A stretch of 56,626 bases of DNA, the filler included, from Asterionella formosa (taxonomy: Eukaryota), in assembly GCA_002256025.1 (NCBI GenBank). It is 6 parts of 6 records of this genome, joined end to end, with 100 filler letters (N's around TTAATTAATTAA, not from the genome) between each part and the next. Parts side by side here need not be neighbours in the genome. Positions count along the whole stretch, not along the records: positions 9,474 to 18,845 come from NKIB01010741.1; 5 more parts are not named here. One strand, given 5' to 3'. Shown here in pieces: positions 1 through 56,626 of the stretch (positions are counted from its first letter, which is position 1; the number at the start of each line of letters is the position of its first letter). Position numbers and translations under genes: made by a program. Under the pieces are notes generated by a model that saw nothing but the letters and a program-made list of their open reading frames with translations, was not told the origin of the DNA and ran no database searches.

Positions 1-512
1 TTAGGCCATGCATTGCTTGGGATGCGAGCAAGAGCAAAGCAGCAGAGGATAGTGAGCGTTATCAAGGAATGTTACCTGGTACCTGGTACCAATAGCATGA
101 GTCGTACCCTGGTACCAGTACCGGTAACTTGATATCGACTACCGGGCAGACACGTACCAGTACTGCTCGTCCCGGTAATGATTACACCGGTAGTCACTGT
201 ACCGGTACATACCGGTATACCTGTAGATAATTGTGGACATGGTACATTATCATCAGACATCTTCACAGCCACCGAAATACGTTATAGTTTAGCAGCATTA
301 GTAATTGCTCTGCCTACCCTGGTACTCCGATTATAAGACTGCGCGCAATTTTAGTTTTTCTTTATTTGTTCTACATAAGTGCATTATCGCCTCGTCTCGT
401 CTTCACTTGATCGGGGCTCGCATCGTTTCTTGTTCATTGTTCATGGTTACATCAGAAACGAATATCATACCCACAGCACACATATTTCGACTCTTTCTAG
501 CATACGAGAAGG

Positions 513-3032
513 ATGGTCTCAACCGGCGCCGGCACCAAGGTCGACGTGACTTTGAAGCTCTCTCAGCTTCAGAATCTTTGTAAACGTGACCCTGAGGGAT
601 ATCGTGAAGACTATGATGCACAAGTACGTCGCTTAGAATCAGAATGTGGCATCTTGGCACTCTCGCCTTCTTCGGAACCCAGCAAGAGACTAGAAGAACT
701 CATTCAGTTTGCTGCTGCTGTTTCATCGTCAAGTTACAAGGGGGTGGAAGCAGAGCGTATTGCATCTCTTTTGATCAGCTTGTTGTTGGGTTCATCCGAA
801 ACATCCTTGAACAGCTCGTCAAAGGGGCAAACAGTCAGCATGAGTATGCCAACTTCGGCTCTCCAACTTCACAAGGATGTTCGCAAGGCAAGCGTATCGG
901 CATTGATTCTCATGCGAAACAAGGGAGCTGTAGAGCCATTGCGACTACTGGAACTGTTTTTCAAAATTCTGTCGGTCGTCCCTGACAAGGCCCTTCGGGA
1001 ACTGCTGCATCGACACATTGTTAATGATATTCGAAACATTAACAAAAAGGGAAAACGGGACGAATTAGTTAATCGCAGCATCCAAGCATTTTTGCATAGA
1101 GTTATTTCCTTACCTCTGGACGGAGATGAAGCCACGGAAATCGCGGCCAAGCGAGCAACAGATATGGTCTGCGAACTGTACCGTCGAAGTGTCTGGACGG
1201 ATGACCGGGCTGTAGCGATTCTGGCATCGGCCGCTGTGTCTAAGAACACGACTGTCATGAGCAGAGCATTGCGATTCTTTCTTAATATTGAAGAAAAAAT
1301 GGCAGAAGACAAGGCCAGGGAAGAGGAGGAAATTTGGGCGGGATGTGAAACTGTAAACCTTCATCAGCACAATCGGAAGACAAAGGTAAGCGCAAAAATT
1401 TATGGTCTCATGTTTTGTGGTTTTGCTTCCTTTCCTATGCTAATCAAATATTTTTAGGGTCGACTTGCAAAGATTGAAAAGCAACTCAAGCTTAAGGCCA
1501 AGGCTCAAAGAGCGCGAGAAGGTGAAGAGAATTGGGAATGCATGACTAATGATAAGGGAGTTGAAGCGGGAAAAAAACTATATCCTGCTATCGAAATGTT
1601 ACGAGACCCTCAGGGGTTGGCGGAATCTTTATTTAAACGACTCAAGGCATCTAACTCGCAGAAGTATGAAGTCAAACTACTCTTGATGAACTTTGTCACC
1701 AGGTTGGTAGGAAATCACCAATTGCTACTCATGCCGCTCTACCCGTATTTACAACGTTATATGGGAGGCCACCAACGTGATGTTACAGGTGTCTTGGCCT
1801 ATGCTGTGCAGGCTTGTCATGAAAACGTCCCCCCTGACGAAATTTATGGGGTATTGAAGACCATTGCTCACAACTTCATTACCGAGCGATGTTCGGGCGA
1901 ACAAATGGCTGTTGGTATCAATGCCGCCAGAGCAATTTGCGCGCGAGTTCCCTCAGTGTTGTCTATTGAAGAGTCTCAGGAATCATCAGGAACCACTGTC
2001 ATGGACATTGAAGCCTTTGCTCGTGATTTGGCAGCATACGCCAGGCACCGTGATCGATCCGTTTCCATTGCCGGCAAGGCTTGGACCAACTTTATTCGTG
2101 AAGTTCACCCTTCGTTACTGCAGGGCAAGGACCGTGGCATGGCCGGCTCAGCCTTGCACCGAAATGGAGAAAAACCCTTGAGATACGGAGAAACGAAGGT
2201 GGCAACGGGAGTCGAGGGATCGGATTTGTTGATTGCGTATGAAGTTAATAAAGCAGCTGCAAAACGTAAGGCCGCCGAAATCGAGGAAGGCGACGAGGAG
2301 CGTGATGATGAAAGTGAGGGTGTTCACGAGGAACACATGAACGACGAGGAAGGTGACGACGATGGATGGGTTGACGCTGACGACGAGGAGGGAGACGATG
2401 ACGAAGGATGGATTGATGTCGACGAGGAGGACGATGAAGAAGGAGACCAAGCACCGCAATTAGTTGTTCACGAAGGTGCGAAGAAGGAAACCGGCGAGCC
2501 TGTTATGGATCTCACAAAAATGACCACGATCCAAAGAGATGCCCTCAAACAGAAAGTATCTTCCGATCGGATCTTCACTGCTGATGATTTCGTGAAAATG
2601 CGAAAGCTGGTTGAACGAGAAAAGAAAGCGAAGCGTGATCCTCGCGAAGCTGCTAGACGTAAGCGAGCGATTGCCCAGGGGCGAGAGTTTGAAGAACTTA
2701 GTGATGACAATAGTGTCGAGTCTGATGAGGAAGGCCGAATCAAAATCGTCGGCGCAGTCAATCCTGGGGACATTATGGCTGATTCCAAGCGAAAGAGGCA
2801 GTCCAAGGCGGAGAGATTGGAGAGCATTTTGGCCGGGCGATCGGCGTTCGAATCCAAACAGCGTGCTGGAGGAACTACAGATACGGAGAAGAAACGCACC
2901 AAGAATTTCGTCATGTCCAAGTTCTCTTTCGATAGCCGATCAAAACGAAACGGCAAAAGCGCTCGTCAGGAGAAGAAAACTCATTTCATCGAGGGTACTA
3001 GAGAGTCAAAGAAGCGCCGAAGAAAAGTTTAA
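513..3032 (+). CDS. SDA1: SDA1-like 60S ribosome biogenesis/export protein (exons 513-1385, 1458-3032)
   Basis: N-terminus LSQLQNLCKRDPEGYREDY; motifs ELYRRSVW, RDPQGLAE, HNFITERC..MAVGINA and a basic C-terminus fit SDA1. A 72-nt intron at 1386-1457 (GTAAG..TTTTAG) joins the two ORFs in frame. Confidence 0.93.
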
Positions 3033-3220
3033 GACTAGATGTTTACACTGTCACTTCATCCCAACATTATTACTTTTCTCCTTTCCTTTTGTTGGTTCCG
3101 AGAACAAAGCAATAGCAGCAACAGCAGTATGCAAGACACAGAAATTAGTCGCTAGGGAAAATCCGTCATTTCCCCAAACGAAATGGGTCATGGCTAGCGA
3201 CAGGGAAACGACAAGATAGG

Positions 3221-4270
3221 CTATTTAGGTGATGACAGAAGGTGATGTATGCTATTGGCCACAAATCGACACCCATAACTATCAATGCTTTCGTCAGTGA
3301 TCTCTCTAAAGGAAACAGAAGGCCAAACTGCCACATTATCGGACTCGTGATGAAACATTCCAAACAAGGACATGTGCGACGCGGCATCAAATTTGGATGC
3401 AGACGCAAATTCGCGAATTTTGAAAAGAAACATTGCCATAGTGGTATCTGAAAATCCGTTGCGAGAAGCAAACTGCCCTCCCTCATGTGTATCATGACGG
3501 AGCTGATTCTGCCAACTAGTAAGGCAACAGCCAATGCTTTTGCAATCATCAACGTACCCTTGGACAACCTGAAAACAACCGTTTGTGTGCTTGATAATTG
3601 CCCATTGATGATCCTTTACATCTTGCAACTCGTCGCAAAGTTTGTTGTCCAATTCTCTCGTGTCATGGTTCCTCTTCCTGTCATGGAGAAGTACCCAAGT
3701 CATGTTGCAAAATATGACCCTCGGTAATTCCTCCGGTACATTCATTTTCAAGAGAGTCTCAGACAGTGTTTCTGCTTGTGATATAGCTCGAGAGCGAAGG
3801 ATGCGAGTTGCCAGATTTTCTACTTTATAACCTATTTGGTTTTGCCTCCAAATCCCGTAGAGCACAAGATTCCAATTTTCCCAAACTTGCACTATATCAC
3901 TACCATTGGTATAGGCCAGATGATTGTTTGACGCCATTTGGTTCCTAGAGAAGAATAGGGAAGCGAAGCAGTGGCTAGTAAGGCCACATGATCGCTTCGA
4001 CGAAGAATTGAAGCGTATGGTTTGGTTTGAATTCTTCGCAACAAGACGTTCGAATGCCAAGGGCTCATTTTCAGCGTCATATTGTCCTCCGAGATATTCT
4101 TCAATGCACCTGAATATCTTAAGTGACTCCCTAATGCTGACTCGGGCCTCCGTGGGTGCTAGTTGTCTGCTCCGTAAACCAAATAAAGTTCGCAGCTGGG
4201 AAAAAGTCATATGTCTCGTCTTGGACGTTGCCAGAATTCCAGTATTTGATTGTGGGGTTTGTGTGCGCAT
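3221..4270 (-). CDS. Hypothetical protein, possibly papain-like fold with a Cys/His/Gln triad (start uncertain: ATG 4270 or 4210)
   Basis: Long open frame. The 5' part of the listed ORF (poly-Phe) looks non-coding. Motifs SCGLTS, DHQWAI and FQVVQGY. Confidence 0.65.
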   Translation of the reverse strand: MRTQTPQSNTGILATSKTRHMTFSQLRTLFGLRSRQLAPTEARVSIRESLKIFRCIEEYLGGQYDAENEPLAFERLVAKNSNQTIRFNSSSKRSCGLTSHCFASLFFSRNQMASNNHLAYTNGSDIVQVWENWNLVLYGIWRQNQIGYKVENLATRILRSRAISQAETLSETLLKMNVPEELPRVIFCNMTWVLLHDRKRNHDTRELDNKLCDELQDVKDHQWAIIKHTNGCFQVVQGYVDDCKSIGCCLTSWQNQLRHDTHEGGQFASRNGFSDTTMAMFLFKIREFASASKFDAASHMSLFGMFHHESDNVAVWPSVSFREITDESIDSYGCRFVANSIHHLLSSPK

Positions 4271-4565
4271 CAAATGGATGATGAGGAAAAAGAAAAAAAA
4301 GCAGTCGACCGAAGCAAAAAAATTAAAAATAGAATTGGGCGCGCAGAGACAACAACTCATAAAACACTGTTGCCGGTCAGTCGGCGACTGCGCGACAGGC
4401 AAGACGTTGCAATGTTGCTATACGTAGATCGATACCAATAATCGTGTCTCACTCCTTTACCGGTACCGGTACCCTGGTACCAGGTACTCTTGCCTGAGAT
4501 CTTGAGATGTTCGTGTGGACAGCTTCGTGACAACGATCATGTCGAAAAAGTCTCGCTTACACTCT

Positions 4566-5549
4566 TCATTGTTCTCCTGACATGAAAATACCACAGCACG
4601 TCTGATTTGACAGACAATACCTCCCAAATCTCCTTCGCTGTGGGTTTGTGCGTTTATAGTCTTCCAATAGTAAGGAATCACAAATTCGGTCAAAGAAATG
4701 CCATTCTTCCTCATCCGAATGAATGTATTGATATAGCTTAGCTTCTTTGGCATGCGTATAGTCTTGTTCATTTGACATTTTCCATCCTTGCTCAATAATC
4801 CATTTATACAGCAATCCTGGCACGGCTGATTTCAAGGGTACAAATAAAAATCCTGAGAAAATCCGTTCTTGTTTCCACTCTTGTACAGCAATCCGTTGTT
4901 GTGGTGGTACCGGAGTAATCACTTCCATACCAAAATCGACATATCCCTTGGTCCCACCCAGCGACATCCAGAAGTAGAGTGCCAAATCACGTTGTGCATG
5001 CCGAGGCGCTGCAGTATAAACAGCTAGATCCATGGGAAACGAGTGCTTCAAAAATGTCAAGATTCGCTCCACGTCTTCATCTTCCCATGGCAACCAAATC
5101 ACCCTTTGTCGTCCCTTGTAGTTTGTCATGATTTGTGATTGGTCCTGTACATGGCGCAATGCCTGTCGTGTCTGTGAATTTTCTGTTGTAGCAACGGCAT
5201 ACGAATTGAATATCAGAGGAAGATCTTTTCGAGGGGAAATAGTCGAAGGAAAAAATCCAGTGGCACGTACATAGTACTTGTACGATGGTCCAAAGACAAA
5301 CTCTGGTTCCCATGTGAGGAGCATGACAAGAGTAACAAGGATTGTTACTGCGATTGCGATTGCGATGGCAACCATGTAGATCGTCGTGTTGTCGCTTTTG
5401 ATGACAGTTAACTTGTTAGCCACTTTTCCATTTCTAATGTCTTGCTGTAGTTGCAGTTGGTGTTGCGGTCGTGGTCGTGGTCGACGATGGCGTAATTCAT
5501 TCAAAGTTGTCGTTGTCGTTGTCGTTCGGTCACTTGTTGCTTGATGCAT
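4566..5549 (-). CDS. Type II membrane protein, divergent glycosyltransferase family 32 (Och1/SUR1)-like
   Basis: One N-terminal hydrophobic helix (IYMVAIAIAIAVTILVTLVMLLTW). WEDEDVERIL and RDLALYFWMSLGGTKGYVDFG echo the GT32 motifs W.D.d and D..RY..L...GG.Y.D.D. Cys-rich C-terminus. Confidence 0.6.
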   Translation of the reverse strand: MHQATSDRTTTTTTTLNELRHRRPRPRPQHQLQLQQDIRNGKVANKLTVIKSDNTTIYMVAIAIAIAVTILVTLVMLLTWEPEFVFGPSYKYYVRATGFFPSTISPRKDLPLIFNSYAVATTENSQTRQALRHVQDQSQIMTNYKGRQRVIWLPWEDEDVERILTFLKHSFPMDLAVYTAAPRHAQRDLALYFWMSLGGTKGYVDFGMEVITPVPPQQRIAVQEWKQERIFSGFLFVPLKSAVPGLLYKWIIEQGWKMSNEQDYTHAKEAKLYQYIHSDEEEWHFFDRICDSLLLEDYKRTNPQRRRFGRYCLSNQTCCGIFMSGEQ

Positions 5550-5672
5550 TATTATTGTTGAATCTTTTGTAATTACAAGAGCGGAGCAACGATGCTAGCT
5601 TCATGTAATCGCTAGCATCTAGGAGGGTATTCTGCCGGATGTTGAACAACTACACATTTGTGTCAACAGAAC

Positions 5673-5702
5673 GGAATGGGAATGGGAATGGGAATGGGAA
5701 TG
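5673..5702 (+). repeat. (GGAATG)5 microsatellite
   Basis: Five tandem hexamers read directly from the sequence. Confidence 0.9.
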
Positions 5703-6042
5703 GATACATGTGATGATATGTGATACCGGTACACTAACATTCACGTTTGAAAACGAGAACATATCGGTAGTACCGGTAAACCTAACGGAATAACTGCATG
5801 ATACGAAGATACTTATAGTACCGGTAGTAGGAACGTTTTCTTGGGTCTTTGCTACCTGGTACCAGGCACCCTGGTACCAGTTAGTCTACCATATCTATCT
5901 ACCGGTACCGGTTTTCGCTTCCCCAGGCAGATCCGAAATCCATCATTGCATTACACCCCTTGTCCTACCTGACGGTCCCACCAAGTACCATCAATCAAAT
6001 CTGCGCCTTGCTCACATCATCACTCGCCCCCTCCCTTCCATC

Positions 6043-9000
6043 ATGGTGGATGCAACCGAACAAGCATCTCTGCGGTCCGGCAAAGCCTCCACCATCATTT
6101 ACAGATATGCGGCCCTCGCTGCGGCAGCTGCGAGTGTCGCGTTCATCGCGTATTGGGCCTACAACATTCGATTGGTCGCCATTCAGGAATACGGCATTGT
6201 CATCCATGAGTTCGATCCGTATTTCAACTACAGAGCCACAGAGGTGCGTGCGCTTCAGCCAGTGATCCAATATCGCAGTCGTCGAGCTGCTGCGCTCCGT
6301 TGTCGGTGGACTCCAATTCTCGTATTGCAAGTTGCCTTTAATTGTATTGCAACTGTCGGCTCGCATGACTGCATGACCGCGACTAATCCCCAACCACCCT
6401 CGTCTCTGCATGCCGCTACACTGCCATCACACTCAAACTCACACGCACTCTCACACACTCTGCTTCCTTGTCGTAGTACCTGTACGCAAATGGATGGCGG
6501 AAGTTCTTTTCGTGGTTCGACCACATGGTCTGGTATCCCCTGGGCCGTCCAGTCGGATCCACCATCTACCCGGGGATGCAATTCATTGCCGTATGGATCA
6601 AGCAGTTTATCCTCACCAGTTGGTCGATCAACGACATTTGCTGCTTCATTCCAGCTTGGTTCGGAACGATTGCATCCGCTGTGGTTGGAATGATTGCCTA
6701 CGAATGTACATTGCCCGTCAACTCCAACTCGAATGTGTGGCGCATGCTTGTCGACATGGCCCAGGGAATCCAGTCGGAACCCAAGCCAACGATCAGAAAA
6801 CTTGCTCTTGGATTCACATCGCCTGCCTTGGAGTCAGGCGTATTTGCAATGAGTATGATGGCCATTGTGCCTGCCCACCTCATGAGATCGGTTGGAGGAG
6901 GATACGACAATGAAAGTGTGGCAGTAACGGCGATGAACCTCACTTTTTACTTCTGGGTCAGGAGCTTGCGTGGAAGTGATCCACATAGTTGGATGTATGG
7001 ATTTGCGGCTGGACTAGCCTACTTTTACATGGTGGCGTCGTGGGGGGGATATATATTTGTTATCAACATGGTCGGCGTTCACGCCGGTGTACTTGTGTTG
7101 ATGGGCAGATTCAGCGACAAGGTATGGGCTAGTTACAGTGTGTTTTACTCTGTCGGCACTGCATTGGCGATACAGATACCCGTTGTTGGTTGGGCACCAT
7201 TGAAATCGCTAGAACAGCTTGGCCCTTGTGCTGTCTTCCTTGGATATCAAATCCTTCAGCTATGTGAGGTTATCAGACGCAAGCGCGGACTTTCAAGACT
7301 GGAAACATGGAAGTTGAGAGTGCAAATTTCCTCGGCGGGTGTGGTATTGGGTATCGCTGCCATTTGGATATTGACTCCGTCGGGATACTTTGGACCACTC
7401 TCCTCCCGTGTGCGCGGCTTGTTCGTCCAACACACAAAAACTGGAAATCCTCTCGTGGACTCGGTTGCAGAACATCAACCTGCTTCGTCCAAGGCGTATT
7501 TCCAGTACTTGCACCACGTATGCTCTGTGGCTCCTATTGGATACATTATGGTCATGTGCAACCTATCGGACTCAAGTTCCTTCTTGCTTGCCTGGGGAGC
7601 AGCTGCGTACTTCTTCTCGCACAAAATGGTACGTCTAGTCTTGTTGACCGCGCCCATTGGAAGCAGTCTCGGGGGAATTGCAGTTGGACGCATCTTTGCG
7701 TGGTGCATTCGCCAAATATGGGATGCTTCCTCGGAAGACGATAAGGAGGTTGACATTCCCAAAGCTTCACCTGTTGAACCCAACGGTGTTGTCACCGCCA
7801 AGGATAAAAAGGCCAAAAAACCCAAAAAAGTGCATGCTACTGCTAGCTCAACATCTAGCTTTGATGGCTTGAAAATTCTCCAAGTTGCTGTCGACACTTT
7901 TTTCAAGTCAAAGGAAGGAATCACTGTGAAGAGGATTGTCGCCCTCACTACGTTGGTAATTTTCTATGTCGGTGGTGTGCACTTCAAGAATTATTGCTGG
8001 AGACTCTCGAAGGATCTCTCTCACCCCAGTATTATCCAACGCGCTCGGCTCCGTGATGGACGAATCGTGAATATCGATGACTACCGTGAGGCGTATTGGT
8101 GGCTACGAGACAACACCCCCAAGGATTCTCGTATAATGGCGTGGTGGGATTATGGATACCAGATCACGGCAATCGCGAATCGTACCACTCTTGCTGACGG
8201 CAACACGTGGAATCATGAGCATATTGCTTTGCTGGGTAAGGCTTTGACTACTGATTTGGATGAAGGATACGAAATTGCTCGTCATTTGGCAGACTATGTC
8301 TTAGTGTGGGGTGGTGGTGGAGGAGACGACCTGGCCAAAAGTCCGCATTTGGCTCGTATTGCAAACTCTGTCTACCGTGAACACTGCCCTGGTGATCCAA
8401 CGTGTCGCGCTTTTGGATTTATTGTAAGTAGCTTGACTGTTTTGACGAGCGTATATATCGGGCTAAAATGTTCAAATCGGTTTTCGCTGACACCTTCCTT
8501 TCGTCAACATAGGACCATCAAGGGACTCCTTCTCCGATGATGGAACGCTCGTTCTTATACCGTCTCCATGGGCACGCCATTAAGCCCGGTGTTGAAGTTC
8601 CCCCCGAAAAGTTTCAAGAAGTTTACCGCTCCAAATACGGAAAGGTTCGCGTTTTCAAGATTCTAGGCGTTTCAGAAGAGTCCAAAAACTGGGTTGCCGA
8701 CCCAGCCAATAAGCTGTGCGATGCCCCGGGAAGCTGGTTCTGTCCAGGACAATACCCACCGGGCCTCAATTTTTTCTTGTCACGTAAGAAGGACTTTGCT
8801 CAATTGGAGGATTTCAACAAAGGCACAGAAAGCGATTCTGAGTACCAAAAGCAGTACTTCGAGAACCTGAACAACCCAGAATACTCAAGACAAATGAGAC
8901 AGAATGCGGAAGCCCTCCAAAAAGCCAAGAGCGAAAAAAAGAAGCCCCCAATGAAAGCAAGGACTTACGAAATTTCTGGCGCAGGGATTTCTACTGAGCT

Positions 9001-9343
9001 GCCAAACAAGGAATCGGCTGGCGATGGTAAGGCAGAAGGGAGCGTTGTTTCGGACGAGAAACAAATAGAAGAAGTCTACAACACTTATGAAGACACAGAA
9101 GAAACCACGATAATGTGGCAACTTATTTCTGCTGGAAAGGTTGAAGAAATCAGGTCATGGATCGAAAGCACACCAGCTGCAGCCTATATTCGCTCCAAGG
9201 ATGGACGCGGCCCAATGTGGTGGGCATTTGAGTCCCGCAATCAAGAAATTGTCAAGATTCTTACAAAGGCCGGGGTTCCTCACACAGACAAAGATGTTAA
9301 CGGAAAGTCTCCCGTCGATCTATTGGAGGGACAAGATCAGTAG
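6043..9343 (+). CDS. STT3: Oligosaccharyltransferase catalytic subunit STT3 with a C-terminal ankyrin-like extension (exons 6043-6243, 6477-8423, 8513-9343)
   Basis: Motifs IHEFDPYFNYR, WYPLGR, YDNE, SVAEHQP, WWDYGYQI, DGNTWN and DDLAK. Introns 6244-6476 and 8424-8512 are GT..AG and keep the frame. Confidence 0.96.
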
Positions 9344-9373
9344 CTTAATAGTAGTACATGCTAAGTTTAACTT

Positions 9374-9473
9374 NNNNNNNNNNNNNNNNNNNNNNNNNNN
9401 NNNNNNNNNNNNNNNNNTTAATTAATTAANNNNNNNNNNNNNNNNNNNNNNNNNNNNNNNNNNNNNNNNNNNN
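9374..9473. other. Artificial contig-joining spacer (N44-TTAATTAATTAA-N44)
   Basis: 100-nt spacer with stops in all six frames, identical at five places. Confidence 0.98.
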
Positions 9474-9474
9474 T

Positions 9475-10560
9475 GTCACTATCAAGAACACGACATCACA
9501 ACAGGTGGAAAATGCAAATTCCAAACTGAGACACGAAGGTATTGAGCTTTCAGCATTGCAAGAAGTGAATCAGGTTATACAATCTGGTTCTTTGAAAGGT
9601 AACCGTTTCGATATTGTGGTGCGAGACTTGCATCGAATCCATGTCGAAGCAAATGAAAGTGGTGAAGCCATGGAAAGAAGGGTTCCTTGTGATCGGGCTC
9701 ATCTAGAAGTTCGCGTTAAAGCACTTCGTCAAACTGGATTTATTAACTATTTTGGTGAGCAACGGCTTGGTAGTCCTGGAGACGCCAATGAAGTGGGTGT
9801 ACGCTCCTTTGATATAGGACGAGCCATGCTGCAGCATAATTTTGATCTTGCTGTAGATCTCCTTATGTCTGGTCGCTTGGTATGTCGTGGTCCAGAAGAA
9901 ATGGAGTCCCCTGCTATCCGAAAAGTTCGGCAAACATGGAAGGATTCTGGTAGAGATGCTTCACTTACTCTGGAATGCATGCCCAAAATGGATATATTGG
10001 TGCGAGAAAAGGTTGTATTGCAAGGGTTGAGGCGATACCACAACTCTCTGGACGCCTTGAAATGTTTACATTTCAATATTCGTATGTTTTGGATAAATGC
10101 CTACCAATCATATATTTGGAATACTATGGCATCTGAACGAATTTTACGGTTAGGAAGAAAAGTTGCAAAGGGGGATTTGATTCTGGATGAAAATGGTGAC
10201 GTCCGTCTAGTTAATGATTCAAACATAAGCACAACATCATTTGATGAAGTCGTTCTGCCGCTTCCAGGCCACTCTATTGAATATCCCCAGAACGAAATTG
10301 GCAAACTGTACGACGACCTACTCAAGAAGGAGAAAGTTAGCTTTAATAAGGACGCACCTCCGGAAGCAACAGCTAAAGGTGCCTACCGAAGATTAATTTG
10401 TCGACCGGCCCACGTTTCAGCTGACATGATTGATGATGACGAGGTGCATGTGACGTTGGTCAAACTTGGCTTTGATCTTCCCTCAGGGTCCTACGCAACA
10501 ATGCTGCTTCGTGAATTGATGGTGAAGACAGTTTATAGGCGCCAAAATGAGTTACACTAA
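9475..10560 (+). CDS. TruD/PUS7-family pseudouridine synthase, 5' end cut by contig edge
   Basis: Motifs LKGNRFDIVVR, GFINYFGEQR, AYQSYIWN, VVLPLPG and FDLPSGSYATMLLRE. The frame is open back to the gap. Confidence 0.92.
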   Translation, partial: VTIKNTTSQQVENANSKLRHEGIELSALQEVNQVIQSGSLKGNRFDIVVRDLHRIHVEANESGEAMERRVPCDRAHLEVRVKALRQTGFINYFGEQRLGSPGDANEVGVRSFDIGRAMLQHNFDLAVDLLMSGRLVCRGPEEMESPAIRKVRQTWKDSGRDASLTLECMPKMDILVREKVVLQGLRRYHNSLDALKCLHFNIRMFWINAYQSYIWNTMASERILRLGRKVAKGDLILDENGDVRLVNDSNISTTSFDEVVLPLPGHSIEYPQNEIGKLYDDLLKKEKVSFNKDAPPEATAKGAYRRLICRPAHVSADMIDDDEVHVTLVKLGFDLPSGSYATMLLRELMVKTVYRRQNELH

Positions 10561-11634
10561 TTTTGCTTGCTCTGAAAGCGCTGCGAGTGCTCGTCCCATG
10601 TCTTCGAAAGTCTCGGAAACACTTCGCAGCTTAATTCCAAGTTCTTCTTTCAGCCTTTCTGTGGCTAGCACTTCACGAGTTCCAATCTTGATAGCTCCGC
10701 CATCAAATTTCTTGTCGTAAGAAATTTTGTCTGGAGTTGCAGAAAACTTCTTCAGCCCTTCTGCTGTGACCTCGGACGGAAGTCGAGCTTCGGCCGATAC
10801 AATAAAACGTTGGCCAACGGCAGAGGTACGTGTTCCAGCCGCAACATGAGCTTTGGCAACATCCCTTACGTCAACACAAAGTCGTGATTGCACCATGGAC
10901 TCGCCCTTTATCCACTGACCCACTAACTGAATGGAATAGGAACTAGATTGAAATGTTCCGTCGACCGAAGGGCCAAAAATAAAGCTCGGACATAGTGAAG
11001 TCATCTTGACTCCCAACTGTTTACTAAGTTCCCATGCCCTTCTCTCGGACTCAGCTTTCCCCCATTGATAACTAGCTCCCCAATCAGCCCCAAGGTTGGA
11101 GGCAGTGTTCCAGTCTTCACTAGTGTAGTACGCTCCGTTGGTCGGCGTTTGGCCAGTTCCTCGAACCGCTGCCATGGACGACGTGAGAACTAATCGACAA
11201 TTCGTGAAACTTCCTAACGCGGATACAACATCTTCTGTTCCTCTGACATTTTCCAGGGCTGTCTGCTCGTGGTTGCTTGTAGGTCCGAAAACGGAAGCAA
11301 CATGATAGAGGCAGGCCGTATCACAATCTCCAATGGACTCCAAGGCATTTTTCAGCGTAGCGCCGCCATCCAGCATGTCATAGGGCATCACACGAACGCA
11401 GTTGGACCGTGAGTTCCAGTAGGTTTGTTCGTGTTCCACTCGTTTCAAGCGTACCAAGCAGATGACATCGTCATTTCCTTCCTGAAGGAGCGAATGTACA
11501 ATCTCCCGTCCAAGGTAGCCATTTGCGCCCGTCACAAGGGATGTTCGTTTCCCAGGTGCACAGAGACTCGATACCGTGCAAACAGAAAGTGAGGGTATCA
11601 GTATCAGCAGGGCGAGAAACATTGTTGCCGCCAT
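10552..11634 (-). CDS. Extended SDR / NAD-dependent epimerase-dehydratase (DFR/CCR-like) with a signal peptide
   Basis: Rossmann motif LVTGANGYLG, TSSMAAV, catalytic YQWGK (YxxxK) and VDVRDVAKAH. Hydrophobic N-terminus. Confidence 0.92.
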   Translation of the reverse strand: MAATMFLALLILIPSLSVCTVSSLCAPGKRTSLVTGANGYLGREIVHSLLQEGNDDVICLVRLKRVEHEQTYWNSRSNCVRVMPYDMLDGGATLKNALESIGDCDTACLYHVASVFGPTSNHEQTALENVRGTEDVVSALGSFTNCRLVLTSSMAAVRGTGQTPTNGAYYTSEDWNTASNLGADWGASYQWGKAESERRAWELSKQLGVKMTSLCPSFIFGPSVDGTFQSSSYSIQLVGQWIKGESMVQSRLCVDVRDVAKAHVAAGTRTSAVGQRFIVSAEARLPSEVTAEGLKKFSATPDKISYDKKFDGGAIKIGTREVLATERLKEELGIKLRSVSETFEDMGRALAALSEQAKLV

Positions 11635-12163
11635 CGTATTACCCGTACCGGTAGTTACTGTAAAACTCCAGATTCTTGCTCATCCGTGATCAGCCTCCGT
11701 CATCATCCAGCCAATGATTAATTAGTACTAAAACATCCAAAAGAGCGAGAACAAGCTCCAATTGTTTATAATTATATATATATATATACACCGGTATTAT
11801 TTAGCCTGCTTGAGGTGAAAAAGACATTGGGCTTTGTTCCCCTTCTAGTAAAAACCGTCTTCTACCGCAACGCCCCCAGCTCGTACTATATCATTTATTA
11901 CCAGCATTCTATTGTACTGGAATATGGAACCTTGAAGCATCACGAAAATACATACGGTAGATTATTTTTGTCGTATCGCTCAGCCATGTCACAAAAATAC
12001 CGGCATTTTTTAGTGATGAGCATGTTGCCGACGACAAAGAGGATCACAAAATCGAATTTTGATACACCTTAGTAGCAGCAGTGTGCTATTCTCAACAGTT
12101 CTTCTTATTTTGATATCATATAATATATATATTAATATTCTTGTATTTTATTTATATTCAGAG

Positions 12164-12886
12164 ATGAGATCCTTGACAGCCTCGTTTCTCCTCGCTGGTC
12201 TTACTTCTGCCACCGAACAACTCAATTCATCGACGTATAAGCAGTTCACTACTTCGGGTGAGTTCTATAGAACGTGCGAAAGAGATTGAAGATGGAATGT
12301 GAAGATAAAGAAACACGATCGGCCCAGCTGCACAAGAAACGACACTAATCTTTGCTCGGACCAAAAAACCACAATACTGACTAAAATGTTTCTACGAGTT
12401 TTTCTGATAGGCAAGAATGGTATGATCAAATTCTTTCAACCTTGGTGCAGTCAATGCACTCGAATGAAGCCTGATTGGGACAGATTATCGGAGGAAGCGC
12501 ATCCGTCAGTATTCATTGCCGATGTCAATTGCGAATATGAGCACGATTTTTGCCAAAACGAAGGAATCGAAGGGTTCCCAACCATCAGGGTGTACAAAGA
12601 CGGATCAGTTGACACATATGACGGCGGCAGAGGCTTCGACGCGCTTAGATCATTTGTTGATACAAATTTGGCGCAAAAATGCGACATCGCCAATGTGGTG
12701 GGATCCTGTAGCCCAAAAGCTACCAAGTATGTATCAAAGTGGAAAAGCAAGGATTTTGATTCCATTAAGAACGAACTCATTCGTCTGGAGATCATGGTTG
12801 ACAAAACAATGACTGCAGATTTGAAGGTGTGGCTCCGCGAACGAATATTTATCTTGAAGCAACTCGTCGCCAAGGATGAGCTATAG
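12164..12886 (+). CDS. ER thioredoxin/PDI-like protein with an ERp29-like helical C-domain and KDEL (exons 12164-12257, 12411-12886)
   Basis: Signal peptide MRSLTASFLLAGLTSA. The intron at 12258-12410 (GTGAG..ATAG) gives SGKNGMIKFFQPWCSQC. Also GFPTI and a terminal KDEL. Confidence 0.88.
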
Positions 12887-12936
12887 AAAAACGTTCACCA
12901 GAAAGGCGACGGTTTCTCGCGTGAAAATATATTCAA

Positions 12937-15900
12937 CTAGGATAGTTCAAAACCAGCGCACGATTCGATAGCATAGACCAGACGCTGTTTCAGGATCTTC
13001 TCGCTGCTGTAGGTTGGTAGTTTCAATGTATTGAAACACGTAGAAGCTGTGGGCAATCTGTCACCATCTCGCAGAATACCAACTCTTTGAATTGTAAATG
13101 GAGGGTTCATACTTGCAAAACCCAAGGGGGGAGGTCTCTCGCAGGAAGTGACAAATCGGAGGAGCCTTGATTGCTGCTCACTGGTCAGGCTCGCAACCAC
13201 GCTCCAAAAACGCGATACAGTGGGATCCAGACCGGAAAACCCACCGATGTAGCGAGTGTTTGCTTTCATGTCAGCAACATCAATCCCACCGTCCACAGGT
13301 CCGCTGATCAAAATCTGAAGCTCTGGCTCGTTAAAGATACGTAACCAACTTCGATCGATGACTTCCCACAGACCTCGAGTGAATGCTTCTGACTGCTCCT
13401 TCACCCGATCACATACGTGATACTTTGCCACCAGCCCAATGTACCGTTGCTTATTCAAGTTTGTCACACAAACATCAGACCCATTTGGGATCAAATTGAC
13501 TTCACGGTTTCCCCCAAAGTCGTCATTTGCGACAGTAAATGTGAGGCATAAATCTTCGGCGTCGCCGTCGTATGTTTTCAAAAACATGAGATTGTTATAC
13601 AGCTGGGCATCCATAGTGCCTAGATCAGAAAACATGTGGAGGAAGTTGTATTCACCTCGAAGAAATGAAAGGAAGAAATGAGCAAACTGTGGATGGATTG
13701 TGATCCCTTCGTAGAGAGCTTTACCAAGAATTCGCCCAAGGAATTCGAAAAGAGTTCGGTGTTGGGTACCATGAGCTGCCCCAGATGACGGATTAGGATA
13801 CATACAGTTGGTTCCTCCTTCTGTGACTCGAAACAAGGCATAATTGGGATTGAAAGCGATCGCACTCAAATCGGTCCAAAATTCTTTGAACAAACCACCC
13901 ACGTCAACTCCTGATTCGGCTGCACCTGCTTCGTTCATGTAATACACCACGATTCGTTGTCTCATATTCTTTCCCAGGTTATTCATGGTAGCAATCCCAT
14001 CTTCAAGTACCCTCCCACGCATGATTCGAACAGGAATTCCTGGTTTGAGGCCTGGCTCATTCGAAAATGGATTGTTGTTGTGCTGGCCCTGCATATCGAT
14101 TTTATTCGTTGCGACGATACGCTCGAACAGTTTTAGGCGTCGTTTGAATGAAACAAGAAAGGGGCAAACTCTTAATACTGGTAAACTCAAGAGAGACTCG
14201 TACTCTTGAAAAGTCTTTGCTCGCTTAATTTCGTTGTCAAGCAGATCATCGACGATCCATAGCTTCGGAACACACAACGGCCGTCGACTAGAACGATCGT
14301 ATAGATCACGCATAGTTCTGGCAGATGCCGATATGAGCGACAATCCGAAGTAGTCTGATTCTTGGCCAATTACTCTTGTATCATCGACGCAGCATGCCCG
14401 GTACAACAACCTCTTGAGCAACTGGATACATCTTCGAACTTGGTGGATTGGGAGTGGTTTGTCCATATCAAGGATTTCAACGTCATCGGTGATGATGAGA
14501 GTATGGGAGAAGCAATAGTTGAAGAACAAAAGCTGCACTGCACCGTTGCTCTGCTTGCTACCAGCACCCCACTTCGGGCGAATATTTAGCGACCGAATGG
14601 GTGTAGACCCCTTGCTGGAGTCAACTACAGCATACAATTCAGTGATAATGTCAGTATTTGATTGGGTAAGAGCCCACGTGGTTTGAACAATTGAAGTGGA
14701 AAAGCAGATCGAATTCAATATGGACATCGTACAGGCATCAGATCTCAACGTCGCTCGAGCCTGCTTGTCAAACGATTCTTTATACGGTGAGCCCACTTCA
14801 GAATTTTTCCTGCAAACAACGTCGTCAAGCCCTCCACCTCCCCACCGAGCAAGGATAGTTCCATAAGACCGGCAAAGGGCAAATAAGAAATCAGGATCAT
14901 AAGGTTTTGTTGCGGCAGCCACTTTCGTTCGTTGTTCTGAGCTGGATATCATAGCATTTACCACCGTACGATCATGCGCCCCTTCTCCATTAGCAAGTTT
15001 TCGAGAAACCGAAGACGTGTTGACAAGCATCCCCGGTCCATTCTTTCTGGTCGCCTTCGGCATCGCGAGCTTGCCATCATCCCCTGACAACATTTTCGAC
15101 ACTCCAGTTGTCAGATTTTTGGCCCATTTGCTTGACTTCCAAAATCCCTTCGATCTATCTACTCTCGCTTCCTTCGCTGCGAGACTAGCTGCAGTATCTG
15201 TACTCGTCAAGTCTCGTTCTTGTTTCAAATCTTTATCGTTTTTTGTTTTCAATATGCGTTCCGTTCCTAGAGTATCACCATTTATAGCTGAGAGAAAAAG
15301 GCATCGCACGTATGAATCAACGAGAAATAATTTGCATTGCTCTAACACTATAGGAGATAAAACCACGGGTGTGTGATGGCCGCCATCGGAAATCCACTCT
15401 ACAGCAGACTCTCGAGCAGTAGAAAAGGTCCCAAGAGGTAAGGCATCGACAAGAGTTGCCATGAAGTTAAAAAACAGAGAACCATCCTGATAGTCTATTT
15501 TCACTGAATCATTTCCGTTGATACTGGGACATAATCTTCCTACTTGAACCAGATTCGCCATTAAGCATTGCGTATTAGTTGCGGGACAAGAAGTCAAAGG
15601 AACATCAACCGTAGGCAAAACAGATGCGATTTCGCCAGCTGTCAAAGTGGCACTGTGTTGCTCTGTAAAGGCACGTATAATTTCAAGAAAGACAGGTCTT
15701 GGAGTACCATCAATGAGTTTGATGAAAGAGGCTGACGAGATTTTCCAAGAAAGCAATGGGATAGTCATCACTTCAGCAAGGAAACGAGTCAGTAAGAGGC
15801 GGCGGTTCAGGCCAGAGGAAACAATATCCAATACCATCAGAAACAAGATGTCATTTTGATGTCTGTTTGATGCGAAAAAAGCCTCGCGTCTTTTCGTTGC

Positions 15901-16869
15901 TTCCGCTGGAATTGGATCTCCCTTGCAAAACATGAGGTGGTGGCGCGCAATTGCTATAAAATCCAGGGACGAGCCAACTACACAGTGCGGTATAGTCAAT
16001 TTTGTAACAGGTTTTGTTGTGGGAGCATCTGAGCTGATTGAAAAAAGGATTTGTTGGGATTCTTTTATAACGACTTGACGCGCACCAGACGATTCACAAG
16101 TGACTGTTCTGATGAATGTGTCGATTGTTCTTAGTACGTGATCCTCAACATTCTTTGTAACTGCGACCACCAAAGTAAGCCTCAGCAGCTCCTTTAGTCG
16201 TCTATGTCCCGCCCATGCTAGGATCGGGTCCAAATTAGGATCTGACCCCATTATTCCGGGTAGAATAGCGTATTGAATGATCTGTTGTAGTAGATTCTGA
16301 TCATCAGGTGACCGAAGAACTATCATGGAAGGTTTACCGTTGCGATAGGGTAAACTCCTTGACAGGAACAATAGCTGTCGTACCAAAACGCTCACAGTCG
16401 CAGGTGGAACAATATATTCTGCAGAAGTCTTTTGCTTCAGTAATACTCGGAGGGTCGCTACGTCCTTGAGTCGTAGCGAGAGTAGATGAGCATGATTCTT
16501 CAACAGCGCTAAATTGGACCGGTAGGATCGATAGAAGGACTGAATAATCAAAGAGGATTTAGCTCTCAATTGGTGGTCGTGGCGGACTTGTCTCTGGTGC
16601 AATGCAGCAGCGACAGATGAACTCTTCCCAGCGACAACGGCTGAATCTGGATTTAATGCTTCTGGCTTAGAAGTTGTAATCACTTGAGTGGCCGGTGATA
16701 TCTGTTGGGATGCGCTGGGTGCTGATACTAATGAAATATCAGAGGCATCTTTCGCTGCGGCAGCCTCCTTCGCCTCCTTTTCCTGTTGGTGTTTAAGATT
16801 GCGACGCCTCGCTCTAGCTTCTTCCTGTCGCTTCTTTGCTGCGTTGCCTTTGACTTCTTCGGCAAACAT
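12937..16869 (-). CDS. HECT E3 ubiquitin ligase, UBE3B/UBE3C (UPL6/7)-like
   Basis: 1310-aa ORF with an N-terminal IQ-like motif (IIQSFYRSY). HECT motifs GVDVGGLFKEF, LGRILGKALYEG, LRFVTSC and catalytic LPTASTCFNTLKLP; ends GFELS. Confidence 0.96.
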   Translation of the reverse strand: MFAEEVKGNAAKKRQEEARARRRNLKHQQEKEAKEAAAAKDASDISLVSAPSASQQISPATQVITTSKPEALNPDSAVVAGKSSSVAAALHQRQVRHDHQLRAKSSLIIQSFYRSYRSNLALLKNHAHLLSLRLKDVATLRVLLKQKTSAEYIVPPATVSVLVRQLLFLSRSLPYRNGKPSMIVLRSPDDQNLLQQIIQYAILPGIMGSDPNLDPILAWAGHRRLKELLRLTLVVAVTKNVEDHVLRTIDTFIRTVTCESSGARQVVIKESQQILFSISSDAPTTKPVTKLTIPHCVVGSSLDFIAIARHHLMFCKGDPIPAEATKRREAFFASNRHQNDILFLMVLDIVSSGLNRRLLLTRFLAEVMTIPLLSWKISSASFIKLIDGTPRPVFLEIIRAFTEQHSATLTAGEIASVLPTVDVPLTSCPATNTQCLMANLVQVGRLCPSINGNDSVKIDYQDGSLFFNFMATLVDALPLGTFSTARESAVEWISDGGHHTPVVLSPIVLEQCKLFLVDSYVRCLFLSAINGDTLGTERILKTKNDKDLKQERDLTSTDTAASLAAKEARVDRSKGFWKSSKWAKNLTTGVSKMLSGDDGKLAMPKATRKNGPGMLVNTSSVSRKLANGEGAHDRTVVNAMISSSEQRTKVAAATKPYDPDFLFALCRSYGTILARWGGGGLDDVVCRKNSEVGSPYKESFDKQARATLRSDACTMSILNSICFSTSIVQTTWALTQSNTDIITELYAVVDSSKGSTPIRSLNIRPKWGAGSKQSNGAVQLLFFNYCFSHTLIITDDVEILDMDKPLPIHQVRRCIQLLKRLLYRACCVDDTRVIGQESDYFGLSLISASARTMRDLYDRSSRRPLCVPKLWIVDDLLDNEIKRAKTFQEYESLLSLPVLRVCPFLVSFKRRLKLFERIVATNKIDMQGQHNNNPFSNEPGLKPGIPVRIMRGRVLEDGIATMNNLGKNMRQRIVVYYMNEAGAAESGVDVGGLFKEFWTDLSAIAFNPNYALFRVTEGGTNCMYPNPSSGAAHGTQHRTLFEFLGRILGKALYEGITIHPQFAHFFLSFLRGEYNFLHMFSDLGTMDAQLYNNLMFLKTYDGDAEDLCLTFTVANDDFGGNREVNLIPNGSDVCVTNLNKQRYIGLVAKYHVCDRVKEQSEAFTRGLWEVIDRSWLRIFNEPELQILISGPVDGGIDVADMKANTRYIGGFSGLDPTVSRFWSVVASLTSEQQSRLLRFVTSCERPPPLGFASMNPPFTIQRVGILRDGDRLPTASTCFNTLKLPTYSSEKILKQRLVYAIESCAGFELS

Positions 16870-17166
16870 GACTAAATCTAAGACGGGATTCCTCGCTTCT
16901 CATAAATTACAAATGTCTGATCTGACGATACAATTATTCGCCGTTCTTGACGAGCCGCTTAGAGAGAGAAATGAGTGGAGGATGACAGTCACTTGTTGAC
17001 GAGGATCAAGCCGCTGCGTACTACACGGATGAAATATACATGAAATCAGTCAGTATACTGGTCATTTGTGTACTAGTAGCAAATAGGAGCAATGCCGGTG
17101 TATTACCGACAGTAGCGCAAAATCTCTTCTGCCCTTTCAATGACGGCAGCACCATAAGATACTGCT

Positions 17167-17390
17167 GAAGGCAATACACGCCCGAGGTGGTCTCTTGCCT
17201 GCGAGTATACATGTGTGCGAGGCTGGGTGGCGCGAGTAGGTTGACCGTACGAGTGGCGCCCCCGGCGCTGCGAGAAGGTCACCCTACGAGTGCCATCCCA
17301 GTCGAGTACGCATGTATACGAGAAGGCAAGTAGCCGCCGAGAAGGGTATTGTTGAGGCAATTCCCGCTCTAGCTATCGTAGCGTCATTCG
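17167..17390 (+). repeat. Dispersed repeat copy A, containing a rod-like hairpin (17171-17353) and a possible PPT/LTR junction
   Basis: Aligns by eye with 31504-31690. The arms are self-complementary with ten CGAG motifs in register. Confidence 0.85.
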
Positions 17391-18845
17391 CTTACCTACT
17401 GCCCACAAATTTAGCATAAATGTCAATTTTAGCATACTATTGCCCATCATATAAAATATATTTTGGATATTTCCTATCTTCACCTCGAAAATTGCCAAAG
17501 GTCCGATATTGCCCATCATTAAAATATATTTTGTATATTTCATATGTTCGCATTTTGGCAAGACAACAGACACCAACTGCCCCTCGGTTTTCCAGCCCTG
17601 GGATTGCCGAAATCGGGAAGGGGTCTACTTAAGGAAACTATTTTATATACTATACAGATTCTAATAATTTATATGTAGAATTCACCTCGTTTTTGTTCGT
17701 CTCCTGAAAAGTGGACTCCGGCAATTCACCTTTCACCATGCCAATCGTCGTCCATCATGACCGGTTTGAAGCGAAATCAGTTCCGCGATGACGCCAATAG
17801 CGATTCTTTGCCTAACGGATGCGGTTGATTGTTGGATTGCTTGTCTTCTCGAGGTATTCATGTAGTCGCATCGTCCATATTTCGTCGGACGCACGATGAT
17901 ATCGATACATCTGATGTTGGTGGCAAGTTTTTGCTCCGGTCATGAACCGGTATGTAATGATGCTTAACGGATATTCTACCGGTACCGGCAGTCAACTAGT
18001 CTACATACGTACGTGGTACTAAAAACAACCATGCATGGTTTAAACTATGCTTTAACGCTTACTTTGAACACGTCATAATATTATCTCTGTAGACTCGGCA
18101 TTATTTTTACGAGACCTGAAATGTTGAATTATATCGTTCACATATTCATTGATTTTACGTACCGCATGCCCGATTTCGTCCTCACAAATATAGATCTCAC
18201 TCTATCTTGCCTGCCTTTGCTCTATTCGGGCTTGCAATAGGCAACGTTCGTCTTTCTTTTATACCATCGTCTGCTGCTTGTTATGCTAGTTGAAGCGGAT
18301 CAGTGAGTACAACAGTGAAATACTGAATGTGGATTGTAGATTGTATTTATCGGGCCGACTTTCCGATTTGATTGCTTCCGTGGTTTGATTTGATCGCTTC
18401 CATCGTTGTTTGTCGTTATGCACTGTCGTTTTGTTTCGATTGCACCTATCTACATAAGAACCAATGCATTTATCAATGACTACTCATTGAAGATGTGGTA
18501 TTGTGCCGTTGTTGATTTGTATAGTCATTGACAATGATGTCAATATTGCCGCCAAGCAATGCTTTTCTTGTACTAACGCGCTTTGCTACATTTCTACTGC
18601 GAGTTCGTATCAGAAGCTACATGAATACTCAGCTAGAGAGAGTCAATAGTGCTGGAGCAGCGTGGCAATCACGCTTGCTCAGAATGAAATGATCAGGGTT
18701 GCTTGTTTGGTGGGCGGAGAGGAATGACTGTGGCGGAAATACTGCTACTGGTGTCAGGCTACTACAGCGATGCGCATGGTTGCAGAAACCAGACCATTTA
18801 CGCTACATAACGATGTAGGTCAAGATTGGGTTCAGCTTTTCCCTT

Positions 18846-18945
18846 NNNNNNNNNNNNNNNNNNNNNNNNNNNNNNNNNNNNNNNNNNNNTTAATTAATTA
18901 ANNNNNNNNNNNNNNNNNNNNNNNNNNNNNNNNNNNNNNNNNNNN
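18846..18945. other. Artificial contig-joining spacer
   Basis: N44-TTAATTAATTAA-N44. Confidence 0.98.
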
Positions 18946-20016
18946 CTTTCTACGACTAATCAGAGTTGATTTTTCAACCAAAAAGGGAGTACAAAATCAA
19001 CCGTCAATGCAACCGGGTTGATTTTTTCTTTGTTGTACAATACTGTATTTTCTCGTGATCAAGTACGGAAAAATACCGTCAAGGTATTTTACCATCCGCA
19101 GTAGAACGATACTTGAGGCCTACAGAAAAATACAACCTGGGTTGATTTTTACAAGTAATACCAGGGTACCGGAGCCCTACAGAAAATTACTACTTTGGTA
19201 GAATTTCGTCAATAATGGTACCATGTCCCGAGTAGGACAATACCAGGGGTCAACAGAAAAATACAACTTGGGTTGAATTTTACCAATAACAGGTAGGTAC
19301 CTCCAAGCAAGTTGCATGATGGATGTTCGAAATGCTAGAAAAGCTGCCCATTAAAAGGTACCAGGTACATGTCAAATATACTGAAACCATCTTTTGTGTA
19401 GACCAACAATGGTACAAAATTGAACGCAATTTGCTTTCTACACATTTCTGCGGTGAAAATCATCCACATTTTTCCACCAACAGCCAAAAAAATGAAACAC
19501 GGTACCGGTAGAAGCAATCAAAAATCGCTCCTGACAGGAGAACCGAACGTTCGGAAAAATGTGGACAAAATCCCCGACAGATTTATACCCACCGACCGGT
19601 ACCTACCACCGGTGCTGAAACTAGTTACCAACCATCGGTTCTGAAACTAGATATGTTCCAAATTTGTTTTTCTGTACAGTACTTCCAAGAAGAAGCAAAA
19701 AAATGCCCCAGCTGCCTGTCCAATCATTGCCCGTCACGATGTCGTCACGGGGTCTCCCCAGGACGTTTGAGTTTCTCGAGGCAGGCAGAGCGATCTTGTC
19801 AACCAACACCAGGCGGCATGACAACAATCCTCACTACCGGTACGTAAATAAAACATACTATGTATGGTACTCTGGTACAAAGTACATGTACGATGCACGG
19901 GTATTTGAATACATCACCATCATACCGAACCGGTACATGTGTAGCGATCGTCCAAAGGCAGCAGATCCTTTCTTGCTGCCGCGTACAATCAGGGGACCTG
20001 CCATGCAGCAATCACC

Positions 20017-21167
20017 ATGGTAGCAGGAGCCTCCCACCAGCGGCATTTGGCCCTCACCATCTGCATAGCGCTGTTGCGATTACAGCCCTCTGAAAGCTTC
20101 TCAGTGTCTTCATTGGCTTCAAGGGCGAGAGTGATGACAGTAAGGAATCGCAATAGCAATAGCAATAGCAAAAGCCTGCCGAGTCCATCACGCATGGCGC
20201 TAGTGTCGCTGTCCAGTCATGGCGACGAGGAAGGCGACGCTGTCACTGTGATTGGGAAAGGCACATTACTCGTGGCGAGTGTCTTGCACTTGGAATCGAC
20301 GCTGATCGTGCACGGAACGTTGAAGGTTGCCAAGGTGGAGACTTCGACCAGCAATGACTCGGTCTGTGATGTCACTGTGGGCCCATCAGGGTTGTTGCAA
20401 GGAGATGTGCTCGGGTTCGAGACTGTGCAAGTGTGTGGACGACTTGTAGGAAAAGTCCAATGTGCTCGCCTCATCATTGATGAGCAGGGAGAAGTTGTTG
20501 GAGATGTGCAAGCCGACATTCTGTGAGTTTGTCGATTTCGAACACAGCGTTTCCTTGTGACATGCAGTTTGCCTGTAGCATTACTGCAACCTTGACAATT
20601 TCTCGCATACTCAAACTAAGACTGACTCTTCTTATATCTTTTCTCGTCGTCACACAAATGGACAGTATACTTCGTCCTGGAGGCAGAATTCAAGGGGCCA
20701 TTCATTGCAGTCAAGTTGGGTCGGAGCTCAAGATATTCGAGGAACTCAAGAGGCCACTTCAAATTTCATCTGACTACGCCTCCTCCTCCTCACCTAATCA
20801 TAGAAAGAGAATTTCAATAATGACCAGAGAAAAGGCTGGTGTTGCCCTTCATGCTCGTTCTGACCCTCATCAGCAATTGGGAGTCCAGCCCAACAAGCCA
20901 TCCACAGTGATGGGGAATCCTAACTCACATGAGCCTTCAGCCATATCAAAACCACTTTTAGACCATTTTGGTCATCCATTGATTGGGTCTGCTCCTATGC
21001 ATGATGTGGATGCACTCAGAAAGAATAGGGAACTTGTTCAAGCAACAAGAGCATTTCTAGACAGTGCAATGGCAGTCAAGACCAATGATCAGCATCAATT
21101 TCGTGTAGGCAACACTGACAATGATAATGACACTGACAGTAACCCCCTTCCCGCGTTTTTGCGTTGA
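20017..21167 (+). CDS. Bactofilin (polymer-forming cytoskeletal, CcmA-like) domain protein with a bipartite plastid-type presequence (exons 20017-20522, 20666-21167; 335 aa)
   Basis: Beta-helix pattern TVIGKGT..LIVHGTL..VTVGPSGLLQGDV..VQVCGRLVGKV..LIIDEQGEVVGDV..ILILRPGGRIQGAI. The intron at 20523-20665 (GTGAGT..ACAG) restores the last winding in frame. Confidence 0.82.
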
Positions 21168-22488
21168 AAGAGCAGGCAGCATGAAGGTTTTTTTGTAACA
21201 ACTAGATTTTTACTTGATATATGATTGTTGTGTTCTAATTTAATTAGCCCCTGAAGCCATGGGCTGTAGCTACAAAGTAATGCTGCTTTACTTTGCTCCT
21301 TTTTGATGGTTAGGAACCCTGCATAAAATCTGCTCAGCTTTGAAACTAAAGTTGTTGTATTTTTGCTTCTGCTGCTACATCAATGACCCGTATCATCAGC
21401 AGAAGTACAAACTGGCATGACTATTCATTTAATTCTCAGAATGCCAATCTGGATTAGGAGGACTTTTCACCAAGACAATGTAATTTTTGGTGCAACTGAC
21501 CTACCGGTACTGTATGTATTAGTGAAGTAGCACAAACTCTCACTTTGTTACTGTTCAAAACCATGCTAGACACCCACATCTACTCCAAAAAATGTCAGCA
21601 TGATGGACAATGACCATGAGCATGTATATGCATGGTCACCCTCACTGGTTGAGGCAGGACAACAAGTCCTATACAAGTGGAGCAATCACTATATTGGAAT
21701 GCTCAAAATGGACAATTCCTATCCTATGAAGTATGTAGGTCCTCAAGAACCTCCTAGCCAACCTTGCCTTTCTGAACTATCTGTATTACAATCTTGGTAT
21801 ATTACAACAAATCGATTTATAAATTCATTATACCGGTATACTGTCACGTGTCTGCTCCGAACAATCGAAATCCGTGCTGAAACGGCTCCATACAATTTTG
21901 TGTATAGAATGCATATCGTACAATTACATAGCTACATACCGTTAGCTACTCCAAATAGCAAGTAAACTACCGGGAACAGCATGAGTAACTCGGGTAGCCA
22001 GCCGTTGGTAGTAATTTGAAATGATTGGCCGTTTGTTGCTTCGCATGTGCTTACATGAATGTATTAATATTTTTATAATACTGGTGTATCCAATCAGGAT
22101 TGGCTGGATGCCACCAATGCATATTGCTCGCTCGGCAAGTAGAAGAGCGTTATATTTTAAGTTCCTGGGTTTGGCATGCTACTCTGGAATATACCGGTTC
22201 CGCTTAGTGCAATCGGTATATACGTAGCTATCATTAGGAGACTACCAGTACCGGCACGACTCCTAGCATGACCTGCTTACCGATACTTCAATTCCTTGTT
22301 CTTTCTGCCTCGCTCGTCACTCCAAAGAATAATTCAAATTACAACCGTATGTAGAGCAGCTACCGGTAGCTATGTACCAGTAGGAGCTGTCTTTTCTTGA
22401 CGATACATTCTGGGTAAACTACATAAAACACCTTGAGCAATCTCATTTGCTTCCAGTTCTTTGACAGCAGCTCTTTGCGCCGCCAGCC

Positions 22489-23928
22489 ATGACTACGTCG
22501 TCCGTGGAAGTTAAATACAACGGCTCGGGCGCCGTCGAGAACCCCGTTCGGACGCCTGTTCCGCTGACTTCGTTGGCTGAGGGCAGAAAGGACAAAGTGA
22601 ATGATGGCGCCGACGATGATAACTCTATGGAACGAATGGAAGTTTGCGCCTTGGATGCGGAGTCAGGAAAATGGTCCTGTCACCCATATAAACGAGACGT
22701 CTTCGGCGACCAAATCCAGCAAGCGAAAGCTAATGGCACGTCCAAATACGATGCCACGTTAGATTCGTTGGCTAAACTGGGAGTCCAGGTGTACGTGGTG
22801 GAAGGATCGTCCGACGATATTTTGGGAGATATTCTCGAATTCGTCCACCAAGTGGCCAAGGAGAATCAACGCTCAGCGACGGCATCGGATCCTCGAACAC
22901 ACCAACGATGCATGCTGTACCAGGACGCCGAACGACGACTTTTTAATCTAGTTCTGCAGCCTCATGCCGTCGGTCCCGCATCGGAATATGCATCCATGTT
23001 GGAATCCTTCAGTGGCGCTCAAGCAATGGTGGCTCTGGTCGTCTTGTGTAGGAGCTTCTCGTGCGCCTTTGAAGATGACATTGGTCAACTGAAACCTGCC
23101 CTATTGTCCTTGATTTTGGGTTTGGTGCTGAATGTTGAAATATCGCTCAGTTGGGTAAATACGTCAATGTTGGTTAGAGCCATGCCATCCATATCCGCAT
23201 TTACGTTGACCTCCAAACTGGAATCTGATTGGATCCGGAAATTGATGGTCTTGATACTTGCCATGGCAGGAGCCGCGACAGGCTATACACAGAAATACAT
23301 GACATTGTTGGGTGTCACCGTGGCCTGTTGGATTCTGTTGGCCAATTTAGGTTCCAGAGCATGGTACTTTCTCAAGTGGAAACCATTGGGCTACAATGGG
23401 CCGTTTGCAACTCTCCTGGCATACATAGGTGCTGTGTTGACCGGGTTGTTCTTGCCATACATGGGCCACCGCGAAATTGAAGCAGGCGGCAAACGAGCCC
23501 TCGAAGCTGTGGTCATTTCGGCGCTTATTGTGGCATCTTTTTTTTGCATTTCAGATATTGATGAAGTACAGAGATTCCTTGTCGTTGGATCAGACTCGTG
23601 TCCTCAAGACAATGTCAATATGATCATTGGAACGTGGTGGATGTTTACGTTATTCACAAGTGTGATGCTGGTCTTGAAGATTCAACCATATAGACTTCGG
23701 CCAAAAGATGACGAACCTTTCTTGGTCCATGATTCAGCATCACCTGTGGGATACAAGGTTCCTAATCTGCCCGACTATATTGTTGATCCAGTTTTGTTAC
23801 AATTGGATCGCTTCCCCTGCCCGTTGCAATGGGAGGTAGTGATTAGCCTTGTTTTGGGGATTGGTATTGGCGGAGGAATGCTATATCTCGCCTTCACAGG
23901 CTGGGACAATATTATCCCAACTAGGTAG
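22489..23928 (+). CDS. Uncharacterised multi-pass membrane protein
   Basis: 479-aa ORF with a soluble N-terminal ~175 aa followed by several hydrophobic segments. No family recognised. Confidence 0.75.
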   Translation: MTTSSVEVKYNGSGAVENPVRTPVPLTSLAEGRKDKVNDGADDDNSMERMEVCALDAESGKWSCHPYKRDVFGDQIQQAKANGTSKYDATLDSLAKLGVQVYVVEGSSDDILGDILEFVHQVAKENQRSATASDPRTHQRCMLYQDAERRLFNLVLQPHAVGPASEYASMLESFSGAQAMVALVVLCRSFSCAFEDDIGQLKPALLSLILGLVLNVEISLSWVNTSMLVRAMPSISAFTLTSKLESDWIRKLMVLILAMAGAATGYTQKYMTLLGVTVACWILLANLGSRAWYFLKWKPLGYNGPFATLLAYIGAVLTGLFLPYMGHREIEAGGKRALEAVVISALIVASFFCISDIDEVQRFLVVGSDSCPQDNVNMIIGTWWMFTLFTSVMLVLKIQPYRLRPKDDEPFLVHDSASPVGYKVPNLPDYIVDPVLLQLDRFPCPLQWEVVISLVLGIGIGGGMLYLAFTGWDNIIPTR

Positions 23929-24397
23929 TAACACCAAGAACCTTTCATTTTGTGTATTTCTGTGTTCATGATCAAAAAGAGATTTTGAATTCATCCTCAT
24001 CACTCATATTATGTGACTGACTCGTTCAAATCTAACTGAAAATAACAAAAAACTGAATGTAACATAGAAATACGAAGACATTGTTCTGTTGCAACCTATA
24101 CATGATCTAGTATATACACACAAACTCAATATCTAAGCGTTAGATACTGCCTCAATTGATGTGAAACGAGAGATTGTGCTTCCTTTTTTTGATTTTGTCT
24201 CTATTTTGCGAGAGGCGGGTGGTTTGCCAAATTTCTTTTCCTTCTGATAATCGTTTCAATGACGATATTATTTTTTGAGCATGCGCTGATTCATGACAAT
24301 TAAAAAATTCCTCCCACAGGGATGACTAGTCCGTCAGTCGCCACACAAGGCAGATAACACATATATACTTCCAAATCCTATCCCTCCTACTTGTTTC

Positions 24398-26903
24398 TCA
24401 ATTCATGACCACACTCTTCAACCAAGTATCAGCTGTATTCTTCAAGAGTACCTCCTCTTGTTCATTGAAGTCCCATAGCTTTTGTTCCAATCCTGCATTT
24501 ATCATATTCACAGCAAACGTTTTAAAATCACGAACAGCATCGACACGACTTCCAGCTCGTTCCCAAATCTGCTGCACAGAAACAGCATCATGCTTGCGAA
24601 AGCCTTGTGTGAATGTGTTGGGAGGTAAGCCACTCATTGAGAAGTTATCCACGGGGTGCAACGCCGAACGGTATTGTTGAAATTCCATGGCCAAGGTATC
24701 ACAAGATGAGAGAAGGCGTAATACCTTGCTACATAAATCAGGAGTGTCCAAGGGAGGAGTAGACATGCAAAAGCCAGCAATTGCTGCAGTTGCGACATCG
24801 CTTTTTGCCAAGAAAAGGTTAGTCACCTTCTCGATTGTGACCACATTCTCAACCGGAGCTTTGGAAAATACTACCTTCTCTGATTGGGTTGGAGTAAATA
24901 CCTCCGATACTACGCGGCACATGTACTCCTCCTCACTCGTCATGCTGTCATCGCCGTCCGTCACTATGCCTGTCACACTGGCATGACTACTATGACGAAA
25001 ATTTGTGGCATCGTACTCATCGTCATATGTGATCAAACTGCGATAGTTGTGTCCCGACGCCATGACGGTTCCTCCACCCAGAGAAGGCGGAGTCACGGAA
25101 CCAATTCTTCCTCCTCGGGCACGAGTTCCGCGCTTAGCCTTTTTGGCGTATTCTTCTAATTTCATTGCCACTTGAGACACTACGTGGGACTGCACACGTC
25201 GTTCCGTGCGTTCATCACGTTCAACATCCGAAGAAACCAAAGGTTCTGCCTCTTCTTCATGAACGACCGGGGGACGATCCGGGCTCACCATGGACAAATC
25301 GACATTGTCCTCCACAATAGACTTTTCCTTTGGAACCCGACGAGGTTTCTTGGAATCCGTCGCGCTGCTCATTGGTAACGACATTCGTTTCTTCAGAATA
25401 GGCTTTGGAGGTGCCGGTGTCACTGCCTCTTCTGGATGGGGCTCTTCCTCGGCACTGTGATAACTAATTTCCAAGGACGACTCATCAGTATGGTCTTCGT
25501 CATCGCTATTCTTTCTCGCCTCATCAACGTCCTCGCCGTCTCTAGAAAATCGATTCTTCCTACCATCAACTCCAGGACACGTTCGTCGTCGCAAGAGGTG
25601 AAGATCTTGTGGCTTGTCACGATGAAAGAGACGATGCCTATAGATCCAAAAGGTGCGTTCACGATTGACTTTACGGAAATTGTAAAAGTTGAGCTGCCTA
25701 ACCAAGGATTGAAACCGTGAATGCCGGAAGTAGTGAGGCAAAGTTTCGGATTCCAGCCTTTGCAAGTCAGCTCCAATCCTAAAGGCGTCTCCTGATGGAG
25801 TCCACTGTGTTGATAGTAAGGTAGGTAGTAGTACCGAATAGTGGGAACGAGAGCAAAGAAGGGTTAGTACCTTTATGGTTGTTTGGGTTGACTCACTAGG
25901 ATCGACGAGTATATTTCAAAATCAGGGTCGGCCGGTTTCAGACGAATCTTGCATTTTACGGCGAGTATAGTATGTTGTGCAAAAGTAGCGAATCTTTCTC
26001 ACCCCATAACCTCAGCTGGCCTATAGGGCAGCCGCTCGTTGATGAGAACACCAAAGGGCTAAAAATGTCGCACGGTGTATCTCTTCAAAACAACGGACGA
26101 TATGTACTGCGAACTGCAATAGCGCAATCCGTATACAAATAAGAAATAGTCCACGTATGCGAATCGTAGCTTATGAGAGCGATGACCGCGACGATGAGAA
26201 AAAATGCGACAGCGAAGTCAGCCAAAGCCTCTCGAATCCAGTTCCCAACAGCCACCTCCCACTTATATATACAACAATCAATCGATACATTGACAACATT
26301 GAAAACGAAAGCGCACGATCGGAAGAAAAGCGAATGAATAGAATGTCATGAAAGTCCCGTGTTCTTTGTGGGTGGCCCATCCGTCCAGCCATCGGAGGGC
26401 GAGAGTAACGAGACTCCATCAATCGACGGCTTCATCAAGAGGCCTCCGTGATTCCATGAGACAGTAGGTGCGCCATTGAACATGAAAACATTATGAAGGG
26501 TTGCATTGGTCATCACAGAATCTCGGGTAGCCACGAAAGAACAAATAATCATTCATTGGAGGAGCTGACCAGATGCCACAGACAATGGCCCTTCTTCACT
26601 CTTCGTAGCTCCGAAACTCTCGGGGGAGTGCCAAGCACCGAGTCTCATAGCATGTTGAGGACGCATCACAGACAAGCAGGAGAGATAAAAAGTGTCCTGA
26701 AACTCTCATCCCGACAGGGCACGAGACGAAGTTGGGAAGGCAAACAGATTCGATTCATTCGTCTTTCCAAAACGGAAATTACAAGGACTCACCGAAATAA
26801 CTTCGTCTGGCGCTCCATTCACCATTTGATATAGCTTCAGGATGAATCCCGACGGTACACCCGCAGCTTCCTTGGTGGATTCATTCAACGCCGAAGGAGC
26901 CAT
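24398..26903 (-). CDS. Heat shock factor (HSF)-type transcription factor (exons 26903-26793, 25804-24398)
   Basis: Splicing joins FILKLYQMV..EVIS to WTPSGDAFRI..LPHYFRHSRFQSLVRQLNFYNFRK..HRLFHRDKPQDLHLLRR, a complete HSF DNA-binding domain. The intron is phase 0, GTGAGT..CAG, at 26792-25805. Confidence 0.93.
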
Positions 26904-27284
26904 GATCGCATTGTCTTTTTTCTTCTTTCGATATTGTGTGTCCAATCAGGAATGAGAACGCACTATATATTATACCGGGAGATGCGGCAAGAAGGTCTGC
27001 CTTTGGCCGGCGAAAAATTGGCTGGATTCGGCCTTGCCATGTACCGGTGGCTATTTACATACCGGTATACTGGTATATCATATCATATGTATTAATTATA
27101 GACAGACCCTACATCTGAGCGTACTGGTAGGTATCGGTCGTCGTCCTTGGATGTGTGGGTGCTATCGCTCGTTTTCCGATAGGAGGCGGCCTTTCGAAGT
27201 AAGGCTACAGCTATTATTCCCTACTCAGCTTCGGTACCGATAATCCTGTCCAAAACCTCTTGAGGAAAATGGCTATAGGGTAGA

Positions 27285-27515
27285 TAGGGTACCAGATACC
27301 TGGTGGTAGACTACTGGTACCAGGTACCGTACCGGTGCTCATACAATACCAGGTACTGGTACCAGGTAGACTGCCAGGGTACCGGGGTACAACGGCGACT
27401 CGGCGACAGTAGCCTACCAGGTACCGGTATGTAGTATACCGGTAGGTCCATACGAGGATTATATAGCAAGGAGTATCCTGTAACGATCTACTGGAACCTG
27501 GTACCAGGTACCAGC
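27285..27515. repeat. Low-complexity cluster of GGTACC/ACCGGT/CCTGGTACCAGG motifs
   Basis: Dense run of ggtacc, accagg and accggt words. Confidence 0.7.
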
Positions 27516-28205
27516 AACGAATTCATATCATCCGAACAGGCCTCGTGACGACGCACCTTGCGGATCCCCCCAAGAAAATGCAAAGGATCCGCCCGCCCCC
27601 TCAATTGTGACTTTCCTCACCTTTCTCCACATCCGGGTTCAAAGTAGGGACTTTGTCTCCTGCTATACCTAATTCCTCGTATGGTGCCGTATATTCTAGT
27701 TATTACCGCTACCTACCTAAACCTGGTAGAGTATGGTAGGTTGAGTACCTGTTACATGGTACACGGTACATACCATGGTGGCTTGCTTATTACCTATGAC
27801 CGGTACCAGGTACCAGGCACCACCTAAAAACGGCTTTGAACCTCCATTTCACTACTTTCGATCGATTGGTACAACTAAACACTGAAATACTCATTTCAAT
27901 CCTCTTATTAGACATCTTATTAGATGCTCCAGATGTTAATGAGAGGCGGGGGATTATGATTGGACAAACAATTCAGCCAGATTCCATTGAAAACAGAAGA
28001 TATGAATGTACATCTAAGCCGCGTATTACGTGAAGTGACCATCACGTAAATAAGCCTAGTTGATTTTGAATGCATCACATGAATTAGTTGAATACATCAA
28101 AATACGTAGTTGAACATGTCTATATATTATCTGAATACATCACGTTAAATATTTGATCAAAGTATCATGCATGCATTCCTGATCATCACTATATTATGTG
28201 ATCAC

Positions 28206-28298
28206 CTTCACATAATTATTTGAAATACTTCACATAATTATTTGAAATACTTCACATAATTATTTGAAATACTTCACATAATTATTTGAAATACTTCA
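28206..28298 (+). repeat. 22-bp perfect tandem repeat (CTTCACATAATTATTTGAAATA), 4+ copies, cut by contig end
   Basis: Four identical units plus CTTCA running into the gap. Confidence 0.95.
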
Positions 28299-28398
28299 NN
28301 NNNNNNNNNNNNNNNNNNNNNNNNNNNNNNNNNNNNNNNNNNTTAATTAATTAANNNNNNNNNNNNNNNNNNNNNNNNNNNNNNNNNNNNNNNNNNNN
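28299..28398. other. Artificial contig-joining spacer
   Basis: N44-TTAATTAATTAA-N44. Confidence 0.98.
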
Positions 28399-29817
28399 AT
28401 GTGGTTGAGAATAAGTATCTTCATTGCTTTGGTCCATCTTTCTTTGTCTACTTCGCAACAATTATGTTAAAGTATGTATTGCCATTAGTGGAGACCAAAA
28501 TGCAATGCATTCAAGATTTAATTGCCTTTCTTTTTTCCTTCCTGCAAAGATGTTTACAAACAGAAATTATAGTGGTACATCAAATATGTTGAGCCCACTC
28601 AATTTCAGAAATGAATTTGCGTGGGTTCATGTTCCTGTTTCAACAAACAATAAAGGAGGACCCACATTCCCCATAATATCAATCTTGTATCCTTGATTTA
28701 TGCAAGGCATTCTCTTGTCAACACGAAAATCAATCCTCTCAATTCCAAGACTCTCTTATCAATTGTATCATTTTAAATTTCTTCCAAATGGATCAAATCC
28801 TTCTTGTACTTTTTGTTGAAACCTATAGATGTATTTCTCCTTTCCTTGTTTTTTGGTTGAAACTTGTTGTAGACAGTACTCACCTCGGCAAGCTTTCGGC
28901 AATTCTGACAAATTGCCACTTCATGTTCAGACATGGCATTGGATTTATGCTGATGGGCAAGTATTACCTTCAGTGCCTTGCTTGTTAGTATTGTTATCAT
29001 TTGTCATGTTTCTTTCTATTCTTCGTTCTCCCTTCATCACTGAAAATCAATTGCAAGTTTCCAACAAGCTCATGGAACATGGAACGAATGGTACTACAAA
29101 TGTAAAACAGCCAAGTCCTTGTCGTTTTGCTTGGTGACGCTGGTTCCTACCAGTACGATAGTTGACAATTGCCCATACACACATGATACTTACGTAATTT
29201 GCATCGAAGCGCATAACACAGATTCCATTAGGACAACTACCGGTACTACGTGTGTAAAATGCCACGAGAAAACAGCTACCAGAAAAAAACGGACGTTCGT
29301 CCGGTATTCCCCTCAAATGATCAAACTTCACTCCAAGTTCAACATAGTAGTACTATATATACCGTGTTAAATTATAAAATGGGAATGAACGGAAGTTCAG
29401 ACTTCGGCCCTACTGTCCGAACATTTCTAAGAAAATCAGCATAAGTGTCTGGTAGATGTCTGACGATGATCTTCACTATTACTTCAACCGAGAAATCACT
29501 AGCTTCACCGTGTTCGTCTTGATGATCAACAGTTCAATCATTTTCTCAAATACCGGACGATTGTCCGTTGGAGGTAAACGGAATCCTGGTACTTTGTCCG
29601 GTACTGTAGAAACTGATGATGTTTGTGAGGGATGCACCAGCCGTTTCTATTTGAGTCTTGTATACTAAGATATTCATCGCTCAATAGTTTACCGGGAATA
29701 GTACCGTTATACTGGTGCAAAACAAATATCATCCACAGACGGGTACAGCCGTAAACCTTCATCTTATGACTTCTGGACAAATTATGTAATCGCTGTTTTT
29801 ATCAGCAGAAGCGCGAG

Positions 29818-31269
29818 ATGACAAAGTTGATAAAGTTAAATGGTGGTCATCGAACGAGCAACAGGACAATTCCGCTTTCTACGAATGCAGCCTTTCATCA
29901 TTCCGTTTCGAAAATAGAGTGGTTTGAGACAGAGAAAGGATACTATGGACTAAACATATTCTCAACATGCCCACGGCCATACTATTTTGCTCGCCTAACA
30001 GGACCTTCTTTGGTAGCTACGCAACGAATGATGCACTACAATTACTCGCAGGGTGAACGTCGAAAGTTTGAAGATGTGATTTATAGGGAAGGAGCCAATA
30101 GTATGCAATATCTTCGGTCGGTTTCATTCTCTTTGATCGAAAAGAATACTATGCTTTTGTCGGTCCTGGAGTTCTTTCCAGTCCATCATGCAGGTTTTTA
30201 CTTCCTTGAGGTATTGCATATTTCTTGCAATTCAACTGATGAGTCCCTGGTCACTGACTGCTTGCCAAACTCGCTTGACTTCCTCACGTTGAATGAGGCC
30301 TTCCATATTGAACTGGGCGCATCAAGCAAAAAATTATCAAGCCCAATTCGTTGGATTCGTCAGAAGGACAAGTTGACGTTGAAGAAAGGTATTACCACAA
30401 GAATACAACTTGGTAACACGTCACACAGCAACATCTGGTTTGACAAATACAACATGACAATACTGGACCTGGTCCAGTATCCTCATGGAAATAATTGCTC
30501 AATTTGCCTTATTGGGGCAAGTCACTCTCGAAAAATGAAACAAGCCATGAATATGTTGTTTGAAACGAAGCAACGATCCTGCCATGCTTTTCACTTTGAT
30601 GTCAAATTCCCACAGTCATACATGAAAAGCGTCTCGAAAATAAATGGCAAAATCAAAAAACATAAATGCACTGATGTCATTGTAGCTATCGGTCAATGGG
30701 CTCTCTCTTGGAAGAACGGCAATCACTTCCAGAGTTCACAAGATTTTAAGCGTCATATGAATAACATTGTGGATTCATTTATTGTAAATCATCCTGACAG
30801 GGGGTTGACGTTGCGAACACTCCACTATCATCCTTTATCTGACATTATTTTGACTTGCAAACCTACCGATTGGCGCTCCCCTATGCTGGTGGATACGTAC
30901 AACGAAATTATTATGCAGATTGAAGAAAGTCATCCAGGCTTTCAAGCGAGCAACAATTTGAATTTAATTGACACTTCAGAAGTTGTACGTCCCATTTGGG
31001 ATACACCTGATGATTGGAGTCACTATGGAATGAAAGCTGGTATACCCGAAGCAATTTACTTACTAAATCATATCTGGTCACCAAAGGAGGTGCTACATCA
31101 GGAGATTGGTTTTACCAAGAATGATACTTTTTATGGTTTTACCCTTGGTGTGACGATCGGTGTTGTGGTTTGCATTCTATTGGTCATGGTGTATCTGGTT
31201 GTGAAAAAGGAGGCCCAAATGAAGCGGAAAACCGCTTACAAGGGGTTACCAGCAGTATCATTTGAGTAG
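29818..31269 (+). CDS. SGNH/PC-esterase (NXPE-like) membrane protein; true 5' end may lie in an upstream exon
   Basis: ICLIGASHSR (GxS block) and DWSHY (DxxH). An Ig/filamin-like stretch (YFARLTGPS..GFYFLEVL) and a C-terminal transmembrane helix. Confidence 0.65.
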   Translation: MTKLIKLNGGHRTSNRTIPLSTNAAFHHSVSKIEWFETEKGYYGLNIFSTCPRPYYFARLTGPSLVATQRMMHYNYSQGERRKFEDVIYREGANSMQYLRSVSFSLIEKNTMLLSVLEFFPVHHAGFYFLEVLHISCNSTDESLVTDCLPNSLDFLTLNEAFHIELGASSKKLSSPIRWIRQKDKLTLKKGITTRIQLGNTSHSNIWFDKYNMTILDLVQYPHGNNCSICLIGASHSRKMKQAMNMLFETKQRSCHAFHFDVKFPQSYMKSVSKINGKIKKHKCTDVIVAIGQWALSWKNGNHFQSSQDFKRHMNNIVDSFIVNHPDRGLTLRTLHYHPLSDIILTCKPTDWRSPMLVDTYNEIIMQIEESHPGFQASNNLNLIDTSEVVRPIWDTPDDWSHYGMKAGIPEAIYLLNHIWSPKEVLHQEIGFTKNDTFYGFTLGVTIGVVVCILLVMVYLVVKKEAQMKRKTAYKGLPAVSFE

Positions 31270-31503
31270 GAGTATTTGATGTAAAAAATAGCATAGTTGA
31301 TTCTTGCTTTTTCACATCATGACATACAGTATTGCTGAAATATAAGATTGATCATTTGAAGCTGTGGTAATCCAAGACAACCAGGTACATAAACACAGTG
31401 TGTCTGTACAGTGGTCATGTGTAGGTAGACAATGGTCGAAGATTAGACCTAGATCTATAAGTACGACCTACCGGTACACTGCTGAAAGGTTGTTACATTG
31501 TTT

Positions 31504-31823
31504 AAGGCAGCACACAACCGAGGTGGTATTATGCCTGTGAGTACACATGTGTTCGAGGCTGGGTGGGTGCAAGTACGTTGACCATACAAGTGCCCCCCCC
31601 CCCTTTCAAGCAAGAAGGCAAGGCAAGTAGCCGCGAAGAAGGGTATTGTTGAGGCAATTCCCACTCCAGCTAACGTCTTACCATTCAGGTACTTCTAAGT
31701 AATCTATAGGCTCTAAGTAATTTCTTAAGTAAATTTTACTTAGGGGCAATATGGGGCACATCGAACTTTTCGGCATTAAAATTGCAGATTTTAGCATGAC
31801 AGCCAGAATAACGGTAATTAACA
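31504..31823 (+). repeat. Dispersed repeat copy B: decayed hairpin, GAAGAAGGGTAT, then a putative short LTR 31647-31823 (TGTT..AACA)
   Basis: The 5' part is homologous to 17167-17390 and the 3' part to 42162-42324. Confidence 0.8.
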
Positions 31824-33252
31824 TCATCACATGAGAAATAGAAAATCTTCTTTTGGGTTAGAAATGAAGTAAAAAATGAGTTTCAGTGGAGATGTATGCA
31901 TTGTTGTTGTAGTTGTACTTACACAGCAGCAGGCAACATTTACTTTGTTCCATCACACAATCGAAGAGAGAAGTAATACAGAAAAGAACGAAAAAGCTGA
32001 ACCCAAGCAATTGAGATCTGCATCGTTGTGTAGTGTAGATAATCTGGTTGCTGCCACCATGCACACATCTGTAGCTAGCCTGACACAAGTAGCAGGAGTC
32101 GTGCTTCCGCCCACAGTTATTCCTCCCACCAGACACAAACAACCCTGATCATTCCATGATTCCATTCCATTCTATTCTGAGCAAACACGATCGCCAGGCT
32201 GCTCCACTTTTGACCTCTAGCTGAATATTGAGACATAGATTGTGATACAAACTCAATACATTGTCAAGGCCGACAAATCCATTGACAGGACATTTAGGGT
32301 TAGCAAATGGAACCCAGATTCAAGAATTGGTTAATTTATCAGGAATAGATTTTGGGTACTCTACAAAGTCTTCAATTGCATCTGCAGGTACTATTCAAGT
32401 GAAGCTGATACCAGGCTTAAGAGCGACAATAAGGGACTCGCATCACTCATTGTCTTAGTAGCAACAATGCGAATTCTGGCTAGGGATGATGTACCTTTCG
32501 ATTCACTTGAGGAACTGGAATCAGCAGGAGAGAAAAACAATACCAACATGATCTGAAGGAGACATTCCCACCCAGGTAAGTTTGCAGACTTGGCCAACGT
32601 GATTGCATCCATTTGCTTGATTCTTCACTTTAATGATGTCTGCCAATGTCATTGTATCAATGCAGCTCTCTTCCTCTCATTAACAAGATCCACAATTGTT
32701 GATTGCTTTCATTCCACTGCCTGCCTCTTCACATTCTTCCTTGGAGGATCACTACTGGGTTCGAATTCCTTGGGAATTGAAAAATTTAGTACATTTCCAT
32801 AATGGTAGTCTAATAGAAGGCTATGATATTCTTGATTACATGATATGATGTGTAATAATATCATGATACCTGCAACATATCGGTACCTATTCTTATGTTC
32901 TGAACGTACGTTCATCCATCCGTGATATGTCCCGAATGAGTCCCTGCCACCAAAATAACTTTCATCCTCCTCGTTCGGTCATCAGCCATCGGCAGCAAAA
33001 TGTACACCGCCAGTAACGGTATGCTGATTTCGAGTCATCGAACTGCCCATTCCCAACATCATCGTCGTTATTATCCTTTCTCCTGTTATTACATACCGCC
33101 TCATCTCCATAATACATATGTATGTAAATCAGTATACTCATAAAGTGATTATAATCAAGCAAAGGCGAAAAGTAACAACTGCATTTTAACTAAACAGGAA
33201 TTGCCATCACCAACCCACCCTACGAACAATAACAAACCAAGGAGAATCAAAA

Positions 33253-36200
33253 ATGGCGAAACGAAGTACAAAAGCTAAACGCTCCTTGCAGGCCTTGCCG
33301 AAGGGTTTGCCAACAAAGAAGCGAGGGCATAGTACCGGTGGTGGTAGTACGGATATCAATCCATTTGACACGAACTCTCGGACGAAGAAACCGAAGCACG
33401 ACGTGCATAATCGTTTCAAAACCAAGTCACCAACCACCTCCAAATTGGCGCAATCCTTGTCTCGTCGACAAGAACAAGTTCAGCAACATTATCAAGATAA
33501 ACGTAAAGTCAATTCATTTATGGATTTACGAATGGGTGAATACGATGCCACAATGACGAAAGACCAACAACTTATGAATCGATTGGTGAAGGAACGTGCG
33601 CAGCGTTCTAAAAAGCATTCTAAATATTCACTTGAAGAGGAACAACCATTGACTCATGGAGGCAGAACCATTACGGAACAATCAATAAAGAATCATGTTA
33701 TTTTAAGTGACGATGAAGATGGTGGTGGTGGGAACTTGGAGGCCATGGATACAGAACTTCATTTTGGTGGTGGCAATCTTACCAGCAAAAGGAACAAGAG
33801 CAACAACCCATACGGTCCATCCGACACGAACATGGATTTAACGCAAGTTTATACTCAACGGAAAACGGAACTGGATGATTTTATTGCAAGACGAAAAATT
33901 GCAAAAGCAGAAAAGCTGCAATCAAAAGAACAACAAGCAGATGCATTTGGCACTATGGATGATTCTTTCAAGGAATTGGCACAATTGCTGCATTTTAGGG
34001 ATAAGAAACAAGAGCGTACGGAACGAGAATCTTTGAAAGCGCGGGGGCTGCTACCTCAGGAAGACCAAGAAATGGCTGATTGGGACAAGGAAATGAAGGA
34101 ATTCTTATTTCACAAAAAAGTCAAGGCCACGGATCGAACCAAAACACCCGAAGAAATGGCCAAGGAAGAAGCTGACCGCTTGCATAAATTGGAAACAAGA
34201 CGTATGGCTAGAATGAATGGAGACTTTGATGACGACGAGCTTTCGGATATATCTGGAGACGAAGGAAAAAACAAGAAGAAATATATTAAGAAACCATCAA
34301 AGAACGCAATGGCAACCGCTGAAAAATTAGACGATTCAGAGGACGAACAAGAAAAAGATCAAACCAAGGTTCGGTTCACTTCCGAAGGACTTGTTCAAAT
34401 TGATAAGGACGGCAATGTTGTTGGAAAAGTTGGAGAGGAAGAAGGATCAGATGAGTCGGAACAGGAGATTGATGAAGACGAGGAAGATGACGACGACGAC
34501 GACAACGCTGACAGTGATGGAGAGGACTTGCCAAAAGAAAAGGAGCTTGAGGGATACGACTCTTCTATTCTCTTGCCGATTGGAACCAGAGTTAATGGAA
34601 ACTATCGTGTCAAGGAGCAATTTGGCGAAGAACCCAAGTGGTACGCTGGCAAGATTACAAAAGTGAACAAGAACAAGGATAAAAGCTTCACTTACAATAT
34701 CGAATATGATGATGGGGATTTTGAAAATGAGATGGACCCTGAGAATGTTCATCCTCTTGCGAAGACAGCCCAGGAAAGCGACGCTGAAAGCAACCAGCTT
34801 CATGACGACTTGACTCTGAAAGAGAAGCGACAAAAAGCAAAACTCAAGGCTAGGTAAGTTACATTTGCTTTTTTTCTATATCGCTCAGGTGTTTGACAAC
34901 CAAAATTACGCGCACTGTGAAACCCTTGACACTGGTGACCGGAGATTCTAGCCGAACGTCTTGTTCAGCTTTATCTCCCGCGGCTGGTTGTGTACTCCGA
35001 GATTAATGCCTATGCCTCATAGTACCCTCGAAACGATTTTTTCACTTTCCGGTGTCTCCTTGGTTACAACATTTTATTTTCACTAACACTCTACAACACA
35101 CTCAGACAAGAAATGCCATATGTCTTCGAGGTGCCCACAACACTGGAGGCTTTACACGATATGATTGGACGATATGCTGCCACTGGGAATGAAGCATCTC
35201 TTATCATTCATCGTATCCACGCATCCAACTCGGTTCGACTCAACAAGAGAAACGGAGAAAAAATGCAAAACTTTTATGATGTTGTATTGCGACGCTTTGT
35301 GGCAGTCGGCGATGCGATTTATTCGTCTGGAGATGGTGGACCGGAACTTGGTCGGTATGAACAGCTCAACGCCTTGACTAAGGTGCTATATGGTATGTCA
35401 CAAGATGCACCCGAGTCTGCTGGTGCCGTGTGGGGCCGCCGTTTGGGGGTGATTCAGAATGCTCATGCCAAGCGGCTACGGGATGCAGATTTTGTATCGC
35501 CAGAGGACGACAATGACGACGACTTCATCACGGCATGGCCATCCACTGGAGTGATCCTCCTGCTCAAGACTGTTGGTCACATCTTTCCTGTGACTGATCT
35601 TCGGCATCAGGTCGTGACTCCCACCATACTGTTGCTTGGTCAAATGTTGGCGCAAACTCCAGTTAGATCAGTGCATGATTTGGCAATGGGCGTTCTATGT
35701 TGCGGCCTCATGATTGAGTATACGAAAGGAGCCAAGCGTATTTCTCCCGAGGCCCTTGCGTTCCTCGCTAGTGTTTTGCGACTTTTTGCTCCGTTCGCAA
35801 ACAAGACTCCTGTTCCTACTATAGAGGCAGCTTGGCAAATTCCTGAATTGAAGTCTCTACGCAAAAGTCTAGAAGGTATGGACTTGGATGGAATTCCAAA
35901 ACTGTCCCTAGAACGAGATTCCATTCAAGAACCAATCACGGCAGCTGGTGTATTGGCGTCTGCCCTGGAACTGGTGGAAGTTTCGGCAGAAGCACTCAAT
36001 GAAGCGTTGGACAATGGCGAATCAGAAGCTTTTGCCGAAGTTTGTTCTGCACTCTTGGCTATAAAGGCCAAATCAACGAATATGCCTCTCCCGAATGCTC
36101 TTGCCAACAAGGTGGTTCAATGCGCAAGTGCTGTTTCAGAGAGTATTGCAGGCGCCCGACAACCTCTTCAACGCAGGGCAGCACCTGAAAAAGAAACCAT

Positions 36201-36570
36201 CAAGTCACTTGCTCCTCGCATGGAAGATCCATCAAAGTATACTTTCTCTAAGGACAAGGGCAAATCCGCGAAACAAGCTGAATTGGACCGAAATCGCCGA
36301 GAATATAAGCGTGAACACAAGGCTGTTTCTCGTGAGCTTCGATTGGACTCTGTCTTTGTGGAGAAGGAGCGTCGCAGAGAGAAGGACAGCAAAGACCAGA
36401 AGGCCAAGGACAAGCGAAACAAAAATTTTGCCTGGTTGGAAGGAGAACAGGCTGCTATGAATCAACAAGTCGCTCAAGGTGGTGGTTTGCTTTCTGGTGG
36501 AGGAATGGGAGCTGCACGAGCAAAGGCAAGGAGTGGAAAAATGGGTGTCAAAAAGGGTGGCAAACTCTAA
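33253..36570 (+). CDS. NOP14: Nucleolar protein NOP14 (40S biogenesis) with a Tudor-like insertion (exons 33253-34853, 35106-36570)
   Basis: Motifs NPFD, FMDLRMGE, LTHGG, ATDRTKTPEE, LETRRMARM, MPYVFEVP, FPVTDLRHQVVTP and KREHKAVSRELRLDS. The intron at 34854-35105 (GTAAGT..CTCAG) keeps the frame. Confidence 0.95.
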
Positions 36571-37019
36571 CCATCATAGGTCCCAGTCAATCGAGTTGCC
36601 TGAATACCGAGAGTAGACCCATATGTTGGTGAATACTGTAACATTGATTCCTGATAGTAAGGATTTCCTTATTTTCTCCTGCCATTATCAGTACCCATCG
36701 TGTGTGTACCAGAGTTTAGCTGTTCCAAACATTATTCTGTCATTATATATTGAACCCTTTCTCTGGACTGCGTGAATTGATGATGCGAGGACCAGGCGAA
36801 GCTAGAAAAGTGAGGTTTCGCCTTTGCAATGTATATACCCAGTAGCCATGGCGTAGAAGGCATAGCTGTACGAGATGCAACATGAACGGAAAATGATGTT
36901 GATCCTATGTGTTTATCTTTTTGTGTACCGGTACACACATCTGAACATATGTTGGTTCTCAACCCAGGTACTTTTTGCACAAACAAACTTCATAGCAAAA
37001 ATGCACTACATCATTGCCT

Positions 37020-37745
37020 CTATTCTCCCCGGGCTCCCTCCACCAACCTGAAGAAATAGGCAGTGCAAATGCCCCCAACTACCCACACGTATCCATCCAT
37101 CTGTTCCAGCAACTCAAACCGATATGGAGTTTCTGCTCCATTCGTGTTCGCGACTGTACCCGATGTGGGAATTTCATAGTCAGTAGTGATGACAATCGTC
37201 CCCACCTTGCACTGCGTTCCGACAGCTTTGCTGATCATTTCCAATACCTCCTCTGACATACATGACGCTGCTGCAAAGAAGACGTCAACGTCACCGATAA
37301 ACGTAGCAGAATCCCCAATAGACGCACATTGTAGATTCACGGGGGACATGATGAGAGGTGTTGATTTTTGCGATAGAGCAAGACCGTCCTGACACTTTGC
37401 GATAGTCGCCACAGCCAGATTGTGACAGCCAGGTAGGAACTCTACACCTCGACAAAGTGCCAAGCCAGGATGAAGTGCCGCAGCACTAACGACGAGTCTA
37501 CCAGTTCCACTTCCAATGTCACAAAACGTGCTGTCCTTCCATCCATTCTCCGAAACAAAGTCGTTTGCTTTATCTAGGAGTTGCGCGAAGAAGGGCAAGT
37601 CAATCTCGCCGTAGGTGTATTCAGGGGGAGGAGTTTGTCCGTCCTTGACAAACGGCCAGTAGCCATCAGTTCGGGAGAGGGCATTTCTCTGCGATAGTTC
37701 AGATGGTGGATAGAGCAAATCTAATCCATCAATAACGTCAGAGTA
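37020..37745 (-). CDS. DOT1-like class I SAM-dependent methyltransferase, 5' end cut by contig edge
   Basis: Motifs YTYGEI, FCDIGSGTGRLV (motif I) and RGVEFL. The frame is open to the gap. Confidence 0.8.
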   Translation of the reverse strand, partial: YSDVIDGLDLLYPPSELSQRNALSRTDGYWPFVKDGQTPPPEYTYGEIDLPFFAQLLDKANDFVSENGWKDSTFCDIGSGTGRLVVSAAALHPGLALCRGVEFLPGCHNLAVATIAKCQDGLALSQKSTPLIMSPVNLQCASIGDSATFIGDVDVFFAAASCMSEEVLEMISKAVGTQCKVGTIVITTDYEIPTSGTVANTNGAETPYRFELLEQMDGYVWVVGGICTAYFFRLVEGARGE

Positions 37746-37845
37746 NNNNNNNNNNNNNNNNNNNNNNNNNNNNNNNNNNNNNNNNNNNNTTAATTAATTA
37801 ANNNNNNNNNNNNNNNNNNNNNNNNNNNNNNNNNNNNNNNNNNNN
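37746..37845. other. Artificial contig-joining spacer
   Basis: N44-TTAATTAATTAA-N44. Confidence 0.98.
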
Positions 37846-38965
37846 TTGATAGTCAAATCAGGCCAACAGAACTTTCACAATGAGGTATTGCTCTCCAAGA
37901 GCGACTTTTCACTCCAAAATGAAGACAGTCAGAGGTACTCCTTGCATCGTTTGTTTGCCCATGCTACTATGGACTGAGCCCAAACAGTTCCCGCTTTTCA
38001 ACGACAAGTTCTTATCAATCCCCATAGCCATGGAGGTGAAATCAATCAAGTTTTCGATGAAATTAAAAATCAATTTCAGCAAATCAAGGCAAGAGCGATT
38101 GGCAGCAAGCCCGCCAACTTATTCCCCACTTTCAAAAACAAGATTGTCTCAATTCCCATGGGGACAGAGGTCAAATCATTTCAGTTTGTGATGACATTGA
38201 AAATCAATATCAACAGCTGCAAGAAAAATTGGCAGCAAATCCAAATGTATTGCAGCTTGTAGATGGAGATGATGAGGTACCAGCGGAGATATTCAGTGGA
38301 CTGTGTTTTGTCTGGAAAATAAGTTCCATGCTGCAGACGCCATTGTACAAAGGATGCTACAGTAACAAAGGACTGTGGTGAACACAATATCTTCATTTAC
38401 AAGCACAGTTAATGTATTTTAGTTTATGGCAACGTTGACGATGTAGTGACATTAAAGCTAACAAACAAATGTATAGAATGATATAATGTTCTCTGTTTCT
38501 TCATTTCGCCTTATAGTCATCAATCAGTGCAGACATTGCACATGAATTGATAGTGGCTGCGACTGCTAAGATTGTATTGCAGGTGGATTGTGAACATGAA
38601 GACATGATCACAACAAAACTGGAAGCAGACGAGGATTGATGATACCTTTAGGATGATTGATGTGTATATGTATATGCATACCGACATCTTTTTTGGTAAG
38701 AGCAAGCCATTTCGGGTATGAGCAAGCAAGTCTTGAAATATTACGGGAAATTATATGTAGTCATTCATGCCTAAGCATCTTCTTATATAATGCACTGTCA
38801 TTTATAACTGTAAAATATTTGGTCAACACAAACACAAATTTTGGGGTTAAGGGTACAACGATTTGTGTTATAATACACATGATAAAATAATTTTTTAATA
38901 TCAGAGCGCGCCCAATAATTCCATCGTGTGATGTTTTTGTTATTGTACCTGGTACCAGGTACACC

Positions 38966-40000
38966 ATGGTGTCGTCATATCAGTGTTTCTTTGTTCTCGC
39001 CATCTTTTGCTTTAGCATACCAGTAGCGCGAGGATTCACCGTCTCTACAAATCCGATTCCGGTGTCGAGCAAAAGAAGTGAAACTGTATGTGCATTATTT
39101 CAGGACGGAATTTTGTACGACGAGCCTGTCTTTCGCCCCCCAGCAGAGTGGCGCTCATTGATTTTGCAAGTCACAATTGGCTGCAGTTGGAATAAATGCA
39201 CTTTTTGCGAAATGTATCAGACAAAAAAGTTTAGAGCAAAACCTTTGGATCAGGTTGAACTGGAAATTAAGGCGTTTGCTGCTGAATCTGGAAATGTCAG
39301 AGATATATTTCTGGCCGACGGCGATGCCATGACGTTACCCACTAAGCATCTCTTGGCATTGTTGGGGCTGATAAATCTTTATCTCCCCGAAGTGAGACGG
39401 GTATCCAGTTATTGCTTACCAAGAAACGTAGCTCACAAATCTGTGGAAGATTTAACAATGTTGAAAGACGCGGGTCTGTCCTTGGTTTATGTAGGATGTG
39501 AAAGTGGAAACGATACTGTTCTGAGTGCAGTGAACAAAGGAGAAAGTTTTCATTCATCAATCAATGCTCTCACAAAATTAAAAGAGGCTGGAATCAAACG
39601 TTCTGTCATGATTTTACTCGGCTTGGGAGGTCGTAAATTATCCATGCAACATGCCCTATCATCAGCAGAGTTGTGCAGTGTATCATCGCCAGAGTTTCTA
39701 TCCGTGTTGACAACCTCATTCCCACGAGGTATGAATCGGATAGATGCAGGATTTGGTGGGGATTTTCAGCCACTAACCGCTCGCGAAGCATTATTGGAAC
39801 TTAAGACTTTTCTGGAAGGCATTGACATAGCCACCAACAAAACAATATTTCGAAGTGATCACGCGTCCAATTACTTGGTTTTGAAGGGTCGTTTAGGAAG
39901 GGATAGAGACACGATGATAAGTGAGCTGACCGCAGTTTTGAACGACCCAGAGGAGGACGACTTTTACAAATTGCGTCCAGAATGGGCAAGAGGTCTTTAA
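38966..40000 (+). CDS. Radical SAM protein with a bipartite (plastid-type) presequence
   Basis: CxxxCxxC motif in GCSWNKCTFCEMY; also FLADGDA, VYVGCESG and FRSDHASNYL. The signal peptide ends ARG-F. Confidence 0.92.
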   Translation: MVSSYQCFFVLAIFCFSIPVARGFTVSTNPIPVSSKRSETVCALFQDGILYDEPVFRPPAEWRSLILQVTIGCSWNKCTFCEMYQTKKFRAKPLDQVELEIKAFAAESGNVRDIFLADGDAMTLPTKHLLALLGLINLYLPEVRRVSSYCLPRNVAHKSVEDLTMLKDAGLSLVYVGCESGNDTVLSAVNKGESFHSSINALTKLKEAGIKRSVMILLGLGGRKLSMQHALSSAELCSVSSPEFLSVLTTSFPRGMNRIDAGFGGDFQPLTAREALLELKTFLEGIDIATNKTIFRSDHASNYLVLKGRLGRDRDTMISELTAVLNDPEEDDFYKLRPEWARGL

Positions 40001-40071
40001 TTGTAATCCAATAGCGAAAAGAAAAATTACTCTAATAAAAACCCACTCAATAGTTGTTCAACATTTCCTCC

Positions 40072-41832
40072 TTAAATTTTTTCATCTGTTGTACTCTCTT
40101 CATTGTATGGGGTCGGCTCTGATATAGACGGAAACATGTGCATTTTAAGGCCGTCTTCAAGTACCTCTTCGATGGTTGCTATCTGAGGATACCTTATCCT
40201 TCTGTTTCGGTTCCTCGATCCACACTCGAATTTTGCCCAGATTCCGTCAAGGGCTTTTGTTGCTGCTTCAGTCGCAGGTTTCATAATTAAACAGCATTCC
40301 TCTGCTCTTGGAAGAAAACGCTCCATACTCGCAAGAACTACAAAGTGAGAATCATCTGGCGACAGCCGGGTGAGATTATATTTTCTCATCAGAACTGCAT
40401 AATTCTCAATTACACCCCAACCTCCGAGCTTTCGAATTTCTTCTTTCACACCCGGCCAGTTTATGAGATCGATCAGAAATTGACAGGCTTTCGCGGCGGT
40501 CAAAAACCGTTGAGCCTCGCTAATATCATGCAAAACTTCGTCTATATCAATGTCGTCATTGACGACCGGCTTTCTTCGACCACCGATCCCTTGTTGTGAT
40601 TGTGAACTTGTACAGAATGCGCTCGGTAAATTAGGAATAATAAAGGTATCATCAAGAAATAGTGAATGGCCAAAATATTGGTCAACTGCTTGCAAGGCAA
40701 GACTGAAGACAGACGAGATTGACCCATCAGAAACGGCGGTATCACCTCCTGCACTATATCCTTCCGGCTGCCTCATCTCTAGCATTTCGCTAATTTTCGA
40801 GAGACGCGTATTACACTTGCCTAGCGACTTGTCGTCCAGATCGGGTGAAACGGAAACCTTAAAGTACATTGGATTGAAAAATCGTCGCAGATGGAAACGG
40901 ATTCCCTGTCCCAAGGCCAAACCTAGCTGTTTTTCCAACTGAAGTGATCCCTCAATTTCAGCTAATGGCTTGTTTCGTTCAAGCGAGTTTTTAATTTTTA
41001 CGAGGTCATCGTGATAGGTGAAAGCGGCTTTTCCAAAGCGTTCTGCGTGCCAAGCAAATGGCATGGCAGCTGCACACTCACTACGAAGTTTGTCACCAAC
41101 TTGATTTTCTTCACAGCCCGCAATATCTTCAAACTTTGCAAGAAAATCGATGAGCGACTTCAAGCACGACTTTACTTCCACTTTTGAACCCTTTGACTTA
41201 ATAATAGCATCGACTTCGTTCAAGGCCTTCTCGAGTGCCTGAATGCTCTCTTCTCGTGGAATGTGCGAGCCAATGACATTGTCTTTCGGGGGCTTCGTTG
41301 AAGATCCATCAAAAGCTGCAAACTGTACTTTACGGTTCTCTACCTGGCGGCCTAAAGACGTGCTCTCAACATGAACCATCGCTTTCAGTAGATCCAACAA
41401 GGGTAACACGCACTTGACCGCTGTACCACGACGAGTAGACCGGTCGTCTGCTTCTGGTTCCAATGCTTCTGCTACTAAAGTGAAAGAGGCAAACAAGCGA
41501 GACGACATGCAGGGCTAGTGATTGTTCCAAGGCAAAGGACAGATGAGTGCTTGAATGGACTTCAGCAACAAGGAGCATATACAGCACGAGACACATACCA
41601 ATGCTGCTGCATTACATTCAGGAAAGAGAATGCTAACACGTTTGACGATTTCAGCCGCTGTTATGTCATAATCTGTCGATATCCTCGCTTTCTTGACAGA
41701 CGACAGTGGTTTTGTCTTGGCATCTCGCTTGTTCAAGTCCATGGACATGGTTGATAATGGCATCGCCTTGTCCTTGGACCCTTTGGAAACCGGTGGTGAA
41801 TCGACAACACTTCTTTCGCTCAAGGCAGTCAT
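40072..41832 (-). CDS. Hypothetical protein (exons ~41832-41599, 41514-40072)
   Basis: Two ORFs joined in frame by an 84-nt GTATGT..TAG intron (41598-41515). A further GTAAGT at 41936 suggests a 5'UTR intron. No family recognised. Confidence 0.7.
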
Positions 41833-42161
41833 TCTGTTCTCCAAGGTTAGGCGTGCAGCTCACAGAACGATGCACAGGTCTGGTGCAGTGCTCTTTTGAG
41901 TCAAGCAACAACAAAATTAGCACCTGTTAAACTTACATCACTGAAGACAATAATGTGGGAAAAAAAAAGTTGTTATTCTTTCGCTCGTCTGCTCACATTC
42001 GCCTGTGGTTTTTGAAAAAGGAAGAGCTGCTAATACGAGAAGAAATATTACCTAGCCCTTGGTACTGCCAGGTCGTCCTCTCCACTTTTACCGTTGCATA
42101 GTTAGTACCAGGTACATTTGATGTAGTATCGGTACTACCGATATTCGTTTATAGAACTATA

Positions 42162-42335
42162 GCAATTCCCGCTCCAGCTATCGTCTTGCCATTCGGCTAC
42201 TTTTAAGTAATATATAGGATCTAAGTAATTTCTTAAGTAATTTTTATTTACGGGCAATATTGGGCAAATCCAATTTTTCGGCATTAAAATTGCCGATTTT
42301 AGCATGACAGCCAGAATAACGGTACCTGGTAACAT
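42162..42335 (+). repeat. Dispersed repeat copy C (putative LTR part only)
   Basis: Closely matches 31654-31816 (gcaattccc..taagtaatttcttaagtaa..tttttcggcattaaaattgc..ttttagcatgacagccagaataacggta). Confidence 0.85.
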
Positions 42336-43658
42336 ACATAGAAATGGTACAACACGCGTAAAACAGAAGAGAATGATTGTAACCTGCAACATAAATGAAA
42401 ATTGAACATGATGTTTGGAGCAACCAAAGTATGAAATGCGGGGCTGCTCCAGCACTGTCGACTCCCTCTAGCTGAGAATTCTTACATAGCTTGTGATACA
42501 AACTCGTAGTAGAAAGGTACCAAAGCGCATTAGTACAAGAAAAGCATTGCACATCATGTTCAATGACTATACAAATCAACAAATAAGATCAACCACAATA
42601 CATCTTCAAAGAGTAGTCATTGATACAAACATATGCCCTTGTGTAGAAAGTTACACTCGAATCAAACCGACAGTGCGGAACGACAAACAACAGTGGATGC
42701 AATCAAAATGGACCATGGAAGCAATCAAATCGGAAATTCAACAACTAGTATCTACGATCACATTCAAAGTTTCCCTGTTGTACTCACCGATCCGCTCTAA
42801 CAAGCGTAACATGCAGCAGACAATGGGCTCAAAAGAAGGTCTAAAGATCCTGTTGCAAACCCGAATTGAACAACGGCAGACTGGGTAGAGTGTTCTATTT
42901 TAGTTGTCAGGACAAAATTGGGCATACGTAAAATCAATTTAGTAAACCAACCCAGCTGGCTTGTTGTTCTGAATTATATTTAGCCTTAATATGCTTTAGC
43001 CGAAAGTATGGCGACCAATCTATTTGCTTATTGTGCCATTTGCTTCCATATGTGATGCTTAATGTAGGACGGGTTTTCTTGAAGTAGCAATTTTGCTTAT
43101 AGTGTGACATCACCATCTCAACCAACTGCCATCACATCCACCTAGTTTACCAATACTATTGGTGAACACAAGGCTGAAGGTGAAGTATTTTTGCTTTAAT
43201 ACTTAGCTAAAAAGTACATTGCCCACAACATTGTATGGCTGAATTCATTCTCAAGGTATCCAAGGTACCAGGTAGTTTGCATATGAGCATTTACAATTAT
43301 TTAGATGAGACAATGCGATTCTTTTCTATTTAGAAAACACAAGAGTGCACCAGTAGTCATGGTGAGTGGCTATTGTAGGCATTTGCATTGAGCACTAATG
43401 CCCATCAATATGGCAAAAGTTGATAAATTCTGCTTTTCACAGGGACTTGCGTCATTAGCACTACACTGATACTCAACCCACAACTAAAGAAGGAGTACTT
43501 GTCCTAGAAAAGGAGCAGAAGTAACCAAAAATCCAGCAATAAAGTAAGAACCCTTTGCTGTCAGAACCATAAAGTTCGTTTAGATGGATTATCTCATCCT
43601 CTTGAACCATTTGTTGTAGGTATTTGCATGATATGTGGACACTTTCATGGTGAGCAAC

Positions 43659-46472
43659 TCAGTATCGATCTGCGGAGTTATGAGATGAGAAAACACTTAA
43701 TGAGTTTCAAGGTAGTGATCACAGTGATGCATATACAATTCATGACTTACATCTGATATTGTCCCACATATCGCATGTGCAATCTCGTTCAATCAGTCTG
43801 CTTTCTGGTGGCCACTTGAAGTTTATGAACTCTGGGAAAAAATCCTTGTCCACCCAGGTTTGTTGGTAGTTCCACTTGTCGTCGCCACCACCCATGCCAG
43901 TACCCAAGACCCCAAATTCCTGAGCAACTCGCATCACTTCTTGTTCTATACTACTCAGCGATTCTTTTGGTTTGTCGTGGTCCCAGTGAAGCGAGCTTCG
44001 AAAGAGAAAACGGCTCGAAAGAAATGCCTTGTCCACATCATTCTCCTGTGTACGGTGAGCCACTCGTCGAAGCTCTGTTCTAAACATATCTTCGTCGGCA
44101 ACATCCAGACTCAGAGCTGCAAGAGCTCGCTTCCGATATAGCTGCTCTTCCCTGTTATGGGGCCAGATGGACTCCTCTGTGTCACTTTTTCGTTCAAGCT
44201 CATATTGGTCAATGTCAAATATCCATTGCGTGTCATCAGGGGTGAATTCGTTCTTCATGTTGGGGTCTGTCCCAGAATTTGCGTTGAATCTCCATGCTCG
44301 CCACACTTCTCTGCTGCTGTCGTAGTTTGGGTTCCCACCCTTTGCAAATGCGGCCCACCTTTCGGACATGTCGCTGGCAAGCTCCTCATCGGCGTCCTCC
44401 TTAAAATAATCTCCAAAGAAATGGGTCAAGATTCGGTTGAACGTATAAGTTGAGTTTTGCTCTGTACTTCCCTCATAGCTATTTGTGTCATTCATCCAAG
44501 TGTCAGACTCGTACGCCAGTAATGCTCCACGGTACGCTGCCAAGATATCCGAATAGGGATACTCGGGTGCTGCCGGTGCATCTGCTTGAGCAATTGGTCC
44601 TAATGTGGAGTAGCTTGAACGGATCGAGTCCATTGCTTGGAACGGATACGGGAGTTCTGCAGTGTGGCAAGACTTGCCCCAACATGCCTTGTATCCTGGA
44701 ATATGAGTAGGCTGGCTGAATCGGTAGACATAGACGTTGTTTTTGTGTTTCCCTCCCTTGGCTCGATTCAAGCTAATTAAGTGAGCGTAGTGCCATGTTG
44801 GACATCGAAAAAGGTAGTCGTCAATTATTCTGCTCATGACAGGACGATAGTCAACCACAACTTTGGCTGCTTCTTTCAGTGCCCGTTGCTTCTTTCTTTC
44901 AATTCTTCGTTCATTGCGAAGCCTTGCTTTTTCTGCTGCATTTTCTGCTGCCTCTTCACGTGGCAAGCGTTCTGGAAATGGCCAGAGTCGGTTTCTCCAC
45001 GTAGAATTCGCACCAAGCAGAAACTCACCAACATGCTGGTCTCCTCCTCGACTCCATGTCTCTACCAGAGCTTGTACACCGTCTTTTGCCCATGCCGCAC
45101 TCTTGCGAGTTGCATTCATCGCCAACAGCAGCTCGTATTCTTGATCTAGTTGTTCTTTGTGTTCCCGGTAGAACTGGTGGTTTTCTTCCTCTTCAATTTG
45201 TTTCTTCGCCAGTTCTTGAGCTTCTTCCTCTATCTCGTCTACATAGCCTCGGTAATGCTTAAGCACTCTACTTGCCGAGTCTCGAAACAGAGCTCCAACA
45301 AACATCCAATATACCGCTTTTGGCATTGGTGCTGGGAAAGCACTGTAGACAAAAATCTCACCTTCGTGCTGATTGGATCCAATCATAACATTCATGTCAT
45401 CAGGAATGTGATCGAGCCCTTTGAGAGGTTGACTTACATTGACTGACGCCCATTTCGAATCTTGCTGATTTTCTCGGTTCAGAAATGTCATTCGATGTTG
45501 TTCGCGAGAGAATTTAGGTCCTGATGCTTTAAGTGTTACTGTTGTGTGTTGGGTCAAGGTCGGGGCCCACGTAAAGAAATCACCGACACTTCTTGGGACA
45601 CCCATGAGTGAAGATTGCGCTTTCAGTATATCTTCTACTCGCTCGGATCGTAAACAGGCTAAATCTCGACAGTCCACTACTGTCTTTAGTGCTTCACCAA
45701 TAAAATCTGCTATAGTCGGTGATCGAAAGGTATATCCTAAGGCGTTGGATTGCATAATGACGCGATGAAATAAGGTCCCTGCTCCTTCCATCATTAGATG
45801 CAGCGAAATCATGATAGCTCCAGCCGACTCGCCCATGAGCGTAATTTGTCCTGGGTCGCCTCCAAAAACTCTAATATTTGATTGGATCCAATCCAGTGCA
45901 GCCCGTTGATCCATGAGTCCAAAGTTCCCATAAATATTATCCGACGAGCTAACAAGGAATCCAAGGGCTCCCAATCGATAATTGAGCGTTACAACTACCA
46001 AATCTCGCTCTGCTAACCGCCGACCATCGTATTCCGGTCGGTTGCCACCACCCTGTTGAAACGCCCCGCCGTGAAACCAAACTAGAACTGGCAATGGCTT
46101 CTTCGAATGTACTTGTCCAGCAGGTGTGAAAATGTTCAACGTCAAGCAGTCTTCTGACATTTGATTTGGTGACGGATTTAGAACAGGATCTTTGATTTGC
46201 CAGCAATCGGCTCCGTAAGTTGAAGCATCTAATATTGCAGGTGCCCATGGGGGAGGTGGTTCCGGCGGAGCGAACCTCAAATTTCCGACAGGAGGAGCTG
46301 CAAACGGTATGTTTCCAAAGAAGTCTAGGCCTTCCTTTCGAACCCCCGAAATCTTGCCATAGCTTGGAATGCTGACAATCACGGGCCGATGATCCGTCTC
46401 GTCGACACTTCGCGTGAGGGGAATAGAACTGAGAAAGAGATATGAAAGAAAGATGTGTATCCTGCTTCTCAT
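43659..46472 (-). CDS. Carboxylesterase type B (cholinesterase-like) with a signal peptide (exons 46472-43751, 43669-43659)
   Basis: Motifs IPFAAPPVGNLRF, SEDCLTLNI, HGGAF, NYRLG, catalytic GESAG, NQHEG and CHTAEL. A terminal GTAAGT..CAG intron gives the ending NIRYRY*. Confidence 0.94.
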
Positions 46473-47188
46473 TATCTGCCTTTGCTGCCTCGTTTCAGCT
46501 AACTATTAGAGAAGCGAGGGAGGAGAGCAATAAGCTGGGATGTGCACACACACGTTTCTTGGAATTCATAAAGGGATTTTTGTTTGGGGTGGTTCAGAGT
46601 TCACACAGTTCCACCCGTCGCTGTGGAAGAACCTGGTGCGGTACCTGCTAGCTGGTGAGTACCTGGTACGGTACCAGGTACCAGGTACCCTGGTACCACC
46701 CCTGCTTTCCATCATTACGGTTTGTAATCGAAAATACTTCTTCTATTGTACTGCAATCCTACGCACTGGGCTTGGTCTGATAATAATAAAATATTGCTCC
46801 GCCCCTCTGCATGGTCATTTGTACTTCGTTGTGCGCTAACTGGCTTGGCCGAACAGATGATGAAGCGAAAGCACTGATAATTCTCTGGCTGACAACCCCT
46901 TCTATTAAAAAATTATTCTGAATCAAGTGATGTATGGAAGTTATATGTTTAAAGTGTTCTAAAAATAAGAGAAACCTGACCTCGATTTATTTTCTTCGGC
47001 ACCTTTCTCGTAGAATTGTGCACTGATTGGAATGTTTGTTCCAGACCCCCCCTTCAGTGACCCTTTGCTAACCAGTAGGCATACATGAAGGATTTGACAC
47101 CAGAACAGCGTCAATTCATTGTTGATTGCTCGCTTTGCAACCTCAAAAAGGGATGATGATGGAAATGCTAAATTATGGATGGCTGGCT

Positions 47189-47288
47189 NNNNNNNNNNNN
47201 NNNNNNNNNNNNNNNNNNNNNNNNNNNNNNNNTTAATTAATTAANNNNNNNNNNNNNNNNNNNNNNNNNNNNNNNNNNNNNNNNNNNN
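47189..47288. other. Artificial contig-joining spacer
   Basis: N44-TTAATTAATTAA-N44. Confidence 0.98.
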
Positions 47289-49389
47289 CAATGATTTTTT
47301 GTACTGTTTGGTGTTGCAGCTGATGCAATGCCCAGCAATTTTCCGGCAGACATTATATCAACAAGTACAGGCTTGTCTCACCCTCCACCAGTGGTCAATT
47401 GATTGAACCTATCCACTGAAAAACTTCATATGCCTAGATTCCACCAGAGAGAGCAGCTGACATCTCCAGACACTTCATTAACCCTCCGGAAATTGATTCC
47501 TTTACCTCTGAAGGTAACAGTAAAATTCAATATTCACATAGCGTTATCTTTGTTTGCAAAGTTTGCAGTGGTAGAAAATGATGGAGCATCTGAAGTCCAT
47601 GTTGCCGGAAAGCTGCATGGTAAAACTCAATCAAAAGATGCATTCAAGAATAGCCCTCTTTCATAGCGATCTGATTGGGAACAGATGCTTGTGCAATGTC
47701 AGGAATCTCTGCACATTGCACATCAGGATGAGCCCCCATGGCAGTACTACAAATGTTGGAACAATGCTGTTCAGCATTCCTTATCCATCATTTTTTTCAT
47801 GCTCCTATAGTTTGGTAAGCCCCACGGCAGATTCAATTGAAGAAAATTCAGCTGTGCAATGTTGAACCCGGTTTCAGGTTTAATTTGGGCCAGAGATTCA
47901 AAATAGTATCATGTCCTCCTCTGTCCTTTTAGGATTCAGAGCAGCCGCCATGCGATGATGAGAAGTCACAAAACCGCTTTGTATGTCATAATTATCAACC
48001 AATTTTCATCGATTGACAGGCCTGAAAACCTTTGTGTCATCGTCTGCAAGGGAAAGGTTCATGTTTGCAATCTTGTGGAGCATCTATAGCAAAGTGCCAA
48101 AAAGGCCAACGTTTCTTGCATTTTTATTTGAATGTGCATTCAAAAAGATACAACAAAGGATAACATGAAGACGACGTGGTTGCGTAGCAACAACGCTACG
48201 ACGAGGAGGTGTGGCTCTCACAGCAGTCACTTTTGAAAAAGTTCTGCAAAGCCAAGGCTCATCGCACTCCTGCTAAAAAGAATCCACAATGACAAATGAT
48301 ACAAGGCGTGAATTTATGCCTCGAGCATGAGCATGAGCATGAGCACGATCACGATGATGACGACTTCGGAGCAGGAGGAATGGATTGGGATGATTGTTTT
48401 GCTATTTTAATGGAAGATAGGATTACTACAATATTGGATTTACCATACCGGTGCCTCTACTGTAGTACCACCGGTAAGACTATAATGATGGTGAACGACA
48501 ATCTGGTTTATACTGATGTTCATCACTGAATAATAGTGTAAAGTGTTTCTGACTTGGTACCGGTATACAATAACCAGGTTATTAATACTGCTTTACTATA
48601 ATAACCGTCGTTATTTGTCATCAAGTCTGACTTGGTGGCGTCAGACTTTGGACTCAAGTCCAGACTTGGAACCGTATAAATAACTGTTACTACTATTCGG
48701 GGGTTCGGGAGGCACTCATGATTATCACATACTCTACTACCAGTATATAGCAGTAATTGTGTACATGATAAACTATTGCATTACCGGTACATACCTGGTA
48801 CCATGTAAACATAGATGTTGCATTTATGACTATATTTAACCCCCTACTCAAGATTCCATAGAAATATGGACCACAACAATTAGTGCCTAAATGAAATTCA
48901 CTACAAAATTGACGTAGAGGAATTTGTTGCATCTTGAAAATGTTGTACCCTCTCCGAGAATACTGTCGCTCAAGTTTTCTCATCTATTTCTACAAAACAT
49001 AGAAAACCTTATCTAGTCAAAGTTATCAAGATAATCATCACGGACTCAATACTGTTGCGTTTTTGGTCACATCTTCAAAACTAAGCAAATGATGACCAGA
49101 AACAACTTTCGGCATCGATTTTAACTTTTTGTTGTCAATACTAGTGCAAAAATTTTGTTATTCCACGATAATCTTGTCTATGTCAGTCTACATACACGTG
49201 CGAAATAGGAAATGTTCATTGTCAATATTCGTGAAGATATTCAAACCCATAATTTCGTCATGGTCAATATGGAGTTGCTGTCACTTGAACAAGAAGTTGT
49301 AGATTAACCTGAAAGGAGTTCGACTTATTGAAAAACAGTTTATATATCTTGATATATATACTCAGCAGTGTAGGTGCTAGGCAGTGGAT

Positions 49390-49673
49390 TGAAAGATCAA
49401 GGTGCATTTAGGAGAATGTTGTAGGATAGATCTGACTCTATTGGTATTTCCAAATATAGTGAGCTTATAGAATTATTTTTTAGCAAACCAAACAAACAAA
49501 AGTAAGTCATATATGAGTAAATCAACTCATGTTCATGACAAGACTCAAAGATTGATTAATGTATGAGTAAAGATTGACTCATGTTCATGACTAGACCCAA
49601 AAAGGTCATGACTGGACTAATTTGGAGACACAAACAAGATTCATTTGACTTCTCTGTTTCAACTCTCCCCCTC
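49390..49673 (-). repeat. Polypurine tract (49663-49673) and putative 3' LTR (~49390-49661) of the copia element
   Basis: The minus strand reads GAGGGGGAGAG then TGAAA right after the pol stop. Candidate termini are TGAAA/TTTCA, with an internal ~50-bp duplication at 49512-49600. The distal boundary is uncertain. Confidence 0.6.
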
Positions 49674-52600
49674 AGCAGAGCAAACAGTCACCAACCACAT
49701 AACTGCTTGCATATAACTGTGAATTTGTCAGCCACAAGACCTTTTGTAAAGATATCAGCAAGGTTGGCTACAGTATCCACCTTGACAATTTGAAGAACTG
49801 CAGAAAGGACTTATTCACAAAACCAATGATAAGCTACAGCAATATGCTTAGTATGAGGAGTCATCTTTGGCATAGTAGCTTGGGACAGGCATGCACTATT
49901 TTCTTCATAGACCTTTGAAAAAAGATCTAACAGCTGAACCTTTACCAATGTATAGGGCTGTTGATGCTTCTTCAATGATATGATGGAGAGGAATGAGGTC
50001 CCGACAACTGGCAGAAAGAGCCTGATATTCTGCTTCCATTGTAGATAGTGCTGGGGTAGTTTGTAATTTTGACACCCAGAGGAAGGGAAATTCAGCAAGG
50101 GCAATGTCATAGCCAGTTCGAGAGCAAGAACAGACTGGATCAGTAGAGTCTTCTGAGCCAAAGAGCCCAACAAAGTCGCTGTCACAAAAACATTCAATAA
50201 CAAAGGCATCAGGAGTAGGAGTAAAAATAATTCCTTGATCTAAACTGCCTTTAAGATACCAACAAATTTTCTTTACTGCTATTTCGTGAGTAGCACAAGG
50301 ACAATGAGAAAAGCGAGCACACTGATGAACAGCAAAAGTAATGTCAGGACGAGAATTAGAGGCCAAGTAAAGTAGCATCCCCACTACAGACCAGTAGTTC
50401 CATGCTTCAATTGTAAGCAGACCATCCTTATCTGTTCCTAGAGTCTCCTTATTGGCTGGAGTAGAGCTAGCCTGACAGCCTTCGAGGCCAGTAGCTTGCA
50501 GAGGAACACGCTTAATCAGACCCTCTTGCGTAAGTTTAAGTGAACCGTTTTCAGTTGATTTGCTAATTTGGATGCCCAGAAAAGCAGCTAGATCTCCCTC
50601 TTGAGTCAATTCTAGGTCAATAGCCAAATTTTCAATCATAGCATTAATCTTGGTTCTAGCATGACCAATGAGAATCGAATCATCCACATATACCAGGTAG
50701 ACCATGTCAGCGTGAATAAAAAGGCATGGGTCTAACAATGACTGTGTGAAACCCCGTTGCTCGAGACATTCCTTCAACTTTAGGAACCAAGTCCTAGGTG
50801 CCTGTTTTGTTCCATACAATGATTTATTTAACCGAAGTACCATACCTCTCCCCCTGGGATCACCAAAATCTTTGGGCATTTCAACAAATACCTCTTCATC
50901 AATGTCTGCTTGACAGAAGGCATTACTTGCAAGGTTTAACACAATGGACATCACCAGTAAAGCACAAACAGTGGACCATTGGACAGCCGGAGCATATGTC
51001 TCAAAGAAGTCCACTCCTTCAACTTGCAGATCTCCGCATACACAAAACCGAGCCTTGCATTTATGTAAGCTGCCATCTGGAAACAACTTACGTTTGAAAG
51101 CCCAAATACCAGGTAATATATATTTTACCCTGAACTGATAGATGTGTCACTAAAGTCCAGGCTTTCTTTGATGTGAGAGCAACAATCTCGGTGACCATTG
51201 CAGCTTTAAAAGATTCATGATCAATGCTAGCCATAGTTTCATGGTATCTAGGATTATCTGGGTCATTTCGATGTGCCATTGCAGCATAGACAAGTGGGTT
51301 AGAACACTCCAAGAGACCTGTTGTTGGATCTGTCGTAACAGCAGCCAGGTATGCCGACTCAGAGTCAAAGCCATGGCTGTCACATAGGCAAGGTGGCCTT
51401 CAGGGACATAACGAGTACCAAACACGCCAAAGTTTGTCCTGATACTATGGCGAGGTGTAGAAATTGCAGTTGGTTTCATGCTAATAGAAGTTGTGTGAAC
51501 AGGTGGAGTTGGAGGTACCTGTAAATTTGAGGTAAAAATAGTGGGCAGATCATAGGCAGGAATTGCTGGTTCAGTAGAATGAACAGCCATAGGAATATCC
51601 TGAACATCAACTGGGAGGATATAGGTAGTAGGGGGACCACTCTGAACAACCACAGCAGAGCCAGAGGTAGATGTACTAACAGCAGGCTCTTTATGGGCTG
51701 AAGGAGCCACCACAGTAGGCAGGGGAACCAGAGGAAAGTCCCTCTTATTTGTTGGCAATTCATCCTTAGGTATATTCATATGAGGTAAGATTTTTGCTTG
51801 TATCTGTTTGTGATGTTGAAAGACATTTTGTTCACTGGAAGTTAACCAATCACCATGTAAGGAAACTTGTTCGTGTTCATCAAATTCAGTATGAAACCGG
51901 GATTCATGAAATAACTTTTCCCAGTGACCTGGAGGATCATCAGAATCAGAGATGGACATAACAATGGTAAAGTAGTCATCATAAACCACGTGAAACTTAG
52001 GTGATATGGTACCTGTTTTTAGGTTCAGTACTAGGGGGACATTGCTACTATGAGAAGGAGAGATTCCTATAAAAATCGCACAACGAGATTTAGGTTGCCA
52101 ACAAGGGAGTTTATGACCATTCTGTAAAGTGGGGTCCAGTACATAACAAGGGCAACCCCAGACATGAAAATCTTTAATTCCATGATGAGGTACAATGGTA
52201 CTTGTGAAAATATCAAGGGGGGATTGACCAGATTTTGGGTTCGGCATATGGTTGTATATATGGACATCATAGTCAACAGCCATGGGCCAGAGGGAAGTAT
52301 CAGCAGTTTCTGGCCATCGTAGGGAGGCATGGAGCATCATTACTCTAGCCATGTTTGAGACTGTATGAATGCTACTTTCAGCAGTACCATTTTGATGATG
52401 AGCTCCAACCTCCCAATATTTCACAATTTGACCTTTGGCAGAAATTTCACTGGTAAATTCGCGAGCGCCAAAAATGCCATTATCAGTAGTATATTTTTGA
52501 ACTAAGACAACTTGATTGTATGCCGAATTTTCGAAATGCATTTTCGAATGAATGGTCTCTTCTGAAGTAAAGCTGATTCGATGAATAACATAAAGTAGTC

Positions 52601-55400
52601 CAGATGCATGGTCAACAAAAATAGAACCAGCTTGGCCTTTATAAGTTGAGGCAAGTTGTGATTTACCTCGGGAGGTGTATAAACGACCTGGCACCTTTGA
52701 TTCAAAATGATCCACTGAGACACCTGAACCTGGGAATAAATCATTAAATTTTGAAACTCCCTCCCTCTCAAGTGAAGGTGTAGAGAGGTTACATGCAAGA
52801 GGACGACGATGGGCCTTGCCATATTCAGAAGCTGCACATTTGGGTGGAGTGCAACAGGCAGCAGCACAGACCTTATGACTTTTGCCAAAAGAAGGTTGAC
52901 AAAGAAGCCATTGAATAATAATAGAATTAAGATGTCCAAGACGAAAATGTCATCAAAGATATTCCTTTTGAGCCTCTGTGAGATTTTGGTTTACCTCCTC
53001 TTTGACACACAAGTTAACTTGAGGGGAAGACACGCCATGATGTAGGAGGATAGCTTCGCTGGTTGGTAGCCCATTTATAGGGTCATAGGGAACAGTGAGA
53101 ATGGGCGAGTCATCAAGTAAGAGTTGGGCATGTGCTGAAGAGATCACAAAAGTACCACGGACATTTTCAGTAGGACAAAAGATTTTCTGGGGAGAACAAA
53201 GCAAGCGTTGTTTGCAGGTAGGGACATAAAAGGCCTTTAAATGAAGAGTAAGGAGGGTGCCATTATCAGAATAGAAAGACCATTTGACAGTTCCAAGTCC
53301 TTCCACAACCATACCAGAGGCGATGCCGCCAAGTAACAAAGGAGTAGAGGGAATAATCATTGGGCCAATAAAGTCAACAGAGTACCCACTGACAGGACAA
53401 GTGACACCAGTGTCCCAGATGACAGAAAAACTTGCAGTGATGTAATTGGAATCAAGGAATGCCAAGGAAGGTCCTTCATTGATGAGAAAGACACTTGGGC
53501 AGTCATAATGTGTCATTGATTCAGAGTGGGAGCACAAACAGTGGGCAGTAGGAGGCTGAGGAAGAACCAAACCAGATGAGGCAAGAGAGGAGTGGTGAAA
53601 GTGTAAGTCCAAGTCCGATGGAGACATTGGATTGACAACACTATTGGAATGGATGCCAAAGCTAAACAAAAAAATTATCTTCCTCAAGGGAATGATCATG
53701 ATGAGTTAAGTCAGGAGGTTTACTTAGTGAAGGTAGGATATAAGCTTCGTCTTTCTCAAGGGAAAGATCAGGATGAGGTAAGTCAGGAGGTTTACTGAGC
53801 AAAGGTACTAGGACATGAGCAGTTTTGTATGTAGAGACAAAAACTGCTTGTGTAGGCCTGGAGCTATGTTTTTCTCTAGGACGATGGCCAACAGAAACAC
53901 ATTTCTGTTGGCAGGTTTGTCAGGTTGGGACCACAGTATCAGGAGTTGCAGAAAAAATTTGACAAGGAAAGGCTGTCACAGGGATAGTAGCAATTGAAGA
54001 CCAATCGAAATCATGGTCACAGCAAGAAGCAACAAAACCAGCAGGATTGTACATCAAAACACCATCTTCTGCTGGAGACTCCTTGGCAACTCTAGCTAGG
54101 TTGGCAGCAGCAGTAAAGGGAACAGTTTTGGGACTCCTTTTGTGAGTCTCAGTGCCATGAGTAGTAGACCGACGCCCTTCCCCGTCACAGCATTTGTTGC
54201 ACCAATGCCACTGGCAACCATCTTTGGACATAGAAAACTTTCCATCAGTAGGAGGAATGTTTCGCCAAGAGATCTCAGGGTAAGTGGTTGTCTTGTCAGG
54301 AAAGTTAGGACAAAGATGACCAATTTTGCCACACTTGTAGCAAGTAGTCTCTGAGGTCTTGGCCAGCCCCACTGGGCTTGGTCTCAAAATCTTTGCGGAA
54401 GGGCTTTAAGTTCATCAGCAAGGGCTTGTTGAAAAGCAGTAGGAAAAACTGTAGCCTGGAATGCATCTGGTAGGGAATCTGACTGCTTCTTGGGAACATT
54501 TTGGGAAGGTGGCCATCGTCCATTGTCAATGAGACTTTTGTACTGAGTGAGTGCCATATCAAGAAGTGTCTTGACACCACTTGGTGTAGCTTGGAATTCG
54601 AGGGCCGCATTATCTTTGCCCATGAGATCCCGCTCTTCAGTATCAATCTTGACAGAGGTTGTATAGAATACAGCACGAGATTCCTCAACTTGACAGAGTA
54701 AGAGCTTGGTAGCAACAATGCTGGAGGCAGTGATAGGAAGACACTGTCCACTCTTTAGTAAGTTAAATGAAGCTTGGATATCATGGACCATGAGGCAGAC
54801 ATTTTCGCCAGGGTAATCAGAAAGTTGGATTTTCTTAAAATTTTCCAAGATGCTATCCATGGTCTGAGGTGAACCAGAGGTGACTTCATCCATTAAGGCC
54901 ATCCAGAGGAGGAGGCCTGGAACACGATTGCCATAATCTTCAAGACGTCCAAGGAGACCTGTTAGGAGGTTTGGGGAAATGTAGGATACAATCAGACGCC
55001 AGAGGTGGGAAGAATCATCCAATGCCTGATCATCAAAAATCTGAAGTGACTTGTTGGTGAGAGAATCAGCTGTGGGATTTCCAGTTTTAGTGTCAATGTC
55101 TGGTGTGAATATCTCAAGACCAATACAGTGATCAACATATTTCTTTGTCTTGTCAAAAGTAAGTCAAGTATGGTGTGTGGTCATACACCAAACTTTACCA
55201 GAACTGTCAGGAGCATAGAGGAAAGTATCCACACCACCAGTCTCTGCATCATTGTAAAAAAGAGTGCAGAGCTGAGCAAGAGTGAGATTGTTGATAGGGT
55301 CACCATTGGGGCCATTGTATACCTTTTCATGTTTTTGAGTAAAAAATTCAAATGCAGTTTTCGTCTGCCAATAGAAACTATCATATTTCCATGATGCATC
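49390..55400 (-). mobile_element. Degenerate, 5'-truncated Ty1/copia LTR retrotransposon (CoDi-like)
   Basis: Domain order gag (zinc knuckle CYKCGKIGHLC), protease (IWDTG), integrase (FVDHAS, TDNG, HHQNG.AE), RT (KARFCV.GD, LYG.KQAPRTW, YVDD), RNase H (CDSDF, STMEAEY, TKHIAV.YHW, DIFTKGL). Broken by frameshifts and stops. No 5' LTR found. Confidence 0.95.
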
Positions 55401-56109
55401 ATCGGATTGTGATCATCTGATCATAATTTTTCGTTATATCATCTAATAATTTTGATAAATGCCTTTGTAATTAAAATAGTAACCCTTTTGACTACATTTA
55501 TTCAATTATTATATGTATTGTTTCTATTTGATTCCTGTATTCGAATTTCTTGGTAGGATAATGTACCAGCTCAAGTAATGTAATTTGGCTCGTCATTTCC
55601 ATCCGCCCCTCATCACTCCGATTTTTGCAACAACAACGAAATACTAGCGATGACAAGCGGAATGAATGTTTGCGATAATATCTTCGATTTGTTGGTCAAG
55701 TGATCTTAATATCTTCGAGTAATTGTCATGTGCAGTGTACCTTTGTTCATTATCATTCAATTAAGAGTTTACAGGAGAGAAGAAATCATAAGATTTCGAA
55801 CTCGTAATGGTTCCGCACACAGCGCACAAAGTATATCCGTTTCGTCCACTTCAGCATGACCATCTTGCCAATCAACCCGTAAACAAACACATTCTACTTG
55901 TTCTCCTTGACATTTTCAATTCTCACATGATACTAAATCTACTATTGAGATTCTTCATAGAAGGAGATACGAAAATGTTCGTAACAGACAACTGTTCACA
56001 AAGCTATAGTTATAGAATGAATCTAATTTGAATGCATTTCATTTTCATATCACTCGTTTCTGCATCTGGCATAGTACTGTACTTGAATTAACCATTGAAC
56101 TTGTCTGTA

Positions 56110-56455
56110 TTGTCATTTGCTTGTTGGAACTGTCCGTTGCCTCAAACCTGCTTAGCGTGTGCATACACACACTGTCGACTTGTTTTCATTGGTAAGTTGT
56201 TCTTGTATTCACTGCTGAACTTGTCCGCTTCTTTGTTACCATCAATAGAGTGACAAGTGGGTCTCTTCATTGTTGTTTGCTTCTGGAAAAGTCGGTGTCC
56301 ATGTCATCCTCATCAGTAAAGTGGCAAGTTCTTTTTATCCTTGCGGTTTGCCACTGGAAAAATTTGTACTCGTGGTATCGTCATTTGCTCGTTGGAACCA
56401 CTGTCGGTTGCCTCAAGCCTGATTAACGTGTGTGTATGTGCACTGTCGACTTTTG
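56110..56455 (+). repeat. Two diverged direct copies of a ~75-bp unit (~56110-56185 and ~56378-56455)
   Basis: Both read gtcatttgct.gttggaac..ctgtc.gttgcctcaa.cctg.tta.cgtgtg..cactgtcgactt. Confidence 0.7.
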
Positions 56456-56626
56456 TAGATTACAGGCGGAGTGACTTAGCTACTAAATTGCGTGATATTA
56501 TAATATACCCTGTAGCACGATGCAGAATACAGTTGCTTCCCAATCATCTCATCATGATTGATAAGATGATACTGTGATATCATGATAAGGTTACATCGAT
56601 GCATACATCACCAAAGTATGATACGT

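Follow-up and report, generated by a model that had tools for sequence, protein, structure and literature searches.

Introduction

Transposon ends are normally marked by sequence motifs. Non-autonomous derivatives of long-TIR DNA transposons, and likewise fold-back elements, are high-copy, ORF-less and dispersed, with short repeated subterminal motifs. In the TnpA sites of IS200/IS605 elements and in the 3' hairpin of Helitrons, an imperfect hairpin lies near the terminus and its mismatches leave one good-folding strand. The constitutive transport element of MPMV is a retroviral 3'UTR rod with two-fold symmetric internal loops, and the kink-turn (L7Ae) motif places tandem sheared G.A pairs by a C-G pair, next to an asymmetric 3-nt bulge. 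In RNA, facing CGAG/CGAG gives stable tandem sheared G.A pairs. In DNA, the CGAG block with its sheared G:A pairs is an established, stable unit of hairpins; in that of the human AUTS2 promoter, each unit comprises C:G, sheared G:A, sheared A:G and G:C (PMC10085684). From a diatom, a Phaeodactylum Mutator-like element (MULE) has been described that carries ~200-bp TIRs and 9-bp TSDs (bioRxiv 10.1101/2023.01.02.522487).

Here we describe a diatom repeat whose outermost 200 bp are a designed-looking structure. Its hairpin shares with the AUTS2 hairpin the identical unit and a common pyrimidine-GA-purine context; the AUTS2 hairpin is thermally stable and its blocks are consecutive in a CGAG repeat, whereas the diatom blocks are split by unrelated Watson-Crick/wobble helices of 11–15 bp (PMC10085684). 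The Phaeodactylum MULE resembles the repeat in its diatom host and in a structured end of ~200–250 bp (10.1101/2023.01.02.522487). Like the long-TIR derivatives, the repeat is high-copy, ORF-less and dispersed, with short repeated subterminal motifs; unlike them, its end, known here from the left, is itself palindromic with strand-asymmetric mismatches. In comparison with the IS200/IS605 and Helitron hairpins the rod is ~10 times longer, carries periodic identical mismatch blocks and sits at the 5' end of the favoured strand, and the canonical terminal motifs of both systems are absent from it. The MPMV element is similar in being a rod of ~160–200 nt in a mobile-element context with loops that read alike on both arms, but it has two larger loops where the diatom rod has five minimal 2x2 G.A blocks, and it is retroviral whereas the visible part of the diatom repeat has neither retroviral genes nor an LTR pair. 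A kink-turn was rejected: all five loops are symmetric 2x2 and there is no bulge. In full-text search listings we found no description of such a diatom element or block arrangement. The CGAG unit itself is published; five of them at a transposon terminus, all on one strand, appear to be new.

Results

A rod hairpin with five facing CGAG blocks

The window, that is the whole stretch of DNA analysed, is 56,626 nt long (assembly GCA_002256025.1, Asterionella formosa) and consists of six pieces of ~9.4 kb each with N-spacers between them. The hairpin lies in the piece at 9474-18845. Its features are as follows, each CGAG being given from its start, left arm first and right arm second.

17159..17363, + strand: terminal palindrome (rod hairpin) with its outer extension, ANTGC/GCAAT pairing across a UGAAG/UGAG loop, from the RNA minimum-energy fold
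17183-17186 versus 17338-17341, + strand: CGAG module pair 1, from sequence and predicted fold
17202-17205 versus 17319-17322, + strand: CGAG module pair 2, kept in short-hairpin copies
17218-17221 versus 17303-17306, + strand: CGAG module pair 3, from sequence and predicted fold
17233-17236 versus 17287-17290, + strand: CGAG module pair 4, from sequence and predicted fold
17250-17253 versus 17271-17274, + strand: CGAG module pair 5, closing the apical stem with its CCC loop

The 183 nt of 17171-17353 contain ten CGAG, where 0.55 would be expected from base composition, and no CTCG. The start positions of four mirrored pairs sum to 34521 and those of one to 34520, so that all five share one axis; the highest number of pairs sharing an axis in 50 shuffled windows was one (42 times) or two (8 times). 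When all 256 tetramers were compared, five mirrored pairs were matched or exceeded only by homopolymer runs.

The + strand of 17171-17353 is predicted to fold as RNA with −112.8 kcal/mol, against −64.3 ± 4.1 for shuffled sequences (z −11.75; none of 200 as good), and the − strand with −79.7 kcal/mol (z −5.66). For 17159-17363 the corresponding folds are −120.0 kcal/mol with 74 pairs, 11 of them G.U, and −83.4 kcal/mol with 70 pairs, three of them G.U. With DNA parameters (17155-17368) the + strand is again the better folder (−51.4, z −5.4, versus −40.6, z −2.9). A scan of 200-nt windows on both strands made the hairpin the strongest fold of the whole window: it reaches −120, the mean being −45.9 (sd 9.5), and the region that comes next, an unrelated one, stands at −83.

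In the minimum-energy fold all five CGAG/CGAG modules form symmetric 2x2 loops with C-G and G-C closing pairs, and each predicted module thus has the facing antiparallel CGAG and the C:G and G:C closure of a CGAG-block hairpin. The other loops of the + strand are purine-rich as well (UGC/GAA, CGUAC/GAAG, CGCCC/GAAGG and UGAAG/UGAG). Every non-canonical position of this strand is a favourable one, either tandem G.A in pyrimidine-GA-purine context or G.U/G.T, and on the − strand the same positions become unfavourable C.U, U.C and A.C. It is also the + strand that has its 5' end at the terminus of the repeat described below. Such an asymmetry suits single-stranded DNA as well as sense RNA. The excess of G.U could on its own be explained by strand-biased C-to-T mutation; the G.A blocks could not.

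Searches for a known family were negative. Rfam 15 gave no match anywhere in the window at the gathering threshold, and at E<=10 (16900-18845) nothing on the hairpin, including any snoRNA or k-turn family; two weak snoRNA-like matches at 16918-17080 lie outside it. A tRNA scan found no tRNA. A satellite or other tandem repeat was rejected, TRF reporting zero rows in 17000-18845. An earlier note on this DNA had given the ten CGAG and their mirror sums, which recounting reproduces exactly, and had described a rod hairpin that folds better on the + strand, with many G-U pairs, is not a tandem repeat and belongs to no family that its author could recognise; the shuffles, the two-strand folds, TRF and Rfam bear out each of these statements.

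The hairpin is the terminus of a high-copy dispersed repeat

An ORF on the − strand at 12937..16869 encodes a HECT E3 ligase (Pfam HECT, E 3.8e-92) whose best named relatives are those of the raphid pennate diatoms Fistulifera, Nitzschia and Mayamaea (~74–76% identity over the C-terminal 461 residues). The hairpin lies ~300 nt upstream of this host gene, outside it, in a compact diatom genome. Parts of 16870-18840 are present in 20 of 24 listed public runs (15 studies, mostly freshwater metagenomes; six are RNA libraries). Four of these runs (X2, X15, X17 and X18) were compared with 16500-18840 in a contig-based depth profile, which placed a boundary beside the hairpin and defined the following features.

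17163..17170, + strand: terminal octamer TGCTGAAG, with which the repeat opens; depth climbs here from 186 to ~2x10^5, and the similarity of the copies starts at this point
17163..18845, + strand: repeat body up to the end of the piece, from X2 depth; no frame of >=90 aa inside
17354..17725, + strand: subterminal region A1, rich in GGCAAT/ATTGCC

In the DNA run X2 the depth is 186.2 in each bin of 16500-16973 and 129,004–426,054 in each bin of 17132-18790, with 74,703 in the final 50-base bin (18791-18840), so that the repeat stands ~1000-fold above its flank. The change is sharp and falls at 17158-17163 in the public runs. Matching records number 5525 in X2 (85–99+% alike) and 1175 in X15. 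Contigs with unlike sequence directly before 17163 number at least 47 in X2, 25 in X15, 2 in X17 and 1 in X18; these loose ends, like the joints and variant letters from the public runs, are taken from the best-supported rows and their counts are lower bounds, with 112 rows of variant letters, 119 joints, 623 loose ends and 6894 pieces ranking below them. From the depth jump and the unlike flanks it follows that the repeat runs from 17163 rightwards and that the hairpin is its first 200 bp. DNA to the left of 17163 is single copy and is the 5' flank of the HECT ligase gene. Many copies, a sharp boundary and unrelated flanks identify a dispersed mobile element, and this one, high-copy and ORF-less, belongs to a freshwater raphid pennate diatom and has the hairpin as its terminal palindrome.

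An A stands two bases before the octamer in all seven DNA copies (the hairpin copy, c2 and five metagenome loci, described below); the database ORF P0123 implies an exception. Because of this A, ANTGC can pair with the GCAAT that follows the hairpin, which extends the palindrome to 17159-17363 and makes it strictly terminal; the outer AUUGC/GCAAU pairing is visible in the fold of L004. Taken column by column, the unlike flanks before 17163 give a consensus with two purine-rich runs that ends in ...AAGAAT (agreement 0.34 and 0.38). Just inside the palindrome GGCAAT/ATTGCC recurs at 17356, 17439, 17491, 17508, 17603 and 17720, and it also occurs at 17170 within it, which makes seven from 17170 to 17725, where the window as a whole averages 0.72 per kb.

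The visible part of the repeat is 1.68 kb from its left end, since the piece stops at 18845, and the metagenome contigs are ~1 kb. Stop-to-stop ORFs wholly inside 17163-18845 all fall below 90 aa (longest 83 aa); an 89-aa frame at 17103..17372 extends into the flank. Pfam searches of 16 neighbouring ORFs returned host-type genes or nothing, with no transposase and no RT domain, and no Rep or helicase was found among the ORFs examined. The left flank gave no significant alignment beside the hairpin when compared as a decayed inverted subterminal copy of the kind seen in L001. A single 18-nt AT-rich match lies in this flank, ~115 nt from the hairpin.

With the boundary fixed, the earlier note's account of the locus divides. 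Its mobile-element origin stands, in the form of a high-copy dispersed repeat. Its model of a 3'UTR element that ends at a purine tract, followed by TGTTG as the start of an LTR, puts the boundary on the wrong side, since the copies share the sequence on both sides of TGTTG and all five metagenome copies that cover the left end break off at 17163. A pol gene upstream of the hairpin, which that model called for, gives way to single-copy 5' flank of the HECT ligase gene, and the alternative of a free-standing structured ncRNA to the outermost ~200 bp of a repeat found in thousands of contigs.

Further copies of the end

Two more copies, in addition to the hairpin copy (c1), lie in the window.

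31480..32254, + strand: second copy c2, with the same terminal motif, a decayed hairpin, subterminal variant A2 and then the reverse complement of 18601-18840
42162..42938, + strand: third copy c3, starting at GCAATTCCCGC, with variant A2 and then the reverse complement of 18148-18661

In c2 the CGAG have become TGAG, CAAG or CGAA, most of the right arm is deleted and the folding is lost (z +1.26). Copy c3 has neither the hairpin nor TGCTGAAG. The variant A2 shared by c2 and c3 diverges from A1 after ~35 bp, and in both copies the block equivalent to 18148-18840 is oriented opposite to that in c1.

When metagenomes were scanned with the 20-mer just after the hairpin, 11 loci came up, of which seven are true copies. 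Four others (L002, L006, L007 and L011) were rejected as chance matches to the 20-mer. L005 and L010 are cut by contig ends; in the remaining five, which cover the left end (L001, L003, L004, L008 and L009), similarity begins exactly at 17163 and the flanks are unrelated. The full rod is present in L001 (ten CGAG) and L009 (nine CGAG). In L003, L004 and L008 the rod is short, missing its apical ~100 nt but keeping module pairs 1 and 2; the apical 3+3 modules are thus absent from three of the five metagenome copies with a complete end. The deletion in L004 and L008 runs between the direct repeats CGAGTA at 17202 and 17303; the L003 junction is slightly different. Further apex-deletion joints in the public runs, at least five of them, are 17207>17312, 17225>17275, 17226>17267, 17246>17296 and 17255>17316. 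Such apex deletions are the usual instability of palindromes in DNA.

The upstream DNA of L001 is the reverse complement of an A2-type end. Its rod therefore reaches ~270 nt (−160.4 kcal/mol), and its hairpin sits in the middle of a larger inverted repeat, placed between two inverted subterminal arms and not at a free end. Two additional ends came from a protein database queried with the spurious 70-aa frame that runs through the hairpin. This gave two matches among four candidates, P0122 and P0123, both of them database ORFs in which hairpin sequence has been translated by accident. P0123 turns into unrelated sequence at the same terminus. P0122 carries, on one strand, flank, then the terminus and left arm in + orientation, then ~60–90 nt of reverse-complemented A2 and the reverse-complemented right arm. 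This order hints at two ends that are inverted with respect to each other and separated by a few hundred bases, like the TIRs of a miniature element, in a single case.

In IMG/VR, scans with the same 20-mer and with a 17-mer at the terminus returned 2 and 42 loci respectively, and none of the 44 has the hairpin; the 17-mer matches were rejected as copies, the 17-mer being a conserved phage-gene motif. A GTDB genome scan gave three loci, none of them a true copy.

Conservation of the blocks and coverage in RNA libraries

An alignment of eight sequences has 96.5% of its cells paired. In these eight sequences two pairs change on both sides, a number reached by 151 of 500 shuffles, and the observed values of the covariation measures overall were reached by 100–151 of 500. 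The lack of a covariation signal is expected, since the copies are 88–97% identical and descend from one master. In favour of constraint, a single clean compensatory swap occurs in L008, where a U-A pair of the CUUGCC/GGCAAG stem has become A-U, and the same copy shows a change from G.U to A-U.

Decay of CGAG at its CpG is seen in c2, L008 and L009, and in L005 one right-arm module has turned into the exact Watson-Crick complement of the left arm. Module decay and conversion, loss of the apex and the hairpin-less c3 together indicate that the five-module rod is not required for a copy to persist. On the other hand, c2 has decayed through CpG transitions, and at the same five positions of the left arm, from which it follows that the ancestor of this 68%-identical subfamily already had CGAG blocks. 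Nor can CGAG opposite CGAG come from plain inverted duplication, as the earlier note had argued, because two transversions are needed per module, five times in register. The proposal of a selected structure made there is accordingly weakened and not settled: compensatory change does not stand out from the shuffles and CGAG is not conserved in decayed copies, yet these are young copies that stem from a single master.

Three RNA libraries have contigs over the hairpin; X18 record 18, for example, spans 17176-17557 with 4 differences, and X15 contigs cover it too. In the polyA library the summed contig depth of the bins inside the hairpin (17211-17368) is 204 and 66.6, compared with 182 in the single-copy flank, and 2148.6 in the terminus bin (17132-17210), contig depth being a poor measure of expression. 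Two polyA contigs are of note: record 9 extends out of the HECT coding region and reaches 17190, 27 nt inside the element, and X17 record 15 starts within the repeat near 18190 and continues past 18840. Contigs of RNA libraries show no strand, ends or level, and DNA carry-over may contribute to them.

Discussion

A candidate strand-specific transposon end

We infer, with about even confidence, that the repeat is a DNA transposon of the non-autonomous kind, bounded by long inverted ends, and that its palindrome acts in cis as a structure of the end, of which one strand is read. Its terminal inverted repeats would measure ~240 bp and comprise the octamer, the hairpin and then ~35–60 bp beginning GCAATTCCCGC, and the element may be Mutator-like. 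The palindrome would act single-stranded or extruded, on the strand that has its 5' end at the terminus. Five CGAG blocks (C-G / sheared G.A / A.G / G-C) spaced ~16 bp, or roughly 1.5 helical turns, could together with the G.U/G.T wobbles form a rigid, strand-specific ladder of landmarks for an end-recognising protein. The neighbouring GGCAAT hexamers on the inner side would serve as ordinary binding sites; they do resemble the subterminal binding-site repeats of DNA transposons.

Weak hints of class II inverted ends come from the opposite orientation of the two ends in P0122 and from the block that c2 and c3 carry in opposite orientation to c1. Because the copies seen are all partial, with the left end known, the assignment to the TIR class and the affinity to MULEs are what we infer from these arrangements. 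The diatom MULE with ~200-bp TIRs makes long structured ends plausible in this lineage (bioRxiv 10.1101/2023.01.02.522487), and the CGAG block counts in favour as a stable DNA hairpin motif (PMC10085684). The sharp boundary and high copy number, the independent copies, the reach of the palindrome to the terminus, the missing coding capacity, the hexamers and the strand asymmetry also speak for this reading. Against it count covariation no higher than in shuffles, the decayed, converted or lost modules, the L001 hairpin away from a free end, and an excess of G.U that strand-biased C-to-T mutation could produce.

A more specific proposal is that the CGAG ladder is a selected, strand-specific scaffold, which a transposase or an RNA-binding protein might read in single-stranded form, as DNA or RNA. 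We regard this as tentative and on the whole doubtful. The mismatches are all of one kind, Y-GA-R tandem G.A or G.U/G.T, which stabilise one strand and destabilise its complement. Functional blocks would be a way for a eukaryotic mobile element to mark one strand of its end, and would give structural biology a CGAG-block array that is natural and periodic. Were the scaffold reading true, this would be an undescribed architecture of a transposon end and the first natural periodic CGAG array with a biological role. Should the blocks have no function, the locus is a clean example for genome scans, in which a striking 'novel ncRNA' hairpin may be the terminus of a repeat.

Other explanations

The repeat might instead be an LTR retroelement, with 17163 as the TG start of an LTR of >1.6 kb and the hairpin as the 5' end of U3; in the genomic RNA of such an element the hairpin would lie in the 3'UTR right after the polypurine tract and serve in packaging, export or stability. 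This reading, which resembles that of the earlier note with the boundary shifted, we consider unlikely. The repeat does begin with TG, and the favoured strand runs 5' to 3' from the terminus as a sense RNA should. The purine-rich consensus of the flanks, at its agreement of 0.34 and 0.38, could reflect a sub-population of polypurine-tract flanks, but its GAAT-TGC also fits a simple extension of the palindrome, being the reverse complement of GCAATTC. Similarly, the polyA contig starting near 18190 inside the repeat and the RNA-library contigs over the hairpin would suit a transcribed element, but these contigs may be DNA carry-over, and the polyA depth over the hairpin bins is not above that of the single-copy flank. 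A 3' end, a PBS, gag, pol and a second direct copy were not seen in the visible 1.68 kb. Direct LTRs also leave unexplained the inverted internal block beside the same end in c2 and c3, and the ends of P0122 are inverted.

It is rather improbable that the palindrome is functionless, a by-product of end processing, fold-back synthesis or recombination that was spread by a successful master. The copies do show the instability of a palindrome, with many apex-deletion joints and short forms in three of five copies; the end of c3 has no hairpin, the hairpin of L001 centres a longer inverted repeat, and covariation is not demonstrable. Against this, an inverted duplication gives CGAG versus CTCG, and CGAG faces CGAG at all five modules in register. 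All other mismatches are also of the stable purine-rich or wobble kind, and on the same strand. The decay of c2, moreover, implies that the blocks were present in the ancestor of a subfamily now 68% identical.

We think it very unlikely that the repeat is an HUH or rolling-circle element, Helitron-like or IS200/IS605-like, with the subterminal hairpin as a strand-specific recognition or termination signal. Such an element would account for a strand-specific fold within a few bases of the terminus, and c2 and c3 resemble one-sided truncations that retain the same end; TSD and TIR have not been seen so far, in copies that are partial. A Helitron, however, starts with 5' TC, has a short GC-rich hairpin ~10 nt before a conserved 3' tetranucleotide and inserts between A and T, and the present terminus does not have such an end. 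Read as a 3' end, on the − strand, it is ...CAGCA, N, T in all six DNA copies, which lacks the canonical Helitron 3' motif and lies on the weaker-folding strand. To our knowledge HUH-type elements have no hairpin at the 5' end, where the favoured strand puts the present one. The hairpin of ~200 nt is also roughly ten times the usual length, and no Rep or helicase was found.

A stand-alone gene with its own promoter for a structured ncRNA or small-RNA precursor, for which the very stable + strand RNA fold (z −11.75) with its many G.U and the contigs of three RNA libraries over the hairpin might speak, is scarcely credible, given that the hairpin is the first 200 bp of a repeat in thousands of contigs and always joined to the same subterminal sequence, that no Rfam family matches, that copies lose modules, the apex or the entire hairpin, and that the polyA depth on the hairpin is not above the single-copy flank in contigs that show no strand, ends or level.

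A very abundant repeat family is flagged by this end, and diatom assemblies will break at its palindrome. A contig joint 18622>17158 hints only at an occasional tandem or rearranged arrangement of the repeat.

Sequence adjoining the repeat terminus

The high-copy, ORF-less dispersed repeat that carries the CGAG hairpin at its tip starts at 17163, and the ~85–110 nt directly to the left of this terminus (17053–17162) are moderately repeated in their own right. In the public DNA run X2, depth here is ~4,500 compared to 186 for the single-copy flank; four to eight variant contigs cover the interval, and an exact contig breaks at 17077. This repeated stretch may belong to a longer subfamily; alternatively, the element may have inserted into an older repeat.

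Using a 17-mer of the element terminus, we found matches in 42 phage contigs of IMG/VR (loci L014–L055). In these the 17-mer lies at the 3′ end of what is apparently one conserved gene, right before its stop and the next start. The phage contigs are unrelated to the diatom element, the 17-mer being shared by coincidence.

Internal features of the repeat

Within the subterminal region (17354..17725, rich in GGCAAT/ATTGCC) there is a direct repeat, both copies of which contain ATTGCCCATCAT:

17438–17481 and 17507–17549: 44-nt direct repeat, copies 91% identical and 69 nt apart

A 444-nt contig from the polyA RNA library X17 (record 12) covers a further internal part of the repeat, 17591–17790 on the − strand. 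The depth of this contig is very high (3138), and it extends beyond the 17591–17790 segment by a further 244 nt of unlike sequence. An abundant transcript may include some copy of this segment.

Other features of the window

The window consists of six ~9.4-kb pieces placed end to end; pieces side by side are not necessarily genomic neighbours. Spacers and further features are:

9374–9473, 18846–18945, 28299–28398, 37746–37845 and 47189–47288: inter-piece spacers, each N44-TTAATTAATTAA-N44
19095–19301: two 76-nt units, 76% identical and 131 nt apart, at the start of the piece after that of the hairpin
27160–27600, mainly +: ranks second for fold stability in the window (−83 kcal/mol per 200 nt, a deviation of ~4 sd from the mean)
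33253..34857: ORF, Nop14 profile positions 6–394 plus a Tudor domain
35113..36570: ORF, Nop14 profile positions 431–861

A 40-nt sub-repeat occurs three times in 19095–19301. The fold at 27160–27600 comprises several long helices and gave no match in an Rfam search. Local CGAG enrichment was otherwise seen in the window only at 2201–2480 (six in 200 nt), inside the ORF 1542..3032, where the window-wide fold scan found no strong fold. Finally, a single Nop14 homologue is divided between the two ORFs at 33253–36570, probably by an intron or a frame break.

Follow-up and report, generated by a model that had tools for sequence, protein, structure and literature searches.

Functional studies of bactofilins were confined to bacteria according to a paper from 2024 (PMC11459167). 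The solved proteins, BacA from Caulobacter (2N3D) and TtBac from Thermus (6RIA/6RIB), present a right-handed beta-helix core of ~100 residues and disordered tails. A short N-terminal membrane-targeting motif is typical of bactofilins, though not universal, and F105 of TtBac is a residue of the C-C interface (bioRxiv 10.1101/617639). Eukaryotic bactofilins are known in stramenopiles and ascomycetes. More precisely, PiBac (PITG_07992) from Phytophthora infestans forms filaments in vitro (Deng et al., bioRxiv 10.1101/617639). Supplementary Data D1 and D2 of that preprint list the eukaryotic hits and may name proteins related to the one described here. Organelle targeting is not mentioned for PiBac, and the words "diatom" and "plastid" are absent from the preprint text. 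So far, the eukaryotic members have been a curiosity, with in vitro filaments of one oomycete protein and no known role. Oomycetes have no plastids. Among the openly available papers that a full-text literature search listed, none concerns a plastid bactofilin, judged by title and abstract.

Two further systems are relevant here. The first is the C-terminal peptide of FtsZ, a tubulin-like GTPase. The sequence PAFLR defines the C-terminal domain of bacterial FtsZ (PMC8178401). E. coli FtsZ ends in ..DYLDIPAFLRKQAD, and its residues I374 and L378 are positions that matter for FtsZ partners. The core IPDFL is common to FtsZ of cyanobacteria, FtsZA of red algae and plant FtsZ2. The Phe of this core is crucial for binding to ARC6, and the C10 peptides from cyanobacteria and red algae bind membrane too (PMC11285052). 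Cyanobacterial tails read ..DIPEFLQRRRP and ..DIPDFLQRRRPSR (PMC11285052, supplement). The second system is the PyShell of diatoms and haptophytes, whose structural proteins are rich in beta structure, assemble by themselves and are targeted to the plastid. The monomer has two parallel sheets, each of eight strands, with a two-fold symmetry inside it, and forms a sheet lattice (bioRxiv 10.1101/2023.10.25.564039).

We analysed a window of 56,626 nucleotides, filler included, joined from parts of the Asterionella formosa assembly GCA_002256025.1. A first-pass annotation had placed a bactofilin gene split by a canonical intron at 20017..21167. The gene model holds there, and RNA contigs bear out the intron.

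19992..20016, plus strand: probable 5' UTR; a spliced polyA contig of X2 starts at 19992.
20017-20522, plus strand: exon 1, ending in phase 2.
20523-20665, plus strand: intron of 143 nt, GTGAGT...CAG, phase 2, with RNA joints in X1, X2 and X5.
20666-21167, plus strand: exon 2, with the stop TGA at 21165-21167.
21168..21224, plus strand: 3' UTR as far as the RNA reaches.

The coding sequence has 1008 nt including the stop, and its product has 335 amino acids. Translated unspliced, the intron introduces stops. We aligned RNA contigs to 19700-21500. The joint 20522 to 20666, which skips 143 nt bounded by GT and AG, is present in contigs of X1 and X2 (study P1) and X5 (study P2). It is supported in three of four RNA runs and two of three studies. 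The intron is retained in the X6 contigs (study P3, 95-99% alike) and in one small X2 contig. Likewise, the spliced junction ..VQADIL-ILRPGG.. is present in the database proteins P0001, P0020, P0023 and P0025. The spliced contigs end at 21177 (X1), 21204 (X5) and 21224 (X2). All RNA sources carrying the gene are lake or freshwater metatranscriptomes, with polyA libraries from several studies.

The flanking genes are eukaryotic (HECT, HSF, STT3, Nop14 and TruD). Because RNA confirms the intron and the flanks are of this kind, the bactofilin gene is nuclear; it has two exons and is expressed. The same evidence upholds the earlier statement that it is not bacterial contamination. Bactofilins are overwhelmingly prokaryotic, and the relatives carry the JGI name "cytoskeletal protein CcmA (bactofilin family)", so a bacterial contaminant, a pseudogene or a chance open frame had to be considered. 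Splicing seen in RNA, the eukaryotic flanks and polyA-library expression across several studies all speak against it. Moreover, relatives share the intron site and seem to adjoin nuclear-type genes as well: an open reading frame downstream of L003 resembles, on a by-eye reading, a splicing-factor/DDB1-type protein. We give such an origin practically no weight; on sequence evidence, it is refuted.

The gene belongs to a small environmental family. One member, P0020, is the window product from Met40 with a single substitution, and we used it for the profile and structure work. The bactofilin domain is distributed over both exons.

20233..20522, plus strand: exon 1 part of the bactofilin beta-helix, aa ~73-168 plus 2 nt of codon 169 (PF04519, AF2 pLDDT >90, VIA-align).
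20666..20726, plus strand: last winding of the beta-helix, aa 169-189, ..LILRPGGRIQGAIHCSQVG.. (Pfam coverage of the spliced form).

The profile PF04519, whose Pfam cut-off is 27.9 bits, matches exon 1 alone with E 6e-7 and 30.1 bits (profile 2-82/98). With spliced P0020, the match rises to E 2.5e-9 and 37.7 bits (profile 2-97/98). The gain in coverage from 82 to 97 is obtained only in the spliced form. Exon 2 alone had no Pfam match at E up to 1, and neither exon had a match in NCBIfam. A profile built from eukaryotic members only (A2) was compared with the PDB sequences, and its first matches were 2n3d (E 1.7e-4) and 6ria (E 9.5e-3).

The AF2 model of P0020 has 126 residues with pLDDT of at least 90, and the values exceed 90 over residues ~34-150. 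It is a right-handed, three-sided beta-helix of six windings, in agreement with the solved bactofilins. VIA-align superposes the model on 6rib_A with Z 17.3 and rmsd 1.3 A over 100 of 101 residues. The entries 2n3d (Z 15.1) and 6ria (Z 14.4) follow, and the next unrelated row has 12.9. Identity in the structural alignments to bactofilins is only 17-26%. In Foldseek, the three bactofilin entries rank 1, 2 and 6 among the six best rows, with weak E values (0.02-0.3). The bactofilin clusters found with P0020 in the ESM Atlas score only 0.88, which is a lead only. By profile and predicted fold, the product is a true bactofilin, and the complete beta-helix read in the first pass is confirmed at this level. 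Ile177 (I138 of P0020) may lie at about the place of TtBac F105, as estimated from the range ends 37..145 against 6rib 12..112, which would put a hydrophobic residue near the position of the C-C interface Phe.

The window protein has the same Pfam family and the same helical core as BacA and TtBac, and its tail is likewise largely disordered. It differs from them in being nucleus-encoded, with an intron inside the domain. It also differs in its predicted import presequence, which takes the place of the N-terminal membrane-binding motif, and in a C-terminal tail of ~145 residues that includes a conserved helix and ends in an FtsZ-type peptide. As in PiBac, the domain is kept, expressed and presumably functional in a eukaryote; this likeness concerns the domain. 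Unlike the PyShell monomer, the window protein is a predicted three-sided bactofilin helix and its best fold matches are bactofilins. A kinship with the PyShell was set aside. The fold described for it differs, and no PyShell entry is among the Foldseek and VIA-align matches listed, although such an absence is not proof.

The N-terminus was previously described as a hydrophobic signal with a cleavage context SES-F (Phe at +1), followed by a Ser/Arg-rich stretch free of acidic residues. The so-called "ASAFAP"-type bipartite presequences have an aromatic residue (mostly Phe) or Leu first after signal-peptide cleavage. In diatom import, Phe after the core and then an S/T/R-rich, acid-free stretch marks cargo of the stroma, not of the periplastidial or secretory routes. 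Candidates for both parts are present in the window protein.

20017..20097, plus strand: signal-peptide-like part by hydropathy, aa 1-27, MVAGASHQRH-LALTICIALL-RLQPSES.
20098..20223, plus strand: transit-peptide-like part by composition, aa 28-69, with Phe first.

The hydrophobic core LALTICIALL reaches a 9-residue Kyte-Doolittle mean of 2.87. A basic n-region precedes it, and ..QPSES and then F28 follow. The core is short (10 residues) and has Arg next to it. Residues 28-69 include 14 S+T, 6 K+R and no D/E, and the model gives this part pLDDT <50. The protein resembles the "ASAFAP"-type presequences of red-type complex plastids in its hydrophobic core, small residue, Phe and hydroxylated, basic, acid-free stretch. 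This likeness was judged by the motif rules and by cleavage sites assigned by eye, both for SES-F28 and for the family.

The putative bipartite presequence is no isolated case, as other family members have it too. Phe follows the core in five of five homologue loci (NNA-F, SHA-F, VSA-F, CEG-F and VNG-F). The core hydropathy is at least 1.99 in all 22 family proteins with at least 55 residues before the helix. In these long N-termini, the residue after the core is F in 16 and L in 2, and it is ambiguous in 4. One subgroup has Pro before the Phe (..SPA.PF..), an uncommon arrangement at a signal-peptidase site. P0036 even reads ..TASAFSIS.., close to the "ASAFAP" motif. The radical SAM gene at 38966-40000 of the window begins with a hydrophobic core and ARG-F, so the organism seems to use such signals.

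A protein with a signal peptide only would remain in the ER or the periplastidial compartment or leave the cell. It would be a secreted or wall-associated beta-helix and not a stromal protein. The hydrophobic N-terminal core in every long-N-terminus member would suit this fate, as would the cysteines conserved in the family. Furthermore, secreted proteins are often beta-helices, and adhesins and ice-binding proteins are among the weaker fold matches. However, the Phe right after the core (16/22 proteins, 5/5 loci) and the S/T/R-rich, acid-free stretch behind it argue for the stroma. We also know of no partner for an FtsZ-type tail outside the stroma, which we count against secretion. Such a destination seems quite improbable to us.

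The position of the start codon also bears on the localisation. The ATG at 20017 is the first in frame after the in-frame stop at 19942. It lies within a polyA contig (19992-21224) and within the contig of P0023, which is open from ~20001. Its context is ACCATGG, with A at -3 and G at +4. An out-of-frame upstream ATG at 20003 (MQQSPW*, stop at 20021-20023) overlaps the main start. The X2 RNA has no coverage in the bin 19883-19943. The X1 and X6 contigs extend more than 290 nt 5' of the ATG, to before 19728. There may be a longer leader with several upstream ATGs, or a neighbouring transcript, upstream of 20017.

Initiation at Met40 or Met60 would yield a cytosolic bactofilin without signal peptide, and the upstream frame would be 5' leader. 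The automatic calls begin at Met40 (P0001, P0019, P0020 and P0025) or at Met60 (P0018 and P0022). The upstream ATG and the contigs that reach far upstream fit this reading, and a cytosolic protein is what has been assumed for the oomycete bactofilins. Nevertheless, those calls were made by prokaryote-style callers on environmental contigs, and the ATG at 20017, inside a polyA contig, has a context with A at -3 and G at +4. The variation in the presequence points in the same direction. The repeat (AATAGC)3 at 20152-20169 differs in copy number between alleles, and P0001, P0019, P0021, P0025 and P0026 differ by in-frame NS units. The length changes are always in frame. In addition, the orthologue P0027 and the rest of the family keep an N-terminus of signal peptide plus F/L despite unrelated sequence there. 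A downstream start, named in the first pass as the observation that would overturn plastid import, is not favoured by these data and appears very unlikely.

The short N-terminal membrane-targeting motif of bactofilin style is absent from the N-terminus of the window protein. The sole hydrophobic-doublet-plus-basic motif of this kind is C-terminal, at the end of a long tail.

20727..20966, plus strand: linker, predicted disordered, aa ~190-269 (pLDDT <50 for P0020 residues 159-223).
20967..21104, plus strand: conserved tail block, aa 270-315, FGHPLIGSA and then a long helix, ..DVDALRKNRELVQATRAFLDSAM..
21147..21164, plus strand: C-terminal LPAFLR, core of an FtsZ-type C-terminal peptide, after an acidic run (family C-termini).

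The tail had been set down as low-complexity. This description suits residues ~190-265, mostly modelled as disordered, and not what follows them: a conserved block, a confident helix and a conserved C-terminal motif. The helix (H241-276 of P0020) has block pLDDT values of 89-95 in the model; residues 279-287 again fall below 50. The same block is present in P0030, P0039, P0045 and the loci L001-L004. By tblastn, the tail of P0030 matches the window along 85 aa (E 1.9e-9). When tail residues 215-296 were used in a word-based search, only the protein's own clusters came up, which is uninformative on the tail module in other proteins.

The last residues are similar to the FtsZ C-terminal peptide. 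The core is LPAFLR in the window protein and IPAFLR in E. coli FtsZ. In the window protein and its alleles, as well as in P0030, P0039 and P0045/68/69, only 0-2 residues follow the pattern [LIVMF]P.FL[RKQ]. The loci L001-L004 end with MPSFLR(RKYF), the RKYF extension being present in L001 and L003. The motif variants of the family are VPAFLR, LPRFLQ, IPSFLQ, FPSFLQ and MPSFLR. This FtsZ-type ending is kept in all eight of the full-length family lineages seen. Among all proteins of the analysis, the motif was otherwise found only in the E. coli FtsZ tail. The likeness was recognised after the sequence had been seen (post hoc), and when the window is translated in six frames, a loose form of the pattern is found twice, where 1.03 occurrences are expected. 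Since the motif has only 5-6 residues and the loose pattern can arise by chance, its weight rests on position and conservation. The last 30 residues had no phmmer match among the PDB sequences (E up to 10), which is not surprising for a motif of six residues.

Compared with FtsZ (E. coli ..DIPAFLRKQAD; cyanobacteria ..DIP[DE]FLQRRR..), the protein has the same core of hydrophobic residue, Pro, any residue, Phe, Leu and Arg/Gln at the extreme C-terminus. In both cases, the motif stands behind a disordered linker on a protein of bacterial descent and of a polymer-forming family. The carriers are different. The bactofilin is a beta-helical protein of a nucleotide-independent filament family and not a tubulin-like GTPase. 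PF04519 is the sole Pfam domain of the window protein, and no tubulin/FtsZ GTPase domain was found in it. Unlike the FtsZ tails, most members have no basic run after the motif (only L001 and L003, with RRKYF). This likeness of the tail points to a role in division or membrane anchoring rather than in a pyrenoid scaffold.

On balance, we consider it somewhat more likely than not that the gene encodes a plastid-imported bactofilin scaffold, in a freshwater alga whose plastid is complex and of the red type, and that its tail may sit on FtsZ anchors at the inner envelope. The product would have four parts: a signal peptide, a transit-like stretch that opens with Phe and has no acidic residues, a beta-helix of six windings and a long tail. 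In the tail, a disordered linker, the conserved helix, an acidic run and the terminal LPAFLR would follow in this order. By means of its presequence, the protein would cross the outer, ER-derived membranes and reach the plastid stroma; the presequence would then be removed. Judging from family and fold, the beta-helices could stack end to end into non-polar filaments independent of nucleotides, like the bacterial and oomycete bactofilins. With the N-terminus given over to import, the attachment function has apparently moved to the C-terminus, where the terminal hydrophobic-P-x-F-L-[RQ] corresponds to the core of the FtsZ peptide. The FtsZ C-terminal peptide of cyanobacteria and red-algal plastids binds the inner membrane and the anchor Ftn2/ARC6 (PMC11285052). 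Therefore, a filament with such a peptide would be held at the inner envelope. The least certain step is the use of FtsZ's own anchors and a role, as scaffold or as competitor, at the site where the plastid divides.

The terminal motif might also be a relocated membrane-targeting sequence of an imported bactofilin. The filament would then line the envelope, the girdle lamella or the thylakoid, with no link to FtsZ or division. The family ending ..FLR/..FLQ fits the wording used for bactofilin membrane targeting, and the membrane binding of FtsZ-type C10 peptides alone could explain the conservation (PMC11285052). However, the conserved part exceeds a hydrophobic doublet. The Pro two residues before the Phe and the preceding hydrophobic residue are kept in all full-length lineages, and the kept positions are those that partners of FtsZ depend on (I374 and L378 of the E. 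coli protein). We regard a plain membrane motif as unlikely.

It is conceivable, though doubtful, that complex red-type plastids contain a second, nucleotide-independent filament. This would be a bactofilin whose N-terminal anchor was swapped for an FtsZ-type peptide. It would share the anchors or regulators of the Z-ring (ARC6/Ftn2-, MinC- or SepF-type) and serve as a scaffold or buffer of plastid division. If true, it would be the first filament other than FtsZ in the machinery of plastid division. It would also be a natural example of a bacterial cytoskeleton that has taken over the docking peptide of another. Even the conserved, expressed family with its predicted plastid import signals would represent the first bactofilin inside an organelle. 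Little is understood of how secondary plastids divide, and the algae that have them contribute a major part of primary production in water. A new filament component would open an experimental route into it. The FtsZ-type tail gives a concrete and cheaply testable hypothesis of anchors shared with FtsZ. Tail-swap tests have already been used for FtsZ tails (PMC11285052).

The intron site is shared across the family, with a phase-2 GT at the same codon in four of four genomic homologue loci. A tblastn search of the window with 10 family proteins found no second copy. We built a tree from 89 columns and 44 rows (IQ-TREE, LG+G4). Its bacterial rows are those pulled in by the eukaryote profile, and it is without oomycete and brown-algal sequences. 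The window protein and P0027 group together (support 99) as a divergent subgroup, and the window protein is without one of the two cysteines conserved in most family members; both points weigh against the proposed reading. The tree has two more groups of eukaryotes, and support is high (99) for one of these. The support for the split between eukaryotes and bacteria is only 53-60, so no donor can be named. Most database entries of the family are exon-1 fragments from prokaryotic gene finders, labelled CcmA. This is part of the reason why the family has been overlooked.

The coding sequence has two exons. On reading the sequence again, we found the ATG, both intron borders and the stop exactly where the first-pass annotation had placed them (20017..21167).

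19942, plus strand: upstream in-frame stop (sequence reading)
20017-20522, plus strand: start ATG and exon 1 (sequence reading)
20523-20665, plus strand: intron of 143 nt, GTGAGT...CAG (sequence reading, RNA contigs)
20666-21167, plus strand: exon 2, in phase, with the TGA stop at 21165-21167 (sequence reading)

Unspliced reading through the intron leads to stop codons. We placed contigs from four RNA runs (X1, X2, X5 and X6) on 19700-21500. They are assembled contigs rather than reads, and so report presence, not expression level. The junction from 20522 to 20666 (GT..AG, 143 nt skipped) is carried by contigs of X1 and X2, from one study, and of X5, from a second. The contig of X6 (a third study, with a strain 95-99% alike) and one shallow X2 contig are unspliced across the intron. 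The spliced product also appears in public protein clusters (database proteins P0001, P0020, P0023 and P0025). The surrounding ORFs are ordinary nuclear ones: HECT ligase, HSF-type factor, STT3, Nop14, TruD, carboxylesterase and a retroelement. This nuclear-type setting therefore excludes contamination and, with the RNA-confirmed splicing, upholds the reading of a nuclear gene. The bactofilin gene is spliced, expressed and nuclear.

Two of these neighbours deserve a remark. Three long ORFs lie side by side at 49905-53705 (minus strand); one of them contains a retroviral-polymerase SH3-like domain (PF25597, E 7.1e-7), and together they probably form a copia/Ty1-type retroelement. At 33190-36570 (plus strand), a first ORF matches positions 6-394 of the Nop14 profile and a second one 428-861; an intron presumably divides the gene. 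The first of them also has a Tudor-like match.

The ATG at 20017 is favoured by A and G at positions -3 and +4, respectively. A spliced polyA contig of X2 spans 19992-21224, and this run has no cover in the bin 19883-19943. From its first base, the contig of P0023 has an open frame, which begins with VTGVQTCALPIS, a prefix that we take to be translated sequencing adapter, and then follows the window from about 20001. Against this start, automatic gene calls begin at Met40 or Met60. A main start downstream of 20017 is unlikely, and such a start may serve an additional isoform. Further upstream, contigs of X1 and X6 reach beyond 19728. An ORF search at 19700-19992 gave none that was convincing, and RNA from this interval represents an alternative, longer leader or else a transcript without annotation.

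Other features were seen upstream. A shallow X2 contig lies by itself at 19700-19833. An out-of-frame uORF of six codons (MQQSPW*, 20003-20023) overlaps the main start and lies inside the leader of the shortest RNA contig. The heptamer CCGGTAC occurs at 37 sites in the window, both strands counted, where 1.99 would be expected (sd 1.45); none of 100 shuffles contained that many. The sites are mostly intergenic, with clusters at 4460-4472, 5726-5911, 19502-19936, 27041-27800, 29240-29598 and 36925-36934, and four of them directly precede the bactofilin gene. The heptamer could act as a promoter element, or else be a dispersed repeat.

The proposed bactofilin domain was recovered by profile and by model. 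Exon 1 alone matches PF04519 with 30.1 bits (Pfam cut-off 27.9; profile positions 2-82 of 98), and the spliced protein with 37.7 bits (2-97 of 98). Thus, the intron splits the domain, and its last winding comes from exon 2. From a 30-row family alignment, we built an AlphaFold2 model of P0020, which differs from the window product by its start at Met40 and a single substitution. It shows a beta-helix at residues ~34-150, and 126 residues have pLDDT of at least 90. By VIA-align, it superposes on the Thermus bactofilin (TtBac) filament subunit with Z 17.3 and rmsd 1.3 A over 100 of 101 residues. Caulobacter BacA follows with Z 15.1 and the crystal form of TtBac with 14.4; the row after these, an unrelated one, has 12.9. 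Foldseek places the three bactofilin entries at ranks 1, 2 and 6 with weak E-values (0.02-0.3), as is usual for solenoids. Among PDB sequences, a eukaryote-only profile matches BacA (1.7e-4) and TtBac (9.5e-3) best. Adding five bacterial rows brings the value to 5.6e-18, a figure biased by those rows. By profile and modelled fold, the window protein is a true bactofilin, with polymerisation predicted. At roughly the position that F105 holds in the TtBac interface, it carries an Ile.

Scanning 1.84 billion representatives exhaustively with phmmer returned just 17 proteins at E <= 0.001. A profile search returned 33, of which 19 lie at E <= 4.9e-17 and the remaining ones start at 4.3e-7. These few matches and the gap in E-values therefore define a small, distinct clade. 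Its members come from JGI/IMG, ENA, Logan and MGnify, and the few named entries read "CcmA (bactofilin family)" or "hypothetical protein". In a quick tree, whose deep nodes are too weak to point to a donor, the window protein pairs with P0027 (support 99; 62% identical in the phmmer scan) beside two larger eukaryote groups.

The intron site is common to the family, and we count its conservation as established. All four genomic loci (L002-L005, metagenome contigs) have a phase-2 GT donor at the window's intron codon (AT/GTAAGC, GT/GTAAGT, TT/GTAAGT, AT/GTGAGT), past which the remaining protein continues in another frame. Because this donor interrupts the frame, 23 of the 35 fetched proteins end exactly at the last residue of exon 1 (..GD[VI]xxxx[LMV]). 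Of the other 12, six are bacterial-looking; the rest comprise spliced and fused proteins, truncated ones and some that extend slightly further. Locus L001 is a cDNA-like copy of the L003 gene, without the intron. By eye, the L003 gene is flanked by an ORF with MYND-type and repeat features and by a splicing-factor/DDB1-like ORF.

This last ORF (3803-5356, minus strand) is the convergent downstream neighbour in L003; L001-L004 share the same one, in an arrangement that differs from the window's. A family relative, P0016 (491 aa), fuses bactofilin, RGS and globin domains (PF04519, PF00615, PF00042). It lacks a signal peptide and reads past the family's intron site without a stop.

The N-terminus carries the presequence features first described. 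Within residues 1-27, a basic start leads into a 10-residue hydrophobic core (hydropathy 2.87), and ..QPSES precedes F28. Residues 28-69, disordered in the model, contain 14 Ser/Thr, 6 Arg/Lys and 0 acidic residues. In red-type complex plastids, the bipartite signal for the stroma consists of a signal peptide, a Phe and a hydroxylated acid-free stretch. All five loci begin with a hydrophobic core, followed by NNA/F, SHA/F, VSA/F, CEG/F or VNG/F (sites by eye). Of the family proteins, 22 have at least 55 residues ahead of the helix, and all of these have the core. Directly after it, by eye, stands Phe in 16 and Leu in 2, with 4 unclear; the Phe sites include AAA/F and a literal ASA/F, and one subgroup has Pro before the Phe. 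The decisive point is that the pattern is kept without the sequence being kept.

Within the transit-like stretch, an (AATAGC)3 repeat at 20152-20169 encodes Asn-Ser units. Its copy number varies among public alleles, invariably in frame (P0001, P0019, P0021, P0025, P0026). A second candidate plastid-targeted gene in the window is the radical-SAM ORF at 38966-40000 (plus strand; PF04055, E 6.6e-20). Like the bactofilin, it starts with a signal-peptide-like core, followed by ..PVARG/FTVST and a Ser/Thr-rich stretch.

The tail had been described as low-complexity. This stands for most of its length, disordered in the model, but not for two conserved parts. In the first, FGHPLIGSA precedes a long helix (P0020 H241-276; block pLDDT 89-95). 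This part also occurs in the relatives P0030, P0039 and P0045 and in L001-L004; the P0030 tail matches the window by tblastn with E 1.9e-9 over 85 residues. The second is the C-terminus, an acidic run and then ..NPLPAFLR. Other full-length lineages end in VPAFLR, LPRFLQ, IPSFLQ(HS), FPSFLQ(S), MPSFLR or MPSFLR(RKYF).

The C-terminus of E. coli FtsZ (annotated K-12 record) is ..DYLDIPAFLRKQAD, and two cyanobacterial FtsZ tails (supplement of PMC11285052) are ..DIPEFLQRRRP and ..DIPDFLQRRRPSR. The family pattern phi-P-x-F-L-[R/Q] therefore fits both the proteobacterial and cyanobacterial versions. In each case the peptide sits at the extreme C-terminus behind a flexible linker. The available text of PMC4117426 calls the FtsZ peptide "widely conserved in bacteria", with ZipA, FtsA, MinC, ZapD, ClpX and SlmA as partners and I374 and L378 as critical. 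That of PMC8178401 defines the bacterial FtsZ C-terminal domain by "PAFLR". That of PMC11285052 gives an IPDFL core common to cyanobacterial FtsZ, red-algal FtsZA and plant FtsZ2, its Phe being key to ARC6 binding. The motif is short, its likeness to FtsZ was recognised post hoc, and the loose pattern turns up twice in the window's six frames, where 1.03 is expected. Its weight comes from position, conservation and the FtsZ partners in the compartment that the presequence indicates. By analogy, the bactofilin tail may work like FtsZ without being part of it.

Bactofilins are also on record from eukaryotes, namely stramenopiles and ascomycetes, and one oomycete protein has been shown to form filaments (bioRxiv 10.1101/617639). 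Organelles go unmentioned in the accessible part of that preprint, in which neither "diatom" nor "plastid" occurs. Our search of open full-text literature found no paper on a plastid or algal bactofilin. As a bactofilin variant, the protein would be novel for its compartment, its intron-bearing eukaryotic family and its putatively FtsZ-like tail.

Intron site, presequence pattern and tail motifs are conserved family-wide, and we also regard the bactofilin fold as established. In the mechanism we propose, the protein would be imported into the plastid stroma, the step that we hold with most confidence. It would then polymerise end to end, as the Ile near the F105 place suggests. Last and least confidently, the C-terminal peptide might attach to the inner envelope and/or the anchors of FtsZ and thereby form a scaffold at the division site or close to it. 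Bacterial bactofilins, according to the available text of bioRxiv 10.1101/617639, bind the membrane by an N-terminal motif, a hydrophobic doublet with a basic residue. In the window protein, by contrast, the N-terminus would be spent on import; a C-terminal replacement would be sensible whether the motif is read as membrane-binding or as FtsZ-type.
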